This document shows, one piece after another, positions 1-64,000 of a DNA stretch of 64,000 bases. Positions within the stretch are counted from its first letter, which is position 1. Each line of letters begins with the position of its first letter. The DNA comes from an uncultured virus (IMG/VR IMGVR_UViG_3300013121_000015). Its lineage: Duplodnaviria; Heunggongvirae; Uroviricota; Caudoviricetes. A program made the translations under genes and the position numbers. A model generated the notes under the pieces. The model did no database searches, was not told where the DNA came from, and saw only the letters and a program-made list of their open reading frames with translations. The stretch lies in IMG/VR virus record IMGVR_UViG_3300013121_000015, positions 62,001-126,000 of that record; one strand, 5' to 3'.

Positions 1-1374
1 GAGCCTCTGTTCCAGGCGACCCCGACGCCTCGTCGGTTCCCGGTCGGGACCTACATCGCTCGATATGCGGCGGACATCTTCGGGATGCTGGTGATCGACG
101 AAGCGCACGAATTTTCTAGCGAGCATTCAGCTCAGGGCATCGTGGCCACGCGCCTCGCCCAGATGGCACAGAAGCGCGGGATCCCCGTGCTCTACATGAC
201 CGGCTCCCTGGTCAACGGGTACGCGGACAGCGCCTTCCACGCGCTCCGGGCGGTGTCGCCCAAATTCCGGGCCGAGTTCGGCCACGGGGACCGCGAGCGG
301 TTCGTGGATCAGTACGGGCTGCGCAAGCGGGTGCTGGTGTACGAGACCGACAAGGGCGGGTCGGTCGCCCGTGGCGCGCACTCCGAACGCGTCCTGTCCG
401 GCGTGAAGAAGGCGGGGATGGCCCCCGGCGTGATCCCGGTTTTGTTGCTGGACCACCTGCTCGGGTCGAGCGCGATCATCCACAAGGCGGACCTGGACAT
501 CGGACTACCCGGCCAGTCCGAGGAGACCGCGCGGATCGACCTGACCCCGGCGCTGGCGGCGAACCTGGACGGGCTGCTGGAGACCGTGAAGAAGGCGATC
601 CGGGAGACCCGGTTCGTCAAGGGCTGCGCCGGCAAGCTGTTCGGCGCGGTGACGAAGCTGCTGTCCTACCCGGACGTCGCGGCGTGCGGGGACTACGAGG
701 TCCGCTGGCCCGAGGCCGTCCCGAGCACGGTCACGCGGTCCTTCACCGTGGAGCCCGGCGGGCTGGTCGCACGCGTCCCTCGCCTGGACCCGACGGTCCT
801 GCTGCCCAAGGAAGCGTGGTTGCTGGACCTGCTGCGCGACGAGGGCGCGGACCGGCGCGGCGTGATGGTCCTGCCGGCGCACGTCGAGCTCCTGGACCGG
901 CTGGCCTGGATCTGCGATCAGGCGGGGATCGAGCCCGTCGTGCTCCGGTCGGAGAAGGTGCCACCGGCGAAGCGCGAAGCCTGGATCGACCGGCACTTGA
1001 ACCGGAAGGCGCGGCGCGTCCTGATCGTGAACCCGACGTGCGTCCAGACGGGGCTCAACAACCTCGTGTCGCTGGCAACGTCGGTCTGGTACGAGAACCC
1101 GGAGTGCAAGCCCATCGTGTACCGGCAGGCGAACGGGCGCATCCACCGTCCCGGACAAGTCCTGCCGGTCCGGAGCGTGTTTCCGTTGTACGGGCACAAG
1201 CTGCCCGAGGCGGGCCACAAGCTGTTGCTGCACAAGGTCGGCGTGTCGCTCGCGGTGGACGGGCTCGACCCCGACGCGGTCCTGGAGGCAGCGGGCGTGG
1301 CCAGCGAGTTCAGCGCCGGGCTGAACGTGGGGCAGCAGCTCTACCGGATGCTGGTCGAGGCGGCGGGGGAGTGA
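1..1374 (+). CDS. SF2 (SNF2/DEAH-like) helicase, C-terminal part; gene starts before the window
   Basis: Frame open from base 1; LVIDEAHE (motif II), MTGS (III), VQTGLN (V), YRQANGRIHRPGQ (VI). Confidence 0.85.
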   Translation, partial: EPLFQATPTPRRFPVGTYIARYAADIFGMLVIDEAHEFSSEHSAQGIVATRLAQMAQKRGIPVLYMTGSLVNGYADSAFHALRAVSPKFRAEFGHGDRERFVDQYGLRKRVLVYETDKGGSVARGAHSERVLSGVKKAGMAPGVIPVLLLDHLLGSSAIIHKADLDIGLPGQSEETARIDLTPALAANLDGLLETVKKAIRETRFVKGCAGKLFGAVTKLLSYPDVAACGDYEVRWPEAVPSTVTRSFTVEPGGLVARVPRLDPTVLLPKEAWLLDLLRDEGADRRGVMVLPAHVELLDRLAWICDQAGIEPVVLRSEKVPPAKREAWIDRHLNRKARRVLIVNPTCVQTGLNNLVSLATSVWYENPECKPIVYRQANGRIHRPGQVLPVRSVFPLYGHKLPEAGHKLLLHKVGVSLAVDGLDPDAVLEAAGVASEFSAGLNVGQQLYRMLVEAAGE

Positions 1375-1379
1375 TCCTG

Positions 1380-1414
1380 AAACGAAACCGCCCGCCTGTG
1401 GTGGGGCGGGCGGC
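1380..1414 (-). terminator. Intrinsic terminator for the minus-strand gene 1437-2018
   Basis: CCGCCCGCC/GGCGGGCGG stem followed by TTTCGTTT on the minus strand, between convergent genes. Confidence 0.55.
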
Positions 1415-1436
1415 GTGTCTCGACCTGGGCCGAAGG

Positions 1437-2018
1437 TCAGCTCATCGACACCACGATCATGCTGTCCTGGCGCGCGCTGTCGGAGTCCGTCGCGCTGGCC
1501 TGACGGTCCATGTAGACGGCCAGGATCGCGTCGGCGGTCGTGTCGAAGCTGGTCGAGTCCAGGTAGTAGTGGAGCCAGGTGCCCGCCGCCCCGCTGGCAC
1601 CGTTGCGCATGGCGGCCCAGCCCACGATGGTCCCGCTGGCACCGACGGTCCGGAAGACGATCTCGAACTCGATCATCCAGTAGTCGTTGTCGGCCGGGTC
1701 GATGTTGCCGCTGGTGAAGATGGCCTGCGACCCGAGCTTGAGCGCCAGGGTGTGGTTCTCGGTGCCCGTGGTGGCGGTGTACTTGCCCCACGCGCGGCCC
1801 CGGATCACGGACCCAGCCTCGGGAGCGTTGGCCTTGACCGTGTAGTACTTGTCGAAGGCGGTGGCGTTCTCCTGCGCGCCGGTGATCGCGGTGCTGGCCG
1901 CGACCTGGGCGTACACGAGCGAACTGACGGACTTGAACCACGCCCAGACGCTGGCGGGCTTGAACAGGCCCTGGATCTTCTGGACGACGCTGAGCTTGGG
2001 GACGGACTGCGAGATCAT
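1437..2018 (-). CDS. Hypothetical beta-rich protein, possibly virion-associated
   Basis: AGGAG SD, protein-like composition; lone minus-strand gene in a plus-strand region. Confidence 0.6.
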   Translation of the reverse strand: MISQSVPKLSVVQKIQGLFKPASVWAWFKSVSSLVYAQVAASTAITGAQENATAFDKYYTVKANAPEAGSVIRGRAWGKYTATTGTENHTLALKLGSQAIFTSGNIDPADNDYWMIEFEIVFRTVGASGTIVGWAAMRNGASGAAGTWLHYYLDSTSFDTTADAILAVYMDRQASATDSDSARQDSMIVVSMS

Positions 2019-2134
2019 CGCGCTTCTCCTGGAGGGGTGGCGAACGGAAGGTGAGGTCTCCGAGCGCGGCGTATCCAGGGGTCAGGATCCGTCCACATGG
2101 GCTACCTCAGTAGACACCATGGCGGAGGTACGAG

Positions 2135-3085
2135 ATGCCAGCCACCGATATCGAGTGGGCCGACGACACGGAGAACGCCGCGAGCGGCTGTTCCGAGGCG
2201 GTGCTGCCCAGCGGCAAAATGGACCCCGCGTGCGTGAACTGCTACGCGCGCCTTCAGAGCGCCCGGTGCGGCGCCATGGGGATGGCGCTGTACGATGGCG
2301 TGGCCGAGCGAACGGGCAACACCGCGCGCTGGTCCGGTGTGTTCCGCTGGGATCGGGACATGCTGCGCCGGAAGTTCGACCGGATGAAGGGTGGACACCG
2401 GGTCTTCCCCGGGTCCATGACGGACCTGTGGCACCCCGACCATGACCCGGCGCTTCCCGTAGCGTTTGCCGAGGAGATCCGCCGGCTGGGCCAGCGCCCG
2501 CCCAAGAAGCGCCCCATCGTGATCACGCTGACGAAGCGCGCGGATCGGCTGCTGGCGTGGCAGCGCGAGCACTTCCCCGAGGGGCTGCCGGCGTGGGTGT
2601 GGCCAGGCGTGACGGCGGGCTGCCAGGAGGCGGCGGACCTGCGCGTGCCGGTGCTGCTCCAGGTCCGCGCGGCTGGGCCGAGAGTGGTCAGCGTGGAGCC
2701 GATGACGGGGCCGGTGACGCTCTTCGAGCCCGACACGACGGATCCGGGAGGACTCTCGGGGCCAGGGGTCGTCAGCGAGGGCGCGCGGGATCACGAGACG
2801 GGGGAGTGGAGCGGGGCAACCTACTCAGGCATAGGCTGGGTCATCGCAGGCGGCGAGTCCGGCCCCAAGGCCCGCCCGTCGCACCCGGACTGGTTCCGGT
2901 CGCTCCGGGATCAATGTGTCTCGGCGGGTGTCCCCTTCTTCTTCAAGCAGTGGGGTGAGTTCCTGCCGACTCCCGACATCTCCGAAGGAGACGCCGTGGT
3001 CAACGGCCTCCACATGACCCGCGTCGGCAAGCGCGCCGCCGGCCGTCTCCTCGACGGGCGCACCTGGGACGAGGTCCCCTCGTGA
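2135..3085 (+). CDS. DUF5131 / phage Gp37-Gp68 family (radical-SAM-like) protein
   Basis: TDIEWAD..GC..CVNCYA, SMTDLWH, LTKR, SVEPM, WVIAGGESGPKARPSHPDWFRSLRDQC..VPFFFKQWGE, GRLLDGRTWDEVP. Confidence 0.92.
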   Translation: MPATDIEWADDTENAASGCSEAVLPSGKMDPACVNCYARLQSARCGAMGMALYDGVAERTGNTARWSGVFRWDRDMLRRKFDRMKGGHRVFPGSMTDLWHPDHDPALPVAFAEEIRRLGQRPPKKRPIVITLTKRADRLLAWQREHFPEGLPAWVWPGVTAGCQEAADLRVPVLLQVRAAGPRVVSVEPMTGPVTLFEPDTTDPGGLSGPGVVSEGARDHETGEWSGATYSGIGWVIAGGESGPKARPSHPDWFRSLRDQCVSAGVPFFFKQWGEFLPTPDISEGDAVVNGLHMTRVGKRAAGRLLDGRTWDEVPS

Positions 3086-3270
3086 AGCACCGTCTCGACC
3101 GTCGTGGCTCTCCCCTGTGCGGCGCTCCTCCCCTGGACCCGTCCGGTGACGACCAGCCCTGTCCGGCGTGTCGGGACATCGCGGAGGACCACCCCTACCT
3201 GACGCTGACGGAGGAAGAGGCGCGCGCCTTCGCCGAGGGACTGGCCAGGTCCGGAGGGAGCAGGACGTAG
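3082..3270 (+). CDS. Small hypothetical protein with CxxC
   Basis: Start overlaps upstream stop (GTGA). Confidence 0.5.
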   Translation: MKHRLDRRGSPLCGAPPLDPSGDDQPCPACRDIAEDHPYLTLTEEEARAFAEGLARSGGSRT

Positions 3271-3306
3271 CGGTCGGAGTCCGGTCCCGAGCGGCTACCT
3301 CCAGGG

Positions 3307-3648
3307 ATGCAGCTCCGCGTCTACCGCAACCTGCGCCGCGCCGACTGGTCCATCCTGGACCCGCGCACGAACCGCGTGGTCGAGCACCGGTCCGCGCTGG
3401 TGCTGCTGGACGTGACCTTCCGCGTGTCCGAGGTGGTGCGCCAGCGCGTGATCCGGACCCAGCGCCGGACGGTCCACGCCTACGCCTGCGGGACCGTGGC
3501 GGACCTGCCCATCCGGGAAGGGGGCGACCGGCTGCACTACAACCCCTTCGAGGGCCCGCACTTCACCTGCGCTGGGCAGGTCGTGACGTGCGCGGACCGG
3601 ATCGACTTCCGACCAGACGGCGCGTTCCTGCACGCGAGGGCCGCATGA
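3307..3648 (+). CDS. Phage hypothetical protein, probably leaderless
   Basis: VYRNL..WSI..RTVHAY..YNPF pattern; ATG directly after the GGCTACCTCC motif with no SD. Confidence 0.7.
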   Translation: MQLRVYRNLRRADWSILDPRTNRVVEHRSALVLLDVTFRVSEVVRQRVIRTQRRTVHAYACGTVADLPIREGGDRLHYNPFEGPHFTCAGQVVTCADRIDFRPDGAFLHARAA

Positions 3649-4166
3649 AGAAGACCCACCCGATCCAGGGCTACCGCGTCTGTCGCGAGCTCCCGCGCGT
3701 GACCCCGACCGACCGCGACGTCACGGTCCGGCGCGAGGAGAACGGCGGGGGCGGGCACCACTACGTGACCGTGAACTGCCCCACGTCCTGGGACTCACCG
3801 ACCCTGCGCCTGACGCGAGGGTACTCGTCCCGACGGCGCACCCTCCAGGACGCGCGTCGGCTCCAGTCCGCCGACCGCCGCGTGCTCAAGTACGGGAAGG
3901 GCGGCTGGCGCGAGGAGCCGAACTGGTGGCGCGTTCAGATCAGACCAGACGCCGACGAGCGGCGCGCCGTGGTTGCCGTCCGCGAGTGGATCGGCCTCGG
4001 ACTGGCCGACGCGCGCCGGCTGGTCCGGACGTTGCAGACCCAGCCGAGCACGTTCCTGCGCGTTCCGCTGACCTACGCCGAGTCCCTGGCAGCGGAGACC
4101 GCCGACGAGCGCATCCGAGCCCTGCTGGCCGCGGTGGGCATCGCCGCCTGGAAGGACCCCCGATGA
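3645..4166 (+). CDS. Hypothetical protein with C-terminal bL12-CTD-like motif
   Basis: ATGA overlap; AVVAVREWIGLGLADARRLV. Confidence 0.5.
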   Translation: MKKTHPIQGYRVCRELPRVTPTDRDVTVRREENGGGGHHYVTVNCPTSWDSPTLRLTRGYSSRRRTLQDARRLQSADRRVLKYGKGGWREEPNWWRVQIRPDADERRAVVAVREWIGLGLADARRLVRTLQTQPSTFLRVPLTYAESLAAETADERIRALLAAVGIAAWKDPR

Positions 4167-5407
4167 AGCCCCGACAGCAGCTCAACCTGTTCGCGCCAGA
4201 GTCGGCCCGGAGTCAGATGACGGACTCCATCGACCTGACCCTGGCGTCCCTGGAGACCTACGGGGCCACCCACCGAACCTGGGTCGTCGCGTGGTCGGGC
4301 GGGAAGGACAGTACGTGCCTTGTCACGATGCTGGTCTGGCTCATCGTGTCCGGGCGACTCCGGGCACCAGAGCGGCTGATCGTCTGCTACGCCGACACGC
4401 GTCAGGAACTGCTGCCGCTGTACGAGGTCGCCTCCGACGTGATCCAGGATCTGGAGGACCGCGACATCGACGTCCGGCGCGTGATGGCGCCCCTGGACGA
4501 GCGGTTCCTGGTCTACATGCTTGGGTACGGCGTGCCCCCGCCCCACAACCGGTTCCGCTGGTGTACGGACAAGCTCAAGCTCCAGCCGATGGCCCGCATG
4601 ATGGCGCAGATCCGGGACGAGACGGGCGAGAAGCCCCTGCTGTTGCACGGGGTCCGGCGCGGCGAGTCCGAGGCGCGCGACCAGCGGATCACGGTGGCGT
4701 GCTCCCGAGACGACGCCGAGTGTGGTCAGGGGTGGTACGAGCAGACCCTGCCCGACGCGGTCGCCGACAAGCTGGGCCCGATCCTGCACTGGCGCCAGTG
4801 TCACGTATGGGAATGGCTGGATCTGTGGGCGCCCAAGCCCGAGTTCGGGGGCTGGGAGACCGCCCAGCTCGCGCAAGCCTACGGGCTGGAGCGCAACCAG
4901 ACGAAGGAGTCCGCGAGCGCCCGGACGGGTTGCGTCGGCTGCCCGCTGGTGACGGAGGACCGCGCCCTGAGCCGCGTGCTGCGCCAGCCCGCGTGGTCGT
5001 ACCTGAGCCCGCTGGCGGAGCTCAAGCCGCTCTACGGGAGGCTGCGCGAACCGGGACTGCGCCTGCGGAAGCCGCCTGGGGAGCGCACGGCCAGCGGCGC
5101 GCTGGTCTCCAAGCAGGAGCGCCTGGGCCCGCTGACGATGGACGCGCGACGGATGGCGCTCGACCGGGTGCTGGACGTCCAGGCGCGCGTGAACGACGCT
5201 GCCCGGCGGTTGCGCCGGCCGCGCATCGACCTGCTGAACGCCGAGGAAGAGGCCCGGATCCGGGACCTCATCGCGGCCAACACCTGGCCGAACAAGTGGG
5301 ACGGAACGGAGCCGGTGGGGACGGAGACTCTGATGGGGCTGTTCCGGCAGCCGGGATCCGACCTGGAGGACGAAGACGAGTCCGACGAGGTCGAGGCTAC
5401 CTCCTGA
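4163..5407 (+). CDS. PAPS reductase-fold protein, DndC-like
   Basis: VAWSGGKDS PP-loop, YADTRQE, GYGVPPP..FRWCTDKLKLQP, GVRRGES..R, ARTGCVGC. Confidence 0.88.
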   Translation: MKPRQQLNLFAPESARSQMTDSIDLTLASLETYGATHRTWVVAWSGGKDSTCLVTMLVWLIVSGRLRAPERLIVCYADTRQELLPLYEVASDVIQDLEDRDIDVRRVMAPLDERFLVYMLGYGVPPPHNRFRWCTDKLKLQPMARMMAQIRDETGEKPLLLHGVRRGESEARDQRITVACSRDDAECGQGWYEQTLPDAVADKLGPILHWRQCHVWEWLDLWAPKPEFGGWETAQLAQAYGLERNQTKESASARTGCVGCPLVTEDRALSRVLRQPAWSYLSPLAELKPLYGRLREPGLRLRKPPGERTASGALVSKQERLGPLTMDARRMALDRVLDVQARVNDAARRLRRPRIDLLNAEEEARIRDLIAANTWPNKWDGTEPVGTETLMGLFRQPGSDLEDEDESDEVEATS

Positions 5408-5421
5408 CGAGGAGGTGTCTC

Positions 5422-5631
5422 ATGTCGGAGTCCGCCTACCCGACCGACGCGACCGCCCTGCGCGAGCGGCTGATCCTGACCGAGCAGGCGCTGGCCCACG
5501 AACGCCAGCACAGTGCATTCCTGTTCGACCTGCTCCTGGGCCGGCGCGTCCCGGTCCAGCCCTGCCTCACGCTGCGGGCGCGGTGTAGCGCGTTCCTGGT
5601 CGAGATGCTGGCCGGTCCGGGACGGGGCTGA
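5422..5631 (+). CDS. Hypothetical protein
   Basis: GGAGGT SD after motif at 5395. Confidence 0.55.
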   Translation: MSESAYPTDATALRERLILTEQALAHERQHSAFLFDLLLGRRVPVQPCLTLRARCSAFLVEMLAGPGRG

Positions 5632-5660
5632 GCGCGGCTACCTCCAGCCAGGAGGGTTCC

Positions 5661-6101
5661 ATGTCCAAGTCCCACGCGTTCTCGGGTCTGCTCCGCGCCC
5701 CCGACGGGTCCGCCCACGTCACGCTCTACCGCGACGGGTTTTTGTCGATCTTCCTGCCCGCGTTCCCCTGGCTGGCGGACGTCGGCACGATCCCGGCCAC
5801 GGCGGACCTGGACCGCTGGGTCCAGCGCGTGCTCGCGCAGGGCGTCGAGGCGGCGTCCATCCTCCCGGGCGTACCCTTCCCGATGACGGTCCACGCGCGG
5901 CTGGTCGAGGTCGGCGCGGACGGTCGCCTGCGCACCCACCAGGAGTTGCACGGCATGGCCCAGCAGCCGTGGGCTGGCCTGCTGATGGCGCTCTACCACC
6001 GCTTCCGTGGCGACCCGACCGCCCCCATGCTCCCGGCCGGGTACACCTTCACGCCCGCCGTGAGCACGGCGATCACGAGGTCGCAGGCGGCGGAATGCTG
6101 A
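5661..6101 (+). CDS. Hypothetical protein
   Basis: GGAGG SD after motif at 5636. Confidence 0.65.
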   Translation: MSKSHAFSGLLRAPDGSAHVTLYRDGFLSIFLPAFPWLADVGTIPATADLDRWVQRVLAQGVEAASILPGVPFPMTVHARLVEVGADGRLRTHQELHGMAQQPWAGLLMALYHRFRGDPTAPMLPAGYTFTPAVSTAITRSQAAEC

Positions 6102-6129
6102 TCGGTCAGACCGTGCTTGCGCGTGTAGT

Positions 6130-6147
6130 GTCTACCGTGGTAGACAT
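6130..6147. promoter_or_regulatory. Palindrome GTCTACCGTGGTAGAC(AT), operator-like; identical copy at 58147
   Basis: 7-bp inverted arms; intergenic; 18-bp exact second copy. Confidence 0.55.
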
Positions 6148-6153
6148 ATACGT

Positions 6154-6543
6154 GTGAGCGCGCCGGACGGTGCGCCGAGGAGGTGGCATGACCCCAGCGC
6201 TCTGGTGCGCCATCCTCGCCCGTTGCGAGCGCATCTTGGCGGCATCCACGGACCCGATATGCGCGTCCTACTTCCGTGGGATCCGCGCGTTGGGGGACGC
6301 GTGATCGCCCCCTCCCTCGACATCGCGCTCCTGAACGCCCAGGAAGTCCTGGACCAGCCCGCCATCCGGGCGGACCTGGAGCGCCTGCTGGACGCCGGGC
6401 TGCCCCTGATCAACGCCGAGGGCCAGCCGACGCGACACGACCTGTGCGAAATCCTGCTGGTCCTGGACAAGCCCGGGATGGTGGACTGGCTCCGACCCCG
6501 CCTCGCCCGGACCGTGGCGCACTACGACCGGGGCCAGCCGTGA
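6154..6543 (+). CDS. Hypothetical protein (start uncertain)
   Basis: Stop overlaps the next GTG. Confidence 0.5.
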   Translation: MSAPDGAPRRWHDPSALVRHPRPLRAHLGGIHGPDMRVLLPWDPRVGGRVIAPSLDIALLNAQEVLDQPAIRADLERLLDAGLPLINAEGQPTRHDLCEILLVLDKPGMVDWLRPRLARTVAHYDRGQP

Positions 6544-7061
6544 GCCTGTTCCGCACGTCCATAGTGGTCCTGGACACAGAGACCACCGGCCTACCGAACG
6601 ACCGTGACGCCCGGGTCTGGGAGTTCGGCGCCGTGCTCCTGGACCCGTCCGGACGTGAGGTGCGGCACCTGGAGGTCCGGGGCTGCCCCGAGGTCTGGCA
6701 CGACCGCATGGCCCACGTCGTCCAGATGGGCGGGTTCACGGCCATGGAGCTGCACGCCCTGCCGACGTTCGGGCGGTACCGGCGTGAGGTCCTGGCCTGG
6801 ATGGGCGCCGCGCTCGCCCAGGGCGCCCGGATCACGTCCTACGGGACGCGCTTCGACAGCACCATGCTGGAGCGGTCCGGGCTGGCGTGGCCCGACGCCT
6901 GCTGGACGCGCTGCATCCTGGACACGCTGGGCGGACAGCCCCTGTGGGCCGCTGCGCGTCGCTGGGGCGTGGAGCGGGTCCAGCCAGAGCACCGGGCGCT
7001 CTCGGACGCCAGGACGGCCGCGGGCGTGATGGTGGCGGTCCAGCGGGCGAGGATGCAGTGA
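6540..7061 (+). CDS. DEDDh 3'-5' exonuclease (DnaQ-like)
   Basis: VVLDTETTGL (ExoI), RFDSTML (ExoII), HRALSDA (ExoIII). Confidence 0.9.
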   Translation: MSLFRTSIVVLDTETTGLPNDRDARVWEFGAVLLDPSGREVRHLEVRGCPEVWHDRMAHVVQMGGFTAMELHALPTFGRYRREVLAWMGAALAQGARITSYGTRFDSTMLERSGLAWPDACWTRCILDTLGGQPLWAAARRWGVERVQPEHRALSDARTAAGVMVAVQRARMQ

Positions 7062-8167
7062 CCGCGCACCAGCACGCGCTGCCCTTCGTCCAGCCGACCC
7101 AGCGCGACCCGCTGGCGCCCCCGTGGCTGGACGTCCCGCCGCACCCCAGCGCCCGCCCGGACACGTCCAGCCTGCTCTCGCTGTCCAGCTACGCGCGGAT
7201 CGTGCTCATGTTCAGCTGGGGCAAGGACAGCGCCGCCATGGTGCTGCACACGCTGGACTGGATGGCGTCGGAGGGCGTGCCCCGAGACCGGCTGGAGCTG
7301 TGGCACCAGCTCGTCGATGGGGCGCCCGAGGACCCGACGTTCATGGACTGGCCGGTGACGCACGCGTACTGCGAGGCATTCGCGCACGCCCTGGACCTGC
7401 CGATCCGCTTCCAGTGGCGCGAGGGTGGGTTCCGACGCGAGATGGACCGGCAGGACAGCCCGACTGCGCCCGTCACGGCGGAGGACCAGGACGGATCCAG
7501 GGTGACGCGAGGTGGACACGGCCCGACCGGCACGCGGGGGCGCTTCCCGATGCCGAGCGGGGACCTGTCCGTGCGGTGGTGTAGCGCGGTCCTCAAGATC
7601 GACGTGGCCGCACGCGCCATCGCGAACGACCCACGGCCCGAGTTCCGGACCGGCCCGATCCTGGTCCTGACGGGCGAGCGCCGAGAAGAGGGCGGCAAGG
7701 GTGGGGCCCGGTCCAAGTACGCGACCACCGAGGCCCACCGGACCAGCACGAAGACCCGGCGTGTGGACCACCACCGGCCGATCCTGGGCTGGCCAGAGGG
7801 CCGGATCTGGGCGACCCTGCGCGCGCACGGGATCGTGCCGCACCCGGTCTACTTCGCTGGCTACGGCCGCGCGTCGTGTTCCATGTGCATCTTCGGAGGC
7901 CCGGACGAGTGGGCGACCGCCCGGGCGCTCATGCCTGACGCCTACGGGCTGGTCCAGGAGCGCGAGCGGACGAGCGGCTACACCATCCACCGTACCTCGT
8001 CCGTAGACGCCCTGGCCGACGACGGCACGCCCCTGTGCGACGTGACCGAGATGGACCAGCACCGGCGGGCCCTGCTGAGCCGGACCTACGCCGGGCCGAT
8101 CCTGTGCGACCCTGGAGACTGGCGGCTACCGTCTGGGGCGTTCAGACATGGAGGGGGACCGACATGA
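7058..8167 (+). CDS. PAPS reductase-fold protein
   Basis: FSWGKDS, VRWCSAVLKID, TGERREE, HPVYFAGYGRASCSMCIF. Confidence 0.88.
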   Translation: MTAHQHALPFVQPTQRDPLAPPWLDVPPHPSARPDTSSLLSLSSYARIVLMFSWGKDSAAMVLHTLDWMASEGVPRDRLELWHQLVDGAPEDPTFMDWPVTHAYCEAFAHALDLPIRFQWREGGFRREMDRQDSPTAPVTAEDQDGSRVTRGGHGPTGTRGRFPMPSGDLSVRWCSAVLKIDVAARAIANDPRPEFRTGPILVLTGERREEGGKGGARSKYATTEAHRTSTKTRRVDHHRPILGWPEGRIWATLRAHGIVPHPVYFAGYGRASCSMCIFGGPDEWATARALMPDAYGLVQERERTSGYTIHRTSSVDALADDGTPLCDVTEMDQHRRALLSRTYAGPILCDPGDWRLPSGAFRHGGGPT

Positions 8168-8514
8168 GCCACGCATCCATTATCGTCCGCTTCTCGGACG
8201 GCCTGATCCTTCACGGCGAGATGAACAACACCGTGGACATCCTGGAGTCGCGCCTGTTCGCAACGGCAGACGAACGGGACGCGATGTGGAGGAAGCAGGA
8301 GCACAAGGACTGCACGTGTGGGCAGGCGTCTGAGAAGGCGTGCGTCTACGAGTTCGCCACCGATGTGCATTGGGAGGTCGCCGTCTGTCGCCGATGCATG
8401 GTCATTGTAGGCCCTTTCCATACGGACTGGTACGACCTGGATGGCAACGAGCAGATCCACGACGGTCCGCCAGACTGGTACGTCTCGACGGCGCCGACGG
8501 GGGAGTCCCCTTGA
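8164..8514 (+). CDS. Hypothetical Cys-containing protein
   Basis: GGAGG SD, ATGA overlap. Confidence 0.6.
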   Translation: MSHASIIVRFSDGLILHGEMNNTVDILESRLFATADERDAMWRKQEHKDCTCGQASEKACVYEFATDVHWEVAVCRRCMVIVGPFHTDWYDLDGNEQIHDGPPDWYVSTAPTGESP

Positions 8515-9029
8515 CCTACCGCATCGTCTTCACCGCCCAGGGGTACCGGTTGGCGCCCCCATCGGGCGAGCCCATCGGCCCCGCCCTCGCGGACCGGTCC
8601 GACGCGGAAGCCTTCCGCGCGTACCTGGCCGGCGCCGAGCCTACCCAGGCAGCCCTGGACGCCTGGAAGGCGACGCTGACCGCTGCCCGGGACGCGCGGG
8701 CCGCCTTCGCGTCCGAGCACGGTCTGGAGGTCTGCGAGGAGCACGGCGACCCGATCTACTACCGGCCCAGCGAGTGCGACCGGTCCGAGGGGAACTGCCC
8801 GTGGTGCTGGTCCGTAGAGTCCGACGAGATCGCCAGCTACGGCCACGCCGAGGCCAGCAAGTCGCTCCACGCGGCCCAGCGCAAGGTCGAGGCCCAGGCC
8901 GCGCGCGTGCCAGACCTGGAGCACGACCTACGCGCCACGAAGGAACGCGCCGAACGTCGGGAACTGGACTTGAACAGCAGGATCCGCGAACTGGAGCGGC
9001 AAGTAGAGGAACTGAGACGCACCCGGTAG
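8511..9029 (+). CDS. Hypothetical protein, Zn ribbon plus coiled coil
   Basis: TTGA overlap, CEEH..CPWC, heptad-rich C-terminus. Confidence 0.6.
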   Translation: MTYRIVFTAQGYRLAPPSGEPIGPALADRSDAEAFRAYLAGAEPTQAALDAWKATLTAARDARAAFASEHGLEVCEEHGDPIYYRPSECDRSEGNCPWCWSVESDEIASYGHAEASKSLHAAQRKVEAQAARVPDLEHDLRATKERAERRELDLNSRIRELERQVEELRRTR

Positions 9030-9048
9030 CGCGCGGCTACCTCCCAGC

Positions 9049-9963
9049 ATGACGACGCACCACGCTACCGCCGACACGCTGACCACCCCACCCCGGCTAC
9101 GCACTCGCCGAGACCAGGAGGACCGCGAGGCCGCCCGTGCGGCCAACGCGCTCGACGCTCAGGCGGAAGCGACGCTCCGGTCCGACCCCGTCCTGGACCA
9201 GCGGGCGACTGACGCCATCGCCGCGTTGAGCCCGCACACGAAGCTCCGGGGGCTGGCTCAGCACGCGCTACGGCGGCTCGCCCGGGAGCACGCCGCGACC
9301 CGTCCAGCGGCCAAGGAAGCCCGCGCCCTGCACGCGCAGGCGGACGCGCTGTACTGGCGCATGGTGCTGGGGTGGGAGCGCCGGATCACAACCGAGGCGT
9401 TCAAGCTCTCCCAGCGATGGTGGGTGGACGGACAGTGGTGGGATGGAGAAGAGGTCCGATCCCGCCTGCTCCTGTCCTGGTTCGAGGCGGCGCTGCGGTA
9501 CGATCCCGAACGGGACCGCGCGTACTGCCAGTTCGCGCACCACGGCGCCTGGGCGAAGTACCCCGAAGCGGGGATGCTGCGTCCGCTGGTCCGGGTCAAT
9601 CTGGGACTGCTCCGGTCCTACGTCCTGGTCTACCTGGAGGACGTGGCGCCCGACCCGGACCCGGACGGAGACGAGATCGACCTGCTCGACCGCGTGCTGG
9701 TAGACGACGCGCCGTCCCCGCTGGACGAGGTCTCCGACCGCCAGATCCTCGACCTCGTCCGGGACTGCCTGCCCGTCCTGTCGTCTCGGGAACGCTTCAT
9801 CCTGGACCAGCGGCACATGGAGGGCGACCTGACGCTACTCGACCTCGGGAAGCAGATGAGGCTGAGCCGGGAGCGGGTGCGGCAGATCGAGCGGGGTGCG
9901 ATCTGGAAGCTGAGGGACGCGCTGGACGCACGGGGGATCACTGGCCATGCCGCTCGGTCCTGA
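9049..9963 (+). CDS. Sigma-70-family RNA polymerase sigma factor
   Basis: Region-2-like EAALRYDPERDRAYCQFA; region 4 LSSRERFIL..TLLDLGKQMRLSRERVRQIERGAIWKLR. Confidence 0.85.
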   Translation: MTTHHATADTLTTPPRLRTRRDQEDREAARAANALDAQAEATLRSDPVLDQRATDAIAALSPHTKLRGLAQHALRRLAREHAATRPAAKEARALHAQADALYWRMVLGWERRITTEAFKLSQRWWVDGQWWDGEEVRSRLLLSWFEAALRYDPERDRAYCQFAHHGAWAKYPEAGMLRPLVRVNLGLLRSYVLVYLEDVAPDPDPDGDEIDLLDRVLVDDAPSPLDEVSDRQILDLVRDCLPVLSSRERFILDQRHMEGDLTLLDLGKQMRLSRERVRQIERGAIWKLRDALDARGITGHAARS

Positions 9964-10456
9964 CTGGCGCATCTCAGACCTGCGCCGGATCGCGGACCAG
10001 CTCCGCGCCGGCACGCCCCGGGCGGTCGTGTTCGCCCAGCACCCAAACCGGTCCAAGAACGCGATCTGCCTCGCGCTGGCGCGGGCTGGGTACGTGCTGT
10101 CGGAGCTCTACCGCGCTGGGCGAGAGGCGCGGATCCGGGCCATTCTGGCAGCCGGTGGTGGCGCATCCGAGGTGATGGCGAGCGAGTCTGTTTCCGAGGG
10201 GACCGCCATCCGGCTGATCTCGCGCGTGCTCCAAGTCGGAGATCGCCGGCACTGCCGCAAGTCCACGACGACCGCGCAGGACCGAGCGATCTACCTCTCC
10301 GTGCGGGCGGTGGGGTTCCGGGCGACCAGCCGAAAGTTGGGGATGTCGCTCAAGCTCGTCCGCACGGCGGCACACCGCTATCGGTCCGAGGTGCTGCCTG
10401 AGTCGCCACCGTTTGAGAGGCGACCGCCCAGGGCTACCTCCGGCGCAGGAGGCTGA
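9947..10456 (+). CDS. Putative multi-HTH DNA-binding protein
   Basis: HTH-like segments ASEVMASESVSEGTAIRL and FRATSRKLGMSLKLVR. Confidence 0.45.
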   Translation: MPLGPDWRISDLRRIADQLRAGTPRAVVFAQHPNRSKNAICLALARAGYVLSELYRAGREARIRAILAAGGGASEVMASESVSEGTAIRLISRVLQVGDRRHCRKSTTTAQDRAIYLSVRAVGFRATSRKLGMSLKLVRTAAHRYRSEVLPESPPFERRPPRATSGAGG

Positions 10457-10458
10457 GC

Positions 10459-10782
10459 ATGAAGCGCCAGCGCACCCACCTATCGCCCGACGCCTTCCAC
10501 AAGGCGTTCTCCGAGGCGGGCCGTCCATTCGACCAGCTCCAACAGGACGTCCTGGCCGCGTTCGTCGCCACCCCGGACGCGCTGCACGCGCAGGCGCTGG
10601 AAGCCGTCGAGTACATCCAGGCGCTGCGTCTGAACCCGAAGCGCGCCGCGGACTCACTCTATCTGGAGCATCTGGACTTCGAGTGGCGACAGGCGACCGC
10701 ACTCCCCGAGGCCGTGGAGCGGGTGCATCGGGTCGTCTGGTCCGTTCGGTGGGGAGGGTTCACCCCGCCGACGCTGCCGTGA
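10459..10782 (+). CDS. Hypothetical protein
   Basis: Motif plus SD upstream. Confidence 0.65.
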   Translation: MKRQRTHLSPDAFHKAFSEAGRPFDQLQQDVLAAFVATPDALHAQALEAVEYIQALRLNPKRAADSLYLEHLDFEWRQATALPEAVERVHRVVWSVRWGGFTPPTLP

Positions 10783-10816
10783 TGACCGGGGCTACCTCCC
10801 CGGTGGAGGTGGAGCG

Positions 10817-11830
10817 ATGAAGTGCGCGTACAAGGACTGCCACGCGAACGCGGCGCGCAGGGTGCGCATCCCTGGTCCGGTTGACCGGTCGCTCGACGTC
10901 TGCCTCGTCCACGAACGGGTCCTGGAGGACATGATGGCCAAGAGCAAGTGTGCGCTGCCGACCTGCGACAACGTCGCGAACGGCGCCAAGGGGTGCTGTA
11001 CCGTCCACTACGGGCGGTGGTACCCCCGGCGCTGGCTCGACGGGATCGCCGTGGTCACGCCTGAGCAGGCGACGGACTTTCACGCGCGGTGGGAGCAGGC
11101 GGCTGCCGAACGCGAGGCGAAGCGGGCTGAGCGTGCGGCAGCGCTCCACGAGGTCAAGTCCGGGCCCTGGTCCAGACTGATGTCCGACCCCGTCCCCGAG
11201 GAGCGGGACGTCAAGCCGACCGTGCCGCCGGTCCAGGGCGAGATCGTGCGTCTCTCGGCGCGCGTGAAGGAGTTGGAGGAGCAGGTGGCGGCTTCCCGGG
11301 ACCGCGCCGAGAAGGCCGAGACGGAACGCGACGAGGCACGGGAGAACGCACAGCAACTCCGCGCCGACCTGGCTGCCGTTCGCGAGGCTGGTGGGCTGGG
11401 GACCGGCGAGTCGGTGGTGGATGGGGTGCGCCGGCTGGCCCAGGCGCACCGCGACGCCGTGATCCGCGCCGATCAGGCGTCCAAGTTCTGCGCCCAGACC
11501 CAGACCGCGCTTCGTGAAGCCTGGGACACGGTGGGTTGGAGCCCTGACAACTCCATGGACTTCGTCGCGTTCCTCCAGGAGATCGTGACCCAGCGCGACA
11601 AGGCGCGGGCGGGCGCGGTGGAGCAGATCAAGACGGCGCGTCAGGTCTCGACCGTCCCGAGCGACATGCTGGCCGAGCCCGCCTACCTCTCGCACCTGCT
11701 CGCCCAGGACGCCGGCCTGCGCGCCGTGCTGGAGTCTGCCGTCGCGCGCGACCTGTCCGCCCGGGTCCTGCGCAAGGATCCCGCCGTGCTCCTGTCCCTG
11801 CTCACCGGCCCCGTGTCGCGCCTGCCCTGA
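10817..11830 (+). CDS. Zn-finger plus coiled-coil hypothetical protein
   Basis: Two N-terminal Cys/His clusters, long heptad region. Confidence 0.7.
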   Translation: MKCAYKDCHANAARRVRIPGPVDRSLDVCLVHERVLEDMMAKSKCALPTCDNVANGAKGCCTVHYGRWYPRRWLDGIAVVTPEQATDFHARWEQAAAEREAKRAERAAALHEVKSGPWSRLMSDPVPEERDVKPTVPPVQGEIVRLSARVKELEEQVAASRDRAEKAETERDEARENAQQLRADLAAVREAGGLGTGESVVDGVRRLAQAHRDAVIRADQASKFCAQTQTALREAWDTVGWSPDNSMDFVAFLQEIVTQRDKARAGAVEQIKTARQVSTVPSDMLAEPAYLSHLLAQDAGLRAVLESAVARDLSARVLRKDPAVLLSLLTGPVSRLP

Positions 11831-11863
11831 TCGCGCGATACGCGCCCGTCCAGGAGGTTCCCC

Positions 11864-12541
11864 ATGTCCATGCTCCGCTTCGAGTTTGCCAACGCCGTGA
11901 TCGCGGCCCTGGGCGCGAAGTCCTACCTCCAGATCGGGTCCGCCCGGAACCTGGACGACATCGTGTGCGCGCACAAGCGGAGCGTCCACGACGCGTCCGA
12001 GGCCCCGGCGGGCCCATTCGACGTGGTGTTCGTGGCCCCGCCGATGGACGGGAGCCGCGCGCTGTTCGCGCTCCAGGTGGCGCAGGAGCGCGTCAGCCCG
12101 ACCGGGGTGATCCTGGTCGCCAACGTGAACCCGACCGAGGCGTGGATGCAGGAGGTCCCGCCGTCGCAGGGCGTACAGCTCGGGCAGGCGTGGCGGGCGT
12201 GGGTGGAGTTCGGCGAGACGTGCGGTCGGAGCACCCGCACGGCGGACATCGATCACGGGGTCGGCGTCGTGACGCCTGCTCCCGCCCCGGTCCGGTCGCC
12301 CGTCCACGTGGACTTCCAGACCTTCTCCGAGCAGCGAGCCACGCTGCTCCACCTGACCAGTCCGGGCGAGATCCTGCGCGCCCTGCGGGCCGACGCCCAG
12401 TACGACGTGGTGATCGCGGTCATGTCCGGCAAGGGTGGGGCGACCGGAACCGCCACGGCAGCCGAGGAGCCTGCGCCCGTCGCCGACCCGGAACCCGCGC
12501 CCACCCCGCGCCGGAAGCGCCGGGACCGGAGCACGCCGTGA
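11864..12541 (+). CDS. Degenerate class I SAM methyltransferase-like protein
   Basis: KSYLQIG, PFDVVFV, LSPTGVILV-like segment, DHGVGV. Confidence 0.5.
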   Translation: MSMLRFEFANAVIAALGAKSYLQIGSARNLDDIVCAHKRSVHDASEAPAGPFDVVFVAPPMDGSRALFALQVAQERVSPTGVILVANVNPTEAWMQEVPPSQGVQLGQAWRAWVEFGETCGRSTRTADIDHGVGVVTPAPAPVRSPVHVDFQTFSEQRATLLHLTSPGEILRALRADAQYDVVIAVMSGKGGATGTATAAEEPAPVADPEPAPTPRRKRRDRSTP

Positions 12542-12804
12542 TCGCCGCGACCGCGTTGCTCCTGGCCGCCGTCCCGCCGGACCAGCTACCACCCGCTCCC
12601 GAGCAAGCTGCCGGGTACGACGTGTCGATCAGGTTCTCGACGAACCAGCTCAGGACCTACAAGCCGCCCGACTGTGGGCCGGTGGACCCTGCCGTCATGT
12701 GCCGCGAGCTGGAGCGCCTGTTCTTGGACGGGTCCAGGGAGGGCGGCCCCCCGAACCGTGCGCAGCGGCGGGCGGCGTTCAGGCGGTCAGGACGCGCACG
12801 CTGA
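12538..12804 (+). CDS. Hypothetical protein
   Basis: GTGA overlap. Confidence 0.45.
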   Translation: MIAATALLLAAVPPDQLPPAPEQAAGYDVSIRFSTNQLRTYKPPDCGPVDPAVMCRELERLFLDGSREGGPPNRAQRRAAFRRSGRAR

Positions 12805-12831
12805 GGGCTACCTGCACCGGTGAGGTGCGAC

Positions 12832-13062
12832 ATGGCCCGCAACGTGTTCGAGGTCCGACTGGACCAGCGTGATCTGGACGCCATCGAGAAGCTGGCGCGC
12901 GGCATCGCCGACGAGCTGCACGACGAGGTCGAGCGGACCACCGACGCGATCCCACGCGCGCCCCTGGGCGACCTACTCGGCTTCGACGTCGTGGATCGCA
13001 CGCCGACCTGGGACGCGATCTTCCAGGCGGTGGACGATCTGATGGAGGTGCGCCGTGGGTGA
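12832..13062 (+). CDS. Hypothetical protein
   Basis: Motif plus GAGGT SD. Confidence 0.6.
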   Translation: MARNVFEVRLDQRDLDAIEKLARGIADELHDEVERTTDAIPRAPLGDLLGFDVVDRTPTWDAIFQAVDDLMEVRRG

Positions 13063-13501
13063 CCTGCACGGAACTCCGCTCGTGCGTCTGGCGAAGCTGC
13101 TGGGCGTCGAGGGCCTGCCCCCGGAGGACTACGGCTGGACCGAGGTGATCGGGGCCGTCCAGCGCATGGTCGATGACCAGAGCGCGATCCTCCAGGTCAC
13201 GGAAGACGCGCGCCGCCGACCGTGCGCCGTGTACGACCACGCTTTGGGAGGTCCCTGCCCCCACAAGCCCAAGGTCCAGGGTGTGTGCGAGGGCCACGCG
13301 GTCATGTGCGCCATGTGCGGGAAGGGCCTGAGCGCGCGCGGGATCTGCCCGGCGTGCTTGAAGGTGCTGGCCAAGGAGCAGGCGCCGACGACGGGCCCGC
13401 TCCCCAGCCCGGGTCAGCCGATCCTGCTGCTGGACACGAGCGAACCCGCGCCCACCCCTGGACCTGCGCCCCGTCGGTCGAGGCGCGCGGAGTCCTTCTG
13501 A
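13055..13501 (+). CDS. Cys-rich hypothetical protein
   Basis: GGAGG SD; CAMC..CPAC. Confidence 0.6.
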   Translation: MGDLHGTPLVRLAKLLGVEGLPPEDYGWTEVIGAVQRMVDDQSAILQVTEDARRRPCAVYDHALGGPCPHKPKVQGVCEGHAVMCAMCGKGLSARGICPACLKVLAKEQAPTTGPLPSPGQPILLLDTSEPAPTPGPAPRRSRRAESF

Positions 13502-13534
13502 GCGGGGCTACCTCCCGGACGGAGGGCACCCATC

Positions 13535-13765
13535 ATGCTCTGGGCTCCGTGGTGGTTGTGGCTGTCCCTGCGTCTCGACGCCGAGGTGCTGGACACGACG
13601 CCCGACGATTTGCTGTCTGCGGTCGCGATCCTGCACGCCCCGGACTTGTACGAGGCGGCGCGCGACGGGTCGCCCACGCTCACGCTCGACGTGCTCCACC
13701 GGGTCGCGTGGGCGCTCGGGATGGACCTGCACGTCAACATCGTGCCGAGAGCGGCAACACCATGA
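13535..13765 (+). CDS. Degenerate XRE-type HTH protein
   Basis: SPTLTLDVLHRVAWALGMDLHV resembles an HTH_3 C-terminus. Confidence 0.45.
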   Translation: MLWAPWWLWLSLRLDAEVLDTTPDDLLSAVAILHAPDLYEAARDGSPTLTLDVLHRVAWALGMDLHVNIVPRAATP

Positions 13766-14121
13766 GCCGCGACGTCGTCGTCACCGTGCCAGCCCGTCTC
13801 TGGTCGGAGTGGCTCTCCGAGGGGGACTGCGCCGGGGAGTCGCGCCGCGCGGGCGTCGAGTACTGGTTCAACGTACCGACCCGGCCCGACGTCGCGCCCG
13901 GGTCCAGGGTCTACGTGGTCGCCCTGGGGAAGCTGCGCGGGTACGCGCCGCTCGTCCGCATCGACCCGGACCCGTACAACCCTCGCGGCTGCCTGCTGAT
14001 CCGGCGGGGCGAGGCGGTCGCCGTCACCCTCGATCAGCCGATCAAGGGCTTCCAGGGCTACCGCTACCGGTGGTGGGAGCGCGCCGCCGAGCGCCCCTTC
14101 CTGGGCTGGAAGACGCCATGA
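13762..14121 (+). CDS. Hypothetical protein (ASCH/PUA-like?) coupled to csf1
   Basis: ATGA overlaps on both sides; PGSRVYVVALGKLRGY, IKGFQGYRY. Confidence 0.6.
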   Translation: MSRDVVVTVPARLWSEWLSEGDCAGESRRAGVEYWFNVPTRPDVAPGSRVYVVALGKLRGYAPLVRIDPDPYNPRGCLLIRRGEAVAVTLDQPIKGFQGYRYRWWERAAERPFLGWKTP

Positions 14122-15071
14122 TCGCCACTCACCTGATCTGGCGTGCTGCGGGCTACCCGAGTCACCCCCACGCCGAGACCGCGCCCGGCGCCTGCTACTG
14201 GTGCGCCGCGCGGCTGGACGGGCTGATCGCCGGGCTCAGCCAGGGCGTGCCCGTGTCCGCCATGCCTGACACCTTCCTGGATGCCTGCGGGCGCGAGGCG
14301 GGCAGCCCGTCCAGCACCCACCTGTGCCCGGCGTGCGCGTGGACGCTGTCGGACGCCGTCATGCTGCCGCGCAAGGTGGGCGCCCCGCTGCTCGCGCGCG
14401 CCCTGAGCGGCGACGGGAACCACCCGGGCCGGCTCAGCGTGGCCGTGGGGGACGAGTTGCCCGCACGCCGGCTGGTGATGCCCTGCCGGTCCGGGGTGGG
14501 CGTCTGGGAGCGCCCCGGCAAGCCCGCCGACGAGTCCGCGTGGGTGGACGCGCACCACCGGCTCCGGACCGAGCCCGCCACGGTGGGGAGCGCGTGCTTC
14601 GTCGGGGTCTACGGCGAGGCGCACCTGGCTGGACGGGTGGGCGGGAAGTTCCGGAACTTCATCCCGTTCGCGACCGCGTCTGGGCGCTGGGAGATGTGGA
14701 CGAAGGCGAACCGAGCCGAGATCCGGTCCGTGCTCGTGTCCCCGCCTACGGAGCCCTGGACGCTCGCCATCGGCGACGGACAGAAGCACGCCGCCATCCA
14801 CGCGCGCGTCAGCGACGGGCGGGTCCGGGGGCAGGTCGTGCGCTTCGAGGATGCGATGGTCCACTACGACCCGGAGGCGCTGCGGCGCGTGGTCGAGGCG
14901 GTGGACGCGCTGCTGGCGGCGGGCTGCCGGCGCGAGCACGTCGAGATCGGGCGCTACCCGATGCTCAGCACGTCCCCGACCGTGCGCGCGATGGAAGCCC
15001 GGGTGCGCCCGTTCCGGGGTGGACCGGTGTTCCTGCTGGCGATGTGGCTGGCGACGAAGGAGACGACCTGA
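14118..15071 (+). CDS. csf1: Type IV CRISPR large subunit Csf1 (Cas8-like)
   Basis: CYWC..CPAC Zn finger, LVSPPTEPW.LAIGDGQKH motif; located upstream of csf2/csf3-like genes. Confidence 0.78.
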   Translation: MIATHLIWRAAGYPSHPHAETAPGACYWCAARLDGLIAGLSQGVPVSAMPDTFLDACGREAGSPSSTHLCPACAWTLSDAVMLPRKVGAPLLARALSGDGNHPGRLSVAVGDELPARRLVMPCRSGVGVWERPGKPADESAWVDAHHRLRTEPATVGSACFVGVYGEAHLAGRVGGKFRNFIPFATASGRWEMWTKANRAEIRSVLVSPPTEPWTLAIGDGQKHAAIHARVSDGRVRGQVVRFEDAMVHYDPEALRRVVEAVDALLAAGCRREHVEIGRYPMLSTSPTVRAMEARVRPFRGGPVFLLAMWLATKETT

Positions 15072-15580
15072 TGTCCATCCCGCTCGATCCCATGCACCTC
15101 GCGCTCGCGACCACCCATCCCCTCCGCGTGGTCGTGATCGCGCTCCTGACCGACCCCGCCGGCCCCCTCGGCGACTGCGCCGCGCGCCCCGAGGACGCCC
15201 CCGCCGCCTACATGCTGGCCCGGATCTACCGCCACGCGCGGGCGCAGGGCCACCTTCACGGCAAGCCCGGCTACGAGGCCGAGGCGCTGTTCGCCACGCG
15301 CGTCCGGTCCACCGTCAGATCCAGCATGGACCCCTTCGCCTTCGCCGAGAAGCTGGCGCGGGCGCTCGGTCTCCGCTGGGACGCGCTCGCCGAAGACGAC
15401 CGGCTGTGGTGGCGCGGGGAGTCGCGGCGCCTGACCGCGAGCCCCGACGGGGTGTCCCTCCTTACGGACTGGTCGAGGCTGCGCCAGCCGTCTCGCCTCG
15501 CCGACCTCATCACCAGCGTCGGGATCGCGGCCGACTTCATCGGGCAGATCCGCGACGCCGAGAAGGAGCCGACGCCATGA
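15071..15580 (+). CDS. Type IV-B small subunit (Cas11-like)
   Basis: All-alpha protein of about 170 aa between csf1 and csf2; FATRVRS..FAEKLARALG. Confidence 0.6.
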   Translation: MSIPLDPMHLALATTHPLRVVVIALLTDPAGPLGDCAARPEDAPAAYMLARIYRHARAQGHLHGKPGYEAEALFATRVRSTVRSSMDPFAFAEKLARALGLRWDALAEDDRLWWRGESRRLTASPDGVSLLTDWSRLRQPSRLADLITSVGIAADFIGQIRDAEKEPTP

Positions 15581-15792
15581 CCTATAGCGCAAATGGCGGA
15601 TGCGACGCCTGCAAGCGGCGCACTGACGACGCACCCTTCAAGAGCCGCGTCCCGGTGCCGGACGGACCCGTCGTGCTCCTGTGTCAGCGATGCGCCGAGG
15701 CTGACCTCTGGCGGAAGACCGCGATCCTCATCGCCCAGCGATTCAGGATCCCATCCTGGGCGCACGTCGCCAACATGGAGCCGACCCCATGA
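15577..15792 (+). CDS. Small Zn-finger protein inserted in the type IV operon
   Basis: CDAC..LCQRC; flanked by 17-bp near-direct repeats. Confidence 0.55.
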   Translation: MTYSANGGCDACKRRTDDAPFKSRVPVPDGPVVLLCQRCAEADLWRKTAILIAQRFRIPSWAHVANMEPTP

Positions 15793-16793
15793 CTCGTCAC
15801 GCCTACGAGTTCCAGATCCTCGTCACGCCGACCCAGCCCCTCTCCCACGGGCAGGGCACGGAGGGTAACGTGCAGGTGCTGCGCAGGACCCAGCGCAACG
15901 TCTGCATCGGGGGCGAGTGGATGAGCCTGGAGGTGCCAGCCATTTCCGGGAGCGCCTTCAAGGCCGTGCTGCGCGAGGCGGCGGTGGACTACTACCTGAC
16001 CGCGCTGGGCGTGCCCGAGGGGAGCCTGAGCCGGGACGGACTGCGCCTGCTGCTCAAGGGCGGGAAGGTCGGCCCCGCCGGTCAGTCCACACCCCACGAG
16101 GAGACGCGCCGGCTGCGGCGCCTGTTCCCCCCGCTGGCCGTGTTCGGGTTCATGGACGGCGCGATCACGTCCCCGGGCCTGCTCCAGAGCTGCGAGCTGG
16201 TGCCGTACACGGTCGAGTTGAAGGAGGCCGGGTTCTTCCAGAACTTCTCGCGCCTGAACCTGCCCCCGATCCCGGAAGCGCTCACGAGCGCCGAGGTCAC
16301 GTACTACCGGCACGATCAGGCGGTCTCGTACCTTGCGCGCTACCTTCCCGGCGAGACCCGCGCCGCCATCGAGGACAAGCGCTCGGCCCGGTCCGGGAAG
16401 GTGGCGACGAAGGAAGAGCGCCGCGAGGCCAACGAGTCCATGCCGCACACCTTCGAGGTGATCCCGGCCGGCACGCCGCTCCTGGGCACGCTCCGACTGA
16501 GCGCCGCCAATGACGTGGAACTCGCCTGCCTGACCCTCGCCATCGCGTCCTGGCGCGCCAGAGGGGCCCACCTGGGCGGCGGGCGCGGCAAGGGGCACGG
16601 GACCTGCGACGTGCAGATGGTGAGCGCGATCCGGCTCGCGGCCGGCGTCGGCCCGGTCCCGGTCAACGTCGAGGCCACGCTGCCCGCCGTGACGGTGGAC
16701 GTGTCCGCGGGTGAGGCCGTGGCGGCCGAGTACGCCGCGCACGTGGCCAGCGTGCGAGAAGATGCTTTGAAGGTGCTTGGGTCCGCGGCCTGA
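15789..16793 (+). CDS. csf2: Type IV CRISPR backbone Csf2 (Cas7 RAMP)
   Basis: TQPLSHG, VPAISGSAFKAVLRE, LLLKGG, LRRLFPPLAVFG, MPHTFEVIPAGT, G-loop LGGGRGKGHG. Confidence 0.88.
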   Translation: MTRHAYEFQILVTPTQPLSHGQGTEGNVQVLRRTQRNVCIGGEWMSLEVPAISGSAFKAVLREAAVDYYLTALGVPEGSLSRDGLRLLLKGGKVGPAGQSTPHEETRRLRRLFPPLAVFGFMDGAITSPGLLQSCELVPYTVELKEAGFFQNFSRLNLPPIPEALTSAEVTYYRHDQAVSYLARYLPGETRAAIEDKRSARSGKVATKEERREANESMPHTFEVIPAGTPLLGTLRLSAANDVELACLTLAIASWRARGAHLGGGRGKGHGTCDVQMVSAIRLAAGVGPVPVNVEATLPAVTVDVSAGEAVAAEYAAHVASVREDALKVLGSAA

Positions 16794-16802
16794 TCTCTCA
16801 TC

Positions 16803-16845
16803 GGATTATTTTCTTGCGCAATTAAATACGATAGAGTATTAGTTG
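16803..16845 (+). promoter_or_regulatory. Sigma70-like promoter (TTGCGC-N17-TATTAG)
   Basis: AT-rich island; -35-like hexamer at 16814; similar to the sites at 21856, 51434 and 58163. Confidence 0.6.
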
Positions 16846-16936
16846 TCCATGGGCGGCGGCGATGATGCCTCCGCTCAGACCCCCGCCAGCCGTCGCGCTG
16901 GCACAGTGGAGCCGACGCGCTCCCAGGAGTCACACC

Positions 16937-17422
16937 ATGGCCCAGCACTTCCTTACGCCCGTCGCCATCCTCGTCCGCATCGCCTACACGCGGCGCATGG
17001 ACATGGAGCTTGACCGAGGCGTCCACCACTACGCGGCGCACGCTGCGGCCAAGGGTCAGGTGTCTGACGCCCTGTCCGCGCTGGACGTTGACAGCACGGA
17101 GATCGCTACCGTTCTGCGGGCGGTCTACGAGATGAACCGGGCCGAGCGGGCCGGGTGCAACCTCAGCGCCAACCGCGCGATCTCCATCGCCATCTACGCC
17201 GCCAGAGAGGACGATCTGGCGCACCCGTCCACGGTCGGCCTGGAGTCGACCATCTACCGCCGGGACGAGGATGGCGTGAGCTACGAGGTCGTATTGAAGA
17301 ACGGCTACTCCGCCCGCACCCCGATCATGCGCCGCGCCTGCCCGCACGGGGCCTACCAGCCCGGCTGGTCGCGTGCGCAGGTTCTTCTCGCGGCCCGCCG
17401 TGCCGGTCGGGTGCTGCCATGA
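16937..17422 (+). CDS. Hypothetical protein (cassette inside the type IV locus)
   Basis: AGGAG SD. Confidence 0.6.
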   Translation: MAQHFLTPVAILVRIAYTRRMDMELDRGVHHYAAHAAAKGQVSDALSALDVDSTEIATVLRAVYEMNRAERAGCNLSANRAISIAIYAAREDDLAHPSTVGLESTIYRRDEDGVSYEVVLKNGYSARTPIMRRACPHGAYQPGWSRAQVLLAARRAGRVLP

Positions 17423-17476
17423 ACGCAAGCCCGTAGATGGGCCCACCGGTGGCTACCCAGCCACCAGGAGCAAGTC

Positions 17477-17911
17477 ATGTCCCTGCCCGACACGATCACC
17501 GGCTACCTGACCGGCGCCATGGACCCTGACGAGGCCGTGGTGCTGGAGGCTCAGGCCGCCGGTGACCCTGACTTCCAGGCTCAGATCGACGCCCAGCGCG
17601 AGGCCGCGCCAGACACCGGCCCACGCCGCGGACGGGCGCCCAGGCTGCTGCGCGTGGCCTGCCCGACGTGCGGAGCCGGCGTGGGGGTCTACTGCCGGTC
17701 CAGCACCGGCAAGGTCCTGGCTAACGGCCACTGGGCCCGCCGTGAGGCTGCCAACATGGACCCGGCCCAGTCCGGCCCAGGGTCCAGCGCTCGCCCGCCG
17801 ACGGACAGCGCCGACGAGCTGGTCAGCGCCATCAAGCGCGCGGCCGGTGCCGGGAAGGGAATCCGCCTGTCCAGCGCAGAGTGCAAGATCCTGTCCGAGG
17901 TCTTGAAGTGA
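17477..17911 (+). CDS. Hypothetical protein with Zn-ribbon segment
   Basis: AGGAG SD; VACPTCGA..C..H.AR. Confidence 0.6.
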   Translation: MSLPDTITGYLTGAMDPDEAVVLEAQAAGDPDFQAQIDAQREAAPDTGPRRGRAPRLLRVACPTCGAGVGVYCRSSTGKVLANGHWARREAANMDPAQSGPGSSARPPTDSADELVSAIKRAAGAGKGIRLSSAECKILSEVLK

Positions 17912-18582
17912 TCCCCCTCACGATCACCGCCCACCTGCACACGCCGCCCGTGATCCGGGAGCCGGTCCTGTTCGACGGCGTGCTGATGGGCGGGCTCGGG
18001 GCCAGCATGGGTGCGGCCGATCCCTCGGGCTGGGTAGACCCGGATCTCGTCTACGCCAAGCGCCTGCCTCTGGAGCACGTGGGCAGGGCTGGCCTCTGGT
18101 GGTACGCCGCGTCCCAGGCCACGCCCCACGGGCCCGAGCAGACCCACTACACCCACCGCCGGATGCCCGCCGAGCACTACCAGCGCTGGACACGGGAGCG
18201 CTCCACCCTGTTCGCGACCGGGCCGGACAAGGGCTTGCGGATCCGGCTGTTCTCCCGGCCGTCTATGCTGGCGATCCGCTGGACGTGTGTGGGCAACCCG
18301 GTGGAGATCGCCCGCCTGCTCACCTTCGTGCCTGGGGTAGGGCACCGGGTCAACCACGGCTGGGGACAGGTGGCCCGCTGGGAGGTGACCGAGGGCGGAC
18401 CAGGGCCAGGAGCCTACGCGACCGACGTGCGGCTGCGCCACCTGCCCGTGTCCTGCGCACCCAGGATGCCCGACCTGGAGGCTACCAGCGTGGCCCCCAA
18501 GCGCCTGCGCCCGCCGTACTGGGGGCGGGTCAACACGGTCGAGTGCGTCTTCGTGCCGGCCCACTTCGAGGTCCAGCCATGA
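17908..18582 (+). CDS. csf3: Type IV CRISPR Csf3 (Cas5 RAMP)
   Basis: PLTITAHL..LFDGVL, LPL..WWYAAS, TGPDK, WTCVGNPVEIARLL..VGHRVNHGWGQVARWEV, LRHLP, RPPYW. Confidence 0.85.
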   Translation: MIPLTITAHLHTPPVIREPVLFDGVLMGGLGASMGAADPSGWVDPDLVYAKRLPLEHVGRAGLWWYAASQATPHGPEQTHYTHRRMPAEHYQRWTRERSTLFATGPDKGLRIRLFSRPSMLAIRWTCVGNPVEIARLLTFVPGVGHRVNHGWGQVARWEVTEGGPGPGAYATDVRLRHLPVSCAPRMPDLEATSVAPKRLRPPYWGRVNTVECVFVPAHFEVQP

Positions 18583-19244
18583 CCGTCTACCGCGCGACCC
18601 GACACGACCTGACCCAGGTCCTCATCCGGGGCGACCTGGAGGACCCGGCCACGCTGGACCTGTACCAGCGCCACCTGCCCGAGCGCGTCCACGCGGTCTA
18701 CTCGGACCCGCCCTGGAACCCGGGCAACGCCACCTACTGGCGGACCCATGCGAAGGACGGCCGCGCCGCGTCCTACAACAGGTTCCTGGACGGCTGGTGC
18801 GCGGTGGCGACGCTGTGCCAGGAGCGCGGTGCCGTGGACGTGCTGGTCGAGCAGAGCGCGAACGTGGCGCACCAGGACTTGCTGCGGGCCGCGATCCGCC
18901 GGTGTCCAGGCTGGCGCCTGCGCGAGCGGGCCGTCTACGCGGTCCAGTACGGGAGCGGCGCCAAGATGCTCCCCAACGCGCTGCTGCACTTCGGAGGGCC
19001 CGACCTGACCACGGACCCGACCGGGATGTACGGCGAGCCCATGACGCTGCGGGCGGTCTTCGGGACCACCCCGACACCCGGTCACGTGCTGGTAGACCCC
19101 TGCACCGGCAAGGGCATGACGAGCCGCACGGCGCACGCCCTGGGCCTGCACTTCGTCGGGAGTGAGCTGAACCCCGAGCGACTGGGCGTGACGCTCAAGT
19201 GGCTGGAGCGCCAGGGGTACGCCGTGGCCGAAGTCGAGTCGTGA
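18579..19244 (+). CDS. Amino-methyltransferase-like protein (beta order)
   Basis: YSDPPWN (motif IV) precedes VDPCTGKG (motif I) and FVGSELNP. Confidence 0.75.
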   Translation: MTVYRATRHDLTQVLIRGDLEDPATLDLYQRHLPERVHAVYSDPPWNPGNATYWRTHAKDGRAASYNRFLDGWCAVATLCQERGAVDVLVEQSANVAHQDLLRAAIRRCPGWRLRERAVYAVQYGSGAKMLPNALLHFGGPDLTTDPTGMYGEPMTLRAVFGTTPTPGHVLVDPCTGKGMTSRTAHALGLHFVGSELNPERLGVTLKWLERQGYAVAEVES

Positions 19245-20149
19245 TCCTCCTGGGCCTGTCCCCGGCCGAGCGCGCTGAGGCCATCCGGACCCGAGCCGCG
19301 GAGGTCCAGGCCAGCAAGGTCTACGTGATCAGCCCGGCCCGGTTCCACCTCCCCGGGCACGTCGAGATGACCAACCCGGAGACGGAGTGCGACGGGCGGC
19401 CCGGCCTGTTCATCGACTGGTCCAGCGTGATCCTGTACCGGTACTACTACCGGCTGCTCCAGGAGATCGGCCCGGACACGCTCCTGGTGGTCAACGAGGG
19501 GCTGAGGACGCAGAACCGGCACGACCTGGCCTACAACTGCATCCGGGCCTACGCGAACCGGACGCCCCATGTCCTGGTCCTGTCCACCTTCCCGATCATC
19601 GACCAACCCGACGACGTGATGACGCTGATCGACTGGGTGACCCGCTCCAAGTGGAAGCGCGACCCCTTCAACCCGTCCATGCTGGCCGAGGTCGAGGTGC
19701 GCGGGCGCGTGCCGGTTCCCACCTTCGAGGCGGTCCACGTCGAGGTAGACCAGCGCACCCGGGACGCCTACGCGGTCGAGAAGGCGAAGGTGCTGGCGGA
19801 GCTACGGGCAGACGGCGACAAGGACCCGCACGTCTTGCCCCGGGCCCTGCACCTCGTCTCCGGGAAGGCAAAGCTGACCCACGTCCGGCCCGGCGTGTCC
19901 TACCTGGGCCGCAACAACCGCTTCAAGGTCGAGGGCCTGGAGACGTGGCGCGACGTGGCTACGGAGGGCGAGCGGACCGCCTTCGAGCTCCCCCACAACC
20001 TGATCGACGTGGCCGACGCGCTGGCCATGACCCGCGCCACCCACGTCCCCGTGCTGGTCGCCGACACCAAGGCCGACCGCTGGTACTTCGAGCGCGTCCA
20101 GGGCTGGGCCGGGAGGGTGCGGGATGCCGCGTCAGCACTTCACCGGTGA
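19241..20149 (+). CDS. Hypothetical protein, possibly a degenerate SF2-helicase-like fold
   Basis: LLVVNE at a Walker-B-like position; coupled to flanking genes. Confidence 0.55.
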   Translation: MILLGLSPAERAEAIRTRAAEVQASKVYVISPARFHLPGHVEMTNPETECDGRPGLFIDWSSVILYRYYYRLLQEIGPDTLLVVNEGLRTQNRHDLAYNCIRAYANRTPHVLVLSTFPIIDQPDDVMTLIDWVTRSKWKRDPFNPSMLAEVEVRGRVPVPTFEAVHVEVDQRTRDAYAVEKAKVLAELRADGDKDPHVLPRALHLVSGKAKLTHVRPGVSYLGRNNRFKVEGLETWRDVATEGERTAFELPHNLIDVADALAMTRATHVPVLVADTKADRWYFERVQGWAGRVRDAASALHR

Positions 20150-21254
20150 GACGGTACTGGAGGCCGCACGCCGCCGGGTAAGCTTCATCCTGGACACGTT
20201 CGGCGAGAAGCTGATCGTCAGCGTGTCCGGGGGCAAGGACAGCACCGTACTGGCCCACCTCGCGCTGGTCGAGGCCGCCCGTCGGGGGCTCCGGATCGGG
20301 GTTCACTTGTTGGACGAGGAGGTCATGTACCAGTCCAGCGTGGATCAGGTGGACTACCTGATGAGCCTGTTCCCCGAGCACACCCGCCGGCTGTGGCTCC
20401 AGGTCCCGTTCAGGCTCACGAACGCGACCAGCCTGACGGAAGGGCAACTGGACGCCTGGGAGCCCGGGTCCCACAAGGTCTGGATGCGGCCCAAGCGGCC
20501 GGACGCGATCCAGCACCCGCCCTGGACGCCAGCCCAGGTGAGCGTCCGGGACAAGCACAAGGGCTTCGGGTTCTACGACGTGATCGACACGTTCGCCCGC
20601 TGCTACCCCGGCCACGCCTTCCTGGTCGGCCTACGCGCCGCGGGGGAGAGCCCCAACCGCTGGCGAGCGGTCACCAAGAACCCGGTCGAGATCGGGGGCC
20701 AGCGCGTCTACTGGGGCACAGCCAAGGGCGAGACGTTCACGCTGTACCCGATCTACGACTGGAACGCGCATGACGTGTGGAAGTACATCGCGACCGAGGG
20801 GATCCGGTACTCCCGCATCTACGACTTCCAGCACCGGCTCGGGTACCCGCTGTCCGAGCGCCGGGTGTCCAGCCTGACCCACGAGCGGTCCTTCAAGGCG
20901 CTGGCCGACCTGCCCGCCTTCGAGCCCAAGACCTACGCGCGGCTGCTCAAGCGGATCAAGGGGATCGCGCTGGCCCAGGAGACGGCGAAGTCGGCCAAGC
21001 TCTTCGCGTGCCGGAAGTTGCCCAAAGGCTACCGGTCCTGGCGCACGTACCGGGACTTCCTGCTGGCTACCCACCCGGACCAGTCCAAGGCGGACATCTT
21101 CCGGGCCCGGTTCGCGCGCCACTTGGACAACGAGTTCGTGGCCCGCCAGCAGGTGCGCCAGCTCGTCTTGAACGACTACGAGAACAACCTGCCCGTGGAC
21201 TCCAAACCGGACCCGCGCGACGCGCTGATCGCCTACTACGACGAGGTGCTGTGA
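20124..21254 (+). CDS. ibrA: IbrA-like / DUF3440-type PAPS reductase-fold protein
   Basis: TVLEAARRRVSFI, VSVSGGKDSTVL, LDEE, LVGLRA.ESPNRW, YPIYDW..DVWKY, YSRIYD. Confidence 0.8.
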   Translation: MPRQHFTGETVLEAARRRVSFILDTFGEKLIVSVSGGKDSTVLAHLALVEAARRGLRIGVHLLDEEVMYQSSVDQVDYLMSLFPEHTRRLWLQVPFRLTNATSLTEGQLDAWEPGSHKVWMRPKRPDAIQHPPWTPAQVSVRDKHKGFGFYDVIDTFARCYPGHAFLVGLRAAGESPNRWRAVTKNPVEIGGQRVYWGTAKGETFTLYPIYDWNAHDVWKYIATEGIRYSRIYDFQHRLGYPLSERRVSSLTHERSFKALADLPAFEPKTYARLLKRIKGIALAQETAKSAKLFACRKLPKGYRSWRTYRDFLLATHPDQSKADIFRARFARHLDNEFVARQQVRQLVLNDYENNLPVDSKPDPRDALIAYYDEVL

Positions 21255-21850
21255 TGGACCGAATCGACACGGTGGCGGACTTCCTGGCGTGGCGTGAGGC
21301 CGACCCGGGCGACGCCTGGATCGTGTCCAAGACCCACGGCCGGATCCCTGTCCCCTGCCTGCGCGTGGCGCTGGTCCTGACCTCGATGGTGGTCGAGAAC
21401 CTGTACAACCCCAACGAGGTGAGCCCGGACAAGATGGACCTGCTCCAGACCTCGATCCTCGCCAACGGGTTCTGCTTCCCGGTGGTGACGGTGTGGGATC
21501 CAGAGGCCGAGCGGTTCATCGTGATCGACGGCGCGCACCGGCGCCAGATCCTCGGCTCGGACTGGCTCGACTGCGACTACGTGCCCGTGGTGGTGCTGCC
21601 TCACGACATGCGGCACCGCCTGGCCGCGACCTGGCAGTTCAACAAGGCGCGCGGGGTCCATCAGGTAGACCTGGACGCCGACCTGATCCGCCGGATGATC
21701 GAGCAGGGCGTGAGCGACGAGGAGATCGCCGCTGCGCTCGGGACCGACCTGGACACGGTTCACCGGTACAAGCAGGTGACGGGGATCGCCGAGCTGTTCC
21801 GGGGCGCGAACTGGTCCGGCGCGTGGGAGATGGTGGAGGACGAGGGGTAG
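21254..21850 (+). CDS. ibrB: IbrB-like ParB/Srx-domain protein
   Basis: NLYNPNEV..MDLL..SI..NGFCFPVV, VIDGAHR, ATWQFNKARGVH, C-terminal HTH. Confidence 0.85.
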   Translation: MDRIDTVADFLAWREADPGDAWIVSKTHGRIPVPCLRVALVLTSMVVENLYNPNEVSPDKMDLLQTSILANGFCFPVVTVWDPEAERFIVIDGAHRRQILGSDWLDCDYVPVVVLPHDMRHRLAATWQFNKARGVHQVDLDADLIRRMIEQGVSDEEIAAALGTDLDTVHRYKQVTGIAELFRGANWSGAWEMVEDEG

Positions 21851-21855
21851 CGGAC

Positions 21856-21906
21856 GGATTATTTTCTATTCGCTATTGCGCGTCTGAATGTAGCATAGTA
21901 ATAGTT
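21856..21906 (+). promoter_or_regulatory. Sigma70-like promoter (TTGCGC-N17-TAATAG)
   Basis: AT-rich island; -35-like hexamer at 21876; shares GGATTATTTTCT with the 16803 site. Confidence 0.6.
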
Positions 21907-21946
21907 AGTCATGGGGCGGCGATGGAGCGGCCCCAAGGAGAGCCCG

Positions 21947-22246
21947 ATGACCGCCACCCATGCCGCCACCCTCGCCCATTTGAACACCCTCCGCGCCGAC
22001 AGCAATGCTGCCCTCCGCGTCATGGAGCGCGCGAGCCAGAATGGTACGTTCGAGGACTGGCGCACCGCACACGCCGCCGCGAAGATCGTGTGCGAGAAGG
22101 AGCGGATCGAGCGTGAGCGCGTCATCGCGGCTGGCTTTGAGGGCGACGTTGACTTCGAGTTTGCGGTTCTTGGGCGCCTCACACGGCGGCATGAGCGGTC
22201 GAGCATGACGACTCAGGAAGTGCGCGCCGCGCTGTACGGGGCCTGA
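21947..22246 (+). CDS. Hypothetical protein
   Basis: AAGGAG SD after a stem-loop. Confidence 0.6.
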   Translation: MTATHAATLAHLNTLRADSNAALRVMERASQNGTFEDWRTAHAAAKIVCEKERIERERVIAAGFEGDVDFEFAVLGRLTRRHERSSMTTQEVRAALYGA

Positions 22247-22247
22247 T

Positions 22248-22559
22248 ATGCCCCCCGGCCGCCCCCGCACCCTCCTGTCTGTTCCGTGCGACATCCACGG
22301 GGACGGACCCTGCCCGTCTCCGAACGGCTGCAAGAACCGCCGGGCGCGCGCCGGGCTCCCGGTCGAGCGTCCCCTGGGCAAGCGCGAGGCGCGGTCCCTC
22401 GCCGCCGGACTGATCGTGAGCTGGACGCGGGGCACGCTGGACGCGGGCGCTGAGATCACGGGGCGGGACGGGGCCGTGCTGGACCCGGAGAGCCGGGAGT
22501 GGGAGCTGGTCCGGGACGCCATCGACCTGCTCCTGGCGGAGATGGACGCGCGGTGCTGA
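22248..22559 (+). CDS. Hypothetical protein
   Basis: Coupled to neighbours; GRPR N-terminus, Cys cluster. Confidence 0.5.
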   Translation: MPPGRPRTLLSVPCDIHGDGPCPSPNGCKNRRARAGLPVERPLGKREARSLAAGLIVSWTRGTLDAGAEITGRDGAVLDPESREWELVRDAIDLLLAEMDARC

Positions 22560-23398
22560 CCCGCTGGCGCACCCTCTCCGCCCACCTGCCCCCGGACGCC
22601 ATCCCGGACCGGCCCGACTTCGGAGCCCGCTACCCCTGGCGAGACGTGGCCCTGCACGCGCGGTCGGTAGAGCTGGGCCGGCGGGTGGAGCAGGCCCGGC
22701 GAGCGCTCGACCTGGCCCTGTCCCTGGACGTGCCCGGGGGCTGGCGCCTGAGCCTGTCCGGTGGCAAGGACTCGTCCGCGCTGGCGGCCCTGTGCGCGGG
22801 CCAGCCCCTCCAAGCCATGTCGGTCAAGGACGACCTGGACTACCCCGGCGAGCGCGAGGCCCTACACCAGCTCGTCCAGCGCACCGGCCACGCGCTGACC
22901 ATCCTGACCCCGCCGGTGTCCCTGCTGGCGTACCTCCAGACCACCCGGCCCAGTCTGGTCGAGGACCTGCACGGGCGCACGGCCGACCTGTCCGCGCGCT
23001 GGTTCTACGGGCTCCTGGAACAGCACCGGACCGAGCATGGCTACGGGGGCGTGCTCCTGGGTCTGCGCGCCCAGGAGAGCCGCGGACGGGCCATGAACAG
23101 GGCCATGCGCGGCTACCTCTACCAGCGCGCCTCGGACGGGCTGCACGTGGCCCAGCCCCTCGCCGACTGGTCCGCGCTGGACGTACATGCGTACCTCTGG
23201 CGGGAGCAGGTCCCGGTCTTGCCGGTCTACCTGTGCGTGGACCCTGGCATGGACGCGCTCGGGATCCGCAAGTCTTGGTGGGTCTGCGGTGGCGGCCCGG
23301 CCAGGAACGGCAGTCACTACGGCTGGCTGCGCCGGTGGTGGCCCGCGTGCTGGCGGCTGGCGGTCGAGATCGACCCGGAGGTCGGACGGCTGAGCTGA
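22553..23398 (+). CDS. cysH: CysH-like PAPS reductase-fold protein (type IV-B accessory type)
   Basis: LSLSGGKDSSAL, LLGLRAQESRGR, PLADWSALDVHAYL..LPVY; downstream of the csf genes. Confidence 0.8.
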   Translation: MLTRWRTLSAHLPPDAIPDRPDFGARYPWRDVALHARSVELGRRVEQARRALDLALSLDVPGGWRLSLSGGKDSSALAALCAGQPLQAMSVKDDLDYPGEREALHQLVQRTGHALTILTPPVSLLAYLQTTRPSLVEDLHGRTADLSARWFYGLLEQHRTEHGYGGVLLGLRAQESRGRAMNRAMRGYLYQRASDGLHVAQPLADWSALDVHAYLWREQVPVLPVYLCVDPGMDALGIRKSWWVCGGGPARNGSHYGWLRRWWPACWRLAVEIDPEVGRLS

Positions 23399-23426
23399 GC
23401 GGCTACCTCCACCCCGGAGGTGCCTC

Positions 23427-23630
23427 TTGAACGCTCACCAGCGACGGACCGTGAAGCGCCGAGCCACGCGGGCGCACAAGCGCGTGGAAGCCTGGGCGCG
23501 GACGTACTGCGCCGCCCGTGGACTCGACCCGGACCTGTGGTTCACCTACACGATCCGCTACTCCGACGAGATCGCTGCCGACTACTGCGCGTCGCACTGG
23601 CCGCCCCGGCACGCCCGGTCGAGGCACTGA
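23427..23630 (+). CDS. Hypothetical protein
   Basis: Motif plus GGAGGT SD, TTG start. Confidence 0.55.
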   Translation: MNAHQRRTVKRRATRAHKRVEAWARTYCAARGLDPDLWFTYTIRYSDEIAADYCASHWPPRHARSRH

Positions 23631-23632
23631 CC

Positions 23633-24121
23633 GTGGCCCCCGTCTTCATCGGCGAGCACAACCCCTACGGCGACCGCCCCGCGTTCGCGCTGTTCGACGA
23701 GCCTGCGCACTCAGCGGGCGGGCGGCTCCGACGCAAGATCCTGGGCGTGCGGCCCCACACGTACCGGCTGTGCGAACGATACAACCTGTGCGTCGGCACT
23801 TGGGATCGAGAGCGCGCCAAGGTCCGCGCCGCCCAGATCCTGAACGACCACGCGGGCCAGCCCGAGCGCGTCCTGGTGCTGCTGGGCCGGAAGGTGGCGG
23901 AGGCGTTCGGGCTGGCGGACATGCCGGCGTTCAGCTCGCGGCAGATCATCGGCGGGCCGCGCGTGGTGGTGCTGCCGCACCCAAGCGGGCGAAACATGAC
24001 TTGGAACGACCCGGCATCCGTCGCGCGCGCTCGGTTGGCGATCCGGACCGCCTGCCCGGACTTCCCGGTCGGAGAGGCGGAGGTCGAGGCTACCTCCCCG
24101 GACCTGCACCTGGAGGTCTGA
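23633..24121 (+). CDS. Uracil-DNA glycosylase superfamily protein
   Basis: VFIGEHNP, SAGGRL, NLC, VLLGRKVA, LPHPSGRN. Confidence 0.75.
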   Translation: MAPVFIGEHNPYGDRPAFALFDEPAHSAGGRLRRKILGVRPHTYRLCERYNLCVGTWDRERAKVRAAQILNDHAGQPERVLVLLGRKVAEAFGLADMPAFSSRQIIGGPRVVVLPHPSGRNMTWNDPASVARARLAIRTACPDFPVGEAEVEATSPDLHLEV

Positions 24122-24124
24122 GCC

Positions 24125-24691
24125 ATGCACCGCGAGATCCTGTCCTTCCTGGAGCATGTTCGGCGCGAGGCTCGGCTGGGCGACCGTCCTGCGCACCGCG
24201 TCGTCGAGATCGGCGCCTTCGACATCAACGGGTCCGCCCGCGAGGTCTTCGGTCCGGTCGCGCGCCAGTACGTCGGCGTGGACCACCGACCCGGCCCCGG
24301 CGTGAACGTGGTGGCGCTGGCGCACGACTACGACCCGGCCCAACCCTTCGACGTGGCGCTCTGCTGCCAGGTGCTGGAGCACGACCCCTACTGGCCCGCG
24401 ACGCTCATCCAGTTGTGCTGGCTGGTCCGGGAAGGTGGCGTCGTGGTCGTGACGTGCGCGGGCCCCGGCTACGTCCGACACGAGCTGGACACCAGCCCGG
24501 GGTACCAGCCGGACGCCACCGACCACCACTACCGGAACGTCAGCGCGGCCGAGGTCGCAGACCTGCTGCGCGCGGGCGCCCGGTACATCGACCTGGACGT
24601 GGTGGAGCTCCACGCGCACGAGGCCCGGAACCGCGAGGGCGGGCTGGACACGCTCGCCTGGGCGCGGTTCGCCGTGCCCGTCGGGAGCTGA
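24125..24691 (+). CDS. Class I SAM-dependent methyltransferase
   Basis: VVEIGAFDING, YVGVD..GPGV, FDVALCCQVLEHDP, GGVVVVT. Confidence 0.85.
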   Translation: MHREILSFLEHVRREARLGDRPAHRVVEIGAFDINGSAREVFGPVARQYVGVDHRPGPGVNVVALAHDYDPAQPFDVALCCQVLEHDPYWPATLIQLCWLVREGGVVVVTCAGPGYVRHELDTSPGYQPDATDHHYRNVSAAEVADLLRAGARYIDLDVVELHAHEARNREGGLDTLAWARFAVPVGS

Positions 24692-24692
24692 C

Positions 24693-25154
24693 GTGCTCAC
24701 CGAGGTAGACAACGCGCCGCGCGCCGCGCCGGACGCCGCCGCGTCCCCACGCGGAATTCCGGCGGACCAGGAGTGGCTCACGGTCGAACAAGCAGCGGCC
24801 TGGATCGGCGTGTCTCGGCGGACGATGGACAACATGCGTGCGGCTGGACGCCTGGACAGCGCCTACTTCCAGGTCGGGGCGGTCGTCAGGTACCACCGGG
24901 TCGCACTCAAGGAGGTGCTTCTTGGCACATCTGCTGCGGAAACCGAGACGAAACCCGGACACCGGGAAGACCGAGACCTACTACCAGATCCAGCACCCCG
25001 GCCGGAAGGTCTTCACGCTGGGGTACGTGACGGAGGAAGAGGCGGAGGAGGGCCTGATCCTGTTCAAGGCGGCGCTGGTCCGGGAGCGCCGGGGCGACGG
25101 AGATCGGCTGGTCTCGATGCTCTCCGCGCTGGGATTATCCCTCCCCGAAAGTGA
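24693..25154 (+). CDS. Excisionase-like HTH_17 protein
   Basis: WLTVEQAAAWIGVSRRTM..VGAVVRY; immediately upstream of and overlapping the integrase. Confidence 0.75.
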   Translation: MLTEVDNAPRAAPDAAASPRGIPADQEWLTVEQAAAWIGVSRRTMDNMRAAGRLDSAYFQVGAVVRYHRVALKEVLLGTSAAETETKPGHREDRDLLPDPAPRPEGLHAGVRDGGRGGGGPDPVQGGAGPGAPGRRRSAGLDALRAGIIPPRK

Positions 25155-26250
25155 ACCCGAGCGCCCGCCCGTGCCGCTGGTCCGGGAGTGGTGGGGCGAC
25201 ATCGCGCAGCCCTGGCCGACGTGGCCGGAGTGCGGGATGCGGACGTGGCTCGACGCGCGGGGCGTGACCGGCAAGGCGCTCCGGAATTGGGACGAGTCGC
25301 GCCGCCGGCTGGTCCGGGAGGTCGGGCACCTGCGCCTGGACCAGCTTACCCGCGCCGAGATCGACACGTTCATCGCGCGTCTGCGCGCCGACCGGTACTC
25401 GGACCGCACGGTCCAGATCCGGGTGGGGCACGTCCTGGGCGGGCTCAAGGCGGCGCTGGAGCACGGACACCTGACGACGATCCCGACCGTCCCCCGGCCC
25501 CGGCTGCGCGTCACGAAGGAGCGCGTCTGGGCCACCCCGGACCAGGCGGTGTCTCTGGTCGAGGCGTTGCGCCGCCGGGCGACGGACGGGCGGTTGAGCC
25601 ACGCGAGCCACGCCGCGATCCTGGTCGGGCTGACCCTGGGCCTGCGCCCCGGCGAGATCCGGACCCGGCGCTGGGAGCACCTGGACCGGTCCGCCGGCAC
25701 GATCTCGGTCTGCCCGGTGGAGCTGCCAGACGGGACCACCTGGGTACCGAAGTGCGCGAAGTCGCGCACCGTCCAGGTCCCGGCGAACCTGCTGGCCGCG
25801 CTGGCTGAGGAGCACATCCGGCAGGGGCGCGCGCCCGGGTGGATGTTCCCCAGCCCGACGAAGCCGGGGTACCCGCTGGGCAGCTTCCGCAAGGCGCTCC
25901 AGGGTGCGTGTACGGAAGCGGGGCTGCCCGCCACGCTCCACCCGCACGCGCTGCGGCACACGGCTGCGACGGCGCTGGCGTGGCAGGGCGCGAGCCTGCG
26001 CGACCTGATGGATCACTGCGGCTGGTCCACCGAGGCCATGGCGAAGGTGTACCTGCACTCGAACACCGCGCGCCTGCGCGAACTCGTGTCCGCAGCGGAG
26101 CCGATGGGCCCCGCGACCCCCGGGACGCCCGTTCAGGAGGTGGAGGGGGATCGGCCTACCAACGCAGCTACCAGGGCCGGATCTGGGGCCCGGAAGCGTG
26201 CTAATCTCAGACTTATGGATGTCGAACTGTCGACTAAGAAAGCTGGATAA
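24922..26250 (+). CDS. int: Tyrosine integrase
   Basis: AAGGAGG SD then TTG; GLRPGEI (R), PK (K), HALRHT (HxxR), HCGW, VY (Tyr). Confidence 0.92.
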   Translation: MAHLLRKPRRNPDTGKTETYYQIQHPGRKVFTLGYVTEEEAEEGLILFKAALVRERRGDGDRLVSMLSALGLSLPESEPERPPVPLVREWWGDIAQPWPTWPECGMRTWLDARGVTGKALRNWDESRRRLVREVGHLRLDQLTRAEIDTFIARLRADRYSDRTVQIRVGHVLGGLKAALEHGHLTTIPTVPRPRLRVTKERVWATPDQAVSLVEALRRRATDGRLSHASHAAILVGLTLGLRPGEIRTRRWEHLDRSAGTISVCPVELPDGTTWVPKCAKSRTVQVPANLLAALAEEHIRQGRAPGWMFPSPTKPGYPLGSFRKALQGACTEAGLPATLHPHALRHTAATALAWQGASLRDLMDHCGWSTEAMAKVYLHSNTARLRELVSAAEPMGPATPGTPVQEVEGDRPTNAATRAGSGARKRANLRLMDVELSTKKAG

Positions 26251-26254
26251 TTTT

Positions 26255-26301
26255 TGGTCGGGGTGACTGGATTCGAACCAGCGACCGTCTGCTCCCAAAG
26301 C
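26255..26301 (-). mobile_element. attP-like core: 3' half of tRNA-Pro(TGG)
   Basis: Minus strand reads GCTTTGGGAGCAGACGGTCGCTGGTTCGAATCCAGTCACCCCGACCA: anticodon loop, T-arm, CCA end; no 5' half; 4 bp after the int stop. Confidence 0.88.
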
Positions 26302-26604
26302 GGATTGTCCATCACGGTATACACCGCAAGGACCGCTACAATCGGTTCTTGCGGCCTTACCAGGGATCGCACGCCACTGCACAGGTGAGCAGGGGATCGC
26401 CTCCGGAGGATTACGCTGGCTTACCTGATCCACTGTACCTGACCGCTTGTCGGGGTCAGCTTGACGAAGGGACTTGTAACCCGAGCGACCCGCCGTGGGG
26501 GAGGTGTTGCCGGACTTCCCGGACCAGGGTCAGAGTCCGCCGCGCCGGGGCTACCTCGCCGGTATCACCGCTCTGGAAAGAGCGCGTACCCGAGGAGCCC
26601 GACC

Positions 26605-29598
26605 ATGACCGCCCAGCAGCACAAGCCCGATGCCGTCATTCTCCGCGACTATCAGGAGGACGCCGTCTCCGACTTCATCGAGTGGATCCGCGCTGGCGAG
26701 CGCTTGATCGGGCTCGTGATGCCCACGGGAGCCGGGAAGACGGTGACGGTGGCGGCGCTGATCCGTCGGGCCCGTGGCCTGTTCCGGGGTGCGCTCATCG
26801 GGGCGCCGACCATGACCACGGAGAGCGGGTTCATGGAGCAACTGGGCGAGGAGGGGTCGTGTGCGCGTGAGGCGGGCGCCAGCGCCTCGGACTGCCGCGC
26901 GTACCTGACCACCCCGGACCGGTTGGCGTGGGTGACAACGCACGCGCAGTTGACGACGTGGAAGAACGCCTGCCTTCCAGATGACCTGTCCGGGCGGCTG
27001 CTGGTACTGGACGAGGCGCACCACGCGGGAACGACCAAGGCCGACGACGTCTTGAACACGGAGATCGGTAACTTCCGCGAGGTGTGGCACAAGCGCGGCG
27101 GGACCGTGCTCCTGGTGACGGCCACGCCGTTCCGGTCCAACAGCAGGGGCAAGCGCCGGCTCGACGTGTTCTCCCAGGGCGCGCGCATCCATACCCTGCC
27201 CATGGCGGTGTACGCGGCGTCTGGCCGGTGGGCTCCGAACACCTTCCAGTTCGAGACTGTGCGCCTCGCCATGCGGGCGACCACGGCCGAGGAGCTCGAA
27301 GGCGCGGCGCTGCCCGTCGCCGAGGGATCGGCCGGCTCGTCGCACCAGGAGATGATCGACCTCTGGGAGCGCCACGGACGGCCCAAGGCGGTCTTCATCG
27401 TGCCGCCCAAGAACTCGAAGCGCTGGGCCGCGCGACTGGAGCGGGCCTTTCCCGCTGGCGTGCGCGTGCTGAACGTCGTCGGGGAAGGCGAAGACATCAA
27501 GTCCAGGCTGGACGAGGCCATGCTGTCCGAGCGCAAGGTGAAGCGGTTCCAGGACTCGCGCTTCGACGTGATCCTGGCCGCCAAGCGCTTCGACGAGGGG
27601 ACGGATTGGCCCCTCTGCTCGCACGTCTACAACCTCGGGATCCCGGGCTCGCTGGGCTTGATCCTCCAGCGGTTCGGCCGCGCGATGCGGAAGAAGATCG
27701 AGGGACACCCACACGCTGACGTGGCGTCCATGACCTTCCTGGTGCCCGGCGTGACCTCCGAAGTGCTGGACGACTTCGAGGCGAAGCACCGCCGGATGGT
27801 CACGGAGATCGCCTGCCTCCAGGTGGACTGGAAGTACGGGCTGTCGGCGGTGGGCGCCAAGTTGGCGGCTTCCTGGTCGCGCCAGGAGAAGCGCGCCAGG
27901 GCTCGGGGCGATGCCCAGGAGACGACGCACGGCCCGGTTCCTGACCACCTGCTCATGGAGGCGAAGGTCATCCTGACGGACTGGAGCGCCGTCCACGAAG
28001 CGCGTACCGGCGCGCTGCCGACGTTCGCGGAGCTGACCCGGTACGCCCGCGAGATGGCGAAGACCCGCCCGGAGCTGTCGAAGGCGTTGCAGCAGGCGGC
28101 GCTGGAGATGGTCGCTGTGGAGCCCGACGCCCGGGACATCATCGTGGCGAAGCTGGACGAAGGGCTGGACCGGAACGCGCTATTCGAGGCCATGAGCGCG
28201 GCGCTGGCCGACAAGACCGTCGGGTACGCCGACGCGGTCTTCGGGATGCGGTCGCGCATGACGGGCGAGGAGATCGCCAGGGTCAAGGAGTGCCTATCTG
28301 ACAAGAAACCAAATCTTACAGAGAGTGGGATTGTCAAGGCGGCAATACATTGCCGTGATAGGACGGGAGATCTTCCCACCCATCTTACCGAAGGAGCCTC
28401 ACTGGACTTTGGATTTCAGGAGGAATGGCACAATGTCGTGGCCGCAATAGCGAACGGTCACAGAGGCATGCCTGGAAATGACACTCTGACACGACTCCTG
28501 CGGCGTAACGGACTGCTGAGATCCAGATATCGTCAGGCTTCAGAAGTTCTGTCCGAATCGAAGGTTGAGGCGGCGGCGGTAGCGTTCAATGCAGATCCAT
28601 ACAACAAAGGGCGATGGCCTCATGAAGGAAGTGGAGATGCATCTAAATACTTTGGACACCACGAGACATGGGATGCAGTAGATCGGGCATTCGTACGTGG
28701 AACACGTGGCCTGCCTCCTGGAAACAGAACGCTTGCCGATTTTCTGTCTGAACGCGGATTGCTCGTGCACAAGCACAAGCGTCCTAAGCTCAGCGACGAG
28801 CTGATCATATCTGCATGCTATCAGTTTCACCGCGACGAGAACAGGTGGCCGCAGCCGTCAGATGGAGACGCCACGAAATACTTCGGATTCACCATCACGT
28901 GGCACGCCGTGTTTCAGGCCGCCTCTCAGAACCTACGCGGTCTTACAGGAGGCGTCACGGTCCAGCAGCGGCTGATTAACCACGGGCTAATAGCCACAGG
29001 CCAACGCTGCAACAGGAAGCCACCAATGAATCCGGTTGAACTCCTTGTGGCGTTGATTGGATTCAGAAACGATACTGGACGGTTTCCAATCTCGTCGATG
29101 GGAGACGCGAGCGACTACTTTGTCAGACCGGAAGTGTGGCGCGATCTCAACACGGTCATGTACAAGGGCTGTAGGGGATTTCGGCCGAAGTCTTCAATCC
29201 TACAGTTTGTGAAAGACCACTTCACCCCCGACGGTGATCTACTCCCAGGCATCCCCGAACGCTACGGGCTCACCCGCGAGCGTCTGCTGAGCTTGACCAA
29301 GGACGACTTCAACCCCGACGGGACTCTCAAGGACACGGCTGGGCAGGCCCTCGGCGCTGAATCCGCGCCCGAGACGGCCCCGATCCTGGTCGAGACCGTC
29401 CGGCCCGCCCCCACCCGCAAGCCCCGCGCGCCCCGCAAGGCGAAGCCCGCCCCCGTGCCCGCCGAGGCCCCTCCGGTCGCGCCCCAGCCCGACCCGACGC
29501 CCCGGACCTGTCCGCCCGTGACCCAGCCCCTAGGCGACGGGAAGCGCCCCGTGGGCAAGCTGGGCCGGTGGATGGAGCGGAGCAGGGCCGAGGGGTGA
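26605..29598 (+). CDS. DEAD/DEAH (ResIII-like) helicase with four C-terminal ~75-aa repeats
   Basis: LRDYQ, MPTGAGKT, LDEAHH, TATPFR, FDEGTDWP, QRFGRAMR; repeats W..V....G.RG(L/M)P. Confidence 0.85.
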   Translation: MTAQQHKPDAVILRDYQEDAVSDFIEWIRAGERLIGLVMPTGAGKTVTVAALIRRARGLFRGALIGAPTMTTESGFMEQLGEEGSCAREAGASASDCRAYLTTPDRLAWVTTHAQLTTWKNACLPDDLSGRLLVLDEAHHAGTTKADDVLNTEIGNFREVWHKRGGTVLLVTATPFRSNSRGKRRLDVFSQGARIHTLPMAVYAASGRWAPNTFQFETVRLAMRATTAEELEGAALPVAEGSAGSSHQEMIDLWERHGRPKAVFIVPPKNSKRWAARLERAFPAGVRVLNVVGEGEDIKSRLDEAMLSERKVKRFQDSRFDVILAAKRFDEGTDWPLCSHVYNLGIPGSLGLILQRFGRAMRKKIEGHPHADVASMTFLVPGVTSEVLDDFEAKHRRMVTEIACLQVDWKYGLSAVGAKLAASWSRQEKRARARGDAQETTHGPVPDHLLMEAKVILTDWSAVHEARTGALPTFAELTRYAREMAKTRPELSKALQQAALEMVAVEPDARDIIVAKLDEGLDRNALFEAMSAALADKTVGYADAVFGMRSRMTGEEIARVKECLSDKKPNLTESGIVKAAIHCRDRTGDLPTHLTEGASLDFGFQEEWHNVVAAIANGHRGMPGNDTLTRLLRRNGLLRSRYRQASEVLSESKVEAAAVAFNADPYNKGRWPHEGSGDASKYFGHHETWDAVDRAFVRGTRGLPPGNRTLADFLSERGLLVHKHKRPKLSDELIISACYQFHRDENRWPQPSDGDATKYFGFTITWHAVFQAASQNLRGLTGGVTVQQRLINHGLIATGQRCNRKPPMNPVELLVALIGFRNDTGRFPISSMGDASDYFVRPEVWRDLNTVMYKGCRGFRPKSSILQFVKDHFTPDGDLLPGIPERYGLTRERLLSLTKDDFNPDGTLKDTAGQALGAESAPETAPILVETVRPAPTRKPRAPRKAKPAPVPAEAPPVAPQPDPTPRTCPPVTQPLGDGKRPVGKLGRWMERSRAEG

Positions 29599-29642
29599 GC
29601 GCGGGTGGACGGGGCTACCTCCCGCGCCTGGAGGCCATAACC

Positions 29643-30137
29643 ATGGACCACGTGCCCAACCCCGAACCCACGTCCCCGCTGTGCATCCCTGCGCTGGTCG
29701 CGTACATCGAGCGCGACATCACCGCGATGGAGGTCGAGATCCAGAAACTCGAAGCGCGGCTGGAGGCGAAGAAGATCAAGCTCAACGAGGCGCGGGCGCT
29801 CCTGGTGAGCTGGTCTGGGTCCACCAACGGGGACGGCCTGTCCGTCGAGCAACTGGCGCTCCAGAAGAAGGTCCTCGACCTGCTCTGCTCCGCTCCCGGT
29901 CGGGAGTGGTCCGTGCGGCAGGTCACGAAGTTGTTCAAGGCCATGCGAGCGAACCCGAGGGACGTGCGAGTCTGCCTCCAGGACCTTTGCCGGCAAGGGA
30001 CGGTCACGCGCAAGAAGCTGGAGTCTGGGCACGTCTGGTACACCTTCCCGGCAAGCGCAGACCCGTCTGAGACGGGTTCTCGTCAGGATGAGTCGCGCCC
30101 ACCGATGATTCGCTCCAAGCGGGCGGAGTCGTTCTGA
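29643..30137 (+). CDS. Coiled-coil plus winged-HTH-like protein
   Basis: Motif plus SD; WSVRQV..VRVCLQDLCRQGTV. Confidence 0.55.
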   Translation: MDHVPNPEPTSPLCIPALVAYIERDITAMEVEIQKLEARLEAKKIKLNEARALLVSWSGSTNGDGLSVEQLALQKKVLDLLCSAPGREWSVRQVTKLFKAMRANPRDVRVCLQDLCRQGTVTRKKLESGHVWYTFPASADPSETGSRQDESRPPMIRSKRAESF

Positions 30138-30180
30138 TCTGGAGGCTACCTCCACATGCAACCACAGCCTGGAGATCACG

Positions 30181-30717
30181 ATGGACAAGGACTATGAGTC
30201 GATGAGCGAAGAGGAGAAGTCGGTCCTCACGGCGGAGGTACAGCATCATGTGAAAGTGCTAAGGAACGAGGATGAGAGCTTCACTCAGGACGAGCGACGA
30301 GTGAGCGCACGCCGCGTGCTCGACCTGAACCAGCCTCGTATCAAGTCTGCTCAACGTGGGGCGGCCGAGGCGAACGTCGGCAACGAAGCGAAGTACGATA
30401 CGCTCTGGGAGGACTACAACACGCTCGGGAGTGGGCTCACCATGCCCCTCGTCGCCGTGGCCCCGCTGATCGACGACGTGAGGTTCCTGATCCGGGAGTG
30501 GGACGCGCTGCCCACCATGACCGCCGAGGACCGGCAGAGACGGCTGGAGCAGCTCGTGACCACCTACAACGCCGCTGCCGCTGGCGTGGGCCGGAAGCCG
30601 AGCGACGTGAAGATCATCCAGAGCGAGGACGCGCAGAAGGGGATCCTGATCGGGCTCGGGTGCGAGATCGTGCGCGAGCGCAACGAGGCCGACAAGGCGA
30701 CCACGCTCGCTACCTGA
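30181..30717 (+). CDS. Hypothetical protein
   Basis: GGAG SD. Confidence 0.65.
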   Translation: MDKDYESMSEEEKSVLTAEVQHHVKVLRNEDESFTQDERRVSARRVLDLNQPRIKSAQRGAAEANVGNEAKYDTLWEDYNTLGSGLTMPLVAVAPLIDDVRFLIREWDALPTMTAEDRQRRLEQLVTTYNAAAAGVGRKPSDVKIIQSEDAQKGILIGLGCEIVRERNEADKATTLAT

Positions 30718-30734
30718 CCCTTCCCCTTCGACCT

Positions 30735-30776
30735 GGCCGGGACCGTGGCGACGCGGCTCCCGGCCTTCGCGCTTCT
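30735..30776 (+). terminator. Hairpin plus TTCGCGCTTCT tail
   Basis: GGCCGGGA/TCCCGGCC stem directly upstream of motif 30799. Confidence 0.5.
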
Positions 30777-30828
30777 ACGGTTGAGGCGCAACCGACGGGG
30801 CTACCTCCCAGGCTGGAGGTTCTTCCCC

Positions 30829-31524
30829 ATGCCCACCGTGCCCCACCCCTTCGCGCGTCCCTACCCAACCTACCTGGACGGGCGCTGGTTCCGCTGCGGA
30901 CGCAGTACGCTCCTGGCGTCTGACCTCGTGCAGCACGTCGTCTACCGCGAGGAGGAGGCCCCGGAAGCTCCGCACCCGTCCGAGCGCGAGGTGGCCGAAC
31001 TCCTGGGCCGCTACGATGGCGAGTTCAACTGGCGACGACTCCTCCACTACGACTTCGCCCACCCCTTCGGGATGTCGGAGGTCTACCGGACGTCGGACGA
31101 TCAGGGCGTCCTGGTCGGAGTCACCTGGGGTCGCGCGCTGTCCAAGTGCGACCGGCTGACCCTGTCCACGGACGGGCGCGTCGTGCTGGGCTGGTTCGAG
31201 CGCGCGGGCAAGGTGCGGCTCGTCGCGGTGGTCGCGCTGGACGTACTGCCCATGGTCCACGGCTGGGTGCGCACGGAGGACGACGCCGTGAGTGCGACCC
31301 GACGCCGGGCGAAGGAGACGCGCCCCAGCCCGCGTCACCGGCTCCAGGTGCGGGACCTGCTGGACCACCCCTGGGAGCCCGGGGTGTCCGCCGTACAGCT
31401 CGGGTGGACGCTCCTGGACCCGGAGAGCGGGGTCACGTTCTACGAGGACGCGGGACCGGGCGCCTGGCCGTTCCGGGAGCCCGTCGTGTCCATGGGCGAC
31501 CTGCGCGCGGCGAAGCTGGTCTGA
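30829..31524 (+). CDS. Hypothetical protein
   Basis: Motif plus GGAGGT SD. Confidence 0.65.
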   Translation: MPTVPHPFARPYPTYLDGRWFRCGRSTLLASDLVQHVVYREEEAPEAPHPSEREVAELLGRYDGEFNWRRLLHYDFAHPFGMSEVYRTSDDQGVLVGVTWGRALSKCDRLTLSTDGRVVLGWFERAGKVRLVAVVALDVLPMVHGWVRTEDDAVSATRRRAKETRPSPRHRLQVRDLLDHPWEPGVSAVQLGWTLLDPESGVTFYEDAGPGAWPFREPVVSMGDLRAAKLV

Positions 31525-31629
31525 ACGTCGAGGCTACCTCCCTACGCGCGCGCCTTCGCCAGATCGCTGGTCGTGTGGTGCATCCGGGACTGAGCGAGGG
31601 CGCGCACTTCTTCTGCCTGCGAGGTTCCG

Positions 31630-32022
31630 ATGACCGCCCGTACCATCCAGTACCTCAACCACCCCGACTACATCGCCGGACGCGCGGCCGAGCAGGCGGG
31701 CGAGCCCTGGAAGCGGTGGCAGACCGCCCCGTGGCGCGCGGGCTGGGGACGGGCCCGGTCGGAGCGCCGGGAGCGCGAGTTCCAGGCCCACGAAGCTGCC
31801 CTGGACAGCGCCGACGGGTGCCAGGACCCGGCGTGTCCGTGGCCGTCGTGCGCGCGGGCTGAGCCGAGCCAGACCGACGCCGAGGCGTACCTGGACCGCG
31901 AGACGTTCGCGTCGCTCGTCTCGGACGGGCGGGCGCTCCGTCACCAGTTCGACGCGACCACCCGCGGCATGAAGGTGCTGTCGGCCGACGACCTCGGGCG
32001 CACGTCCAGGGCCGCCCCATGA
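31630..32022 (+). CDS. Hypothetical protein
   Basis: GAGGT SD. Confidence 0.6.
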   Translation: MTARTIQYLNHPDYIAGRAAEQAGEPWKRWQTAPWRAGWGRARSERREREFQAHEAALDSADGCQDPACPWPSCARAEPSQTDAEAYLDRETFASLVSDGRALRHQFDATTRGMKVLSADDLGRTSRAAP

Positions 32023-32933
32023 CCACCGTCGATCAGCTCTTCCCATGGCCCGGCTCCAAGCGCGCCCGCGCCTCGCAACTCGCCGGGTACTTCGGCGACG
32101 ACGCCCGCCCGGTGTACTGCGAGCCCTTCCTGGGCTCCGCCAGCGTCTACGGCTGCGGGCTCCACGCGCGGTACGGGATGGCGGTCCTGGGCGACGCCAC
32201 GCCTCGGCTGGTCCCGACCTACCGGGCGCTCCGGCAAGACGCGTCCGAGGTGGCGCGGGCGCTCGCGCTGCTACCCAGGTCCGTGCCTGAGGGGCGGGAC
32301 CGGGCGACGTCCCTCGGACTGGCGGCGGACACCGACGACAAGCGGAACGGGCGGTACGCGGACCCGTGGAAGGCGTACTTCTACCACCACCGGACCCAGC
32401 TCAACGCCTGGACGCCCACCCCGGGCGAGGTCGCGACCCCCGAGCACGCCGCTGCGGTGATCTGGCACCGGTGCGCCGCCTTCAACGGGATCATGCGGTG
32501 CGGGCCCAACGGCGACAACGCGACCGCCGGGGACCGGGTGAACCTGCCCAGCCCGCGCGCACTGGCGGACTTCGGGGCGATGCTGCGGGGCGCGCTGCTG
32601 GCCGAGGGCGACTTCCGGGCGACGATCCGCGCCGCGCTGGCGCTCGGACCCGTGGACCTGATGCTGGACCCGCCCTACGCCGGGGACTTCTCGCAGTACA
32701 CGCCCGCCGGGTTCGGGGTGCAGGACCGGGCCGACCTGGCCGTGCTGGCGCGCGCGACCTGGACCGCCGGTGGCCGCGTGGTCGTCACCGAAGCGGACCA
32801 CCCGGACGCGTGGACGTGGCTCCAGGACGCCGGGCTACACGTCCGCGAGGCCACGGGGCGCACGTCGATCTCTCGGTCGGGCGCGCAGCGCGGCGCCAAG
32901 CGCGAACTGGTGGCCCGCTCCTGGCCCTGGTGA
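32019..32933 (+). CDS. Dam-like (D12 class) DNA adenine methyltransferase
   Basis: FPWPGSK, YCEPFLGSASV, AFNGIMR, LDPPY..FSQY..GF. Confidence 0.88.
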   Translation: MTTVDQLFPWPGSKRARASQLAGYFGDDARPVYCEPFLGSASVYGCGLHARYGMAVLGDATPRLVPTYRALRQDASEVARALALLPRSVPEGRDRATSLGLAADTDDKRNGRYADPWKAYFYHHRTQLNAWTPTPGEVATPEHAAAVIWHRCAAFNGIMRCGPNGDNATAGDRVNLPSPRALADFGAMLRGALLAEGDFRATIRAALALGPVDLMLDPPYAGDFSQYTPAGFGVQDRADLAVLARATWTAGGRVVVTEADHPDAWTWLQDAGLHVREATGRTSISRSGAQRGAKRELVARSWPW

Positions 32934-32947
32934 CGCGTTAGACCGAC

Positions 32948-33015
32948 CCCAGCTCATCCACCACGCGTGGAAGGAGTCGCGAGGCCGCCCGCTGGGGCGG
33001 TCTCCGCGCTTCTGG
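32948..33015 (+). repeat. ~68-bp dispersed repeat with terminator-like hairpin, copy 1
   Basis: CCCAGCTCATCCACCACGCGTGGAAGGAGTC..GAGGCCGCCC....GGGCGGTCT; second copy at 61088. Confidence 0.85.
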
Positions 33016-33195
33016 GTACGTGGCCCGCGCGCCACTTTTTCTTTGGCCGTCAGGGTGACAGACGTCGGTCGACGGATCTGCCACTGTCGGACACGTAGGA
33101 CCGCCGGCTTTTTCGCGGCACGCCCCTTGCGGAAAGCTGATCTTGGGGGAGGTCGGCTCGCGATCATGGGGGCTACCTCCACCCAGGAGGTGTGC

Positions 33196-33540
33196 ATGAT
33201 GACGTTGACGGTACCGGCATTCGACGGCGTGAAGCAGGTCGCGAAGCGGATCATCCCGATGATCGAACAGGAGTGGGCGTTGTGCGCCAAGGACGGGCGC
33301 ACGTCGATGCTGTTCGAACCCTGGACCTACAAGGGCGTGTCGGAGCTCTTGTTCCGCTCCAGTAGCTGGGAGAAGTTCAGGGACCCGGCCGAATGGTTGA
33401 TCACGCCGGAAGAACTGCTGATCGCGCTCCGGGCGGAGCTCCCCGACCGCTACATCCTGGAGCTCGTGCCCTACGCCGACGGTGCGGTCCGGCACTGCTA
33501 CCGTCTGTCCTACGTCGGCAAGATCGGAGGTGCGGCGTGA
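33196..33540 (+). CDS. Hypothetical protein
   Basis: Motif plus AGGAGGT SD. Confidence 0.65.
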   Translation: MMTLTVPAFDGVKQVAKRIIPMIEQEWALCAKDGRTSMLFEPWTYKGVSELLFRSSSWEKFRDPAEWLITPEELLIALRAELPDRYILELVPYADGAVRHCYRLSYVGKIGGAA

Positions 33541-33758
33541 CCAGCCCGGACCTCCAGCACGAGTCGCGCGGGGACTTCGCGCAGTCCATCCGTGCCCTGA
33601 CCCAGCTCACCGACGCCGAGGTCTGTACCTGCGCAGCGCCGGACCGGGAGCAGGACGGGCTGATCGTGGCGTGCCTGCGCTGCCACAAGATCGCCCGGCC
33701 GGAGACGCTGGGGCTGCTGCGCCTGGGGTACCGGCTGGCGCCCGAGGGCGAGGCGTAG
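33537..33758 (+). CDS. Small Cys-containing hypothetical protein
   Basis: GGAGG SD, GTGA overlap. Confidence 0.5.
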   Translation: MTSPDLQHESRGDFAQSIRALTQLTDAEVCTCAAPDREQDGLIVACLRCHKIARPETLGLLRLGYRLAPEGEA

Positions 33759-34069
33759 GGGCTACCTCTCGCAGAACACCACCAGGGAGGAGGTGCAGCC
33801 CTCCAGTCGCGGAGGGACACGGGGGAGATGGTTCTCTTGCCGAGCTGTCCGGTTCCTCACCCGCCCCGTGGCCGCCCAGCGCGGTTAGCATCGGCTGAGG
33901 TGACAGCGCCCCTCCACATGGACCTCGCAGGGGCTGAGGGCTCTCGGGTGCGACCGGCAAGAGCCCAACGAGGTCCATCCTTTCTACCACGCGCCCCCGG
34001 CTGCTCCAGGTGAGCACGTCCGGGGGCGCGGTCGTTGTGGGGGCTACCTCACAACCCGGAGGTGTCCCG

Positions 34070-34708
34070 ATGTCCGATCCCGCCCAGCCCGTCACCCTGT
34101 CCATGTTCTGGCCCCTGCTCCTGTTCGCGAGCCAGGGCAGTAGCAGGAACGTCGCCGCCGCGATGGATGCGGTCTGGCAGCGCCGGGGCGGGACGCACGC
34201 TGACCTGACCTCTGACGAGGTGGCCGAGGAACTGGCCCGGACGCACTTCCCCAGCGGGACCACGCTCCGGAACGTGGGCTGGTACATCGTGCGCGACCAG
34301 GACGGCCACGACGCCGGCTGGGCCACGGACTGCGACGTCTACGAGACCTTCCTGGAGCTGACGGCGGGTCTGGGGCAGTCTGGCCCCCTGTCCCCGACCG
34401 ACCCGATCCACGTCGCGCAGGTGGCGCGGGTCCTGGCCCTGTCGCTCCGGGTCACGGTCCACGTCGAGGGGCCGACGGTAAAGGTCGAGGCCGGGGACTG
34501 CACGCGCGACGGCGTCAAGGAGTACGGCGTCTGGGTCAGGATCTGTCGGATGCGCTCGACCGACGGCCCCGTATCCGCCGGCATGTTCTTCCCGGGCGTG
34601 GCCGTCATAGATGCAGACGTCGGCGCGCTCCTGTTCCGCTGGCTCGTGGACCGGCACGCCGAGGTGGTCCAGGCCCTGGAGGCGACGGAGACGGACCCGG
34701 AGGGCTGA
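34070..34708 (+). CDS. Hypothetical protein
   Basis: Motif plus SD. Confidence 0.65.
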   Translation: MSDPAQPVTLSMFWPLLLFASQGSSRNVAAAMDAVWQRRGGTHADLTSDEVAEELARTHFPSGTTLRNVGWYIVRDQDGHDAGWATDCDVYETFLELTAGLGQSGPLSPTDPIHVAQVARVLALSLRVTVHVEGPTVKVEAGDCTRDGVKEYGVWVRICRMRSTDGPVSAGMFFPGVAVIDADVGALLFRWLVDRHAEVVQALEATETDPEG

Positions 34709-34815
34709 GTTCGCCCACGCCGGGATCCGCGCCCCGACCCCCCTGGACTGGCCCTGACGGCTGACTCCGGGGGGTTCGTGCTTCCGGGGCTACCTGTCCG
34801 GAGGAGGTGTTCCCC

Positions 34816-35475
34816 ATGTCCAGTTCCACCCCGCTCCTGAACCCCGCCGAGGTGATCGGTCGCCGCTGGGTGATCGACGTGCCCGTGCCCAAGCCCCACA
34901 AGCGGTACCTGCACGTCGTCAGCGGGCCGACGTGGATGCACAACTCCTGGTGCTACTGGCTCTCCGGGAGCAACGACGGCGCCGGGCCCTTCATCCCGGA
35001 AGCCACGCTCCAGCGCGCCATGGCTGAGGGCGTGGAGATCCCGCCCGGCACGGACCCGCTGGACTACACCTGCCGGGAGTGCGGGGAGGTCTCCCACCCC
35101 AGCTACGCCTACAACGACCAGATCGGCGCGGTGTTGCGCGAGCGTGGGCTGTGCTACTTGGACGACTTCTGGGCCAAGGCTCACGCCGACTACCTGGCCG
35201 GCAAGCGGCTGGTTGTGGGCGGGCAGAGCTACACCATCGCGCCCGAGCGCGCGTCCGACCCCGCGAGCTGCAAGGGCCACGGCGGGCGCCGCTTCCGCAT
35301 CCAGTACCCGGACGGCCGCGTGGTCGAGTCCACGAACGTCTGGAGCCAGGGCCCGATCCCGGAGCGGTGGCGCGCCCGCATGGCGGACACGGCCGTCTTC
35401 CTCCCGGACGAGCCCTCGGCGGGGAAGGAGTTCCGGTACGCCGGATTCGAGCGGTGGGAGATGAGGCGCGGGTGA
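34816..35475 (+). CDS. Hypothetical phage protein
   Basis: Motif plus SD; KGHGGRRFRI..DGRVVESTNVWSQG.IP. Confidence 0.65.
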   Translation: MSSSTPLLNPAEVIGRRWVIDVPVPKPHKRYLHVVSGPTWMHNSWCYWLSGSNDGAGPFIPEATLQRAMAEGVEIPPGTDPLDYTCRECGEVSHPSYAYNDQIGAVLRERGLCYLDDFWAKAHADYLAGKRLVVGGQSYTIAPERASDPASCKGHGGRRFRIQYPDGRVVESTNVWSQGPIPERWRARMADTAVFLPDEPSAGKEFRYAGFERWEMRRG

Positions 35476-35507
35476 GGGCTACCTCCCCAGACAAGTAGGA
35501 GATCCCC

Positions 35508-36215
35508 ATGCGACCGCATGCCGTCGTCACCGCCCAGGGCCCGCGCCCGTCGCACCAGGACCGAGCCTGGACGGACGGCGCCACCCGCCTGATCGTCGCC
35601 GACGGGATGGGCGGACACGAGTCCGGGGAGGTCGCGGCCCAGACCGCCCTTGACTACGCGCAGCGGGCGACCTTCGCGGAGATCCGGGACGGGGTCGTGA
35701 CGGCGGTGGAGGTCGCGGCGGGACGCAACGCGGGCACGACGCTGTCCGTGGCGATGCTGGACCGGCGCGAGCTGTCCTGGCTCCACGCCGGAGACAGCGC
35801 GCTCTGGCTCGTGACCGGGAAGGGACGGACCGCGCAGATCCGGCGCCTCACGGCGGACCAGTCCAGGTGGGGGAACGAGCGCGCGCGGGAACCAGACAGC
35901 CCGAAGCGCCCGTCCCGCGAGTGCAAGTCCATCCTGGTCTCGTGCGTCATGGCGCCGTCCTTCCGCCACGGCATCGGTCCCGTCACCTGGGACACCGGCT
36001 CTGTCACCCTTCCCGCCGGTAACGCGTGGCTGTTCGGGACCACCGACGGCTTCCACGAGGCGTTCGAGGACGAGTCTGGGGACGTGGACCACGCGCGCCT
36101 GCTGGCGGGTCTGCGGGACGTCGTGCGGTGCTCCGTGGCGCACGCCCAGGTCTACGTGGATGGATGCGCCCAGCAGACGCACGACAACGCGACCGTCGCG
36201 TGGTGGAGGCTGTAG
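35508..36215 (+). CDS. PP2C-family Ser/Thr protein phosphatase
   Basis: GPRPSHQD, IVADGMGGHESGEVAA, GTTL, HAGDS, TTDGF, HDNAT. Confidence 0.9.
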   Translation: MRPHAVVTAQGPRPSHQDRAWTDGATRLIVADGMGGHESGEVAAQTALDYAQRATFAEIRDGVVTAVEVAAGRNAGTTLSVAMLDRRELSWLHAGDSALWLVTGKGRTAQIRRLTADQSRWGNERAREPDSPKRPSRECKSILVSCVMAPSFRHGIGPVTWDTGSVTLPAGNAWLFGTTDGFHEAFEDESGDVDHARLLAGLRDVVRCSVAHAQVYVDGCAQQTHDNATVAWWRL

Positions 36216-36246
36216 GCGGGGCTACCTCCCGTCCAGGAGGTACCCC

Positions 36247-36477
36247 ATGCCCTTCCGGTCCATCTCGACCGCCCTGCGAGCCCGTGAAGCTGAGATCGCG
36301 CGCCTGGACCTGTACCTGACGGACCACGCGCACCGGTCGGTCGTCTACCGACTGACGACCTGGCCGGTTGCGTGGTGGGTGCGGCGTCGGCGCGGGCGGC
36401 TGGAGCTTGAGGTGTCCGCGCTGATCCGCCGGCAGGTACGGCGCGGGCGGCTGGAGCTGGACCGGAGGGGGCGCTGA
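36247..36477 (+). CDS. Hypothetical protein
   Basis: Motif plus SD. Confidence 0.55.
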   Translation: MPFRSISTALRAREAEIARLDLYLTDHAHRSVVYRLTTWPVAWWVRRRRGRLELEVSALIRRQVRRGRLELDRRGR

Positions 36478-36479
36478 CT

Positions 36480-36986
36480 ATGCTCCAGGCCACGCTCTTC
36501 CCCGCCCCAACCTCAGACCGGCCCGTCCTTCACCTACGCTCCTGGGCGTCCGTGAACGGGCAGACCCGGCGCGGTGAGCCGCTGTCGGGCCACGCCTACA
36601 CGATCATGGCGCTACCCCGGGCGGCGTTCGGCGAGCTCGGCCAGGGTCGCGTGGACGTGCTCACGCCCCAGGGCGCCGAGGTAGGCATGATGCGGGAGCT
36701 GGTCAGCACGCGCAGGATGGGGACGGGACCTGACCCGGACCTGCTGGCCCGGTACAGGACCGCCCTGGAGGCCCGCTGGGCCAGCCTGGACCTGTCCCCC
36801 GCTGGGCTCCTGGTCCACCACGCCGCGGGGCTGGGCAGGGTCCAGCCTGGGTCTGTGCTGTGCTGCGCGTGCTCGGCCGCCAACGCGCTGCGGGGCGAGT
36901 GCCACCGGGCATGGGCTGCCCCGGTCCTGGCCCGGTCCGGCTGGTCCGTGTGGCTGGACGGGACGGAGGTTGTCACCGGCGGGTGA
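36480..36986 (+). CDS. DUF488-like hypothetical protein
   Basis: VLCC......CHR motif. Confidence 0.5.
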   Translation: MLQATLFPAPTSDRPVLHLRSWASVNGQTRRGEPLSGHAYTIMALPRAAFGELGQGRVDVLTPQGAEVGMMRELVSTRRMGTGPDPDLLARYRTALEARWASLDLSPAGLLVHHAAGLGRVQPGSVLCCACSAANALRGECHRAWAAPVLARSGWSVWLDGTEVVTGG

Positions 36987-37031
36987 TGAAGGCTACCTAC
37001 AGCCGGTAGGTCCACCATATAGGAGTAGAGC

Positions 37032-37799
37032 ATGTCCGTCCTGATTCTTTCATCTTACCAGATCGCTGAGTTCTATCCATACAGCGACGAGTGTGACTTC
37101 GACGAGATGTCCCTTGAGGACAGGGTCGTGAAGTTCGCGAAGCACCACAAGCTCAACGCCAAGAAGATCAGCAAGTGGGACAACTACCCGCTGCGCGAAT
37201 GGATCGCGTCCACCAACCACGTTCTGACCTGGGTGTACCTCACCCGCTTCCTGGGCCCGGTCGGAAGGATCCTGGCGCTCAAGGTCGGATGTCTCGCCGC
37301 ACGTCGCGCACTGGTGTTCTGGGAGAACGAGGGCGGCGGTCGAAGCGAGCCGCGCGAGGTGATCGAGTACGTCGAGAAGCTGGTGAAGAAGTACGAGGCG
37401 AGCGCCCCGAGGGGCTCCGTGAAGGGTGCGCAGGCGCTCCGCTCATCGGCCTACGACCTCGCCCTGTACGTTCAGAACGACGTGGCGTTCCCGATGTCGA
37501 TCCCAGCGGTCGCGAGGGCTGGCGCCTCCGTGATCGAACGCCTCGGCATCGCCGCCGGAGAAGACGAGGACGACTGCTACTGCCTCGCGGAAGGCGTCAT
37601 GGCCGCCCTCATCAATGCCGCCGAGATCTACAAGCCGGAGTACGTCAAGACTGGGCTGTTGGAGTATTCGCTGCCCAAGTCTACGAAGCGCAACCGGTAC
37701 AAGCGGGAAGAGCAGGCGCGCCAGCGGGCCGACTTCCTGGCCGTGCTGGACGAGATCGAGGGCGTGACCGCCTCCAAGCCGGAGCAGGCGAGCCCCTGA
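37032..37799 (+). CDS. Hypothetical protein with Imm5-like segment
   Basis: AGGAG SD; CLAARRALVFWE....SEPREVIE; lower GC. Confidence 0.55.
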   Translation: MSVLILSSYQIAEFYPYSDECDFDEMSLEDRVVKFAKHHKLNAKKISKWDNYPLREWIASTNHVLTWVYLTRFLGPVGRILALKVGCLAARRALVFWENEGGGRSEPREVIEYVEKLVKKYEASAPRGSVKGAQALRSSAYDLALYVQNDVAFPMSIPAVARAGASVIERLGIAAGEDEDDCYCLAEGVMAALINAAEIYKPEYVKTGLLEYSLPKSTKRNRYKREEQARQRADFLAVLDEIEGVTASKPEQASP

Positions 37800-37844
37800 C
37801 GACATATAGATGCTGGCGGCTACCTCCAGGGCTGGAGGTGCCCC

Positions 37845-38339
37845 TTGTCAGGCCCAGCTACACTCCGTTCCTCACCTGGACTTCGTCACACGTTGGCGGG
37901 TGACGCCCTGGTCATCGGCTTCGACGCGCGCTTCGTGGACATGCAGAACGTCTGCGTCTTCCGACTCGCGCCCGCCATGGCCCTGTACCGCCTGTTGCTC
38001 GCGCAGGAGCGGTCCATGTGCGCGCCGCGCAACCGTGAGCCAACCGCTCAAACGGACGTGGAGCGGGTCGCGAACGCGATCCGGAGCATGGCGCTCGCCC
38101 TGGCGGGGTGGCCGTCGCCGACCACGGGTAGACAGGTGGACTTCGCGCTGGACGTGCAGAACGTGCTCGGCTGCATGGCCGGGGGCGCCATCGGCGCGTG
38201 GCAGGAGGCTACCGAACTGGCTGCCACGAGTTTCAGCGTGCGCGAGTTCCGCGTGATCGGCGAGGGGATCGCCAACCCGCGCGAGGTGACAGAGATCGCC
38301 ACGCCGCACTTCCGAGCGGTCTACCAGCGTTCAGCGTGA
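37845..38339 (+). CDS. Hypothetical protein
   Basis: Motif plus SD, TTG start. Confidence 0.6.
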   Translation: MSGPATLRSSPGLRHTLAGDALVIGFDARFVDMQNVCVFRLAPAMALYRLLLAQERSMCAPRNREPTAQTDVERVANAIRSMALALAGWPSPTTGRQVDFALDVQNVLGCMAGGAIGAWQEATELAATSFSVREFRVIGEGIANPREVTEIATPHFRAVYQRSA

Positions 38340-38348
38340 GGAGGCACC

Positions 38349-39209
38349 ATGGGTAGTAATGACCTGACGACGCGGAGAGGCGTGGCGCTCGCCCAAGAGC
38401 CCACGCCCGCCGCTTCCCGCCGACCGGCTGCGGCTGCCCAGCCCACCCACGGACCCGCCGGATCGGACTCCAGGGCCAAGCAGGATCTGCTGGTCACGCT
38501 CGCGCGCGAGCTGGTCGAGGCGCCCGACGACGTCACGGCACAACACGTTCGGTCCGCCCAGGAGCAGCACGCGGCGCTCCAAGCGGCTGCCGATGCGCTG
38601 GCGGCCGAGTTGGCGCGCACGCTCGGTCCTTGGACCCCGGATCAAGAGGCCACACGGGACGAGGTCTACAAGCGTCGGCGTGAGCGCAACGCGCGCCTGG
38701 AAAAAAGGCACAACCGGTACCTCACGCCCGAGGATCGGGCCGAAGAGCTGTCCGATCTCGACCTCCAGGTCTGGACTCGCCGGCAGATGAGCCGTGGCAC
38801 GATCATGCTGGCTATCGTCGGCAGCCCGACCGTCGGCTGGAGCTTCGGCACGACGACGCACCAGACGCCTGATGACGGCCTGTACGGGGCTATCACCACC
38901 GTCAGCGAGTTCGGGTCCTTCAAGCACGCCGACCTCGCCGTCGCGAAGGCCATGGCGGACATGATGGCGCGCCTCAAGGGATACCGGATGTCCGACCCTG
39001 AGCCAGTCGAGACGCTGATGCTCGCCGCTGGGGACCGGGTACAGCCGGTGCGGCCCAGCCTGGCCGGTGTGGAGCCTTGTCTCCTGCCTGGTCCGGGCGT
39101 GGAGCGGGAGCTGGAACCAGACGTCCAGCAGCAGGAGCCTGAGCCTGTCCGGGAGGAGGTACCAGCAGAACCGGACTCGATCTGGGCGCCCGTGTTCAGC
39201 GGTGGTTGA
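38349..39209 (+). CDS. Hypothetical protein
   Basis: GAGGAGG SD. Confidence 0.65.
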   Translation: MGSNDLTTRRGVALAQEPTPAASRRPAAAAQPTHGPAGSDSRAKQDLLVTLARELVEAPDDVTAQHVRSAQEQHAALQAAADALAAELARTLGPWTPDQEATRDEVYKRRRERNARLEKRHNRYLTPEDRAEELSDLDLQVWTRRQMSRGTIMLAIVGSPTVGWSFGTTTHQTPDDGLYGAITTVSEFGSFKHADLAVAKAMADMMARLKGYRMSDPEPVETLMLAAGDRVQPVRPSLAGVEPCLLPGPGVERELEPDVQQQEPEPVREEVPAEPDSIWAPVFSGG

Positions 39210-39256
39210 GGCGGTGGCCGCTGGTGAGCGGCTACCTCCCGTGCGGAGGTGTCCAC

Positions 39257-39829
39257 ATGGAGAACGGCCAGTTCATTCAGCGAGCCCAGCAGGTGTCTCG
39301 CGAGCTCCAGGAGCAGATCGACCGCGTGAAGGGCAAGCAGATCCGGGTGCTGCGCGCGGTGGTGTACGAGGGGGAGGGAGAGGCGGTCTTGCGCTGCCTC
39401 GCCGGCTCGCTTCCGGTTGGGACGAAGGTGGTCCCCAACCATGGGTCGCCGTACACGATCACGGTGAGCCAGGACAAGATCGTGACCCTGCCTGAGCCCG
39501 CCCGCATCCACATCGCGGACCTCGACCCGTCCACCCTGGTCGGGATCGCGCCCTGCGACGACGGGTCCGGTACGTGGGTGGTGATGGCCGTCCAGCCCGA
39601 CCCGGACGCGCCCACGATGGAGATCGTGGCCCCGGTCGGCGACGAGTATGGCGAGATCGCGTACACCGACATCCTGGACGCCGCCGAGGTGCTGCGGACC
39701 GGCCACGTCTGGCGGCACGACATGGGCGAGGACGCCGAGGAGGTGGATGACCCGGACTCGGGGCCCCTGGAAGCCACCGACGACCCAGACTCGGAGCCGC
39801 TCGACACCGCGTCGCCCACGGCTACCTGA
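39257..39829 (+). CDS. Hypothetical protein with acidic C-terminus
   Basis: Motif plus SD. Confidence 0.65.
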   Translation: MENGQFIQRAQQVSRELQEQIDRVKGKQIRVLRAVVYEGEGEAVLRCLAGSLPVGTKVVPNHGSPYTITVSQDKIVTLPEPARIHIADLDPSTLVGIAPCDDGSGTWVVMAVQPDPDAPTMEIVAPVGDEYGEIAYTDILDAAEVLRTGHVWRHDMGEDAEEVDDPDSGPLEATDDPDSEPLDTASPTAT

Positions 39830-39925
39830 TCCCCTGACCCGCACCCCGCCGCCGAGCCTCCCTCTCTCCCGCCTTGCCCCGCCCGTCCTGACCGGTTCCA
39901 CGCTTGCTCCCTGCTCGTCCACCCT

Positions 39926-39968
39926 GGCCCTGAGTCGCGCACCGGTCGCACTCGGGGCCTTCCTCTGT
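39926..39968 (+). terminator. Terminator-like hairpin
   Basis: GGCCCTGAGT/ACTCGGGGCC stem plus TTCCTCT, just before motif 39973. Confidence 0.45.
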
Positions 39969-39997
39969 CTGGGGCTACCCCTCCAGTGGAGGTGCCC

Positions 39998-40570
39998 ATG
40001 TCCGAGTACCCGTTCGAGATCCACCGTCCTGACGGGGTCGTGCTGCCCGTGGAGCACGGACTGTACCAGCACATCATCCAGACGCTGGAGCCGATTCAGC
40101 CCTGGGACCTGTACGTGACGACGCCACCAACCATCGCGCCGGTCAACACCTGCATCGTCCGCGTCGGCCAGGTCTGTCCGCACGGCTACCGCCTCGACCC
40201 TGCCGGCGTCCAGATGCAGGGCTGGGGCTGCCGCGTGGTGGCGCTCGATCACTCGCTCGACCTGCCGGGCCTCGACACCGACCGGCTCCCGCCTGGGCTG
40301 GTCCGGGAGCTCATCGCGCTGCCGGTGGGCTCCCCCGTCGAGGTGCTGCTGGACGATGGGCGCGTGGTCGTCACGACGGTCCGCCGCGCCGCCTCGGACC
40401 TGCACGGGACGTGGGTGGCGTGGCTCCAGGGCTTCACCGGCTGCTACCTGCTCACCCGGTGCCGTCCCGCTGGGTGGGCCTACTGGTCGAAGCGGCTGGA
40501 CCGGACGGAGGCGAGCACGTCGCTCCGGGTGGACATCGTGGCGGGAGAGGTGACGGGACGCGAGCGGTAG
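39998..40570 (+). CDS. Hypothetical protein
   Basis: Motif plus SD. Confidence 0.6.
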   Translation: MSEYPFEIHRPDGVVLPVEHGLYQHIIQTLEPIQPWDLYVTTPPTIAPVNTCIVRVGQVCPHGYRLDPAGVQMQGWGCRVVALDHSLDLPGLDTDRLPPGLVRELIALPVGSPVEVLLDDGRVVVTTVRRAASDLHGTWVAWLQGFTGCYLLTRCRPAGWAYWSKRLDRTEASTSLRVDIVAGEVTGRER

Positions 40571-40596
40571 GGGCTACCCCGGACCAGGAGTACACC

Positions 40597-40824
40597 ATGC
40601 GCTCAGCCTTCGCCCTGTCCCTGATCGCGCCCGCGGCGTCCGCGTCTACTGGACCAGCTCCGTCCGTCTCGGACCCGTCCGCTCCCGCCAGCCCGCGTCC
40701 CGACCCGGGCCTGCCGATCCGCTTCGAGCACGTTCACGGGACCGCCAGCGCCCGCCTGTACAGCAGCTCGCCCGGGAGTCGCCAGCGCAAGCGCCGCAAG
40801 GCCCAGCGTCAGGGTGGACGCTGA
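40597..40824 (+). CDS. Hypothetical protein
   Basis: AGGAG SD. Confidence 0.5.
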   Translation: MRSAFALSLIAPAASASTGPAPSVSDPSAPASPRPDPGLPIRFEHVHGTASARLYSSSPGSRQRKRRKAQRQGGR

Positions 40825-41150
40825 TGCCCACCTACGCCGTGGACCTGGGCGACGTGATGAGCCAGTACGTCACGGACGCGCCGACGCCCTACGACGCGGT
40901 GGTGGACGCCGCACGGTCCACGGGTCAGCTCGACGGGTGGGCGCCCGGCGTCTACCGGATCGGCGTGACCGTGGGTGTGGTTCTTCAGCCCGCGTGCGCC
41001 GTCGAGGACGACCCCTGCGACCAGACGCCCTGCGACTGCGAGGAGCTGATCACGGGCGGCGACCTCGTGACGGTGCCGGTCCGGCTGGCGCGGGACGGTA
41101 CCGGGCGGGTCGTGCTGAGCCGGGTGTTCGGGTCAGCGTCCAACACGTAG
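40824..41150 (+). CDS. Hypothetical protein
   Basis: TGATG coupling. Confidence 0.55.
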   Translation: MPTYAVDLGDVMSQYVTDAPTPYDAVVDAARSTGQLDGWAPGVYRIGVTVGVVLQPACAVEDDPCDQTPCDCEELITGGDLVTVPVRLARDGTGRVVLSRVFGSASNT

Positions 41151-41178
41151 GGGCTACCTCCGCGCAGGAGGTGTCCTG

Positions 41179-43344
41179 ATGTCTGACCCCGTCACGCCGG
41201 AACCGACCGGCGCCGTTCCTACCATCCCCCCGGACATGCTCGACGACCTGCGCGTGCATGTCGCGGCGGACCATCCCGTCATGGCGATCCGCGACGTGCG
41301 CCGCCGGCTCGGGTGCGACCTGCGCACGGCGAAGCGGCTGGTCGAGGCGTCCTTCGGCCCGCTTGCCACCCGGCTGGAGCGTCGGCCCGACGGCAGCGTG
41401 AAGATCACGGGTCCGGGGATGTCCCCGCCCGTTCATGTGGTCCACGGGGTCAAGCTGGACGATCCCGACCTGTTCTACGCGGTGATGCACGCCGTCAACG
41501 GCAACGACCCGGATGCGGTCAGGTGCATCTCCGACCAGTTCCACCTGTCCCCGCTGGAAGCCGAGCGGGTCCTGCACGCGCTCCAGGGCGAAGGGTTTCG
41601 TTTGGTGGGCTGCTACCTCGACACGCGCGGCAGGCTCCGGCAGGCGCGGTCGGGGTCCGAGATCCTGGACGAGACGGCGTCCAGCTTCACGCCCCCGACC
41701 GCGCCTGCCGAGCCCAAGCCCGCCCTGTTCGACGGTCCCGACGAGGACACCGACGACCCCGTGTCGGAGCCGCACCTGGGCTTCGGCGGGACGCTGCTGA
41801 CCATGCCGTCCGCCACCCACCCGAGCGGCGTGCGGCGCGTCAGCCTGGACGAGATCGACGCGGTGTTCGCGATCCTGGACCAGCAGGCGCGCCAGTCCGG
41901 GGAGGAGACGGAGACCTACGACCGAACCCTGGCGTGGATGGTCGCCGAGGTCGAGCGGCTGGACGCCATCGAGTCTGCCTTCCTCGCGGTCAACGAGGTC
42001 TGCCCGCCTTCGGACTGGCTGCGCGACCTCAAGCGCGCCCTGCACGACGTGGACGAGCTGGCGGCGCTGCGGGACCATGCCCAGCGCACGCGGCTGGCGG
42101 AGCTCGAAGCGCACGGGCGACAGGCGACCCTCCCCTTCGTCACGGTCACGCCTGACGCGTTCGGCACGGGCTGGACGGTGACGGTCCGGCCCACGGACAT
42201 GGTCGCGACCTACAGCGTGGACGTCGAGGCGCCCGCACCCGATCCGATCCAGAACTGCACGACCTGCCAGCACGCGGGCGCCTACACCTGCGACCTGCTC
42301 GGGTCCATGCGCTCCGAGGCGCTGGCGTGGCGCGCGTCCAACACGACCGGGAAAGACTGCCCGGGGTGGGAGAGGAAGCGCGAGGAGCCGGCCCCGCTAC
42401 CCATCCCACCCGAGACGCTGGACGGGCCCCGTCCCGACTGGCTCCCCGAGGGCTGGACGCACCGGATGGGCCACTACTACGGCCCCGACGGCGAGCAGGT
42501 CTTCACCCACGGGGCCGCCCACGCCTGCGCCTGGGGGTCGCGGCACTCGGACATCGAGGCGCAGACCGACTGGACCGAGTACGACAAGCGGGCGCTGGTG
42601 CTCGCGCTGGCGGATCCGAAGGGCACGATCCAGTCCGCGTCCCTCCGCACCCGCGCCGAGTCCTGGCTGCTGTCCGATAATTGCACGGACGCGACCCTGT
42701 ACGAGACCGGGGCGCACGACGCGGCCATGCACATCCTGTCCGGGGACGGCGACGGACCCGACCCGCGCACGACCCTGCGCGGCAAGCTGGCGGACGCCTA
42801 CACCACCATCGCCGGACTCGCCGACCTGCTGGGTCAGCGCGTCGAGGTGCCCCCGGAGTACCAGTCCATCGCCGAGGCGAGCTGCGCCGCGTGGCTCTCC
42901 CAGCAGGTCGAGCAGAACCCCGCCGCGCTGAACTTCCTGGAGGACGGCTGGACGTGGATCACGGGGAAGGGTGAGCAGATCCGGCTGGTCGCCACGGTCC
43001 AGCGCATTGAGGGCCAGACGCCGGGCCAGATGGTCGGCGCGCTCAGGGCCGAGGTCGCGGCGCTGCGCGGCCAGGTAGACCGCCTCCAGGCCATCCTGGA
43101 CGCCGAGAGCGGCACGCGGGGCCTGCCCGGCTGGACGTGGTCGCCTGCGGACGACGCGTGGCACCTGCCCGACCCTGCGCGGCCCGGACAGCTCGCTGCC
43201 CGTGTGCTCGGTCGCTGCGCGCACCTGATCGAGCTCTACGGCGTCCGAGGCAACGTCCACTCCCGGACCCGCCAGGGCTGCTCGAGCGCGCTGGAGGGCA
43301 TGGAGCGCGTGACCGCCGAGCGGGCCCAGGGTGACGTCCGCTGA
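41179..43344 (+). CDS. Large mosaic protein with N-terminal bL12-CTD-like motif
   Basis: MAIRDVRRRLGCDLRTAKRLVE; Cys cluster; coiled coil. Confidence 0.65.
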   Translation: MSDPVTPEPTGAVPTIPPDMLDDLRVHVAADHPVMAIRDVRRRLGCDLRTAKRLVEASFGPLATRLERRPDGSVKITGPGMSPPVHVVHGVKLDDPDLFYAVMHAVNGNDPDAVRCISDQFHLSPLEAERVLHALQGEGFRLVGCYLDTRGRLRQARSGSEILDETASSFTPPTAPAEPKPALFDGPDEDTDDPVSEPHLGFGGTLLTMPSATHPSGVRRVSLDEIDAVFAILDQQARQSGEETETYDRTLAWMVAEVERLDAIESAFLAVNEVCPPSDWLRDLKRALHDVDELAALRDHAQRTRLAELEAHGRQATLPFVTVTPDAFGTGWTVTVRPTDMVATYSVDVEAPAPDPIQNCTTCQHAGAYTCDLLGSMRSEALAWRASNTTGKDCPGWERKREEPAPLPIPPETLDGPRPDWLPEGWTHRMGHYYGPDGEQVFTHGAAHACAWGSRHSDIEAQTDWTEYDKRALVLALADPKGTIQSASLRTRAESWLLSDNCTDATLYETGAHDAAMHILSGDGDGPDPRTTLRGKLADAYTTIAGLADLLGQRVEVPPEYQSIAEASCAAWLSQQVEQNPAALNFLEDGWTWITGKGEQIRLVATVQRIEGQTPGQMVGALRAEVAALRGQVDRLQAILDAESGTRGLPGWTWSPADDAWHLPDPARPGQLAARVLGRCAHLIELYGVRGNVHSRTRQGCSSALEGMERVTAERAQGDVR

Positions 43345-43426
43345 TCCCGGGCTACCTCCACTCGCGCACACCGGGGCGCAACCCGCCCCGCGCGCCGATC
43401 CCCACCCCAGACCCCACGAGGTCACC

Positions 43427-43708
43427 ATGCGTATCTACTCGTCGTTCCTGTTCGCCCTGTTCATCGCCAGCCTGAGCCTGGACGGCTGCAAGACGTCGCC
43501 CCCGGCGGACGCGCCCAGCGCCAGCGAGGCCCCCGCGGAGCCCGTCGAGGCCCAGCCCGCCGTGACGGCCGCGCCGGTGGAGCCCAGCGTCACCACGCCC
43601 GCCCAGGACGCCAGCAGCGCCCCCACGGCGCCCGCCACCGACGCGGCCACGCCCACCACCCCGGCCCAGCCCGCGCCCGCGCAGGGGACCGCCCAGACCG
43701 CGAACTGA
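43427..43708 (+). CDS. Putative lipoprotein, Pro/Ala/Thr-rich
   Basis: Signal peptide ending LDGC; low-complexity tail. Confidence 0.6.
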   Translation: MRIYSSFLFALFIASLSLDGCKTSPPADAPSASEAPAEPVEAQPAVTAAPVEPSVTTPAQDASSAPTAPATDAATPTTPAQPAPAQGTAQTAN

Positions 43709-43730
43709 CCCGGCCCAGCGGCTACAGCCT

Positions 43731-43772
43731 CACCCCGGACCGGTTCACGCTGGTCCGGGGTGTTCGCGTCTT
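43731..43772 (+). terminator. Hairpin plus TTCGCGTCTT tail
   Basis: CACCCCGGACC/GGTCCGGGGTG 11-bp stem, 3 bp before motif 43776. Confidence 0.55.
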
Positions 43773-43802
43773 GAGGGCTACCCCTGGACCTGGAGGTATC
43801 CC

Positions 43803-44081
43803 ATGCACTGCAACCCCTCCGACGGGACCGGCTTCAAGAACACCCACCAGCTCGACGACCTGATCCCGGGCTGGGCCGAGGTGGACGTCTACGTCCTCCT
43901 GGACGCGGTGCGCGCCCTGGACGTGCCGCACGACGTCGCGCCCTGTAGTTGCTGCGGGACTGGAGACGTGGACCAGGACGACCCCTGGTACGGGACGCCC
44001 GGCGAGCACTACACGGACGCGGACCCGATGGGCAAGGACGGACCATACGCCTACAACGGCGGGCTGTGCGAGTGCCATTGA
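43803..44081 (+). CDS. Hypothetical protein
   Basis: Motif plus SD. Confidence 0.6.
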   Translation: MHCNPSDGTGFKNTHQLDDLIPGWAEVDVYVLLDAVRALDVPHDVAPCSCCGTGDVDQDDPWYGTPGEHYTDADPMGKDGPYAYNGGLCECH

Positions 44082-44122
44082 TGGGCTGGGGCTACCTCCC
44101 GCACCTGACCGGAGGTGCCGCC

Positions 44123-44443
44123 GTGCCCCTGAACGCCTACTCCGTGACGGTGCTGCCCCGTGGCGCCCACCCTGCGCTGGACGTGGCCGGGTGCTGCGCG
44201 GAGATCGACCGGCTCCTGGCGCCGCCCTGGACGCACGACGAGGCCCACGGCGCCCACCCTGGACGGGGCTACGACGTGACCGCGCTCACGGTCGAGGCGC
44301 GGGGCGAACTCCGCGCGCTGTACGTCGCCGAGCACTGGCGGGTGGTCGCTGAGCCGGGTCCGCCGTCCGTCCCCATGCAGGACCGGGACCGCGTGTACTT
44401 CCGGTTCCGTCTGCCGGTCCGGGGTGACGAGGGCGCGCGCTGA
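44123..44443 (+). CDS. Hypothetical protein
   Basis: Motif plus SD, GTG start. Confidence 0.55.
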   Translation: MPLNAYSVTVLPRGAHPALDVAGCCAEIDRLLAPPWTHDEAHGAHPGRGYDVTALTVEARGELRALYVAEHWRVVAEPGPPSVPMQDRDRVYFRFRLPVRGDEGAR

Positions 44444-44475
44444 GCCGGGGCTACCTCCGGGGCTGGAGGTGTGCA

Positions 44476-45033
44476 TTGACCTGCATCGTCGGGCTGGCAG
44501 ACCGTGGCACCGTCTACTTGGGCGGGGACTCCGCGGCGGTGGGCGGGCTGAGCATCGAGACGCGCGCGGACCCCAAGGTGTTTGTCCGGGACGGCGTGAT
44601 CTTCGGGTTCACCTCGTCCTTCCGAATGGGTCAGCTCCTCCAGTACGCGCTCCAGATCCCGGAACAGAGCGCGCGCCAGACGGACATGGCCTACCTCGTG
44701 ACCACGTTCGCGGACGCCGTGCGGGCGCTCTACCGGGAGCGCGGGTTCATGGGCAAGGTCGGCGAGCGCGAAGACGGCGGGACGTTCCTGCTGGGCTACC
44801 GGGGCCGGCTCTACAAGGTGGCGGACGACTTCCATGTCGCGCAGGTCGCCCACCCCTACGACGCGGTCGGGTGCGGGGGCGAGTTGGCGCTGGGCGCGCT
44901 CTACGCGACGGCGGACTGCGGGTTGGACCCCGAGGCCCGAATCCGGGTGGCGCTCGCCGCTGCGGCCGAGTTCAGCGCCGGGGTGCGCCCGCCGTTCCAC
45001 GTCCTGCGGCTGCCTAGCACGGAGACGTCCTGA
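44476..45033 (+). CDS. Ntn-hydrolase (HslV / proteasome-beta-like) peptidase
   Basis: N-terminal (M)TCIVG..GGDS, PKVF, AVGCGGELALGAL. Confidence 0.8.
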   Translation: MTCIVGLADRGTVYLGGDSAAVGGLSIETRADPKVFVRDGVIFGFTSSFRMGQLLQYALQIPEQSARQTDMAYLVTTFADAVRALYRERGFMGKVGEREDGGTFLLGYRGRLYKVADDFHVAQVAHPYDAVGCGGELALGALYATADCGLDPEARIRVALAAAAEFSAGVRPPFHVLRLPSTETS

Positions 45034-45338
45034 TGGACCCGCTCGTCCTCACCCCGGCTCAGTTCGCATGTCTGCCCGCCCGGACCCGCAGGTCCGCGCC
45101 CCGCGTGGTCGGGTACACCTGGCGCGAGGGCGAGGGCGCGTCAGCGACCGTCCACCGCTGGACGCCCGGCGCGTTCGGGGTGCTGGTCCCGCAGGTCCGG
45201 AGCGTGGCCCTGGTCCCCGCGGGCGCCGTCGTGCGTCGCGTGGACGCCGGCTGGGAAGGGTGGCGGCAGGACGCGCCGCACCGGAAGGTGCTGGGGACGT
45301 GTCCGGGGGACGTGGCGCAGGCGCTCCAGACGGTATGA
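45033..45338 (+). CDS. Hypothetical protein
   Basis: TGATG coupling. Confidence 0.5.
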   Translation: MDPLVLTPAQFACLPARTRRSAPRVVGYTWREGEGASATVHRWTPGAFGVLVPQVRSVALVPAGAVVRRVDAGWEGWRQDAPHRKVLGTCPGDVAQALQTV

Positions 45339-45377
45339 CCCGCGATCCGTGCGGCTACCTCCACGCCGGAGGTGCCC

Positions 45378-45629
45378 ATGTTCGACGCGCTGCACGCGCT
45401 CCCCTTCGTCAACGGTCTCGGTCAGCCCACCGGCAGCTACGTCGTGCTGGCGGTCCTCATCTTCGGGCTGGTCATGCTCGACCAGCTCCGCCTGGACGTG
45501 CCGCGTGGTCGGACGGTCGGCGACGCCTTCCCGGACGCTCCCCACCCGGACCTGACCGACCCCTTCCCCGACGGCGACCTGGACTGCGCGTCCGTCGGGC
45601 GTGGCCCCCGGGTCGGCGCCCGACGCTGA
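45378..45629 (+). CDS. Small membrane protein
   Basis: Motif plus SD; one hydrophobic helix. Confidence 0.55.
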   Translation: MFDALHALPFVNGLGQPTGSYVVLAVLIFGLVMLDQLRLDVPRGRTVGDAFPDAPHPDLTDPFPDGDLDCASVGRGPRVGARR

Positions 45630-45675
45630 CGCCGCTTTTCCAGTCTCTTCCCCGTTCCTCACCAGGAGTCTGCCG

Positions 45676-46797
45676 ATGAACATCACCGTATCCAAGGACG
45701 TGCTCACGAAGGCGCTGGCCCGCGCGCAGGGCATCGTGAAGCACTCGACCACGAACCCCGCGCTGAGCTGCGTCCTGCTCCGCGCGCGCGGCGACAAGCT
45801 CACGGTCTGCGCCACCGACACCATGGTCACGCTCGTCGCGGAGTACCCCGCCAGCGTGTTCCAGGAGGACGAGGTCGCCGTGGACGGGCGCCTGCTGTAC
45901 CAGATCGTGCGCGCGGCCCCCGGTCCCGACCTCGACCTGGAGGTCAAGGGCAAGACGCGGCTGCGCGTCACGAGCGGGACCAGCGCGTCCCACCTCAACC
46001 TGTTCCCCGTGGACGACTACCCGCCGCTGACGAAGCTCGAGGCGGCGAGCCAGTCCCTGACGCTCACCGGGGCCGGATTGGCGCGGCTGATCACCGGCAC
46101 GGGCTACGCCGTGGACGACAACGAGAGCCGCTACGGGCTCAACGGCGCGCACATGGAGTCCGTGCCCGGTCCGGACGGCTCCAGGTTGCTGCGCATGGTG
46201 GCGACCGACGGCAGCCGCATGTCCTGGGCGCAGGTCCCGTTCGAGGGCACCGTCGGGTTGGACCGCCGGTCGCTGCTGGCGCCCAAGGGGCTCACCGAGG
46301 TCCTCAAGCTGATCGAGACGAGCAACCAGCCCTGGACCGTGTCCTTCGCGCCCCGGACGACCGCCTTCGAGGCGCCCGGGGTCCGGCTGCTGTCCAGGAA
46401 CGTGGAGGGCGAGTTCCCGGACTACAAGCAGGTGCTCCCGACCGGGTACCACCGCGAGTGCAAGGTCGAGCGCGGCCCGTTCATCGAGGCGGCCAAGCGG
46501 ATCGGGCTGTTCGCCACGGACCACAACCACTCGGTAGGCTTCCACTTCGAGGAGTCCCGGCTGGTGCTGGTCGCCGAGAACCGGGACTCCGGCGACGGGC
46601 GCGAGGAGGTCCCCGCCGAGCTGTCCGGCGACCCCATGACCACGGGCTTCAACCTCTCCTACGTCCTGGAGGCGCTGTCGGTCACGCGGGGGAAGTCCAT
46701 CACCTTCCGCATGAACGGTCAGTTGGACCCGACCAACCTGCACGTCGAGGGCGAGGACGACGTGTTCACCATCGTCATGCCGATGCGGCTGGACTGA
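45676..46797 (+). CDS. dnaN: DNA polymerase III beta sliding clamp
   Basis: ATD, ESRYGLNG, RMVATDGSRMS, VEGEFPDYKQVLP, GFNLSYVLEAL, C-terminal IVMPMRL. Confidence 0.95.
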   Translation: MNITVSKDVLTKALARAQGIVKHSTTNPALSCVLLRARGDKLTVCATDTMVTLVAEYPASVFQEDEVAVDGRLLYQIVRAAPGPDLDLEVKGKTRLRVTSGTSASHLNLFPVDDYPPLTKLEAASQSLTLTGAGLARLITGTGYAVDDNESRYGLNGAHMESVPGPDGSRLLRMVATDGSRMSWAQVPFEGTVGLDRRSLLAPKGLTEVLKLIETSNQPWTVSFAPRTTAFEAPGVRLLSRNVEGEFPDYKQVLPTGYHRECKVERGPFIEAAKRIGLFATDHNHSVGFHFEESRLVLVAENRDSGDGREEVPAELSGDPMTTGFNLSYVLEALSVTRGKSITFRMNGQLDPTNLHVEGEDDVFTIVMPMRLD

Positions 46798-46799
46798 CC

Positions 46800-47150
46800 A
46801 TGGACCTCGCGGACGTGCTGCGAAGTGAGCTGTCGGGCGTCCGAGTCTCCACCGAATCGGAGATCCAGGCGTGGATCGCGCGGATCCTGACCGCGCACCG
46901 CATCGCGCACGTCCGCGAGGGCACGCTGGGCGACGTCGGCCGACCGGACTTCCTGGTCGGTCGGGTCGCCGTCGAGGTGAAGATCAAGGGGTCGCGCACG
47001 GACCTGATGCGACAGGTCCAGCGGTACGCGAGCCACCCGGACGTGTCCGAGGTGCTGGTCGTCACGACGCGACTGGCCCACCGGCTCCCGGCGACGCTGG
47101 CAGCCAAGCCGGTGACGGTCGTGTGCGTCACGGCGTTCGGGGTGGTCTGA
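46800..47150 (+). CDS. PD-(D/E)XK nuclease-like protein
   Basis: E.EIQ, GRPDFLV..VAVEVK, QVQRY. Confidence 0.75.
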   Translation: MDLADVLRSELSGVRVSTESEIQAWIARILTAHRIAHVREGTLGDVGRPDFLVGRVAVEVKIKGSRTDLMRQVQRYASHPDVSEVLVVTTRLAHRLPATLAAKPVTVVCVTAFGVV

Positions 47151-47410
47151 TGACAGAGGAGGAGCGCGCGCGACGCTTAGCCTACCAGATGGACCGCGTC
47201 CGCCGTGCCAGAACCATCCGCGTTCCGTGCGGTCAATGCGGCGTGTGGACCCGTCTACCGGACCTCTACCGGTGCTACCAGTGCGGCTTCTGGCTCTGCT
47301 TGACGTGCGGAGCCGAGCACTGGCCCGAGGCGGCGACGAAGCGGGACCACGCCTTCATCGCGGTCGCCGAGCAGACCCTGGACATGGAGCGTCCCGAAGA
47401 GACGTCCTGA
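47150..47410 (+). CDS. Small Zn-finger protein
   Basis: CGQC, CYQC, CLTCGAEH. Confidence 0.6.
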   Translation: MTEEERARRLAYQMDRVRRARTIRVPCGQCGVWTRLPDLYRCYQCGFWLCLTCGAEHWPEAATKRDHAFIAVAEQTLDMERPEETS

Positions 47411-47442
47411 CCGCCAGGGCTACCTCTGTCTAGGATCTGCCC

Positions 47443-47865
47443 GTGCCCTACACCGTGTCAGTCCAGATTGTTCCCAACCACTGGCGCGTCGCGCGTGTCT
47501 TCAAGCCAGTCAAGTTCCTGGATCACGCCATCTCGCCAGGAACTCGACTCACCCTGAACGACCTTGCTGTATGGGTGGAAGTCCCCCTGCTGCCCTACGT
47601 CTGCGCGTCCGGGGTCGATGGGTGCGCCGGCTGGGCGCTCGTCGGCGAGCGGCTGGTGGGCTTCGTCCGGGAGGGCGACCTGGCCGAGATGGTCCAGCAC
47701 GACCTCCGGGCGCGCCTGGACCTGTTGCTGGTCGGGTTGGAGCAGCACGGGCAAGCGGGCCTCGACCATGTCCGCGAGGTCGAGCGGAGCGACCGAGAAC
47801 AAGGCCAGCGGCTGCTGGAGCAGATGGGGCTGCGCGCTCTGGCGACCGTGGCGCATCGGGTCTGA
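47443..47865 (+). CDS. Hypothetical protein
   Basis: Follows motif 47418. Confidence 0.55.
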   Translation: MPYTVSVQIVPNHWRVARVFKPVKFLDHAISPGTRLTLNDLAVWVEVPLLPYVCASGVDGCAGWALVGERLVGFVREGDLAEMVQHDLRARLDLLLVGLEQHGQAGLDHVREVERSDREQGQRLLEQMGLRALATVAHRV

Positions 47866-47890
47866 GGGCTACCTCCGTCCAGGAGGGCGT

Positions 47891-49567
47891 ATGGGATCGC
47901 TCAAGCTGGTCGGCAAGGAGTGGGTGGTCGAGGCGGACCCGCACGTCACGATGATGCTGCGGCGGATCTTCCCGCGCGTCCAGAAGGGCCAGCACGGCGC
48001 GATCCGGCTCACGTCCACCGACGAGGTGTGTCGGAACCTCGTCTGGTTCCTGGACCGGTTCGGGCTGGACCTGAGCGAAGAGGACCGGTTCCTGCTGCGC
48101 GCGAAGGCGGACGCTCACCGGTCCAGGGAGCGGCAGGTCGCGGCGCTGCTGACGGGCAAGACCGACCCGCGCGAGATCCCGCTGGCGCTGCCGTTGCGCG
48201 ACTATCAGCGGCTGGCGGTCGAGATGGCCTACCAGCTACGCGGGCTGCTGCTGGGCGATCAGGTGGGTCTCGGAAAGACGGGCGTGTACATCGGACTCGC
48301 CTCCCTCCCCCGGACCCGCCCCGTCGTCTGGGTCACGATGACGCACCTCCAGACCCAGGCCCAGCGCGAGATCCAGCGGTTCGCGCCGGGGCTCCGGTCC
48401 GTGATCGTGCGCCGGGCAAAGGCGTACCCGCTCGGCTTCGAGGCGGGTGGCGACCCGCCGGACGTCGTGATCCTCAACTACGCGAAGCTGGCCGGGTGGG
48501 CGGACTACGTCGCGCAGTTCGTCCGCCTGCTGGTGTTCGACGAGGCCCAGGAGCTCCGACACGACGACTCCGCCCGCTACCGCGCCGCGCTGCACGTCCG
48601 AGAGCGCGCCATGTGGGCGATCCTCGGGACCGGTACCCCCGTCTACAACTACGGGGGCGAAATCTTCAACGTCGTCGAGATCGCGCGGCCGGGTGCGCTG
48701 GGGTCCTGGGACGAGTTCGTGACTGCCTGGGCGCAAGAGCGGGACCAGAAGGGACGCGCCCTGGTCCACGACCCGCGCGCTCTGGGGACGCACCTGCGCG
48801 CCGAGGGGCTGATGCTACGCCGGACCCGGCGGGACGTGGGGCGCGAGCTCCCGGCGCTGTTCCGGACCATCCACGTCGTAGACGCCGACCCGGACGCGCT
48901 GCGCCACGCGACCGGCAACGCGGCGGAGCTCGCGCGAATCCTGCTGGCCGAGTCCGGGACGGGGCTCCAGAAGCTCCAGGCGGCCCAGGACCTCGACCGG
49001 ATCATGCGGCAGGCGACCGGGATCGCCAAGGCCGCCTACGTGGTCGAGTTCGTGCGGCTGCTGCTGGAGTCCGGCGAGGACCGCGTGGTGGTCTTCGCGT
49101 GGCACCACGCCGTCTACGACCTGCTGGAAGACGGGCTCCAGCCCTTCGGCGTCGTGCGGTACACCGGCAAGGAGTCGCCGACCCAGAAGGACATGGCGCT
49201 GCGACGGTTCAAGCTGGACCCGGACCAGCCGTCCGCCGCGCGCGTGTTGCTCCTGTCCCTCCGAGCGGGCGCCGGGATCGACGGGCTCCAGTTCGTGTGC
49301 CAGACCGGGGTGTTCGCGGAGCTCGACTGGTCGCCCAAGGTTCACGAGCAGGATGAAGGACGGATTTGCCGCGACGGACAGGACCAGCCGACGAACTTCT
49401 ACTACCTCGTCGCTGGCACCGGATCGGACCCCGTCGTGATGGACGTGCTCCAGATCAAGACCGGGCAGGCGGACGGGATCGTGGACCCGGACCAGGACGC
49501 GGTCGGCGTCCAGGTGGACCCTGACAAGATCCGCCGGCTGGCCGAGGCGGTGCTGAGCCGGGGGTAG
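47891..49567 (+). CDS. SNF2-family helicase
   Basis: LRDYQ, GDQVGLGKT, VFDEAQEL, TGTPVYN, GAGIDGLQ, ELDWSP..HEQDEGRICRDGQ. Confidence 0.92.
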   Translation: MGSLKLVGKEWVVEADPHVTMMLRRIFPRVQKGQHGAIRLTSTDEVCRNLVWFLDRFGLDLSEEDRFLLRAKADAHRSRERQVAALLTGKTDPREIPLALPLRDYQRLAVEMAYQLRGLLLGDQVGLGKTGVYIGLASLPRTRPVVWVTMTHLQTQAQREIQRFAPGLRSVIVRRAKAYPLGFEAGGDPPDVVILNYAKLAGWADYVAQFVRLLVFDEAQELRHDDSARYRAALHVRERAMWAILGTGTPVYNYGGEIFNVVEIARPGALGSWDEFVTAWAQERDQKGRALVHDPRALGTHLRAEGLMLRRTRRDVGRELPALFRTIHVVDADPDALRHATGNAAELARILLAESGTGLQKLQAAQDLDRIMRQATGIAKAAYVVEFVRLLLESGEDRVVVFAWHHAVYDLLEDGLQPFGVVRYTGKESPTQKDMALRRFKLDPDQPSAARVLLLSLRAGAGIDGLQFVCQTGVFAELDWSPKVHEQDEGRICRDGQDQPTNFYYLVAGTGSDPVVMDVLQIKTGQADGIVDPDQDAVGVQVDPDKIRRLAEAVLSRG

Positions 49568-49772
49568 GGGGAGCGGTCGGTGCGGCTACCTCCCCGTCCG
49601 GAGGTGTCGATGCTCTCCTGTCTCACCGTCGCTCAGACCTGCTTCTGCCCCGCCTGCCAGCACGCCCGTCGGGTCGCCACCCAGCAGCAGGTCCGGGGGT
49701 GCCCCGCTGGACCCCGCGCGCAGAATTCTTCTCACACGTCGGCGTCTCGCGCCATGGAGAGGTGAGGACGCC

Positions 49773-49991
49773 ATGGACCGACCGACGCTACCCGATCCCG
49801 ACCAGTGGGGCCCCTACCTGCGCGCCGTCTACCTGGAGCACGGCGCCGGGCGGGAGTTCGCCGACGCGCTCCGGGACGCGGGGCTGATCTTTCGCAACCA
49901 GCACGGTCAGCGGGGTCGGCTCAGTTGCTGGGCGCTGGAGGGCGTGGACCCGGGGCCGCCGACGTGTACTTGCGCGTCCTGCTGGTCGTGA
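49773..49991 (+). CDS. Hypothetical protein
   Basis: GAGG SD. Confidence 0.5.
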   Translation: MDRPTLPDPDQWGPYLRAVYLEHGAGREFADALRDAGLIFRNQHGQRGRLSCWALEGVDPGPPTCTCASCWS

Positions 49992-50062
49992 GTCGGGCGG
50001 AAGTGACGCGCATCACTGGCGCACGGTTGCGCGCGCTGATAATGTCGGGGCTGGAGGTGTCC

Positions 50063-51436
50063 ATGGGCCGCAAGCCCCTCCCCCCTGAGCAGCGCAAACC
50101 TCGCCGGTCCGGTCCGTCCGGGCGTGCTCCCGCACCTACCCCAGAGCGTGCCGCCGAGCAGCAGCGTCGCCTCCACGCCCTGCGCGAGCAGGTCGGCGCG
50201 GAGCTCCACCGTCAGCGCCGCGCGTTCTGGCCCGCCAGCGAGCCCGCCCCCGTGACGGAGCTGGCCCGGGTGGTGGACCGTAGCCAGTCCACGCTGAGCG
50301 CATGGGGCGCCGGGGAGGCCCCCGCGCGGGCCGTCATGCGGGACGAGACCCTGAGCGCCATCGAGGCCGAGGTCGCGTCCTGGCTCGCCGCGCAGCGTGG
50401 GGGCGCGACGGCTTGCCCGGCCCTGGGCGTGGGTGCGACGTCGCTGGGCGCCCACCTCGCGGCCTACGGGCTGCTGCGCATGGTCTCGCAGGTCTGCCCG
50501 ACCGCCAGGATCTCCTGGTCCACGGAGACCGGAGACCTACTCGTCCAGGACGCGCCCGCGTGGCGACTGGCCCTGCTGGAGCGGTGGGCACCGACGCCCA
50601 TCCTCTCCCCCTGGAACGGGGGCTCGGGGTTCTGGCCGAAGGACTCGGGGCCTGCGGCCACGCTCGCGCAGGTCGAGGCGAGCGCGGACGCGCGCTGGGC
50701 GCCCTACCGGCTCGCGGTCCAGGTGGCGCGCCTGGTCGTCGAGATGTCCGGGCTCGACGGCCAGCCCGCAGGGGATCCAGCCAGCAAGGCGCGGCTGGTC
50801 CAGACGTTGCGGCAGGAGGCGACGCCCGACCTCCGAGCCTGGATGGACGCCGTGATCGTGCCCGTCCAGGACGACGTGGGGCACGACCTCCTCGTCTACC
50901 CGCCGGTTGCTGGCACGGGTAACAACGAATACCGCCTGGAGTACAGCGCCGGGCACCGGGCGCGGCTCCTGGATCTCATGAGCGCGCCGCCCAGCACCGC
51001 CCTGGACGCGCTCGACGCCGCGCTCGTCGGCGGACCGCACCAGCAGGCGTGTTCGGGCGCTGGTCCGTGGTGGCCCGACGGGGTCGCACCGAGCGCGTGG
51101 TCGGCGGTGATGGCCCTGGAGGGCATCTGCACGCTGGCCACGGACGCGCGGTTCCGGCTCGCCGTGAACCGGCCCCTACCGCCCTGGACCGCCGAGGGTG
51201 AGGACGGTCCCGAGCTGTGGCTGCCCCGGTGGTCGCGCCCGATGTCGCTCGTCGAGTGGCGGGCGCTCGTGACAGCGGGCCCGCCCCGGGTCGGGGCTAA
51301 CCATCGGCCCGCCCGGACGTCCCTGGACTGGGCGCGGGCCTGCGCGAGCGTGGCGGCGCCGCTCCAGGAGGGGATGGGTTTTACCCGCTACCGGTACGTG
51401 GACAGCCGTGGAGGCGGACTTTGGGCCGCCGTGTAA
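50063..51436 (+). CDS. csx17: HTH fused to truncated Csx17 (Cas8u2, type I-G large subunit)
   Basis: TELARVVDRSQSTLSAW HTH; LGAHLAAYGLLRMVSQ..ARISW, WAPTPILSPWNGGSGFWPKD, WMDAVIV, YPPVAGTGNN.YRLEYS, VMALEG, ELWLPRWSRP. Confidence 0.8.
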   Translation: MGRKPLPPEQRKPRRSGPSGRAPAPTPERAAEQQRRLHALREQVGAELHRQRRAFWPASEPAPVTELARVVDRSQSTLSAWGAGEAPARAVMRDETLSAIEAEVASWLAAQRGGATACPALGVGATSLGAHLAAYGLLRMVSQVCPTARISWSTETGDLLVQDAPAWRLALLERWAPTPILSPWNGGSGFWPKDSGPAATLAQVEASADARWAPYRLAVQVARLVVEMSGLDGQPAGDPASKARLVQTLRQEATPDLRAWMDAVIVPVQDDVGHDLLVYPPVAGTGNNEYRLEYSAGHRARLLDLMSAPPSTALDALDAALVGGPHQQACSGAGPWWPDGVAPSAWSAVMALEGICTLATDARFRLAVNRPLPPWTAEGEDGPELWLPRWSRPMSLVEWRALVTAGPPRVGANHRPARTSLDWARACASVAAPLQEGMGFTRYRYVDSRGGGLWAAV

Positions 51437-51486
51437 ATATTTTCGCGCGCGCCTATTGCGTATTTCTGCGCGCGCATATAAGGTAG
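51434..51486 (+). promoter_or_regulatory. Sigma70-like promoter TTGCGT-N17-TAAGGT with GCGCGCGC inverted arms around the -35
   Basis: -35 at 51456, -10 at 51479; followed by a GGGGGC/GCCCCC hairpin and AAGGAG SD. Confidence 0.7.
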
Positions 51487-51524
51487 TGACATCAGGGGGC
51501 GCTGAGGCCCCCAAGGAGAATCCG

Positions 51525-51722
51525 ATGACCCGCACCGAGACCCGCACCGACGCCCTCCACATCCTGCGCGCCTCCAGCCTCGCCGACCTCTTCCCCGGTG
51601 CCGTCGTCCGCGAGGCGGACGAGACCGTCTCCGACGAGGACCGCGACGAGGTGGACGCCGCCGCCCGCTCCCTCGGCCTCGTCGTCGAGGAGTCTGAGGA
51701 CGGCGAGTGGGTCATCGGCTGA
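51525..51722 (+). CDS. Small, highly acidic protein
   Basis: 65 aa, D/E-rich; first gene after the promoter. Confidence 0.7.
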   Translation: MTRTETRTDALHILRASSLADLFPGAVVREADETVSDEDRDEVDAAARSLGLVVEESEDGEWVIG

Positions 51723-51852
51723 CCGGTCGCGTCCGAGGCCCTCTCGGGCACCACGACCCCCACGCCAGCCGCCTTCTCGCGGCGGGGGTTGACGACGCGG
51801 ATACACCGCGTCGCACCGTGAAAAGACACGGATAGCGCTGGCCGTGAGTTCG

Positions 51853-52431
51853 ATGACCATCCGTAAACTGATTGAGTCCGCTCCTGACCCCGTGCGAGCC
51901 GTCGGCGCCCGGCTCTGTTCGCCCACAGACGGTGACGCGCAGCTGTGTTTTCGGCTCTGGTTCGAGGCCGCCTTGGCGGCGAGCGAGGCGGCATATGCCG
52001 CCCATCTTTCGGCGCGCAGGTCCATCGAGACTTTGGCGCGGGAGCTGACCCCGCGTCAGCTTGCCATCGTGACCGCCGACCGGGCGGCCATCGACGAGAA
52101 AACGCCCGCGTTGCTGGCGGCCTTGCGCCGCTTTGGCGATGCGTTGTGGACAGAACGAACCTCCCACCCGATGGTGGTGGAGGCGGCCAAAGAGGTGATG
52201 GACCTGCCGCTGCCGTGGGAGGTCGCCGGTTCGGCGTTCGGCCTGCGCGCCCTCGTGGCACTGATCCACGCCGTCCTATCGCGGCGGGAGCCCCTCCACA
52301 ATCACCAGTGGATGGCACATGACGCCATCCACTACGCCGGACAGCCCGACGCGGCACGGGCGGGGATGTTGGCTGGCCTCGACCGCTTCATGGCGGTCCG
52401 CACGACCCATCCGGCGTGGGCCCACGGCTGA
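51853..52431 (+). CDS. Hypothetical protein
   Basis: ORF in the co-oriented cluster. Confidence 0.6.
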   Translation: MTIRKLIESAPDPVRAVGARLCSPTDGDAQLCFRLWFEAALAASEAAYAAHLSARRSIETLARELTPRQLAIVTADRAAIDEKTPALLAALRRFGDALWTERTSHPMVVEAAKEVMDLPLPWEVAGSAFGLRALVALIHAVLSRREPLHNHQWMAHDAIHYAGQPDAARAGMLAGLDRFMAVRTTHPAWAHG

Positions 52432-52536
52432 CCCCTGCCCCATCTCGGGGCGCCCTGGCCAGGATTGGCCCGAAGACCCACGCCGAAGCCCCAACGGCGC
52501 GGATCACTCTAGGGGCAAGAATCAGGAGCTACTACC

Positions 52537-52911
52537 ATGGAAACTTACGAGTCTTTCGCCATTCGTTGCCTTGACGCCCTGAGCGGCGCCATCTTTCTCC
52601 CTGACACGACCCTGACGGTCGTGGTCGCCTCGATGGTGGAGGGATCGTTCCCTCCACCGGCTGGACAGATCATCTGCTCCGCCCGCAGAGGCAACCTCTT
52701 CTTCTCCTGCTCCGGCTACCCTGCCGAGCGGGCCGAGGACGGCGTTGACCTCGGCTATGCCGAGGCCGAACTCATCGTCTTCGAGGGCGCCCACGAGGCG
52801 CTCGGCTATCTGCTGGAGACCATCGGCGCGGGCCGGGTCTCCACCGTCCTCGGGTCGGTCGAGGATCCCCTGACCGGCTCGGGCTTTCGGGCGCTGTGGG
52901 GGGCGTCATGA
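52537..52911 (+). CDS. Hypothetical protein
   Basis: AGGAG SD. Confidence 0.65.
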   Translation: METYESFAIRCLDALSGAIFLPDTTLTVVVASMVEGSFPPPAGQIICSARRGNLFFSCSGYPAERAEDGVDLGYAEAELIVFEGAHEALGYLLETIGAGRVSTVLGSVEDPLTGSGFRALWGAS

Positions 52912-53153
52912 GGCCCCGTCGGTCGGTTTCTTTGATCGTGTTCGTTGAGGGGCCGCGCCCCGACGGACGGGGTTGGCTGGAGTGTCTTGACGAGCGGTGG
53001 TGGTATCGCCGCTTCCGCACGATGATGCGCGCCGAGGGCGTTATGGCGCATCTTCGCCGTGCTGGCCACCAGGGTGACCTGTGGCGGAAGGTTGAGCAAT
53101 CCACATCGACGGGCGGGATCAGCCGCGTCGAGAAGACGTGGACATGGGGTTGA
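52908..53153 (+). CDS. Hypothetical protein
   Basis: ATGA overlap. Confidence 0.5.
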   Translation: MRPRRSVSLIVFVEGPRPDGRGWLECLDERWWYRRFRTMMRAEGVMAHLRRAGHQGDLWRKVEQSTSTGGISRVEKTWTWG

Positions 53154-53173
53154 CCCTCCGCGCCCTCCGGGGC

Positions 53174-53251
53174 GCCCCGTCGCGGGCTGCTGCTGCCCGC
53201 CTGACGAGCCCTCCAGTCGAGGGCCAGCCCCAGCAGGGGCGAAACGGGAGC
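53174..53251 (+). ncRNA. Type III hammerhead ribozyme
   Basis: CCCGUC^ / stem I GCGGGC-7nt-GCCCGC / CUGACGA / stem II GCCC..GGGC / GAAAC-GGG closing stem III; intergenic. Confidence 0.8.
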
Positions 53252-53255
53252 AAGT

Positions 53256-53516
53256 ATGGACGAACAGACCCTCAGCGCTGTGTACCCGCTCGTGACGTTG
53301 GGGGCGACGCGCACCCCGGATACGCGCAGCCAGTTTGTGATCCACCTCCTGCGCGATCAGGAGTTGATCGCGCAGCGGCTCCAGGACATGCGCCAGCGGG
53401 CGCGAGCGGGGAGAGGCTACCCGAAGGGGTGGCTGGACGATCTACGGGCGGTGCGGGAGCGCCTCGCTGCGGTGGGCTGCCCGGAGGCAGGCCCCCTGCC
53501 GCCCATTGAGGACTGA
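53256..53516 (+). CDS. Hypothetical protein; RBS lies in hammerhead stem III
   Basis: GGGAG SD at 53246-53250. Confidence 0.65.
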   Translation: MDEQTLSAVYPLVTLGATRTPDTRSQFVIHLLRDQELIAQRLQDMRQRARAGRGYPKGWLDDLRAVRERLAAVGCPEAGPLPPIED

Positions 53517-53563
53517 CCCTCATCCCTCGCCCCTGGTGCGCCGGGGGCCTGAGCAGAGGATCA
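53514..53563 (+). repeat. ~50-bp intergenic repeat, copy 1
   Basis: TGACCCTC.....CTCGCCCCTGGTGCGCCGGGGGCCTGAGCAGAGGATCA; copy 2 at 54126. Confidence 0.85.
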
Positions 53564-53630
53564 CACCTCGCCCGTTCGGGCCATGTCCTGATGCGGCCGG
53601 CGATCCGCTTTCCATCGCCAAGGAGATACC

Positions 53631-54128
53631 ATGTCCACACGCCCCGATCCCCAGGCCGCCGGCCTCGCGGCCGTCACCGTCGCGGGCCTCACACCCGCCG
53701 ATCTTGTTCTGCCGTGGGGCGCCACGGCAGAACAGACCCACCGCTGGAAGGCGGCCACAGCCACTTTTTGGGCCGCCTACGACGCGGCCGTCGAAGGCAA
53801 CATCTTCGCCCGGGACACGGACGGGGAGGTGCGCTGGATCCCGGCGGTCTACGTCGGGCAGTCCAGCAAAGGCGCCTGCTACGGTGCCGCCGACTGTTCA
53901 TTCTCTCGTCGGGGCGTGTACCGCCTCGACACCGGGCGGCCCGTGTGGGCCGACGTGGACGCGAACGGGCACATGCTGGAGTACCTGCATGTGCGGATCT
54001 CCGAGGAGGAGATCGTGCCCGAGCCTCTTCCCTCACCGGAGGAGATGGCGGTGGCCTATGCCGCCACCATGCGCGACCGCATGTGGAACACGGCGCAGGC
54101 GCTCGGCGCTGGTGTTGTCATCGCCTGA
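53631..54128 (+). CDS. Hypothetical protein
   Basis: AAGGAG SD. Confidence 0.65.
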   Translation: MSTRPDPQAAGLAAVTVAGLTPADLVLPWGATAEQTHRWKAATATFWAAYDAAVEGNIFARDTDGEVRWIPAVYVGQSSKGACYGAADCSFSRRGVYRLDTGRPVWADVDANGHMLEYLHVRISEEEIVPEPLPSPEEMAVAYAATMRDRMWNTAQALGAGVVIA

Positions 54129-54175
54129 CCCTCGCCTCTCGCCCCTGGTGCGCCGGGGGCCTGAGCAGAGGATCA
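54126..54175 (+). repeat. ~50-bp intergenic repeat, copy 2
   Basis: Near-identical to the 53514 copy. Confidence 0.85.
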
Positions 54176-54239
54176 ACCCGTGCTCGCCGGTCCGCGAGAC
54201 GTGCTGTTCGGCCATGTGAGAGCCGATAGAGGAGCTACG

Positions 54240-54650
54240 ATGTACCCACTCGCAATCCACCCTCTCCTGGTACCAGTCGCCCGTGCCCTGGAGAGCGCCC
54301 ACGGCGTATCGGGCCTCACCGTGGAGCCGATTCGTGAGGTTCGCACGGTCTGGGGCTCGTCGCCCCGGGGCACGCTCAGTGCGGCGAATCTCGTGGGCCC
54401 AGGCGCCCACTACACGGACGGTACGACAGAGAGGGGGTTCGCATCCTTAGTATGCGTCTCCCTCGGCAACGATGCCGAGCCCCGTAGGACGGGGCTGAGC
54501 GGCACGAACAGCGATGGCTCCCTGTGGTGGCAGACGGAGACCACCCACCGGGAGATGGTGGTCGTCGTCCGTGCCCCCGCCGAGGGGTGGACGATGGAGC
54601 AGTTCCAGTCCGCCATTCGGGAGGCCGGCGGGGCGGTCGGCTCGGGCTGA
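54240..54650 (+). CDS. Hypothetical protein
   Basis: GAGGAG SD. Confidence 0.65.
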   Translation: MYPLAIHPLLVPVARALESAHGVSGLTVEPIREVRTVWGSSPRGTLSAANLVGPGAHYTDGTTERGFASLVCVSLGNDAEPRRTGLSGTNSDGSLWWQTETTHREMVVVVRAPAEGWTMEQFQSAIREAGGAVGSG

Positions 54651-54708
54651 ATCTTCATCGTTCCCCGCCCATTTCGGGCTCGCTGGCCGAGAACGGCCTG
54701 GATTTCCG

Positions 54709-55059
54709 ATGTCTCAGCCCGCCGTCCTCCGTCCGCTCTACCTACACAGCCCGGTGCTGTGGCAGGGGCGCCCCTGCACGGTCGTCGCCCTGGAGGGCCC
54801 TGACGCGATGGTTGCTGGCCCCCGCACGGGCCAGGGCTGGGTCAAGCTTGACGAACTGACCCTGGACTACTCCCAGCCCGTCGCGCGCTGGCAGGCGGCG
54901 TTGTGGGTAGTTGCGGAGAGCGCCCGGCTCGCCACCCACCTCGCGCTGAGCGAGGAGGAACTGGCGCTGATCCAGCAGGTCCAGTGGGGAGAGGACTGCT
55001 CCGGTGAGGACGTGGAGGAACTGCGCGCGATGGTCGCCCGGCTCCAGCCTACGACCTGA
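54709..55059 (+). CDS. Hypothetical protein
   Basis: Last gene of the plus-strand cluster. Confidence 0.55.
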   Translation: MSQPAVLRPLYLHSPVLWQGRPCTVVALEGPDAMVAGPRTGQGWVKLDELTLDYSQPVARWQAALWVVAESARLATHLALSEEELALIQQVQWGEDCSGEDVEELRAMVARLQPTT

Positions 55060-55471
55060 CGTCGGGGTGGTACGGGTCAGGCGCAGGCGGGCTGGGCTGG
55101 TCGCCGTCTTCCTCCACCGCCCCACCAGCCGCCCACCACAGGGCCAGCCAGGAGAGCCAAGAGAGGCCCGCCAGCGCGCGCTCGACGCCTTCACGGTCAA
55201 GTTCGCTCAGGCTCCACCACCAGGGCTCCAGGCGGTCGGGGATGGCGGCCCAGCCGCGCGCCATCCACCCGAGCACCCGGACCTCGCGCCGGGTCAGGCG
55301 AGGCGAGGGCAGGTGTACCGCAGGCTCGCCCTGACTGACGTGCAGGCGCACGCCGTGGATGCCTTCGGAGTGGTCGTGGCCGATCCCGTAATCCTTCACT
55401 TTTCCGCCCATGGCCAGACCCTCCGTGATCTCGGTCTGGCGGTCGTACCCCAGCGTCAGCCCAGGCGTCAA
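55049..55471 (-). CDS. Hypothetical protein (start uncertain)
   Basis: Coupled to upstream minus-strand genes; Trp-rich C-terminus. Confidence 0.4.
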   Translation of the reverse strand: MTPGLTLGYDRQTEITEGLAMGGKVKDYGIGHDHSEGIHGVRLHVSQGEPAVHLPSPRLTRREVRVLGWMARGWAAIPDRLEPWWWSLSELDREGVERALAGLSWLSWLALWWAAGGAVEEDGDQPSPPAPDPYHPDVRS

Positions 55472-55608
55472 TGCACCGTGACCTGCTGCACGTCGCTGGG
55501 CACGTCGGAAGGCACCGGATCGACGGCCGGTCGGCTGGCGCGCGCGTCCTGGGCACGGTGGAGCAGGCCCAGGATCTCGCCGATCAGGATCAGGGCGGTG
55601 GCGCTCAT
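55468..55608 (-). CDS. Small hydrophobic protein
   Basis: AGGAG SD; MSATALILIGEILGLL. Confidence 0.45.
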   Translation of the reverse strand: MSATALILIGEILGLLHRAQDARASRPAVDPVPSDVPSDVQQVTVH

Positions 55609-55940
55609 CGTGGACTCCTGACGACCAGCACCGCGCACAGGCTGGCCAGTCCGAGAAGGCGGACCCACCACGGGGACCGCGGCACTGGCGGCGGTACAGG
55701 CGGGCTGCGCTGGTCCGGTAGGGTGGGGCGGACCTGTTCGAGCACCAGCACGCGGTTGGCCAGCTCGCGCACGATCTGCTCCTGGTCCCTCATCGCCCGG
55801 CGCAACCGCGTCAACGTCCGGCGCGTCAGCTCCAGCTCGGCGCGCGTCTCGGCCCGCTCCCGCTCCGCCATCAGCAGGTCGTTGTTCAGCCTGGACACGC
55901 CGTCGCGGATCTCGGTCAGGTACGGCAGAAACTCGTCCAT
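55605..55940 (-). CDS. Coiled-coil protein with C-terminal TM helix (lysis-cassette-like)
   Basis: GGAGG SD; heptads then WWVRLLGLASLCAVLVV. Confidence 0.55.
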   Translation of the reverse strand: MDEFLPYLTEIRDGVSRLNNDLLMAERERAETRAELELTRRTLTRLRRAMRDQEQIVRELANRVLVLEQVRPTLPDQRSPPVPPPVPRSPWWVRLLGLASLCAVLVVRSPR

Positions 55941-56017
55941 TCATCCCTCCTCCGGTGCGGCAAATGGCGCACAGGACGACGTGGCGCGACCGGGGGCGTC
56001 CTGGGCGCGGTCGGCGG

Positions 56018-56209
56018 TCATGGCCCCACCGTGCCAGCAAACGTCTGGACCGCCTGGAGAGCCTGGATGGCCGCGGGACCACCCGCGATGGCCGCCAGCG
56101 CGCCCAGGATGGCCACGCTCAGCAAAACTCCGATCAGCCGTCGCAGGAAGAGGATCTCCTGGTCCCTGACGTGATCGGCCTCGTCGATGGTTGCCTGTGG
56201 ACGGCTCAT
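56018..56209 (-). CDS. Small membrane protein (holin-like?)
   Basis: One TM segment; overlaps the upstream stop. Confidence 0.5.
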   Translation of the reverse strand: MSRPQATIDEADHVRDQEILFLRRLIGVLLSVAILGALAAIAGGPAAIQALQAVQTFAGTVGP

Positions 56210-57588
56210 AGCAACTCTCCCATCGGCGGCCAGAAGTCCGCCGTCACGTTGGTCACCGTGGCCGCACCACCAGCCAGGGTATTGCGGTACGCGAAAAACC
56301 CGAAGGCCGGCGTAGACCAGCTCGCGCCGATCGTGCCGCCTCCGGACACGTCGTTATAGCCTCCGCTCACGCTGCCATAGCAGGAGTACGCCTTCGGTAG
56401 TGTACCTGGGGCGAAGATGTTGATTTGAAGGTTGCCCGTGGAGGTCAGGGCTGCCGGTCCGGCCGCAGTATCATTGACCGAGCAACCGCCACTGAGGGTC
56501 GCGGCGCTCTTTCCGATGGTACCCCACACTCCCCAGGACGACGGCGACCCGGATTGGCCGAACCAGAAGCCGGTCTGGTGGTAGGAGGCCGTCTCCTGGC
56601 TGCCCGCGTACGTGATCCGGATGGACGACGGCCCGCTGGGCGTCCACGTCACGGACGCGCCGGACGCGTTCTTGAGGTTGCCAGTGCCGTCCAGCTTCCA
56701 GAAGTCGAGCCGGCCAGTGGAGGGCTTGTTCGACGTCGTTCCGTAGCCGGCCGGGAGGCTGTAGCCGGACCCGCTCGGCACGATAGTCGCGGACGCGTCG
56801 GCCTGCGAAGTGTCTGGCGCGACGGGCGATCCGATGTTGACCCAGCTCCCCGCGATCTTCTGCTGGAGAACCGCGAGCGGGCTGCCGCTGCTCACGTAGG
56901 CATGGACCCGAACGCCCGTTACGGCAGTGCCGGGTTGAACCGACCCCCAGGCGCTGGAGCTGGTGCGCATCCAGGCCGTGATGCCGTGGCCCGCCACCGT
57001 CACAGCGCTACAGGCTGCGCCCGCCGAACCGCCGTCGCAGGTGCCTGAGTCTGAGGGGTCGCCCGTGACCGTGCAGGCGGATGCTGAATCGCACAGGAAA
57101 GTGATGGTCTGCCCATCGGCGTAGCCGGACAAGGCCGGGAGGTTCAGGGTGACGGTTCCCGACCCGGTGACGCGCACCACACCGGCTGCGGGCGTGCAGG
57201 GGCTGGAGCAGGCGATGGAGCCCGCGCCGGCCCAGACGATGGCGTCCCGCGCCCCCGCCGCGGTGCTGCTCCCGGTGCCACCGTAGCCGACCGCTACTGC
57301 CGTGCCCTGCCAGGCCCCCGTCCCCACCGTGCCCAGCGTCGTGATGCTGCCGGAGCCCGTCCAGGTGCTCGGGTTGACCGCGCCCCAGGAGGTCAGGTCC
57401 GCGTCATACGCCTGGACATCCGACCCGACCGCAACCCCGAGCGCTGTCCTGGCGCCCGCAGCCGTCGTCGCCCCGGTGCCGCCCTGCGAGACCGCGACGA
57501 CCCGGGTGTACCCGAGCAGACCCGCGAGGGACAGCAGGACGATCCCGAGGGTGAGGAGACGCCGACGAAAGGTGGAGGTGTGCGCCAT
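56206..57588 (-). CDS. Tail-fibre-like Gly/Ser/Thr-rich protein with N-terminal hydrophobic segment
   Basis: Two GGTG.(T/S)TAAGAR repeats, DVQAYDADL, TGAWQGTAVAVGYGGTG. Confidence 0.65.
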   Translation of the reverse strand: MAHTSTFRRRLLTLGIVLLSLAGLLGYTRVVAVSQGGTGATTAAGARTALGVAVGSDVQAYDADLTSWGAVNPSTWTGSGSITTLGTVGTGAWQGTAVAVGYGGTGSSTAAGARDAIVWAGAGSIACSSPCTPAAGVVRVTGSGTVTLNLPALSGYADGQTITFLCDSASACTVTGDPSDSGTCDGGSAGAACSAVTVAGHGITAWMRTSSSAWGSVQPGTAVTGVRVHAYVSSGSPLAVLQQKIAGSWVNIGSPVAPDTSQADASATIVPSGSGYSLPAGYGTTSNKPSTGRLDFWKLDGTGNLKNASGASVTWTPSGPSSIRITYAGSQETASYHQTGFWFGQSGSPSSWGVWGTIGKSAATLSGGCSVNDTAAGPAALTSTGNLQINIFAPGTLPKAYSCYGSVSGGYNDVSGGGTIGASWSTPAFGFFAYRNTLAGGAATVTNVTADFWPPMGELL

Positions 57589-58091
57589 CAGTACACCACG
57601 ATGTTGGAGCCGTCAGACTCGTAGATGTGGGCGTCGCCCGGGTTCAAGGTCATGGTCAGGTCCCCGCCCACGGTCTCAGACCCGTTCCCGTCCACGGTCA
57701 CGACCACGCCGGACCCGACCGCGGCAGCGTTGGCGATCCGCACGCTCCGACCAGCCCAGCCGGTCGCCGCCGGCAGCGTGAAGGTCAGCGTGGCCGTGCC
57801 CTCGAAGCTAGTTCCAGCCTGGATGTTCGCCAGCGTGATCGGGTAGCTGCTGGCCTTGGACGAGACCGCCCGGACCGACGGCTCGACCACGGTGGCGCCG
57901 TCCTGGCCCAGCAGGCGCAGGACCTCGTTGTTGAACCCCCGCATGGTGGTACTCCTCTCCGCGTCGCCGCGCAGGCGTCGCAGCGCGCGCAGGACCCGCT
58001 CGTTGAAGGGCACGCCGACCCGAACCGTGACCGGTCGCCCGCGCGCGGCGCACAGGGCTTCCAGAGCATTCAGTCCGGCCAGGGTCAGCAC
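57588..58091 (-). CDS. Tail-fibre-associated small beta protein
   Basis: FTLPAA..GRSVRI..VTVDGNGSETVGG..SDGSN. Confidence 0.6.
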   Translation of the reverse strand: MLTLAGLNALEALCAARGRPVTVRVGVPFNERVLRALRRLRGDAERSTTMRGFNNEVLRLLGQDGATVVEPSVRAVSSKASSYPITLANIQAGTSFEGTATLTFTLPAATGWAGRSVRIANAAAVGSGVVVTVDGNGSETVGGDLTMTLNPGDAHIYESDGSNIVVY

Positions 58092-58146
58092 GATGCCTCC
58101 TGCGCGCGGGCTATCGTGCTCTCCGGATCTGTCGATTCCAGAGGTG

Positions 58147-58210
58147 GTCTACCGTGGTAGACATTTTTCTCGCGTGGAGGGCTTGCGCATGATTACGATA
58201 TCGTAATAGT
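58147..58210 (+). promoter_or_regulatory. Divergent control region: palindrome copy, TTGCGC -35-like site, 16-bp palindrome ATTACGATATCGTAAT
   Basis: 58147-58164 identical to 6130-6147; TTGCGC at 58183; perfect palindrome 58192-58207. Confidence 0.65.
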
Positions 58211-58256
58211 GTGCAGGCATGAGCAGCGCCGGGCTGGCGCTGACGAGGAGGTACCC

Positions 58257-58631
58257 GTGGACCAGTTCTTCACTATGAACGGCCAGACCTACCTGACCGA
58301 CCAGGAGACCCTGGGCTTGCTCCGGGAGATCATCCCCTCGGCCCGGCAGACCCAGGACTGGTCCGCCGTGGCTGCCGTGATGGCCCTCGGCCTCCAGGGT
58401 GGGCGTATCGTGGCGCTCGTCGCACGCCGCTACGTACCGGCGGACCGGGACTCCACCGCGCCGGAACTGCACGTCGCAGATCCGAGGGCGGGAGACGTGG
58501 TCTACCTGCACGACGACCGGGACGGGTCCTGGCTCCCGCTCCTCCGCCGCAACCTCGACGGGTACGTGCTGGCGGACCCGGACCGCGACCGTCTGACCCT
58601 CACGCAGACGCACGCCCAGGACTCCGCATGA
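58257..58631 (+). CDS. Hypothetical protein
   Basis: GAGGAGGT SD, GTG start. Confidence 0.6.
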   Translation: MDQFFTMNGQTYLTDQETLGLLREIIPSARQTQDWSAVAAVMALGLQGGRIVALVARRYVPADRDSTAPELHVADPRAGDVVYLHDDRDGSWLPLLRRNLDGYVLADPDRDRLTLTQTHAQDSA

Positions 58632-58945
58632 CGACCACCGGCTACACCACCCGGGGCCGGGGGTCCGGCGCGTGCGGCCACGTCCACCCGGACAAGTCCG
58701 ACGCCCAGGCGTGCCTCGACGTGTTCCGGGCGGGCTGCGAACTCCGGGGCGTCCCCTGCGACCGCAAGGTCGTGCCGTGGCGTCCGAAGGGCCGCAAGCC
58801 CCAGGGCGACCGCACCCGGGACGCGCAGGTACTCGTGCGCCTCACCGCGGACGAGATCCAGGCCCTCGACCAGATCCGGGGCGACCTCTCCCGCGCCGGC
58901 TGGTGCCACGCGGTACTCGCGCCGACCTTGCGGGCTCGGACCTGA
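58628..58945 (+). CDS. Putative ribbon-helix-helix regulator
   Basis: GRKP..QVLVRLTADEIQALDQIRGDLSRAGW. Confidence 0.55.
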   Translation: MTTTGYTTRGRGSGACGHVHPDKSDAQACLDVFRAGCELRGVPCDRKVVPWRPKGRKPQGDRTRDAQVLVRLTADEIQALDQIRGDLSRAGWCHAVLAPTLRART

Positions 58946-59004
58946 TTCGGGTAGACCTTTCTCGACGCTGATCTCTCTCCTGTTCCAGTCCCTCGGAGGA
59001 CACC

Positions 59005-60144
59005 ATGCACCACGCCACCCTGACCACCATGATCTTCGCGCTCACCGCTGGACTCGCCTCGGGTTGCCGGGGTGGGCAGGAGCAGGAGTGTCCCGGCTGG
59101 GAGTCGGGACAGCAGGACACGGGGGACGAGGCTGGCGAGGAGACCCCGTACCTGGACGTCATCGCAGAGATCGACCTGTCCTCCAACGACACCTACGGCC
59201 AGATCGTCTGGTACGACGCCGGGAAGGCGTTCGCGGTCAGCTTCCCTGGAGCCACGGACGGAGCCGGTAGGGTGGCACTGCTGAGCGCCACGGGCGAGAC
59301 CCTGGCCTCCGTCACGGGGCCGTCCACCTCTACCGGACTCGGCGCCACCCTGACCGTCGTCGATGACCTGCTCGTCTCTGGTGCGACTGATGGCACCGTG
59401 TACGCATGGTCGATGGAGACGGGCGACTCCGGACAGGTGGACGATCTCGCCGTGGCAACCGTGACGGGTGCTGGCGCAGCTCCAGCCGTCGCGCAGGTCG
59501 CCGACGAGCTGTGGATCGCGGACTCTGGGTCAGGGTCGCTCTACGCCGTCGATCTCGCCGATCTGCGAGACCAGGACCTCGGCACGCTGACGCCGGTGTC
59601 CAGACCGTGCGGCGACGTGAGTGGGTGCGGGATCTCCATGGTCGCCGCACCGGACGACTCGGGCGCGCTCCTCGGCCTCACCGGAGGCTACGCGCAGCAT
59701 GTAAACGCGCGTGGCCAGCCGGACTGGTACGCCGCTGGCGGCTTCGTGCTGGCCGGCAGCGTGCCGGACGCGCCCGCTGGCGAGACCAGCGTGTCCATGG
59801 ACAGCGAGGGCTTCCTTGTGGGCGGCTACCGCGACGGTCCCGCGCTTCCGCCGTCTGGGCGCTGGATCGCGGCGGACGGCTACGAGGCAGGCGACGTCGA
59901 GCCCTACCTGACGGCGGCCACCACTGGGATCCTGGACGGCGTCGAGTACCGGGCGGTCAGCATGACGGGCACGCTCTGGCGGCTCGGCGTGGACCCCAAG
60001 AGCGGCGACGGGCTCCTGACCGGTGACGCTGTGGATACGGCTTGCGCAATGCCGATCATCGCGAACAACGGGTGGGCGAAGATCGCTGTGATCTGCTCTG
60101 GCGAGACCGCGGCCACGATCTATGAGATTGGCTGGAAGAACTGA
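59005..60144 (+). CDS. Putative lipoprotein, beta-propeller-like
   Basis: Lipobox LASGC; acidic beta-repeat composition. Confidence 0.65.
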   Translation: MHHATLTTMIFALTAGLASGCRGGQEQECPGWESGQQDTGDEAGEETPYLDVIAEIDLSSNDTYGQIVWYDAGKAFAVSFPGATDGAGRVALLSATGETLASVTGPSTSTGLGATLTVVDDLLVSGATDGTVYAWSMETGDSGQVDDLAVATVTGAGAAPAVAQVADELWIADSGSGSLYAVDLADLRDQDLGTLTPVSRPCGDVSGCGISMVAAPDDSGALLGLTGGYAQHVNARGQPDWYAAGGFVLAGSVPDAPAGETSVSMDSEGFLVGGYRDGPALPPSGRWIAADGYEAGDVEPYLTAATTGILDGVEYRAVSMTGTLWRLGVDPKSGDGLLTGDAVDTACAMPIIANNGWAKIAVICSGETAATIYEIGWKN

Positions 60145-60513
60145 CCGACTGCGCCCTTCGCGTCTTGACTTGCTGGCCGACCTTCTGACTCTCTGTCAGA
60201 TCGTCGGCCAGAATGCTTAGGGTGTACCGGCATTCCGTATAGGCGCATCGAAAAGTGCGCCCCGAAGGTGGACACGGGTCGCCGGGTGAGCGAAGATGGT
60301 CCCACAACGAGAACGGGCCGACCCGGAGTCTTCACCTCCGAGCCGGCCCTGAGCCGAGGGACCGATGTACGCGACCCCCACAGCCTGCCCTGGAGCCTAC
60401 CAGGGCAGCCGCCAGCACGCCAGCACGCGCACCTGAGACCCCGGCTCGGGTGGACGGGTCCTTGCCCGCCACTCCGACCACCCGACCACCCGGCGGGCAG
60501 GAGCGCGACCCAC

Positions 60514-61077
60514 ATGACGATGACCGACACCTCCTCGACCTTGACGACCGCGACGACCCCGACCGCCACCACGGCCCCCTGGACCTACGCCGACGTGCGC
60601 GGCGCGTATCAGGGCGACAGGCTGATCGCCTTCGCGGAGCGCCAGGGCCTCGCGACCGGAGACGCTGACCCGATCCCCCTGCCGGCCCTGCTGCGCGCCG
60701 GCTACCTGCGCGGCGAGCGGGACGCCTACTTCCGCCTGGGGCTCGTCGCTGGGCTCCTGGCGCGCTCGCACCGGGCGGTCCTGGTGCGCTGGGCCGGGGA
60801 GGTCTCGGCGCGCGCCCGCGCCCGCCTGGGGGCCCTGCCGGCGCGGGCGGACACCCTGGCGACCGTGATCGAGTCCGGCGCCGACCCGAGCCGCGCGGGC
60901 AGCGCCGTCCCGGACCTGCTGGGCCAGTTCGCCAGCGTCGCCGAGGTCCAGGCCAAGCGGGCCCAGGACGTGCGGGCCGGGGGCCGGGCCTACGGGCAGG
61001 TCTGGGCCTGGGGCGTGCGCCGGCTGGTCGCGCTGCTGGACGAGGCTGGGGTGTGCGCGCTCCAAGCCGCGGCGTGA
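60514..61077 (+). CDS. Hypothetical protein
   Basis: AGGAG SD. Confidence 0.6.
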   Translation: MTMTDTSSTLTTATTPTATTAPWTYADVRGAYQGDRLIAFAERQGLATGDADPIPLPALLRAGYLRGERDAYFRLGLVAGLLARSHRAVLVRWAGEVSARARARLGALPARADTLATVIESGADPSRAGSAVPDLLGQFASVAEVQAKRAQDVRAGGRAYGQVWAWGVRRLVALLDEAGVCALQAAA

Positions 61078-61087
61078 GATAGTCTCG

Positions 61088-61155
61088 CCCAGCTCATCCA
61101 CCACGCGTGGAAGGAGTCAGGAGGCCGCCCCCGTGGGCGGTCTTCGCGCTTCTGG
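61088..61155 (+). repeat. ~68-bp dispersed repeat, copy 2
   Basis: Matches 32948-33015; follows a stop codon. Confidence 0.85.
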
Positions 61156-61328
61156 ACGGTCGCCAACGCGCCGTGCGGTGGGTGAGGACGGTGCTGGCGG
61201 TCCGGGGGACGGGGACGAGGGCGGCTGGCGGCGTAGTGGTTGCTGGATCTTCAGGTTTCCCTTAATCAGCCCTGGTCCCCATGGACTTGGGGGCTGAGGA
61301 ACCGAAACCCGGCCGCTGGAGCACGCAC

Positions 61329-62312
61329 ATGTCCAAGGTGCATGTATTTGGGGTGCGCGTTGAAGAGAATGAAGAATACCCCTTTGATACGTTCCTCTTG
61401 GACAAGATCGGGTTGAAGAAGAGCACGCCGATCCAGGACTTCGGCTCCACCGTCGGACCTGCACATCAGCGCCTCATGTGGCTCGGCTGGCTGGACCAGG
61501 AGCGTGGTCTGCTGGCTGGGATGATCTGCACCCCGAAGCGGGAGAGCAGCTATTCAGTGCTCACCGAGGGCCACGACGGGGAGCAGACCATCAAGTTGCT
61601 TGATCTGAACTCGGATGCGCGCGAGTTGAACTTCTTCCTCTACTCCTCCAAGCTCCGCGCCCTGGTCTACCAGCACAAGCACGGGACGCTCGGACCCCAC
61701 GGGTTCATGGACCTGCTCAGGGTCCATTACAACCAGGGGAAGAAGGACCTCAAGAAAGAGGAATTGGAGCAGTACACTGGCAAGAAGAAGGGGGAGCAGG
61801 CCATCCGAAGCCGCTACAAGCACCCCCTGCGTCACTCCGTGCTGGCCCGGGAGGGAGCCCTTGCCGAGTTCGTCGGCAACCTGGAGCGTGGCAAGATCAT
61901 CATCGACATCGAGTGCAACTACCAGGACGATGATCGTGACGGGCTGGGCGCCTTCATCGCGAAGCGCAGGGAGGTCATCACGCTCAAGACCATCGATCCG
62001 ACCCTCCGGGAACGGTTCGCCCAGGCGCTCAGTCGGTTCACGAAAACGGCGGGCCCCAAGGCGCGGATCAAGGGACGCACCGAGGAGGGCGAGGAGGAGT
62101 CGCTGTACCTGGATGACGCGCTCAACAAGCTCGCCCTGCACACCTTCGAGCACGACGCATGGATGGAGCATCTGTCAGGGGAAGCGTCTTTCAAGTTCGA
62201 CACTTTCCCGATGGATTCCAGGACGCTGGACGTGCTTGCACCCATCCAGGCCCTGCACGATATTCTGATCGAGCGCGATGCCGAACTGGCCTTGCCGACC
62301 GGCGAGCACTAA
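61329..62312 (+). CDS. Hypothetical soluble protein (lower-GC cassette)
   Basis: GGAG SD; Lys/Glu-rich. Confidence 0.7.
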   Translation: MSKVHVFGVRVEENEEYPFDTFLLDKIGLKKSTPIQDFGSTVGPAHQRLMWLGWLDQERGLLAGMICTPKRESSYSVLTEGHDGEQTIKLLDLNSDARELNFFLYSSKLRALVYQHKHGTLGPHGFMDLLRVHYNQGKKDLKKEELEQYTGKKKGEQAIRSRYKHPLRHSVLAREGALAEFVGNLERGKIIIDIECNYQDDDRDGLGAFIAKRREVITLKTIDPTLRERFAQALSRFTKTAGPKARIKGRTEEGEEESLYLDDALNKLALHTFEHDAWMEHLSGEASFKFDTFPMDSRTLDVLAPIQALHDILIERDAELALPTGEH

Positions 62313-62346
62313 GCCACCCCAGGACGCGCCAGAGAAGGAGCAGGTG

Positions 62347-62820
62347 ATGAGCACCATCTGGGACCTGTTCATGGAGGGGTATCGGGAGCTGACCGGGCCC
62401 GGCTACGCCACGATCCGAGGGTCGCTGTTCAGCGGCTTCCTGTCGCTCGGCGGCCTGGTGCTGGCGTCCTTGACCTTCACCACCACCCGGGTCGGGGAGT
62501 TGATGAAGCAGCCCCCAGCGCAGGAGCGGTTCCGGCGCGTGTTGAAGTTCAACCCCCAGGCGTCGCTGGTCTCACCGCTTCGCAAGAGCGCCATCCTGAC
62601 CAAGCGCGCCGCGGTGCTCTGCTTCTTCACCGCGCTGTGCCAGATCACGCTCGGAATGCCTGCCAGCGCGACGCTGCGGGGCTTCTGCGTGACCATGGCC
62701 ATCGTCACAGGTGTCTACGTCGCGCACCTCGCCTGGCGCAGCGTCAACGTCTACCACGCGTGGTTGGACGAGTACGACCAGAACATTCGCGAAGAGGCCC
62801 AGCAGCGGAAGGCGTCGTAG
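62347..62820 (+). CDS. Membrane protein, about 3 TM helices
   Basis: AAGGAG SD; three hydrophobic segments. Confidence 0.7.
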   Translation: MSTIWDLFMEGYRELTGPGYATIRGSLFSGFLSLGGLVLASLTFTTTRVGELMKQPPAQERFRRVLKFNPQASLVSPLRKSAILTKRAAVLCFFTALCQITLGMPASATLRGFCVTMAIVTGVYVAHLAWRSVNVYHAWLDEYDQNIREEAQQRKAS

Positions 62821-62828
62821 ACCCGTCG

Positions 62829-63233
62829 ATGAGTCCGGGAAGTCGCACCCCCTACCCCGGCCTGACGCCCGCCCAGCTCCTCGTGGCCCAGGCGCTGGCC
62901 GCCAGCCCCCGCTGGACGTCCCGCCCGGGCCTGTGCGCCCTCCGCGCTGACGGGTCCCTGGTCGAGTCCAGGACCGCCGCGGACTGGCCTGCGGGGGGCG
63001 TGCCCTACCTGCCCGACGCGATCATGATCGGGCACCTGCTGGACCTGCTCGACAAGGCGTGCTCTCCGGTCGCGCAGGTCGAGTTCGGGACGCGGCGCGG
63101 CGGTCGGGTCTACTGCACGCTCCGGGCCATGGGCGGGTACGAGCGGACCTGGGAAGGCGACCTCTTCGCCGAAGTCCTGGGCGCCGCGCTGGTCGCCAGG
63201 TGGCAGGCGATGGACCGCCAGCGCGCGCGCTGA
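62829..63233 (+). CDS. Hypothetical protein
   Basis: ORF fills the gap before the convergent gene. Confidence 0.5.
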   Translation: MSPGSRTPYPGLTPAQLLVAQALAASPRWTSRPGLCALRADGSLVESRTAADWPAGGVPYLPDAIMIGHLLDLLDKACSPVAQVEFGTRRGGRVYCTLRAMGGYERTWEGDLFAEVLGAALVARWQAMDRQRAR

Positions 63234-63355
63234 CTTTCTCGTCACAGACCCGACCCCTGGGGCCATGTAAGGATGACGGCTGCCACCGTCGCCTGGGACG
63301 AGCCGGGGCGGGTGTTTGTTGGTTGTCGAGCCCGCCCCGGCTCTACGGCACCGTC

Positions 63356-64000
63356 CTACCCCAGCAGCGACAGCCCCTTCCAGCGGGGCGCCCACACGTC
63401 GAACGTGACCTGACACCCGCCCCGGGTCCAGGACAGCTCCACGATGGTCGCGTGGACGTTCGTGAAGGCTGCGCGCGCCGGGTCCGTGTAGTACCCGCTC
63501 ATCCCGGGTCGGAGGGTGAGGAAGGCGGCAGGGAACGCGCTCCAGGTCACGCGGTAGCGGGGGACCGCCCGGTGCATGACGGTCCAGGCGAGCACGTACC
63601 GGGCCAGGGCGTCCGAGAAGATCAGGGGCGAGTCCAGGGTGTCGGCCACGCGCCGCCCGTCGTACCGCTCCGACAGGGCGCACAGCGGGCTGGTGGACGC
63701 GTCGATCTGGATCGTGGACGCGTAGTCGTCGTCCTGGGCGTCGTAGTTGTAGCGCAACTCGAAGCTGTTGTACCGGTCGTCCCGGCTGGACTCCGTATAG
63801 TCCGACTCCCGGAAGATCAGCGGGCCCGTCCCACCGGTCAGCCGGAACTCGACGCCGCGCCCGCCCGCTCCGAACGCGCGAGACAGCACGACCGGCCCCA
63901 CGCCGCGCCCGCTGTAGGTCAGGTGGATCATCGGGAAGGACTGGAGGAACGTGCCCTCGACGTAGGAGAGCATGTCCACGCCCTCGTCTCCGGAGCTGTT
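63356..64000 (-). CDS. C-terminal part of a probable tail/baseplate structural protein
   Basis: Frame open to the window edge; ends LTLRPG....ATIVELSW....VTF, a hub-protein-like pattern. Confidence 0.5.
   Translation of the reverse strand, partial: NSSGDEGVDMLSYVEGTFLQSFPMIHLTYSGRGVGPVVLSRAFGAGGRGVEFRLTGGTGPLIFRESDYTESSRDDRYNSFELRYNYDAQDDDYASTIQIDASTSPLCALSERYDGRRVADTLDSPLIFSDALARYVLAWTVMHRAVPRYRVTWSAFPAAFLTLRPGMSGYYTDPARAAFTNVHATIVELSWTRGGCQVTFDVWAPRWKGLSLLG

Follow-up and report, generated by a model that had tools for sequence, protein, structure and literature searches.

What does a type IV-B CRISPR operon without an array do when putative enzymes of nucleic-acid modification are written into it? 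The question is raised by a 64,000-nt stretch of viral DNA (the window) from a complete tailed-phage genome of 133,178 bp, in which positions 13762–23398 form a single tightly coupled operon on the plus strand. Alongside csf1, cas11, csf2 and csf3, it encodes a cysH-like PP-loop enzyme, and the span from csf3 to cysH holds a methyltransferase-like gene (MT), a helicase-like gene (X) and genes resembling ibrA and ibrB. The original prediction, read from the sequence, proposed that these parts might form an RNA-guided or RNA-scaffolded modification or anti-defence machine. Here, the gene content, its recurrence in other phages and the functions that it could serve are considered in turn.

An array-less subtype IV-B operon

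Every gene named in the original prediction is present on the plus strand at or near its expected position, as established with PADLOC, Pfam/NCBIfam profiles, and AF2 models with structural matches (Table 1). The predicted end of the locus at 23398 stands, and the predicted start at 13762 proved to be that of a separate 119-aa ORF coupled to csf1, which itself begins at 14118. Six small ORFs that interrupt the operon (119, 71, 161, 144, 111 and 103 aa) had been overlooked, including two just before cysH, and csf3 does not directly follow csf2 as had been supposed: a 161-aa ORF and a 144-aa zinc-finger ORF (zn144) intervene. Translational coupling, including that of csf3 to the methyltransferase-like gene, was correctly foreseen. 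Overlaps occur at ten junctions: 4 nt at nine of them (ATGA or GTGA at csf3/MT, MT/X, IbrA/IbrB and six further junctions) and 7 nt at the tenth. Contigs from three metagenome studies (90–99% identical) span the csf3/MT, zn144/csf3 and X/IbrA junctions.

Table 1. Features of the operon, with window coordinates and principal evidence
Feature	Position	Strand	Evidence
119-aa ORF, ATGA-coupled to csf1	13762..14121	+	Codon-bias gene call; DUF1489 weak, 1.1e-4, under cut-off
csf1, Cas8-like large subunit with four-Cys zinc site	14118..15071	+	PADLOC typeIV_Cas8 4.1e-15; TIGR03114 3.7e-4
cas11, small subunit	15044..15580	+	AF2 pLDDT 85.8, all helical; top structural match 7jhy_h
71-aa zinc-ribbon-like ORF (CxxC...CxxC)	15577..15792	+	Translation; GC3 frame plot favours frame
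csf2, type IV Cas7	15789..16793	+	PADLOC typeIV_Cas7 1.9e-38
Intergenic region, 143 nt, with AT-rich stretch	16794..16936		Sequence
161-aa ORF, lineage-specific	16937..17422	+	Gene call
zn144, 144-aa zinc-finger ORF, GTGA overlap with csf3	17477..17911	+	Pfam Phage_zn_bind_8 8.8e-9
csf3, type IV Cas5	17908..18582	+	PADLOC typeIV_Cas5 1e-30; TIGR03116 8.7e-10
MT, compact beta-class amino-methyltransferase-like	18579..19244	+	PF01555 6e-4, 20.3 bits, below 26.7 cut-off
X, SNF2-fold protein, 302 aa	19241..20149	+	AF2 pLDDT 93.3, pTM 0.89
IbrA-like PP-loop enzyme	20124..21254	+	Pfam PAPS_reduct 7.2e-10 and DUF3440 3.5e-8
IbrB-like ParB/Srx-fold protein (DGxHR motif)	21251..21850	+	TIGR00180 2.9e-5, below cut-off
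111-aa ORF	21911..22246	+	Gene call
103-aa ORF	22248..22559	+	Gene call; overlaps cysH start by 7 nt
cysH-like PP-loop enzyme, IV-B accessory protein	22553..23398	+	PAPS_reduct 8.7e-9

The locus is a genuine subtype IV-B effector operon (csf1, cas11, csf2, csf3 and the cysH-like gene) without an array. Its ORFs match type IV Cas8, Cas7 and Cas5 profiles and chains of the solved IV-B complex, in agreement with the predicted Csf identities. In csf1, the match is confined to the C-terminal half; at least 90% of 20 homologues retain C26, C29, C70 and C73. Searched as a profile against the PDB, Csf2 matches IV-B Csf2 best (7jhy_e, 1.3e-35), with IV-A Csf2 chains at 5e-13 or weaker. It has 74 homologues in a large protein database and no relative in a plasmid collection, an isolated-phage collection or 185,579 species genomes. 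Cas11 had no match by sequence profile against the PDB or by Foldseek; a wide VIA-align structural search with its model returned 7jhy_h (‘Type IV-B CRISPR Complex’) at Z 8.3 and rmsd 3.6 over 131 of 143 residues, with a runner-up at Z 4.8, and in 10 related loci a homologue occupies the place between csf1 and csf2.

Like the subtype IV-B system of Mycobacterium sp. JS623 (PDB 7JHY), the operon has all five signature genes, sits on a mobile element, matches 7JHY chains best in Csf2 and Cas11, and has no array, adaptation genes, cas6 or nuclease in the locus. It differs from that system in being carried by a 133-kb tailed phage rather than a plasmid, and in being broken by the small ORFs and by a four-gene enzyme cassette between csf3 and cysH. 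The predicted absence of an array, cas1, cas2, cas6 and dinG (for dinG, in its Cas-type form) extends from the window to the whole genome: neither contains a CRISPR array, and PADLOC found no cas1, cas2 or cas6 over the 152 submitted ORFs of the genome. A DinG/YoaA-family helicase is encoded outside the window and was rejected as a Cas-type DinG because its match to NCBIfam YoaA (9.9e-86) far outranks that to Csf4 (6.2e-7). Rfam families and tRNAs are absent from the window, and array, Rfam, tRNA and fold searches found neither a guide RNA nor a conserved structured RNA.

Among the small ORFs, the 71-aa ORF is joined to cas11 and csf2 by ATGA overlaps at both ends. The 119-aa ORF is possibly PUA-like, a lead taken from its nearest named ESM Atlas cluster (0.88). 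No homologues of the 119-, 161- and 111-aa ORFs occur among the fetched loci, and the 161-, 111- and 103-aa ORFs match no family in Pfam, NCBIfam or PADLOC. The intergenic region after csf2 is a possible internal promoter; it has no sigma-70 consensus match and an unremarkable RNA fold z-score (-1.7).

Enzymes of the cassette

MT, IbrA, IbrB and the CysH-like protein all retain conserved catalytic motifs, with the methyltransferase-like and ParB-like assignments resting on matches under curated cut-offs. In MT, motif IV (DPPW) precedes motif I (DPCTGKG); at least 90% of 83 homologues share D43-P44-P45 and D173/C175/G177/G179, and PADLOC gives weak matches to MTase_II and mad2. X, predicted to be a degenerate helicase, indeed has a SNF2 fold without ATPase motifs: it lacks Walker A and has NECL where DExH is expected. 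Foldseek matches its model to CHD4, Chd1, INO80 and ISWI (E 1e-8 to 1e-7, TMq 0.5–0.7), its ESM Atlas neighbours are SNF2-related (~0.9), and 3 of 22 family members weakly match SNF2-rel_dom. The IbrA loop S35-GGKDS-40 is shared, along with more than 130 positions, by at least 90% of 83 homologues; identity is 52–83% across loci of several phyla and ~30% for three distant loci. IbrB retains D93, G94, H96 and R97 in at least 90% of 87 homologues and ends in an HTH-like region with a weak HTH_23 match.

The cysH-like enzyme has an invariant S69-x-GKDS-74 loop and no conserved Cys among 31 homologues, and its profile matches CysD and PAPS reductases best in the PDB. It is 62% identical to the copy in locus L016, 38–41% to stand-alone IV-B copies (L006, L007 and L013) and 36% to the truncated L011 copy.

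This enzymology bears on whether the Csf complex might control gene expression, in the manner of CRISPRi, by acting at phage or host promoters. Type IV-A acts through transcriptional interference according to PMC12669027, and the HTH-like C-terminus of IbrB would suit such a role. Against this, the phage offers no guide source, and two ATP-using catalytic loops and the MTase motifs are strongly conserved, which favours chemistry over binding alone; we regard expression control as unlikely.

We know of no biochemical function for the IbrA/IbrB pair. The window genes resemble this pair, which is widespread in phages, in having a PAPS_reduct and DUF3440 protein followed by a ParB-like protein; isolated-phage IbrA homologues are <36% identical to the window IbrA. 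They depart from it in being accompanied by X and a small MTase-like gene, together with an SNF2 helicase or Csf genes (neither in 9 of 83 loci). PP-loop, ParB-like, MTase and SNF2 parts are also combined in Dnd (DndB/DndC), Dpd (DpdA/DpdB/DpdE), BREX type 4 (BrxP) and DISARM (DrmD/DrmMII). IbrA weakly matches DndC and BrxP, and nearby helicases match DpdE, DrmD and PbeA models, all with scores far below family cut-offs. The operon has no DndA/D/E, PglZ, BrxC or DrmA/B, and no DpdA lies beside the cassette. Membership in these systems was rejected on these grounds; the likeness is one of logic.

Recurrent linkage to csf and alternation with a SNF2 helicase

Comparison of 139 fetched loci, which include 86 non-redundant cassette loci, reveals that X-IbrA-IbrB with MT at either end is a conserved cassette. 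It occurs in phages and prophages at GC contents of 25–69%, in IMG/VR, in MAGs and genomes of at least six phyla, and in two plasmids, and it is an autonomous, widespread phage unit. Genes of the csf family are present in 26 of the 86 loci, a sample that was gathered through IbrA and X and thus cannot give the fraction of IV-B systems with a cassette. The link between the MTase/IbrAB block and IV-B therefore recurs beyond this phage, as the original prediction would have it. In 25 of these 26 loci, no more than 1.5 kb separates the Cas block from the cassette (no more than 300 bp in 23), and in 25 the two share a strand. Eighteen gene orders are found, with the two sets interleaved (e.g., csf2-cysH-X-IbrA-IbrB-MT-csf3 and csf1-X-IbrA-IbrB-MT-cysH-csf2-csf3). 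The cysH-like gene travels with csf: it is present in 24 of the 26 loci, and a PAPS-reductase-like ORF flanks just one cassette-only locus, 8 kb away. Csf2 proteins of cassette-linked loci are very divergent (18–46% identity to the window Csf2), and the csf-linked label requires 10 changes on the IbrA tree, at least four of them forced by supported branches. A literature search found no publication on the csf–cassette association.

In most phages and prophages, the usual partners of the cassette are a true SNF2 helicase and a ~380-aa protein of unknown function, U. Neither U nor an orthologue of this helicase (best match 26 bits) is encoded in the window genome. Across 83 loci holding X, with the partner helicase identified by Pfam, 49 lack csf and have the helicase adjacent to X, 24 carry csf without the helicase, one has both and nine have neither. 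A naive Fisher test over these loci gives p = 1.8e-12 for this exclusion; a phylogenetically independent comparison is underpowered, having just three pairs on supported branches and a median sign-test p of 0.5. Given this complementary distribution, Csf genes with cysH seem to replace the DNA translocase in about a third of loci. Types IV-A and IV-D likewise have a Csf effector with a superfamily helicase (DinG or RecD), or in its genomic place. The present locus differs from them in that Csf genes stand instead of the helicase, beside an enzyme cassette in which X keeps the SNF2 fold only, and in having no array or cas6.

These distributions also bear on whether IV-B with cysH and the IbrAB cassette could be two systems that share an insertion hot spot without cooperating. 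After the locus come a UDG-like gene, a SAM-MTase, a tyrosine integrase and a ResIII helicase; this is typical accessory cargo, in an integrase-flanked region of the kind that is prone to collect unrelated systems. Some 60 loci carry the cassette autonomously, and cassette-only copies adjoin lysis genes and integrases. IV-B does not need the cassette either, because it is missing from the six stand-alone IV-B loci with enough flank that are nearest to the window Csf genes (L006, L007 and L011–L014). Mere cohabitation nonetheless accounts poorly for cassettes embedded inside Cas operons, for 4-nt junction overlaps, and for the consistent strand and spacing, and near-exclusive alternation of csf and SNF2 (both in 1 of 83) is hard to obtain by chance co-location. 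We therefore consider independence improbable.

A putative nucleic-acid modification machine

The most likely function of the locus would be that of a nucleic-acid modification machine. We somewhat favour the view that the IV-B operon is functionally joined to the autonomous X-IbrA-IbrB-MT cassette, with Csf and cysH replacing SNF2 and U in a machine that places a covalent mark on nucleic acid. A Csf2/Cas11 filament capped by Csf1 and Csf3 would assemble on RNA and engage nucleic acid; it would thereby do the substrate-finding or loading job performed elsewhere by a DNA translocase, and would bring in the enzyme core. IbrB may then clamp or mark DNA, the MTase-like protein may flip out or methylate a base, and IbrA and the CysH-like protein, as two PP-loop enzymes, may adenylate a substrate group and so allow its substitution. 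This would leave DNA, or less probably RNA, with a covalent mark for use in phage–host or phage–phage conflict. PMC8175902 similarly suggests that CasCysH is probably an ATP alpha-hydrolase and modifies the nucleic acid to which the IV-B RNP binds.

The same enzymes could act on RNA instead, with the filament capturing host guide or other small RNAs that the PP-loop and MTase enzymes would modify or inactivate as an anti-defence measure. PP-loop enzymes such as TilS, ThiI and TtcA commonly act on tRNA bases, and the system is carried by a phage. Both PMC8175902 and bioRxiv 10.1101/780106 take up a sponge idea, and the solved IV-B complex had formed on heterogeneous non-CRISPR RNA. DNA is indicated, in turn, by the partner that Csf replaces, a SNF2-type dsDNA translocase, by the ParB-like nature of IbrB and by the DNA amino-MTase class of MT; the cassette also occurs in prophages without any Cas genes. 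RNA-directed anti-defence is thus rather unlikely. In related phages, these Cas genes and a SNF2 helicase are apparently alternative partners of one enzyme cassette, which provides a testable clue to the role of type IV-B systems.

A type IV-B operon in a tailed-phage genome

The source genome is a single contig of 133,178 bp (70% GC), of which the window covers positions 62001-126000. Its first 141 bases are repeated as its last 141, which indicates that it is complete or circularly closed. PHROGs matches on the remaining contig include a tape measure protein, portal, large terminase, head-tail adaptor, endolysin, primase/helicase and several DNA methyltransferases, and these structural and replication genes identify the element as a tailed phage. 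Genes were called by codon bias because of the high GC content. Every gene from 13556 to 24691 is on the plus strand, with a 4-nt overlap at most junctions; a UDG-like gene, a SAM-MTase, a tyrosine integrase and a ResIII helicase follow 3' of the operon. The C-terminal end of the helicase carries a ~70-aa motif, "GDA..YFG...W", four times, as judged by eye on the translation.

Features of the phage genome and of comparison loci (L-numbers), in window coordinates unless stated
Feature	Position	Strand	Remark
119-aa ORF	13762-14121	+	weak DUF1489 match; PUA-like lead
csf1	14118-15071	+	PADLOC 4.1e-15
cas11	15044-15580	+	structural match to 7jhy_h
71-aa ORF	15577-15792	+	CxxC...CxxC
csf2	15789-16793	+	PADLOC 1.9e-38
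143-nt gap	3' of csf2		includes AT-rich stretch
161-aa ORF	16937-17422	+	
144-aa zinc-finger ORF	17477-17911	+	
csf3	17908-18582	+	PADLOC 1e-30
MT, MTase-like	18579-19244	+	DPPW then DPCTGKG
X	19241-20149	+	
IbrA	20124-21254	+	PAPS_reduct + DUF3440
IbrB, ParB-like	21251-21850	+	
Two small ORFs	between IbrB and cysH-like	+	
cysH-like	22553-23398	+	PAPS_reduct 8.7e-9
997-aa ResIII helicase	26605-29598		N-terminus PbeA-like / dnd-restriction-like
DUF5131	2135-3085		second cluster
DndC-like PP-loop enzyme	4163-5407		second cluster; PADLOC 2e-34
DEDDh exonuclease	6540-7061		second cluster
BrxP-like PAPS-reductase	7058-8167		second cluster
SNF2 helicase	47891-49567		
490-aa ORF	49964-51436	+	solitary, 3' of SNF2 helicase
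YoaA/DinG-family helicase	33645-36116 (genome)	-	
Raised contig depth	17472-17802		zinc-finger ORF region
Cas6b_C-like ORF, ~250 aa	L006 11670-12425; L007 11682-12425; L014 9421-10155; also L011, L013		csf3/cysH interval
ResIII/Helicase_C protein	L012 2928-4322		5' of csf1
Radical-SAM enzyme	L012 7662-9179		3' of csf3, usual cysH site
Palindromic element	L014 4922-5040		tandem, 54-nt period
U example	L061 4409-5554		
37-nt repeat pair	L079 1336-1445		mini-array-like
csf-cassette row	L146 2229-9083		NZ_CP071309.1

PADLOC identifies csf2 as typeIV_Cas7, and when a profile built from 22 homologues of Csf2 is compared with the PDB, the IV-B chain 7jhy_e (also Csf2) ranks first at 1.3e-35, with IV-A Csf2 chains at 5e-13 or weaker. 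Csf2 scores 25.9 bits against TIGR03115 (cut-off 130), and csf1 (small Cas8-like subunit) and csf3 (Cas5), which PADLOC recognizes, also fall below the NCBIfam equivalog cut-offs, which marks a divergent IV-B member. Four cysteines of Csf1 are kept in at least 90% of homologues (n=20). The confident, all-helical cas11 model (pLDDT 85.8) aligns over 131 residues with chain 7jhy_h ("Type IV-B CRISPR Complex"), at Z 8.3 and rmsd 3.6; the second-best chain reaches Z 4.8, and small subunits of I-B CAST, I-C and CasB occur further down the list. Only a wide structural search gave this match, with none from a sequence profile against the PDB or from Foldseek; the placement of cas11 between csf1 and csf2 is kept in 10 related loci. 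The cysH-like gene is orthologous to those of stand-alone IV-B loci, and its product has an invariant SxGKDS and no conserved cysteine among 31 homologues, with R172, E175 and R179 also at least 90% conserved. This fits CasCysH as described in PMC8175902, with a PP-loop present and no conserved cysteine.

No CRISPR array is present in the whole 133 kb genome, and PADLOC found no cas1, cas2 or cas6 among the 152 genome ORFs submitted. The DinG-family helicase, ~40 kb from the locus within the replication module, was rejected as a Cas-type DinG since YoaA/DinG models match it far better than Csf4. The locus is a bona fide IV-B operon, a divergent member in which every testable defining feature is found; its Csf2 and Cas11 would be predicted to form the RNA-bound filament of the subtype. 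RNA-directed anti-defence is a rival explanation of what such an operon does in a phage. Guide and structured RNAs were sought, with no array in the genome and no Rfam family or tRNA in the window. The fold 3' of csf2 is ordinary (z -1.7), a promoter/terminator scan gave nothing above chance, and an apparent cas11/csf2 gap was rejected as an RNA site because a small ORF occupies it.

Several further genes of this phage are of the modification type. A second cluster (2135-8167) contains DndC-like and BrxP-like genes, which bring the PAPS-reductase-family genes in the window to four. Beyond the window (L002-L004), the genome encodes a Mom-like protein, a queuine tRNA-ribosyltransferase-like protein, a thymidylate-synthase-like fusion and several DNA MTases; these genes, with that of the YoaA/DinG-family helicase, suggest that the phage DNA is heavily modified. 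The solitary 490-aa ORF has a match in Cas8g1/Csx17, the large subunit of type I-G, to the N-terminal half of that protein (TIGR04113 134 bits, cut-off 150; PADLOC Cas8g 1.7e-39), and no other type I-G genes were detected near it.

The cassette proteins

Within the IV-B operon lies a cassette of four genes, which encode X (302 aa), IbrA, IbrB and the compact, beta-class amino-methyltransferase-like MT. A model of X from an alignment of 22 homologues (pLDDT 93.3) has a two-lobe SNF2 fold, with SNF2 remodeller ATPase cores as best Foldseek matches (~1e-8; TMq 0.5-0.7 to CHD4, Chd1, INO80 and ISWI) and SNF2-related neighbours at about 0.9 in the ESM Atlas; its profile has no match among PDB sequences. 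SNF2 proteins carry DEAH-R-x-K-N at motif II. At this site X has NECLRTQNR, and alignments of 22 and of 82 homologues likewise give NECL as consensus. Neither a Walker A (GxGKT) nor a GKT occurs in X. Lacking Walker A and DExH, X is classed as SNF2-like rather than as an SNF2 ATPase, and the original prediction of a degenerate helicase-like protein is thus borne out, with the fold present and the ATPase motifs absent.

In MT, motif IV (DPPW) precedes motif I (DPCTGKG), and both are conserved in 83 homologues, with D43-P44-P45 and D173/C175/G177/G179 at least 90% conserved; its score for PF01555, the family of beta-class N6/N4 DNA methyltransferases with (D/S)PP(Y/W/F) as motif IV, is 20.3 against a Pfam cut-off of 26.7. 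Beta-class motif I usually has Phe where MT has Cys. IbrA exceeds the Pfam cut-offs for both PAPS_reduct (7.2e-10) and DUF3440 (3.5e-8), and its SGGKDS loop is at least 90% conserved, as are over 130 further positions (n=83). The ParB match of IbrB lies below cut-off (TIGR00180, 2.9e-5), and its DGxHR motif (D93-G94-x-H96-R97) is at least 90% conserved (n=87). With both PAPS_reduct and DUF3440 in IbrA and a ParB-like protein encoded next, the locus has the arrangement that defines an IbrA/IbrB pair. In the literature, IbrA/IbrB activate prophage gene expression. Transcription control is a rival explanation for the composite locus. By these conservation patterns, MT, IbrA, IbrB, CysH-like and Csf1 are constrained as enzymes or binders and not decaying.

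Occurrence and alternation with an SNF2 helicase

Relatives of Csf2 are found without the cassette. The large protein database holds 74 Csf2 homologues, the nearest 62-88% identical and all metagenomic; no relative turned up when 185,579 species genomes were scanned with Csf2, and locus megablast and Csf2 tblastn against plasmid and isolated-phage collections gave no match. DNA context was obtained for 10 loci with 37-64% identity, in which the order is csf1-cas11-csf2-csf3, a ~250-aa ORF and cysH-like. None of MT, X, IbrA or IbrB occurs inside their flanks, so IV-B does not need the cassette. Given its weak Cas6b_C match (5.2e-4 and 8.7e-5) and glycine-rich end (GxHRxEGxG), the ~250-aa ORF may encode a RAMP of the Cas6 kind, which such loci are said not to have; no homologue occurs in the window's genome. 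Two of these stand-alone loci have features of their own. L012 carries a ResIII/Helicase_C protein and a radical-SAM enzyme, and L014 has a palindromic element that precedes the csf1 reading frame by ~650 nt.

Cassette loci were collected through IbrA and X. All loci were annotated in six frames with profile HMMs made from the proteins of the window together with their initial matches, and identical copies were collapsed. IbrA yielded 51 loci from IMG/VR and from genomes/MAGs of six phyla (Bacteroidota, Bacillota, Pseudomonadota, Verrucomicrobiota, Chloroflexota and Thermodesulfobacteriota), with IbrA 52-83% identical in 48 and about 30% in L053-L055; the X alignment, used as a query, brought in a further 80. 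X-IbrA-IbrB with MT directly 5' of X or 3' of IbrB recurs in 86 non-redundant loci. Cassette genes also occur on plasmids of two cultured organisms. The Actinarchaeum halophilum (haloarchaeal) plasmid NZ_CP071309.1 has csf1, csf2, csf3, cysH-like, MT, IbrB and IbrA in a row, annotated as hypothetical except for the PAPS-reductase and ParB genes, and the Fusobacterium varium plasmid has IbrA-IbrB-MT.

Chance co-location of IV-B and the cassette is a rival explanation of the composite locus. Within this sample, collected via IbrA and X, csf genes are present in 26 of the 86 cassette loci. In 25 of them the cassette and the Cas block are no more than 1.5 kb apart, and in 23 no more than 300 bp (stop-to-stop ORF bounds); in 25 the csf genes share a strand with the cassette. 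L078 is not counted as adjacent because its only csf sequence, a fragment of csf3, is 8 kb distant. A cysH-like or PAPS-reductase ORF is present in 24 of the 26, and among their 18 order strings several place the cassette inside the Cas operon. L079, a phage contig that carries a csf-IbrAB composite, has a pair of identical 37-nt repeats at a spacing of 73 nt, 5.5 kb 5' of csf1. DNA metagenomes from at least three studies contain contigs that are 90-99% identical to the locus and span the zinc-finger ORF/csf3, csf3/MT and X/IbrA junctions. RNA-library contigs with 90-95% identity cover parts of csf1, cas11, csf2, csf3 and cysH and are not proof of transcription, and gaps in their coverage are equally uninformative; in every public run the share of sampled words was 0.20 or less. 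Summed contig depth over the zinc-finger ORF region is far above that of its neighbours in three metagenomes, which suggests that this segment is common to other, more abundant elements.

Cassette-only loci have a different partner. Among nine examined by Pfam, eight have a true SNF2 helicase directly 5' of X, with SNF2-rel_dom + Helicase_C in 466-501 aa in seven and an SNF2 domain alone in L059 (407 aa). U, a protein of 263-385 aa with no Pfam match, is encoded 5' of the helicase in seven of the eight, L059 being the exception. HMMs of the helicase and of U were searched across all loci. Of 83 X-holding loci, 49 have an adjacent helicase and no csf, 24 have csf and no helicase, only L094 has both, and nine have neither (L045, L074 and L141 of these end at a contig edge). 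A naive Fisher test of this exclusion gives p = 1.8e-12 on rows related by descent; an independent-pairs test offers only three contrasts on supported branches, so that the tree-aware test is underpowered and cannot reach significance. The window genome has no U and no orthologue of the cassette helicase, the best match (26 bits) being its own unrelated SNF2 gene. U was rejected as a CysH relative (hhalign probability 0.3%), and its profile has a single weak PDB match, to the anti-CRISPR AcrIF23 (7fia, E 0.006).

The csf-linked label requires 10 changes on the IbrA tree, at least four of them forced by supported branches, against a shuffled mean of 23.1; on this phylogeny the csf link is clustered, yet was gained or lost several times. 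The window IbrA groups with that of L067 (83% identity, identical gene order), the window Csf2 groups with stand-alone loci, with L067 more distant, and the window cysH is 62% identical to the L016/L067 copy and 38-41% to full-length stand-alone copies. This pattern would fit either module exchange or unequal rates.

Proposed alternative front ends for one enzymatic core

The complementary distribution, together with a bona fide IV-B operon joined to the autonomous cassette, is most simply read as alternative front ends, in which Csf + CysH and SNF2 helicase + U would serve one enzymatic core and carry out substrate finding or loading. The putative core comprises the ParB-like protein, the DNA-type amino-MTase-like protein and a PP-loop enzyme. 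It would share its modification-system logic with Dnd, Dpd and BREX type 4, although PADLOC gives only weak matches on the operon, to DndC and BrxP, for IbrA and cysH. No DndA/D/E, DpdA beside DpdB, PglZ/BrxC or DrmA/B signature of Dnd, Dpd, BREX or DISARM was found in the operon by PADLOC. Covalent DNA modification is the favoured candidate outcome because of this likeness in core logic, and phage DNA protection, host DNA marking, competitor exclusion and gene regulation are possible roles.

IV-B is already known from phages and archaeal viruses (PMC10848311), and an N6-MTase is named in the legend of an IV-B neighbourhood figure (bioRxiv 10.1101/270033). In searchable papers and passages, neither an IbrA/IbrB/SNF2-like cassette with IV-B nor an alternation of IV-B with an SNF2 helicase is described; the supplements of IV-B surveys may show such neighbourhoods. 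The main text of the 2025 classification paper does not mention CysH, PAPS, ParB or SNF2. A phage scaffold listed with IbrA/B and CRISPR/Cas was rejected as IV-B, since it carries type I-E (PMC4490671).

The function of IV-B has been an open question since its definition, and the reviews PMC8175902 and bioRxiv 10.1101/780106 place the answer with the cysH-like partner. Through the composite, IV-B and cysH are linked to a defined group of enzymes whose catalytic motifs are conserved, and to a clear genomic alternative, the SNF2 helicase. A bolder and rather unlikely extension is that Csf complexes are RNA-based loaders that repeatedly took the place of an SNF2 DNA translocase in a DNA-hypermodification machine widespread in phages (PP-loop enzyme, ParB-like protein and MTase), which would make IV-B a natural RNA-directed epigenetic writer and not an immune effector or RNA sponge. 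The questions are now concrete: which mark the cassette writes, and whether Csf + CysH can substitute for helicase + U. If such substitution is true, it would show Cas effector complexes put to a new use, and targeted modification of bases might gain a natural tool.

Follow-up and report, generated by a model that had tools for sequence, protein, structure and literature searches.

In type I-G Cascade, as described in PMC9638904, the large subunit Cas8g has an N-terminal domain that touches Cas7.1/7.2 and the crRNA and a Cas11-like C-terminal domain, and co-purification of Cas3 depends on the presence of Cas8g; target recognition and Cas3 holding by this subunit are treated there as still open. 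A short (~300 aa) Cas8-like protein without the Cas11-like domain is represented by the NF049934 family ("type I-G CRISPR-associated protein, Cas3-extension family"), whose members lie inside cas loci, next to Cas3 and the array of a variant I-G locus. Two diverged Cascade-subunit homologs, AcrIB3, related to Cas5, and AcrIB4, which is homologous to the C-terminal part of Cas8b, inhibit type I-B and form clades of their own, and 358 orphan viral cas genes have been reported in IMG/VR. The main text of the AcrIB3/AcrIB4 study contains no mention of I-G or Csx17. According to the respective abstracts, AcrIF24, AcrIIA15, and AcrIE10 are anti-CRISPRs with their own DNA-binding, self-repressing domain, and CasPRs are DNA-binding anti-CRISPRs that silence cas transcription. 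For type IV systems, PMC7038947 reports that IV-A3 acquired a Cas8-like replacement for Csf1, and the same source, together with PMC8175902, proposes that IV-B may neutralize crRNAs. Our literature search retrieved no described inhibitor of type I-G CRISPR-Cas and no I-G protein with the architecture of P0001, the phage protein studied here.

Gene Structure and Genome Context

The window, i.e., the whole stretch of DNA analyzed (64,000 nucleotides), belongs to a phage record of 133,178 bp with direct terminal repeats and an estimated completeness of 100%. The phage genes include those for a tape measure, a portal, a terminase, and an endolysin, and an integrase is also encoded. The features of the locus are listed below.

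49773..49991, + strand, 72-aa ORF upstream of P0001, no assigned function (from the ORF list)
50053..50057, + strand, ribosome-binding site GGAGG, 5 nt before ATG 50063 (direct sequence reading)
50063..51436, + strand, CDS of P0001, 457 aa, start ATG 50063, stop codon counted in
50063..50425, + strand, N-terminal extension (head), aa 1-121, basic arm MGRKPLPPEQRKPRR, then three predicted helices
50426..51433, + strand, homolog of the Cas8g1/Csx17 N-terminal (alpha+beta) domain (body), aa 122-457
51438..51479, + strand, 19-nt motif TATTTYYGCGCGCGCMTAT with a GC core and AT flanks, present twice, directly past the P0001 stop and before the next gene
51525..51722, + strand, 65-aa strongly acidic ORF downstream, with an AAGGAG ribosome site

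The 457-aa ORF of the original prediction proved to be real: it translates in full, GGAGG precedes the ATG, three independent relatives were called at 457 aa, and the GC content by codon position (GC1/2/3 of 0.77/0.61/0.86) fits coding DNA in a genome of 70% GC. As judged from its sequence, the gene encodes only the N-terminal half of the I-G large subunit plus a helical head of its own.

The profiles for csb1, csb2, and I-G cas3 were negative across the whole 133,178-bp phage, while the Csb1 and Csb2 profiles found their targets in 5/5 control genomes. PADLOC detected no I-G protein among 125 phage ORFs, and the k-mer scan detected no CRISPR array in the phage. The absence of csb1, csb2, cas3, and an array, first noted for the window, holds for the entire 133-kb phage, and the scan of the rest of the contig for I-G genes, proposed as a check, returned none. 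By these searches, P0001 is a Cascade-subunit homolog carried by a virus outside any cas locus, whereas the usual setting of Cas8g1/Csx17 is an I-G operon with csb1, csb2, cas3, and an array.

Several sources of host clues were examined. With up to 10 kb of DNA retrieved on each side, 47 of the 98 Csx17 reference loci showed arrays (51 in all), and no spacer of these arrays matches the phage. The TerL protein is only 22% identical to those of Bacillus phages, portal and Csf2 gave no match, DnaN showed about 30% identity across many phyla, and no tRNA genes were found in the phage.

Homology and Truncation of the Body

The Csx17-type motifs quoted in the original prediction (PTPILSPWNGGSGFWPKD, YPPVAGTGNNEYRLEYS, and ELWLPRWSRP) were all found in P0001, and the assignment to Csx17 was borne out by matches far above chance. 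The NCBIfam profile TIGR04113 aligned with aa 122-455 over profile positions 5-363 of 718 (E 4.9e-39; 134.6 bits, under the curated cut-off of 150 bits, and 126.6 bits in the six-frame search). The PADLOC Cas8g profile gave an E-value of 1.3e-39, and phmmer matched P0001 to residues 14-369 of 720 of PDB 8b2x_M (E 5.3e-29). The AF2 model of the body had pLDDT values mostly of 80-93. The proposed Foldseek comparison with the I-G large subunit recovered 8b2x (E 6.7e-14 over 353 columns) as the sole match of the P0001 model at E≤0.001. On this modeling evidence, the body is predicted to adopt the N-terminal domain fold of PDB 8b2x.

Cas8g1/Csx17 is a two-domain protein of ~700 aa, of which P0001 lacks the Cas11-like C-terminal half of ~350 aa; the homology, in sequence and in predicted fold, is to the N-terminal alpha+beta domain, and the core motifs are kept. 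P0001 stops just past the last strand of this domain. The term fragment, used in the original prediction, is apt as far as it goes, but the body is a whole domain and not a random piece. A profile built from 48 Csx17 C-terminal domains found no Cas11-like C-terminal domain in any of the six reading frames of the phage (133 kb; best E 0.041), and both domains lie in one ORF at 96/98 cellular or metagenomic Csx17 loci. A split gene, with the C-terminal domain supplied by downstream ORFs, was rejected, as this profile was negative in six frames and the two ORFs checked had no family match.

The protein is 30-41% identical to any cellular member. The 98 conserved columns of cellular Csx17 comprise 61 that are kept in P0001, core motifs among them, 5 that are deleted, and 32 that are changed. 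Six residues (D, F, R, E, R, and R) invariant in 48/48 aligned cellular copies are altered, and two conserved loops, spanning 15 and 10 columns of the alignment, have been lost. The kept core together with the altered invariant residues and the lost loops fits, at the level of sequence, the pattern of a defective mimic.

P0001 might instead be a functional large subunit that the phage provides in trans; it would join the host I-G Cascade and shift the behavior of the complex, e.g., its PAM or target choice. Such a role would suit the retention of 61/98 conserved columns with the core motifs, and NF049934 offers the example of a short large subunit without the Cas11-like domain. Since that protein serves a variant I-G locus, a protein that has lost the C-terminal domain is not necessarily defective. 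The six altered invariant residues, the two lost loops, the very long branch (see below), the lack of an NF049934 match, and the lack of a precedent in the literature searched all argue against a working subunit, and we consider it very unlikely. Membership of P0001 in NF049934 was rejected: the family profile matched nothing in the phage at E≤1, and the best BLASTP match to a member had an E-value of 0.048.

N-Terminal Extension

The head is confined to the four-member P0001 cluster and is present in 0/48 aligned cellular Csx17 proteins, which have 4-34 residues in this position (median 7). Its helices are predicted at aa 27-54, 64-82, and 87-112. Two elements had been proposed for this part of the protein, a basic N-terminus and a helix-turn-helix (HTH). 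The basic N-terminus is present, and the HTH was not confirmed by any of the three approaches used. The Pfam HTH_20 profile matched 20 residues (aa 60-79) with E-values of 0.011 in P0001 and 0.0014 and 0.099 in two relatives; the scores in 3/3 variants scanned were 13-19 bits, below the gathering cut-off of 27. AF2 gave three long helices of low to moderate confidence (pLDDT 46-90), and neither of the two models folded as an HTH. Foldseek retrieved no HTH fold for the head (best E 0.24). Moreover, no homolog of the head was found among proteins of 30-250 aa or in PHROGs, and the Atlas score of 0.78 was at noise level.

Sequence Conservation

The four 457-aa variants are 88-93% identical, without indels, and have the start and stop in common. 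Variant contigs from 4 studies show either 0 gaps or compensated indel pairs only, with no net frameshift. Among the differences listed for the P0001 gene, 14/21 are at third codon positions (p=0.002) and 13/21 are synonymous; for the variant sites listed in the head, the share at third positions is 12/15 (p=0.0003). Because four variants share the same length, no net frameshift occurs, and third positions are favored, the gene appears to be maintained and not decaying.

These data bear directly on the view that P0001 is what is left of a captured cas gene and has no function. A remnant could well be truncated and solo, and could fall short of the NCBIfam cut-off, as P0001 does (134.6 vs 150 bits). 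Identical length and ends in four variants, and variant contigs from 4 studies without net frameshift, speak against decay, as does the third-position bias among the differences listed, the head included. In addition, the gene is cut exactly at the domain boundary, no debris of a C-terminal domain lies downstream, and a strong ribosome site stands in front of it. A remnant is, in our estimate, extremely improbable.

The original prediction of a captured subunit that was kept and repurposed is supported by the solo position of P0001 on a complete phage, the clean truncation at a domain boundary, the four conserved variants, and the long branch. A profile match was obtained, the element carries no I-G operon, and no sign of a decaying one-off fusion was seen.

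Phylogeny and Short Relatives

In the tree of the phage pair and 80 cellular Csx17 proteins, the separating branches measured 3.24 and 1.02 substitutions per site with an SH-aLRT of 100, values to be read with the caveat that applies to long branches. From this topology, P0001 appears to form a clade of its own, diverged from bona fide Cas proteins.

The relatives in the P0001 cluster are located on contigs of at most 6.3 kb. Two other short proteins with the Csx17 N-terminal domain were found: P0084, of 342 aa and without an appendage, and P0077, of 411 aa, whose C-terminal end carries a weak HTH (HTH_28/HTH_8, E about 1e-3) and a basic tail of the RGRP type. Both end at the same domain boundary as P0001 and share derived features with it (the IGQF..AGGAN loop lost, EG[ILV]C, EGR lost). 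They differ from P0001 in being only 36-37% identical to it and in having the appendage at the opposite end (P0077) or none (P0084). The three proteins were grouped in the trees with an SH-aLRT of 95, and with values of 94, 99, and 98 in the leave-out runs; the grouping may be due to long-branch attraction. P0077 and P0084, on contigs of at most 6.6 kb, may be ordinary cas-operon genes. No P0077 was found in species genomes. P0141 is a natural Cas3-Csx17 fusion, in which Cas3 adjoins the Csx17 N-terminus.

A search for the same HTH-Csx17 architecture in other phages, proposed as a check, did not encounter it: tblastn against cultured phages found no P0001-type gene, and other viral contigs gave no match with P0001 or with the short-form alignment as the query. 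A distant blastn search with the 6-kb neighborhood of P0001 retrieved the helicase only. Two viral contigs encode the same SNF2 helicase (44-47% identity), and neither has Csx17; both are too distant for dating the gain of the gene. The metagenome scan with P0002 yielded 18 loci, which matched only from P0002 residue 113 onward, with 26-37% identity, and in all 18 a single ORF encodes both the N-terminal and the C-terminal domain.

Gene Neighborhood

The 72-aa ORF upstream is probably co-transcribed with P0001; of its variant sites listed, 13 fall at third codon positions, 6 at first positions, and 0 at second positions. In the 65-aa acidic ORF downstream, one copy of a 12-nt in-frame repeat is missing in one relative. 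Neither flanking ORF had a family match. The seven ORFs near P0001 (49773-54650) had no Pfam, PADLOC, or PHROGs match, and three of them also lacked an NCBIfam match. Searches with the Pfam, PADLOC, and PHROGs databases revealed no known anti-defense or Aca family among the neighbors. The sigma-70 promoter scan of positions 47000-54000 returned 0 sites.

The 19-nt motif matches twice, against 0.02 matches expected in the window, and is unique in the 133-kb genome. The contig of one relative diverges at the repeat pair. Based on its sequence and position, the pair is possibly an operator or promoter.

A DNA-binding regulator was among the roles first suggested for P0001. The head would bind DNA, the Cas8g-derived body would act as a sensor or bind protein or RNA, and P0001 would repress cas genes of the host or govern phage genes, e.g., via the 19-nt repeat pair, and would not poison Cascade directly. 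The basic arm and the sub-threshold HTH at aa 60-79 in 3/3 variants scanned are consistent with this role, as is the unique repeat pair adjoining the gene, and anti-CRISPRs that silence cas transcription, the CasPRs, do exist according to the abstract cited above. P0077, an independent protein, likewise has a weak HTH and a basic RGRP-type tail, at the opposite end, so DNA-binding-like appendages recur. On the other hand, the HTH stays below the Pfam thresholds and is absent from both AF2 models and from the Foldseek results, no operator-like palindrome stands out upstream of P0001, and a regulator has no evident need of a 336-residue Cascade-binding domain. We regard a regulator as unlikely.

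Type IV-B Genes on the Same Phage

PADLOC identified type IV-B proteins in the phage, namely Csf1-like (E 4e-15), Csf2 (E 2e-38), and Csf3 (E 1e-30), and CysH-like genes are present too. The cluster lies about 31 kb from the P0001 gene. The original prediction offered P0001 as an alternative large subunit for the IV-B backbone. As an accessory or alternative large subunit of this array-less complex, P0001 might help it capture, for example, host I-G crRNAs or Cas3. The presence of all these genes on one phage agrees with the proposal, as do, in PMC7038947 and PMC8175902, the Cas8-like substitute for Csf1 in IV-A3 and the suggested neutralization of crRNAs by IV-B. Against it stand the distance of ~31 kb, the Csf1-like gene that the cluster already has, co-residence being the sole support, the absence of Csx17 from the two distant phage relatives, and the fact that mixing of Cas8g and Csf-type backbones is not known. 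Such a subunit is quite unlikely.

It is conceivable, and very improbable in our view, that the array-less IV-B complex and P0001 act together as a composite counter-CRISPR machine. The P0001 body would recognize the host I-G Cas7-crRNA (or Cas3) and pass crRNAs or the nuclease to the Csf backbone, with the head holding the assembly to DNA. If true, a type I and a type IV system would be functionally bridged for the first time, and type IV-B would gain a role.

Proposed Function and Significance

The reading we favor, tentatively and with slightly less than an even chance of being correct, is that P0001 is a Cas-derived anti-CRISPR against host I-G systems, a defective large subunit acting at the Cas7-crRNA or Cas3 site. 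This reading draws on the restriction of the homology to the N-terminal domain, the missing C-terminal domain and I-G partner genes, the contacts described for the Cas8g N-terminal domain, the dependence of Cas3 on Cas8g, the P0141 fusion, the maintenance of the gene, the defective-mimic pattern, the precedent of AcrIB3 and AcrIB4 with their separate clades, and the integrase of the phage alongside the existence of self-repressing anti-CRISPRs. An ancestor would have captured the Cas8g1/Csx17 N-terminal alpha+beta domain, and the phage copy would have shed the Cas11-like C-terminal domain, which runs along the belly of Cascade. Made in an infected or lysogenic cell, P0001 would settle on the Cas7-crRNA backbone where Cas8g belongs, or would bind Cas3. 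As a result, Cascade would be unable to finish target binding or Cas3-dependent cleavage. The head would be an added module, most likely DNA-binding, for self-regulation of the gene or tethering of the poisoned complex, or else protein-binding. The domain content, the clean truncation, the solo position on a complete phage, the conservation, and the divergence from cellular Csx17 are observations, and binding to Cascade or Cas3, inhibition, and what the head does are inferred. A dominant-negative anti-CRISPR role, also among those first suggested, would follow the precedent of AcrIB3 and AcrIB4 and is in keeping with a protein that has lost the Cas11-like domain. The size of 457 aa is large for an anti-CRISPR and counts against this role, as do the absence of a phage match among the spacers of the 51 arrays, the lack of known anti-defense or Aca families among the neighbors searched, the short NF049934 protein used by a variant I-G locus, the unconfirmed HTH, and the chance that P0077 and P0084 are ordinary cas-operon genes.

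If P0001 is a Cas8g mimic, it would be a natural, conserved, domain-sized probe for target recognition and Cas3 holding. With it, binding of the backbone and binding of Cas3 could each be assigned to one half of Cas8g, and the contribution of the Cas11-like half could be worked out; I-G genome-editing tools could also be switched off with it. The idea of cas genes turning into anti-CRISPRs would then take in another subtype, a large subunit's N-terminal domain, and an architecture with a fused head. The type IV-B genes on the same phage bear on the old suggestion that IV-B antagonizes host CRISPR.

Comparison with Known Systems

Like NF049934, P0001 has a Cas8-like body without the Cas11-like domain; it differs in being solo, outside the cas loci in which members of that family reside. 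P0001 resembles AcrIF24, AcrIIA15, and AcrIE10, as their abstracts describe them, in the possible combination of a DNA-binding head with an inhibitor body and in its location on an integrase-encoding phage. It differs from them in that its body is a Cas homolog and not a novel fold, and its HTH and promoter binding are putative. Like AcrIB3 and AcrIB4, P0001 is a diverged Cascade-subunit homolog encoded by a mobile genetic element away from cas loci, and it differs from both in the subtype (I-G), a much larger size, the added head, and an activity that is predicted here. The likeness to AcrIB4 goes further, as each corresponds to one domain of a large subunit: the C-terminal helical domain in AcrIB4 and the N-terminal domain in P0001.

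Csx17 homology and divergence

The gene at window 50063-51436 (+), whose 457-aa product is designated P0001, is a conserved, phage-borne derivative of Cas8g1/Csx17 that consists of the N-terminal domain only and carries a lineage-specific head (aa 1-121). The profile TIGR04113 (Cas8g1/Csx17, NCBIfam) matched aa 122-455 over profile positions 5-363 of 718 (E 4.9e-39, 134.6 bits); the score is below the 150-bit cut-off because half of the profile is unmatched. The PADLOC Cas8g model also matched (1.3e-39), and the sole PDB sequence match was 8b2x chain M, the type I-G large subunit (residues 14-369 of 720, E 5.3e-29). The AlphaFold2 model (50-row alignment) had a mean pLDDT of 75.4, with the Csx17 part mostly at 80-93, and Foldseek retrieved only 8b2x at E<=0.001 (6.7e-14, 353 columns). 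The Csx17 assignment of the original prediction is confirmed by sequence and predicted structure, and the three motifs quoted for it are present in P0001.

Identity to the best cellular matches was 30-41%. In the N-terminal-domain tree of 80 genome loci, the phage pair was set apart by branches of 3.24 and 1.02 substitutions per site (SH-aLRT 100) and no donor clade was resolved; the Actinomycetota (9 rows) formed one group. At the 98 columns conserved in at least 85% of 48 cellular Csx17 proteins, one of which falls in the head as an alignment artefact, P0001 has 61 residues kept, 32 changed, and 5 absent. The altered residues include some invariant in all 48 (D to E, F to W, R to G, E to A, R to P, and R to S), and two conserved loops (consensus ..AAIGQFDPGAA and ASGAGYGSAA) are deleted.

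Absence of the C-terminal domain and of type I-G partners

The 48 full-length homologs were aligned with P0001, and separate profiles were built for the parts before and after its end, the latter with 339 positions (source domains of 308-405 aa). With filters off and all stop-to-stop frames of at least 30 aa searched, no C-terminal Csx17 domain was found in the whole phage (best E 0.041), so no detached, frameshifted or decaying version of the Cas11-like half lies nearby. Applied to 98 Csx17 loci from cells or metagenomes, this test placed both domains in one ORF in 96; of the other two, one is split and one, in a Myxococcota MAG (L025), has the N-terminal part only. The Csx17 of L025 (9962-11101) is shortened to 379 aa and retains its canonical loops; it is preceded by an 825-aa ORF and followed by a large opposite-strand ORF and a 22-repeat array. 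No C-terminal Csx17 domain was found within this locus, which may be a disrupted I-G locus.

The csb1, csb2, and cas3 genes and a repeat array had been reported missing from the window, and this holds for the whole 133,178-bp record, so no full I-G operon lies elsewhere on the phage. Profiles of Csb2, Csb1, and I-G Cas3 had no match in it (the Csb1 and Csb2 searches exceeded the cut-off in 5/5 control genomes holding full-length Csx17), PADLOC recognized no I-G protein among 74 ORFs of the window and 51 outside it, and a k-mer scan found no repeat-spacer array in the genome. The same kind of array scan detected 51 arrays in 47 of the 98 reference loci.

A Streptosporangiaceae MAG (L186, contig C29), which also has a canonical Csx17 locus, contains a variant I-G locus in which Csb1-like, Csb2, and Cas3 genes come first, then the gene of a ~300-aa NF049934 protein, and last an array. 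This family (NCBIfam 'I-G Cas3-extension family') is Cas8-like and ~300 aa long; P0001 has no match to it. The variant locus shows that a large subunit lacking the Cas11-like domain can be part of a locus that looks complete, so truncation alone does not prove P0001 defective. A role as a trans-acting subunit ranks behind an anti-CRISPR one.

Gene call and conservation

The gene lies in an ORF that is in frame over 49805-51436 (codon-position GC 0.77/0.61/0.86). Its predicted start, ATG 50063, giving 457 aa, is borne out by a GGAGG at 50053-50057 and by three independent relatives, whose calls likewise have 457 aa and begin and end with the same residues; IMG's call for this record's protein is 490 aa. 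In its upstream stretch, the long ORF overlaps another ORF of 72 aa (49773-49991), which looks to be coding in its own frame, judging by its variant sites (13 at third, 6 at first, and 0 at second codon positions).

The 90% cluster comprises four sequences from four contigs, P0001 and its relatives P0002, P0171, and P0172, the latter three of 457 aa with 88-93% identity and no indels. Contigs of four runs from four studies, aligned to window 49700-51800, cover the gene and are ~90-95% identical to it. A contig of 1398 nt over 50031-51376 has 77 differences, and three pieces from another run show 42, 34, and 38, all with no gap; indels inside the gene are solely compensating +1/-1 pairs within 2-5 bases. 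Of the 277 differing sites, 40 picked by read support were listed, which does not amount to a full dN/dS. Of the 21 within the gene, 14 are at third codon positions (binomial p 0.002) and 13 are synonymous; in the head, 12/15 are at third positions (p 0.0003) and 3/15 change the residue. The bias in this subset argues against a decaying remnant and, within the head, shows that the head is translated. With four cluster members and no net frameshift, the gene gives no sign of being a decaying one-off fusion, and a remnant, which the missing half might suggest, is a less probable reading than an anti-CRISPR.

No match to the immediate neighbours was found in any profile library searched. A 19-nt motif pair directly 3' of the stop (window 51438-51479, TATTTYYGCGCGCGCMTAT) occurs nowhere else in the genome (chance expectation 0.02), and the contig of one environmental relative diverges there, as at a mosaic boundary. 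It is followed by:

51525-51722, +, strongly acidic ORF of 65 aa, directly downstream of the P0001 gene and the motif pair

Within this ORF, a 12-nt unit (GACCCGCACCGA) occurs as two in-frame tandem copies, and one relative has a single copy. Phage proteins that are small and acidic often act as DNA mimics; no sign of this was seen here.

The N-terminal head and other short Csx17 forms

In the 48 cellular homologs of the alignment, the stretch preceding the position of P0001 residue 122 is only 4-34 residues long (median 7). A HMMER pass over 1.84 billion representatives returned 1090 proteins at E<=0.001; among the 150 matches listed, P0002 alone aligned from residue 1. No head homolog was found among proteins of 30-250 aa. 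The Pfam HTH_20 model matched 20 residues of the head (E 0.011 in P0001, 0.0014 and 0.099 in two relatives), all far below the gathering score. AlphaFold2 predicted three long helices (27-54, 64-82, and 87-112), whether run on the whole protein or on the head by itself (pLDDT 69.6), Foldseek retrieved generic helical bundles only (E>=0.24), and the language-model look-up score (0.78) was at noise level. We read the head as a basic arm plus a helical module, in which an HTH is possible. Of the original prediction, the solo Csx17 derivative and the basic N-terminus stand, and the HTH is putative. A regulator, for which a DNA-binding head would be needed, also trails the anti-CRISPR reading.

Seven sequences were read among the shorter matches of the HMMER pass. 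P0084 (342 aa) is the N-terminal domain alone and ends at the position where the P0001 alignment ends; P0077 (411 aa, on 7 contigs) has this domain followed by ~70 residues with weak, sub-threshold HTH_28/HTH_8/HTH_23 matches (E 0.001-0.008) and an RGRP-type basic tail. Both exceed the TIGR04113 cut-off with the N-terminal half only; the other five resemble fragments or frame-shifted calls. The three short lineages (phage, P0077, and P0084) share 36-37% mutual identity and derived features (IGQF..AGGAN loop lost, EG[ILV]C, EGR motif lost), and fall on one side of a branch with SH-aLRT 95 (94, 99, and 98 leaving each out in turn), all these groupings being flagged for joining long branches. Should the grouping be genuine, Csx17 proteins reduced to the N domain, with DNA-binding-like ends that vary, would form a small family rather than a one-off. 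No short forms were found in the viral or species-genome collections; their contigs are at most 6.6 kb.

Phage genome and type IV-B-like cluster

The genome, an IMG/VR virus record of which the window covers bases 62001-126000, has a G+C content of ~70% and direct terminal repeats (141 bp by our own check); CheckV estimated it to be 100% complete. None of 50,697 cultured phage records is close to it; the large terminase showed 22% identity to Bacillus phages, and the portal and Csf2 had no match. Its main contents are:

Left arm, minus strand: tape measure protein, endolysin, portal, large terminase, primase-helicase and other replication genes
Window, nearly all plus strand: integrase, sigma factor, DnaN, helicases, methyltransferases and five PAPS-reductase/DndC-like genes
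13809-21254, +, type IV-B-like cluster
13809-15071, +, Csf1-like (only aa 301-418 match, E 4e-15)
15789-16793, +, Csf2 (E 2e-38)
17881-18582, +, Csf3 (E 1e-30)
20124-21254, +, CysH-like PAPS reductase

PAPS-reductase/DndC-like domains occur in four ORFs (window 3926-5407, 6887-8167, 20124-21254, and 22499-23398, +), with a fifth member among the PHROGs matches. Together with a DUF5131 ORF (window 2135-3085), several DNA methyltransferases and, in the left arm, a queuine-tRNA-ribosyltransferase-like gene, they suggest that the phage is heavily equipped for DNA modification or anti-restriction. AT-rich islands at window 16786-16859, 21852-21915, and 51437-51490 share, by eye and without statistics, GGATTATTTTCT / TTGCGY-N17-TA-rich elements just 5' of start codons, which may be a candidate phage promoter type.

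The IV-B-like cluster includes an unassigned 186-aa ORF at the expected cas11 place and a phage zinc-finger ORF, and no array for it was found anywhere in the genome. An 849-aa helicase outside the window (genome 33645-36194, -; L003:15645-18194), ~40 kb away from the Csf genes, matched the PADLOC type IV-A DinG model (E 2.3e-76); a CasDinG-like helicase and an IV-B-like gene set in one phage are unusual. Type IV-B has been discussed as a possible crRNA sponge (PMC7038947, PMC8175902). In this context, an actinobacterial host and an anti-CRISPR theme are plausible. P0001 might instead be a partner of the phage's own IV-B complex; however, its gene is 31 kb from the cluster, which has its own large subunit, and this reading likewise comes after the anti-CRISPR one.

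Proposed function and precedents

The best-supported reading is a candidate Cas-derived anti-CRISPR against type I-G, put forward tentatively, at slightly less than an even chance. According to the account in PMC9638904, the N-terminal domain of Cas8g has extensive contacts with Cas7.1, Cas7.2, and the crRNA at that site, its C-terminal domain is Cas11-like and directed toward Cas7.7, Csb2, Cas7, and crRNA assemble without Cas8g, and Cas3 co-purification requires Cas8g. The metagenomic protein P0141 (1602 aa) is a natural fusion of Cas3 helicase and HD domains, to ~residue 800, with a full Csx17, an order that places Cas3 at the Csx17 N-terminus. From these contacts and this fusion we infer that a diverged N-domain copy supplied by the phage would rival Cas8g for its place on the backbone, or compete for Cas3; in both cases the host Cascade would lack its Cas11-like belly. 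If the head binds DNA, self-repression or non-specific DNA tethering would fit it: AcrIF24, AcrIIA15, and AcrIE10 are anti-CRISPRs that also repress their own promoter, and AcrIF9 makes Cascade bind DNA non-specifically.

In the literature searched (closed supplements aside), no description of an I-G inhibitor or of the P0001 architecture was found. Katz et al. reported 358 orphan viral cas genes in IMG/VR, among which the P0001 gene may or may not be, and their main text makes no mention of I-G or Csx17. The closest precedent for P0001 is AcrIB3 and AcrIB4 of that study: AcrIB3, homologous to Cas5, co-purifies with Cascade, the homology of AcrIB4 is to the final 90 residues of Cas8b, and both form their own clades and block target DNA binding.

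Follow-up and report, generated by a model that had tools for sequence, protein, structure and literature searches.

Does the short gap between two small genes of an uncultured Caudoviricetes phage encode a self-cleaving RNA, and how would such an RNA fold and serve the gene behind it? The question is raised by one locus in the 64,000-nt stretch of DNA that we analysed (the window; positions 62,001 to 126,000 of IMG/VR record IMGVR_UViG_3300013121_000015). The record that hosts it is 133,178 bp long with 70% G+C, carries direct terminal repeats and has almost all of its genes on the + strand. An HslV-like peptidase, a DNA polymerase III beta-clamp homologue with all three Pfam clamp domains and an SNF2-type helicase are encoded consecutively at 44428-49567 of the window, and the approximately 6 kb 3′ of the helicase gene hold exclusively small ORFs without a family match. 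The site itself occupies a 102-nt gap between ORFs of 85 and 86 aa, both on the + strand. Its parts and the two flanking ORFs are as follows.

52896..53153, + strand: upstream ORF of 85 aa, GTG start, TGA stop at 53151-53153, GC3 0.76, no family match
53160..53175, + strand: upstream GC hairpin GCGCCC-UCCG-GGGCGC, found by folding, which abuts the 5′ side of stem III directly
53176-53180, + strand: 5′ strand of stem III, pairing with 53244-53248 (5 bp)
53179-53181, + strand: cleavage triplet GUC, predicted cut between 53181 and 53182
53182..53200, + strand: stem-loop I, 53182-53187 paired with 53195-53200 (6 bp), loop UGCUGCU at 53188-53194
53201-53207, + strand: core strand CUGACGA (C3 to A9)
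53208..53226, + strand: 19-nt insertion between A9 and G10.1, consisting of the hairpin GCCCUC-CAGUC-GAGGGC (53208-53224) plus CA
53208-53213 with 53219-53224, + strand: strands GCCCUC and GAGGGC of this first hairpin
53227..53240, + strand: stem-loop II, GCCCC-AGCA-GGGGC, 53227-53231 paired with 53236-53240; G53227-C53240 is G10.1-C11.1
53241-53244 and 53244-53248, + strand: GAAA and the 3′ strand of stem III; GAAAC is 53241-53245
53246-53250, + strand: Shine-Dalgarno-like site GGGAG, 5 nt 5′ of the ATG, its first three bases within stem III
53256..53516, + strand: downstream ORF of 86 aa, ATG at 53256, no family match

Everything that a type III hammerhead core requires is present, namely C3-U4-G5-A6-N7-G8-A9, GAAA, an A15.1-U16.1 pair (A53244-U53180) and an NUH triplet (GUC). 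Stems I and II end in loops, stem III is open, and stem II has G10.1-C11.1 as its closing pair, which is the type III topology. The preliminary description of this DNA had claimed a complete hammerhead core of type III in a phage intergenic region. Both claims were confirmed: each of the listed elements was found where it had been placed, on the coding strand and within the 102-nt gap. The AGCA of loop II (53232-53235) is complementary to the UGCU of loop I (53191-53194), and this complementarity suggests that the two loops may form a tertiary contact in the window.

No sigma-70-like promoter or terminator was found beside the hammerhead, which fits read-through transcription. The 86-aa protein has two homologues of equal length, with 87% and 83% identity. 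Protein probes for the two flanking small ORFs found no matching viral loci, and no DNA similar to the locus was found in the phage collection. Two distant phage relatives, whose helicases are 44-47% identical, carry neither the hammerhead nor the neighbouring small genes.

The Rfam Hammerhead_3 model (RF00008) aligned to 53174-53250 from its first to its last position with 33.4 bits (E 9e-6 in a search of 231 nt and 1.2e-6 in one of the 133-kb genome). The gathering score of this model is 48.5 bits, and a scan of the window at the gathering threshold listed nothing because the site scores below it. In this check, which had been proposed for the locus, the alignment runs end to end and the score falls short of the threshold. 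Our own descriptor (core, stem I of at least 4 bp, stem II of at least 3 bp and stem III of at least 4 bp) found a single site on both strands of the 133-kb genome, which was this hammerhead. On 40 Mb of composition-matched first-order Markov sequence the descriptor returned two sites, of which one equals the real site in quality, and the chance expectation is therefore approximately 0.003-0.007 sites per genome. This control is adequate for one genome but not for a scan of many genomes, and we therefore sought relatives.

Viral contigs were searched with a probe for the 3′ half of the element, consisting of the core strand, any 10-30 nt and GCCC-loop-GGGC-GAAAC. At least 66 viral loci were matched, 18 of which were complete type III hammerheads in two homologous groups. 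The 5′ halves of these 18 loci, which the probe did not cover, resemble that of the window in having GUC, a 6-bp stem I and a 7-nt loop with the family motif UGNNGCY. A covariance model (R1) was built from 10 of the 18 loci with the window left out. R1 aligned to the window over positions 1-83 of 83 and free of gaps, with 59.1 bits (E 8.6e-14), and the window site was its only match in the whole 133-kb genome. By R1 score the window ranks 16th of 48 members.

A second probe, for the 5′ half only, matched at least 119 viral loci, and 74 of the matches listed had a paired stem I. GAAA and a stem III complementary to the cleavage-site strand were present in 63 of these 74, and 47 were distinct. 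When bacterial genomes were searched with the same probe as a control, 122 loci were matched, of which 7 had stem I paired and 2 were complete. The 47 distinct viral loci and the window were combined in an alignment of 48 sequences (A4). Paired cells made up 96.5% in A4 compared with 68.4% in shuffles (stem I, 100%; stem II, 100%; stem III, 90.4%), and compensatory change on both sides was observed at 11 of 15 pairs, including 5 of 6 in stem I; since A4 was fitted to the structure of R1, these pair counts lean towards the model structure. The probes were designed from window or family sequences with the core, GCCC/GGGC and the loop I letters fixed, so these positions carry no independent weight, and the family proportions given throughout describe a sample, the matches listed from the viral scans. 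A hairpin comparable to that at 53160..53175 lies within 4 nt of stem III in 22 of the 48 family members (among the matches listed).

Two further probes gave less. The first probe, in which GCCC/GGGC was fixed directly after the core, matched at least 8 viral and at least 122 metagenome loci. The numbers of tandem hairpins among them, 2 of 30 complete hammerheads and 1 of 85 other matches, were too small for inference. A probe for the linker form GGC-NA-GCC matched only the viral contig L005, plus one chance match inside a coding region.

Taken together, we consider it likely that the site is a real type III hammerhead that belongs to a phage family and has a four-helix native fold, with a transcript that would be cut after C53181. 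Hammerheads as such, and their occurrence at sites like this one, are already known. What makes the locus interesting is the conserved hairpin insertion in the catalytic core.

The relatives identify the hairpin adjacent to GAAA as stem II, because its closure is constant, its second pair covaries and its loop matches loop I. All 46 parsed members (among the matches listed) close this hairpin with G-C, and its second pair is CG in 18, GC in 16, AU in 11 and UA in 1 of them. A final U in loop I accompanies AGC in loop II in 33 members and a final C accompanies GGC in 10; among the 48 sequences from the matches listed there were no crossed cases, and 5 members had neither combination. A short stem II with the loop motif RGCA characterises the family. 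The spacing between A9 and stem II in the 46 parsed members is 0 nt (13 members), 1 nt (11 members) or 14-37 nt (22 members), and the 1-nt insertion is U or G at the same place. Fourteen of the 18 distinct long insertions folded better than 95% of their shuffles, and the insertion of the window, at -10.7 kcal/mol, folded better than 300 of 300. According to Eckert et al. (2023, PMC10085705), stem II follows A9 directly, with at most 1-2 nt between them. The site in the window breaks this type III rule: in the fold supported by its relatives, 19 nt are inserted between the two. Most likely, the tandem hairpins are the native fold, the second being stem II and the first an insertion.

Longer versions of the insertion were also observed. 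In L276, L291, L310, L290, L235, L252 and L219, insertions of 26-37 nt fold as two hairpins, and with these modelled folds five helices would meet at the core. Further hammerhead-like sites, in L005 and in the metagenome contigs L086 and L048, have tandem hairpins where stem II is expected. The L005 site (about 126-193) is of type III with a GUU site and reaches only 14.9 bits with RF00008, L086 is of type I, and L048 is truncated by the contig end. The insertion may extend beyond one family or topology, as L005, L086 and L048 suggest.

Contigs from four metagenome runs (four studies) were mapped on window positions 52000-55000. The block 53147/53170-53250 reached a depth of 640 (X1) compared with approximately 82 for the next gene. 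The contigs with this block are short and their upstream parts are mutually unrelated, and position 53250 is joined to different downstream genes, again with 5 nt and then an ATG. In one 926-nt contig, 53170-53250 occurs with 2 differences, followed by ATACC-ATG and a homologue of the gene at 53631. A deep block with varied flanks indicates that the conserved unit has the ribozyme's own borders, with GGGAG included. The ribozyme, the upstream hairpin and the ribosome site are one travelling module that stands before different genes in related phages.

Other intergenic stretches nearby are repeated or deeply covered as well. A 62-nt direct repeat occurs at 53513-53574 and 54125-54186 (87% identical, with an identical 32-nt core), and each copy starts at one of the two stop codons that flank the gene 53631-54128. 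Each contains a 7-bp hairpin, CCCCUGG-UGCG-CCGGGGG, followed by CCUGAGCAGAGGAUCA. The genome has only these two copies, and their metagenome depth is raised. A probe for this repeat had no match in viral contigs, and even with a permissive threshold Rfam assigned the neighbouring intergenic repeats to none of its families. A junction of 53534 with 54155 in one contig is what loss of the gene by recombination between the two copies would leave behind. A third intergenic stretch, 54622-54704 of the window, is also deeply covered in these runs (340 in X1), and several contigs join the 62-nt repeat to it (54175 to 54664). The small genes in this region look like cassettes that are shuffled at conserved intergenic modules.

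Established hammerhead and bacterial RNA decay behaviour allows a course of events to be proposed for the module. In the native fold four helices would meet at the junction, namely stems I and III, stem II (53227-53240) and the inserted hairpin (53208-53224). A polycistronic + strand transcript would cut itself co-transcriptionally after C53181. The upstream RNA would then end in the GC hairpin 53160-53175 plus six bases with a 2′,3′-cyclic phosphate, and the downstream RNA would start with a 5′-OH on base-paired stem I. The ribozyme body would stay as a structured leader 11 nt ahead of the start codon of the 86-aa gene, with GGGAG at the 3′ edge of the module as the putative ribosome site of that gene. 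The paired 5′-OH end and the compact leader should slow 5′-end-dependent decay. A module of ribozyme, hairpin and ribosome site would fit a role in which long messages are cut into units with protected ends.

Alternatively, the main purpose of the element might be translational control, with stem III masking the ribosome site and cleavage turning on the 86-aa gene. It had been proposed that stem III holds the Shine-Dalgarno sequence and that cleavage could free it, and the first half of this proposal stands in part. Three of the five Shine-Dalgarno bases (G53246-G53248) are paired in stem III, where they form outer pairs, and the rest of GGGAG is unpaired there. The start codon at 53256 lies 11 nt after GAAA, the nearest among the 39 members with a call (at least 17 nt in the other 38), and relatives in other gene contexts keep the 5-nt spacing between GGGAG and ATG. 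Against such a role, stem III has just 5 bp. Moreover, a crude motif rule applied to the matches listed recognised a Shine-Dalgarno sequence and start within 60 nt in 39 of 48 members (38 of them within 30 nt), and by this same crude rule the sequence overlaps stem III in only 2 of the 39, the window and L275. The freeing of the ribosome site was not consistently seen in partition-function folding: on cleavage, the mean unpaired probability of the Shine-Dalgarno bases went from 0.32 to 0.20 in one context and from 0.01 to 0.21 in another. The modelled accessibility does not rise consistently because the GC-rich coding sequence offers other partners. The partial pairing looks like a side effect of compaction and not a conserved control device, and we regard translational control as an unlikely main purpose. 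Layouts with the ribosome site in stem III do exist in other lineages: the unrelated type III hammerheads of L072 and L008/L046 (metagenome and viral contigs) carry AGGAG or GAGGG inside the 3′ strand of stem III, and an ATG follows 6-8 nt later.

Processing of the transcript by a cleaving ribozyme is the reading that we prefer, and a further alternative concerns the cleavage itself. The insertion between A9 and G10.1 adjoins a metal-binding site of the hammerhead, and activity could therefore be reduced or lost. If the insertion inactivated the core, the hammerhead-like element would no longer cleave and would survive as a structured leader, a protein-binding site or an RNase target. Self-cleavage of this RNA is predicted from the sequence, and none of the listed sequencing runs in which the stretch occurs is registered as RNA. 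Small core insertions (A6a, U13a and two bases near C3) are described by Perreault et al. (2011, PMC3088659), and some of them lower activity. This alternative is opposed by what the 22 insertion forms keep, namely GAAA, a stem III complementary to the cleavage-site strand, the G-C closure and the loop-loop complementarity, all of them features that the 5′-half probe did not require. Short and long forms, furthermore, occur within one family and have the same flanking layout. We consider an element that has lost cleavage to be improbable.

The preliminary description had also presented the tandem hairpins as rivals of stem II. In that scheme the active ribozyme uses GCCC (53208-11) paired with GGGC (53237-40), and cleavage is switchable through an OFF state formed by the tandem hairpins. 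The site can form the canonical pairing (4-5 bp), RF00008 aligns it by way of this pairing, and there are four GC-rich segments able to pair in two ways. The energies, however, favour the tandem hairpins. When stems I and III and both hairpins are formed and the core is left open, the structure has -41.7 kcal/mol compared with -42.4 for the minimum free energy fold, and forcing the G53208-C53240 pairing with the same stems I and III gives -32.6 kcal/mol, which is 9.1 less stable than the two-hairpin fold. The first hairpin would also be transcribed earlier than its competitor. Across 21 long forms, canonical pairing (counted from the pair between the base that follows A9 and the base that precedes G12) extends to at least 3 bp in 6 and to at most 2 bp in 15, 8 of which have 0 bp, whereas the hairpin adjacent to GAAA is always present and covaries. 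The complementarity of GCCC and GGGC appears to be accidental, a product of two GC-rich hairpins, and this removes the basis of the proposed switch, which we judge very improbable.

That GC-rich DNA resembles the hammerhead consensus here by chance alone, as the RF00008 score under the threshold and the roughly one equally good site per 40 Mb of simulated sequence might suggest, is hardly credible given the 59.1 bits that the family model R1 assigns to the window, the exact fit of the element to the intergenic gap, a metagenome-conserved block with the ribozyme's own borders, and loop motifs that are common to the relatives though absent from the probe.

The self-cleaving type III hammerhead with a hairpin in its core thus remains our preferred reading, and the insertion bears on how such RNAs are found. 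We applied RF00008 with a cut-off of E <= 1 to 20 family loci. It matched 2 of the 11 long forms, both below the gathering threshold, and 5 of the 9 short forms, one of them above it. That 9 of 11 long forms escape RF00008 would account for their being overlooked, and since curated models miss most insertion forms, phage ribozymes are probably undercounted. In open-access full texts we found no description of a hairpin inserted in the hammerhead core at A9/G10.1. It is quite possible, although we hold this tentatively, that these RNAs represent an undescribed class of natural hammerheads, in which one or two hairpins, together a folded domain of 14-37 nt, lie between A9 and G10.1 and turn the three-way junction into a four-way or five-way one. 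If this is true, the inserted hairpin would be a natural handle by which a phage or host factor could gate cleavage, and standard models would miss a sizeable share of phage hammerheads. A well-sampled family that has the same ribozyme with and without the core hairpin makes these ideas directly testable. The practical value would lie in a natural insertion site for engineering controllable ribozymes.

Intergenic type III hammerheads of phages and prophages are known (RF00008; Perreault et al., 2011, PMC3088659), and loop-loop pairing has been shown to stabilise active hammerheads in the same paper. The site in the window shares with these hammerheads the catalytic core, the open stem III and the loop I-loop II pairing, and also the small-gene neighbours and the proposed processing of long transcripts into gene-sized RNAs. 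Unlike the hammerheads represented by RF00008, it has a 19-nt hairpin insertion between A9 and stem II, and it scores 33.4 bits with that model.

De la Pena and Flores reportedly described, in 2001, a viroid hammerhead with one extra core nucleotide, placed between A9 and G10.1. That case has its like in the 1-nt insertion at the same place in 11 of 46 parsed family members. The long insertion of the family differs from it: it is an entire hairpin of 14-37 nt and gives the junction one more helix. Synthetic hammerheads that mask a ribosome site and insulators of the RiboJ type have a ribosome site in a ribozyme helix, and their cleavage leaves a defined, structured 5′ leader. The site in the window has in common with these devices a ribosome site within a ribozyme helix and a structured 5′ leader upon predicted cleavage. 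Unlike the synthetic masking devices, its masking is partial (3 of 5 bases) and not conserved in the family, and it has no visible ligand-sensing part.

A further parallel is with the non-circularly permuted hammerheads of Eckert et al. (2023, PMC10085705), where the CUGAnGA block and the adjacent paired nucleotides are assumed never to be interrupted. Both are natural departures from the three classic topologies and were found beyond the standard models. Unlike the hammerheads described there, the window family keeps the type III order and interrupts the block formed by CUGAnGA and stem II. If such RNAs cleave, the hammerhead core tolerates a helix at a place where interruption was assumed to be impossible.
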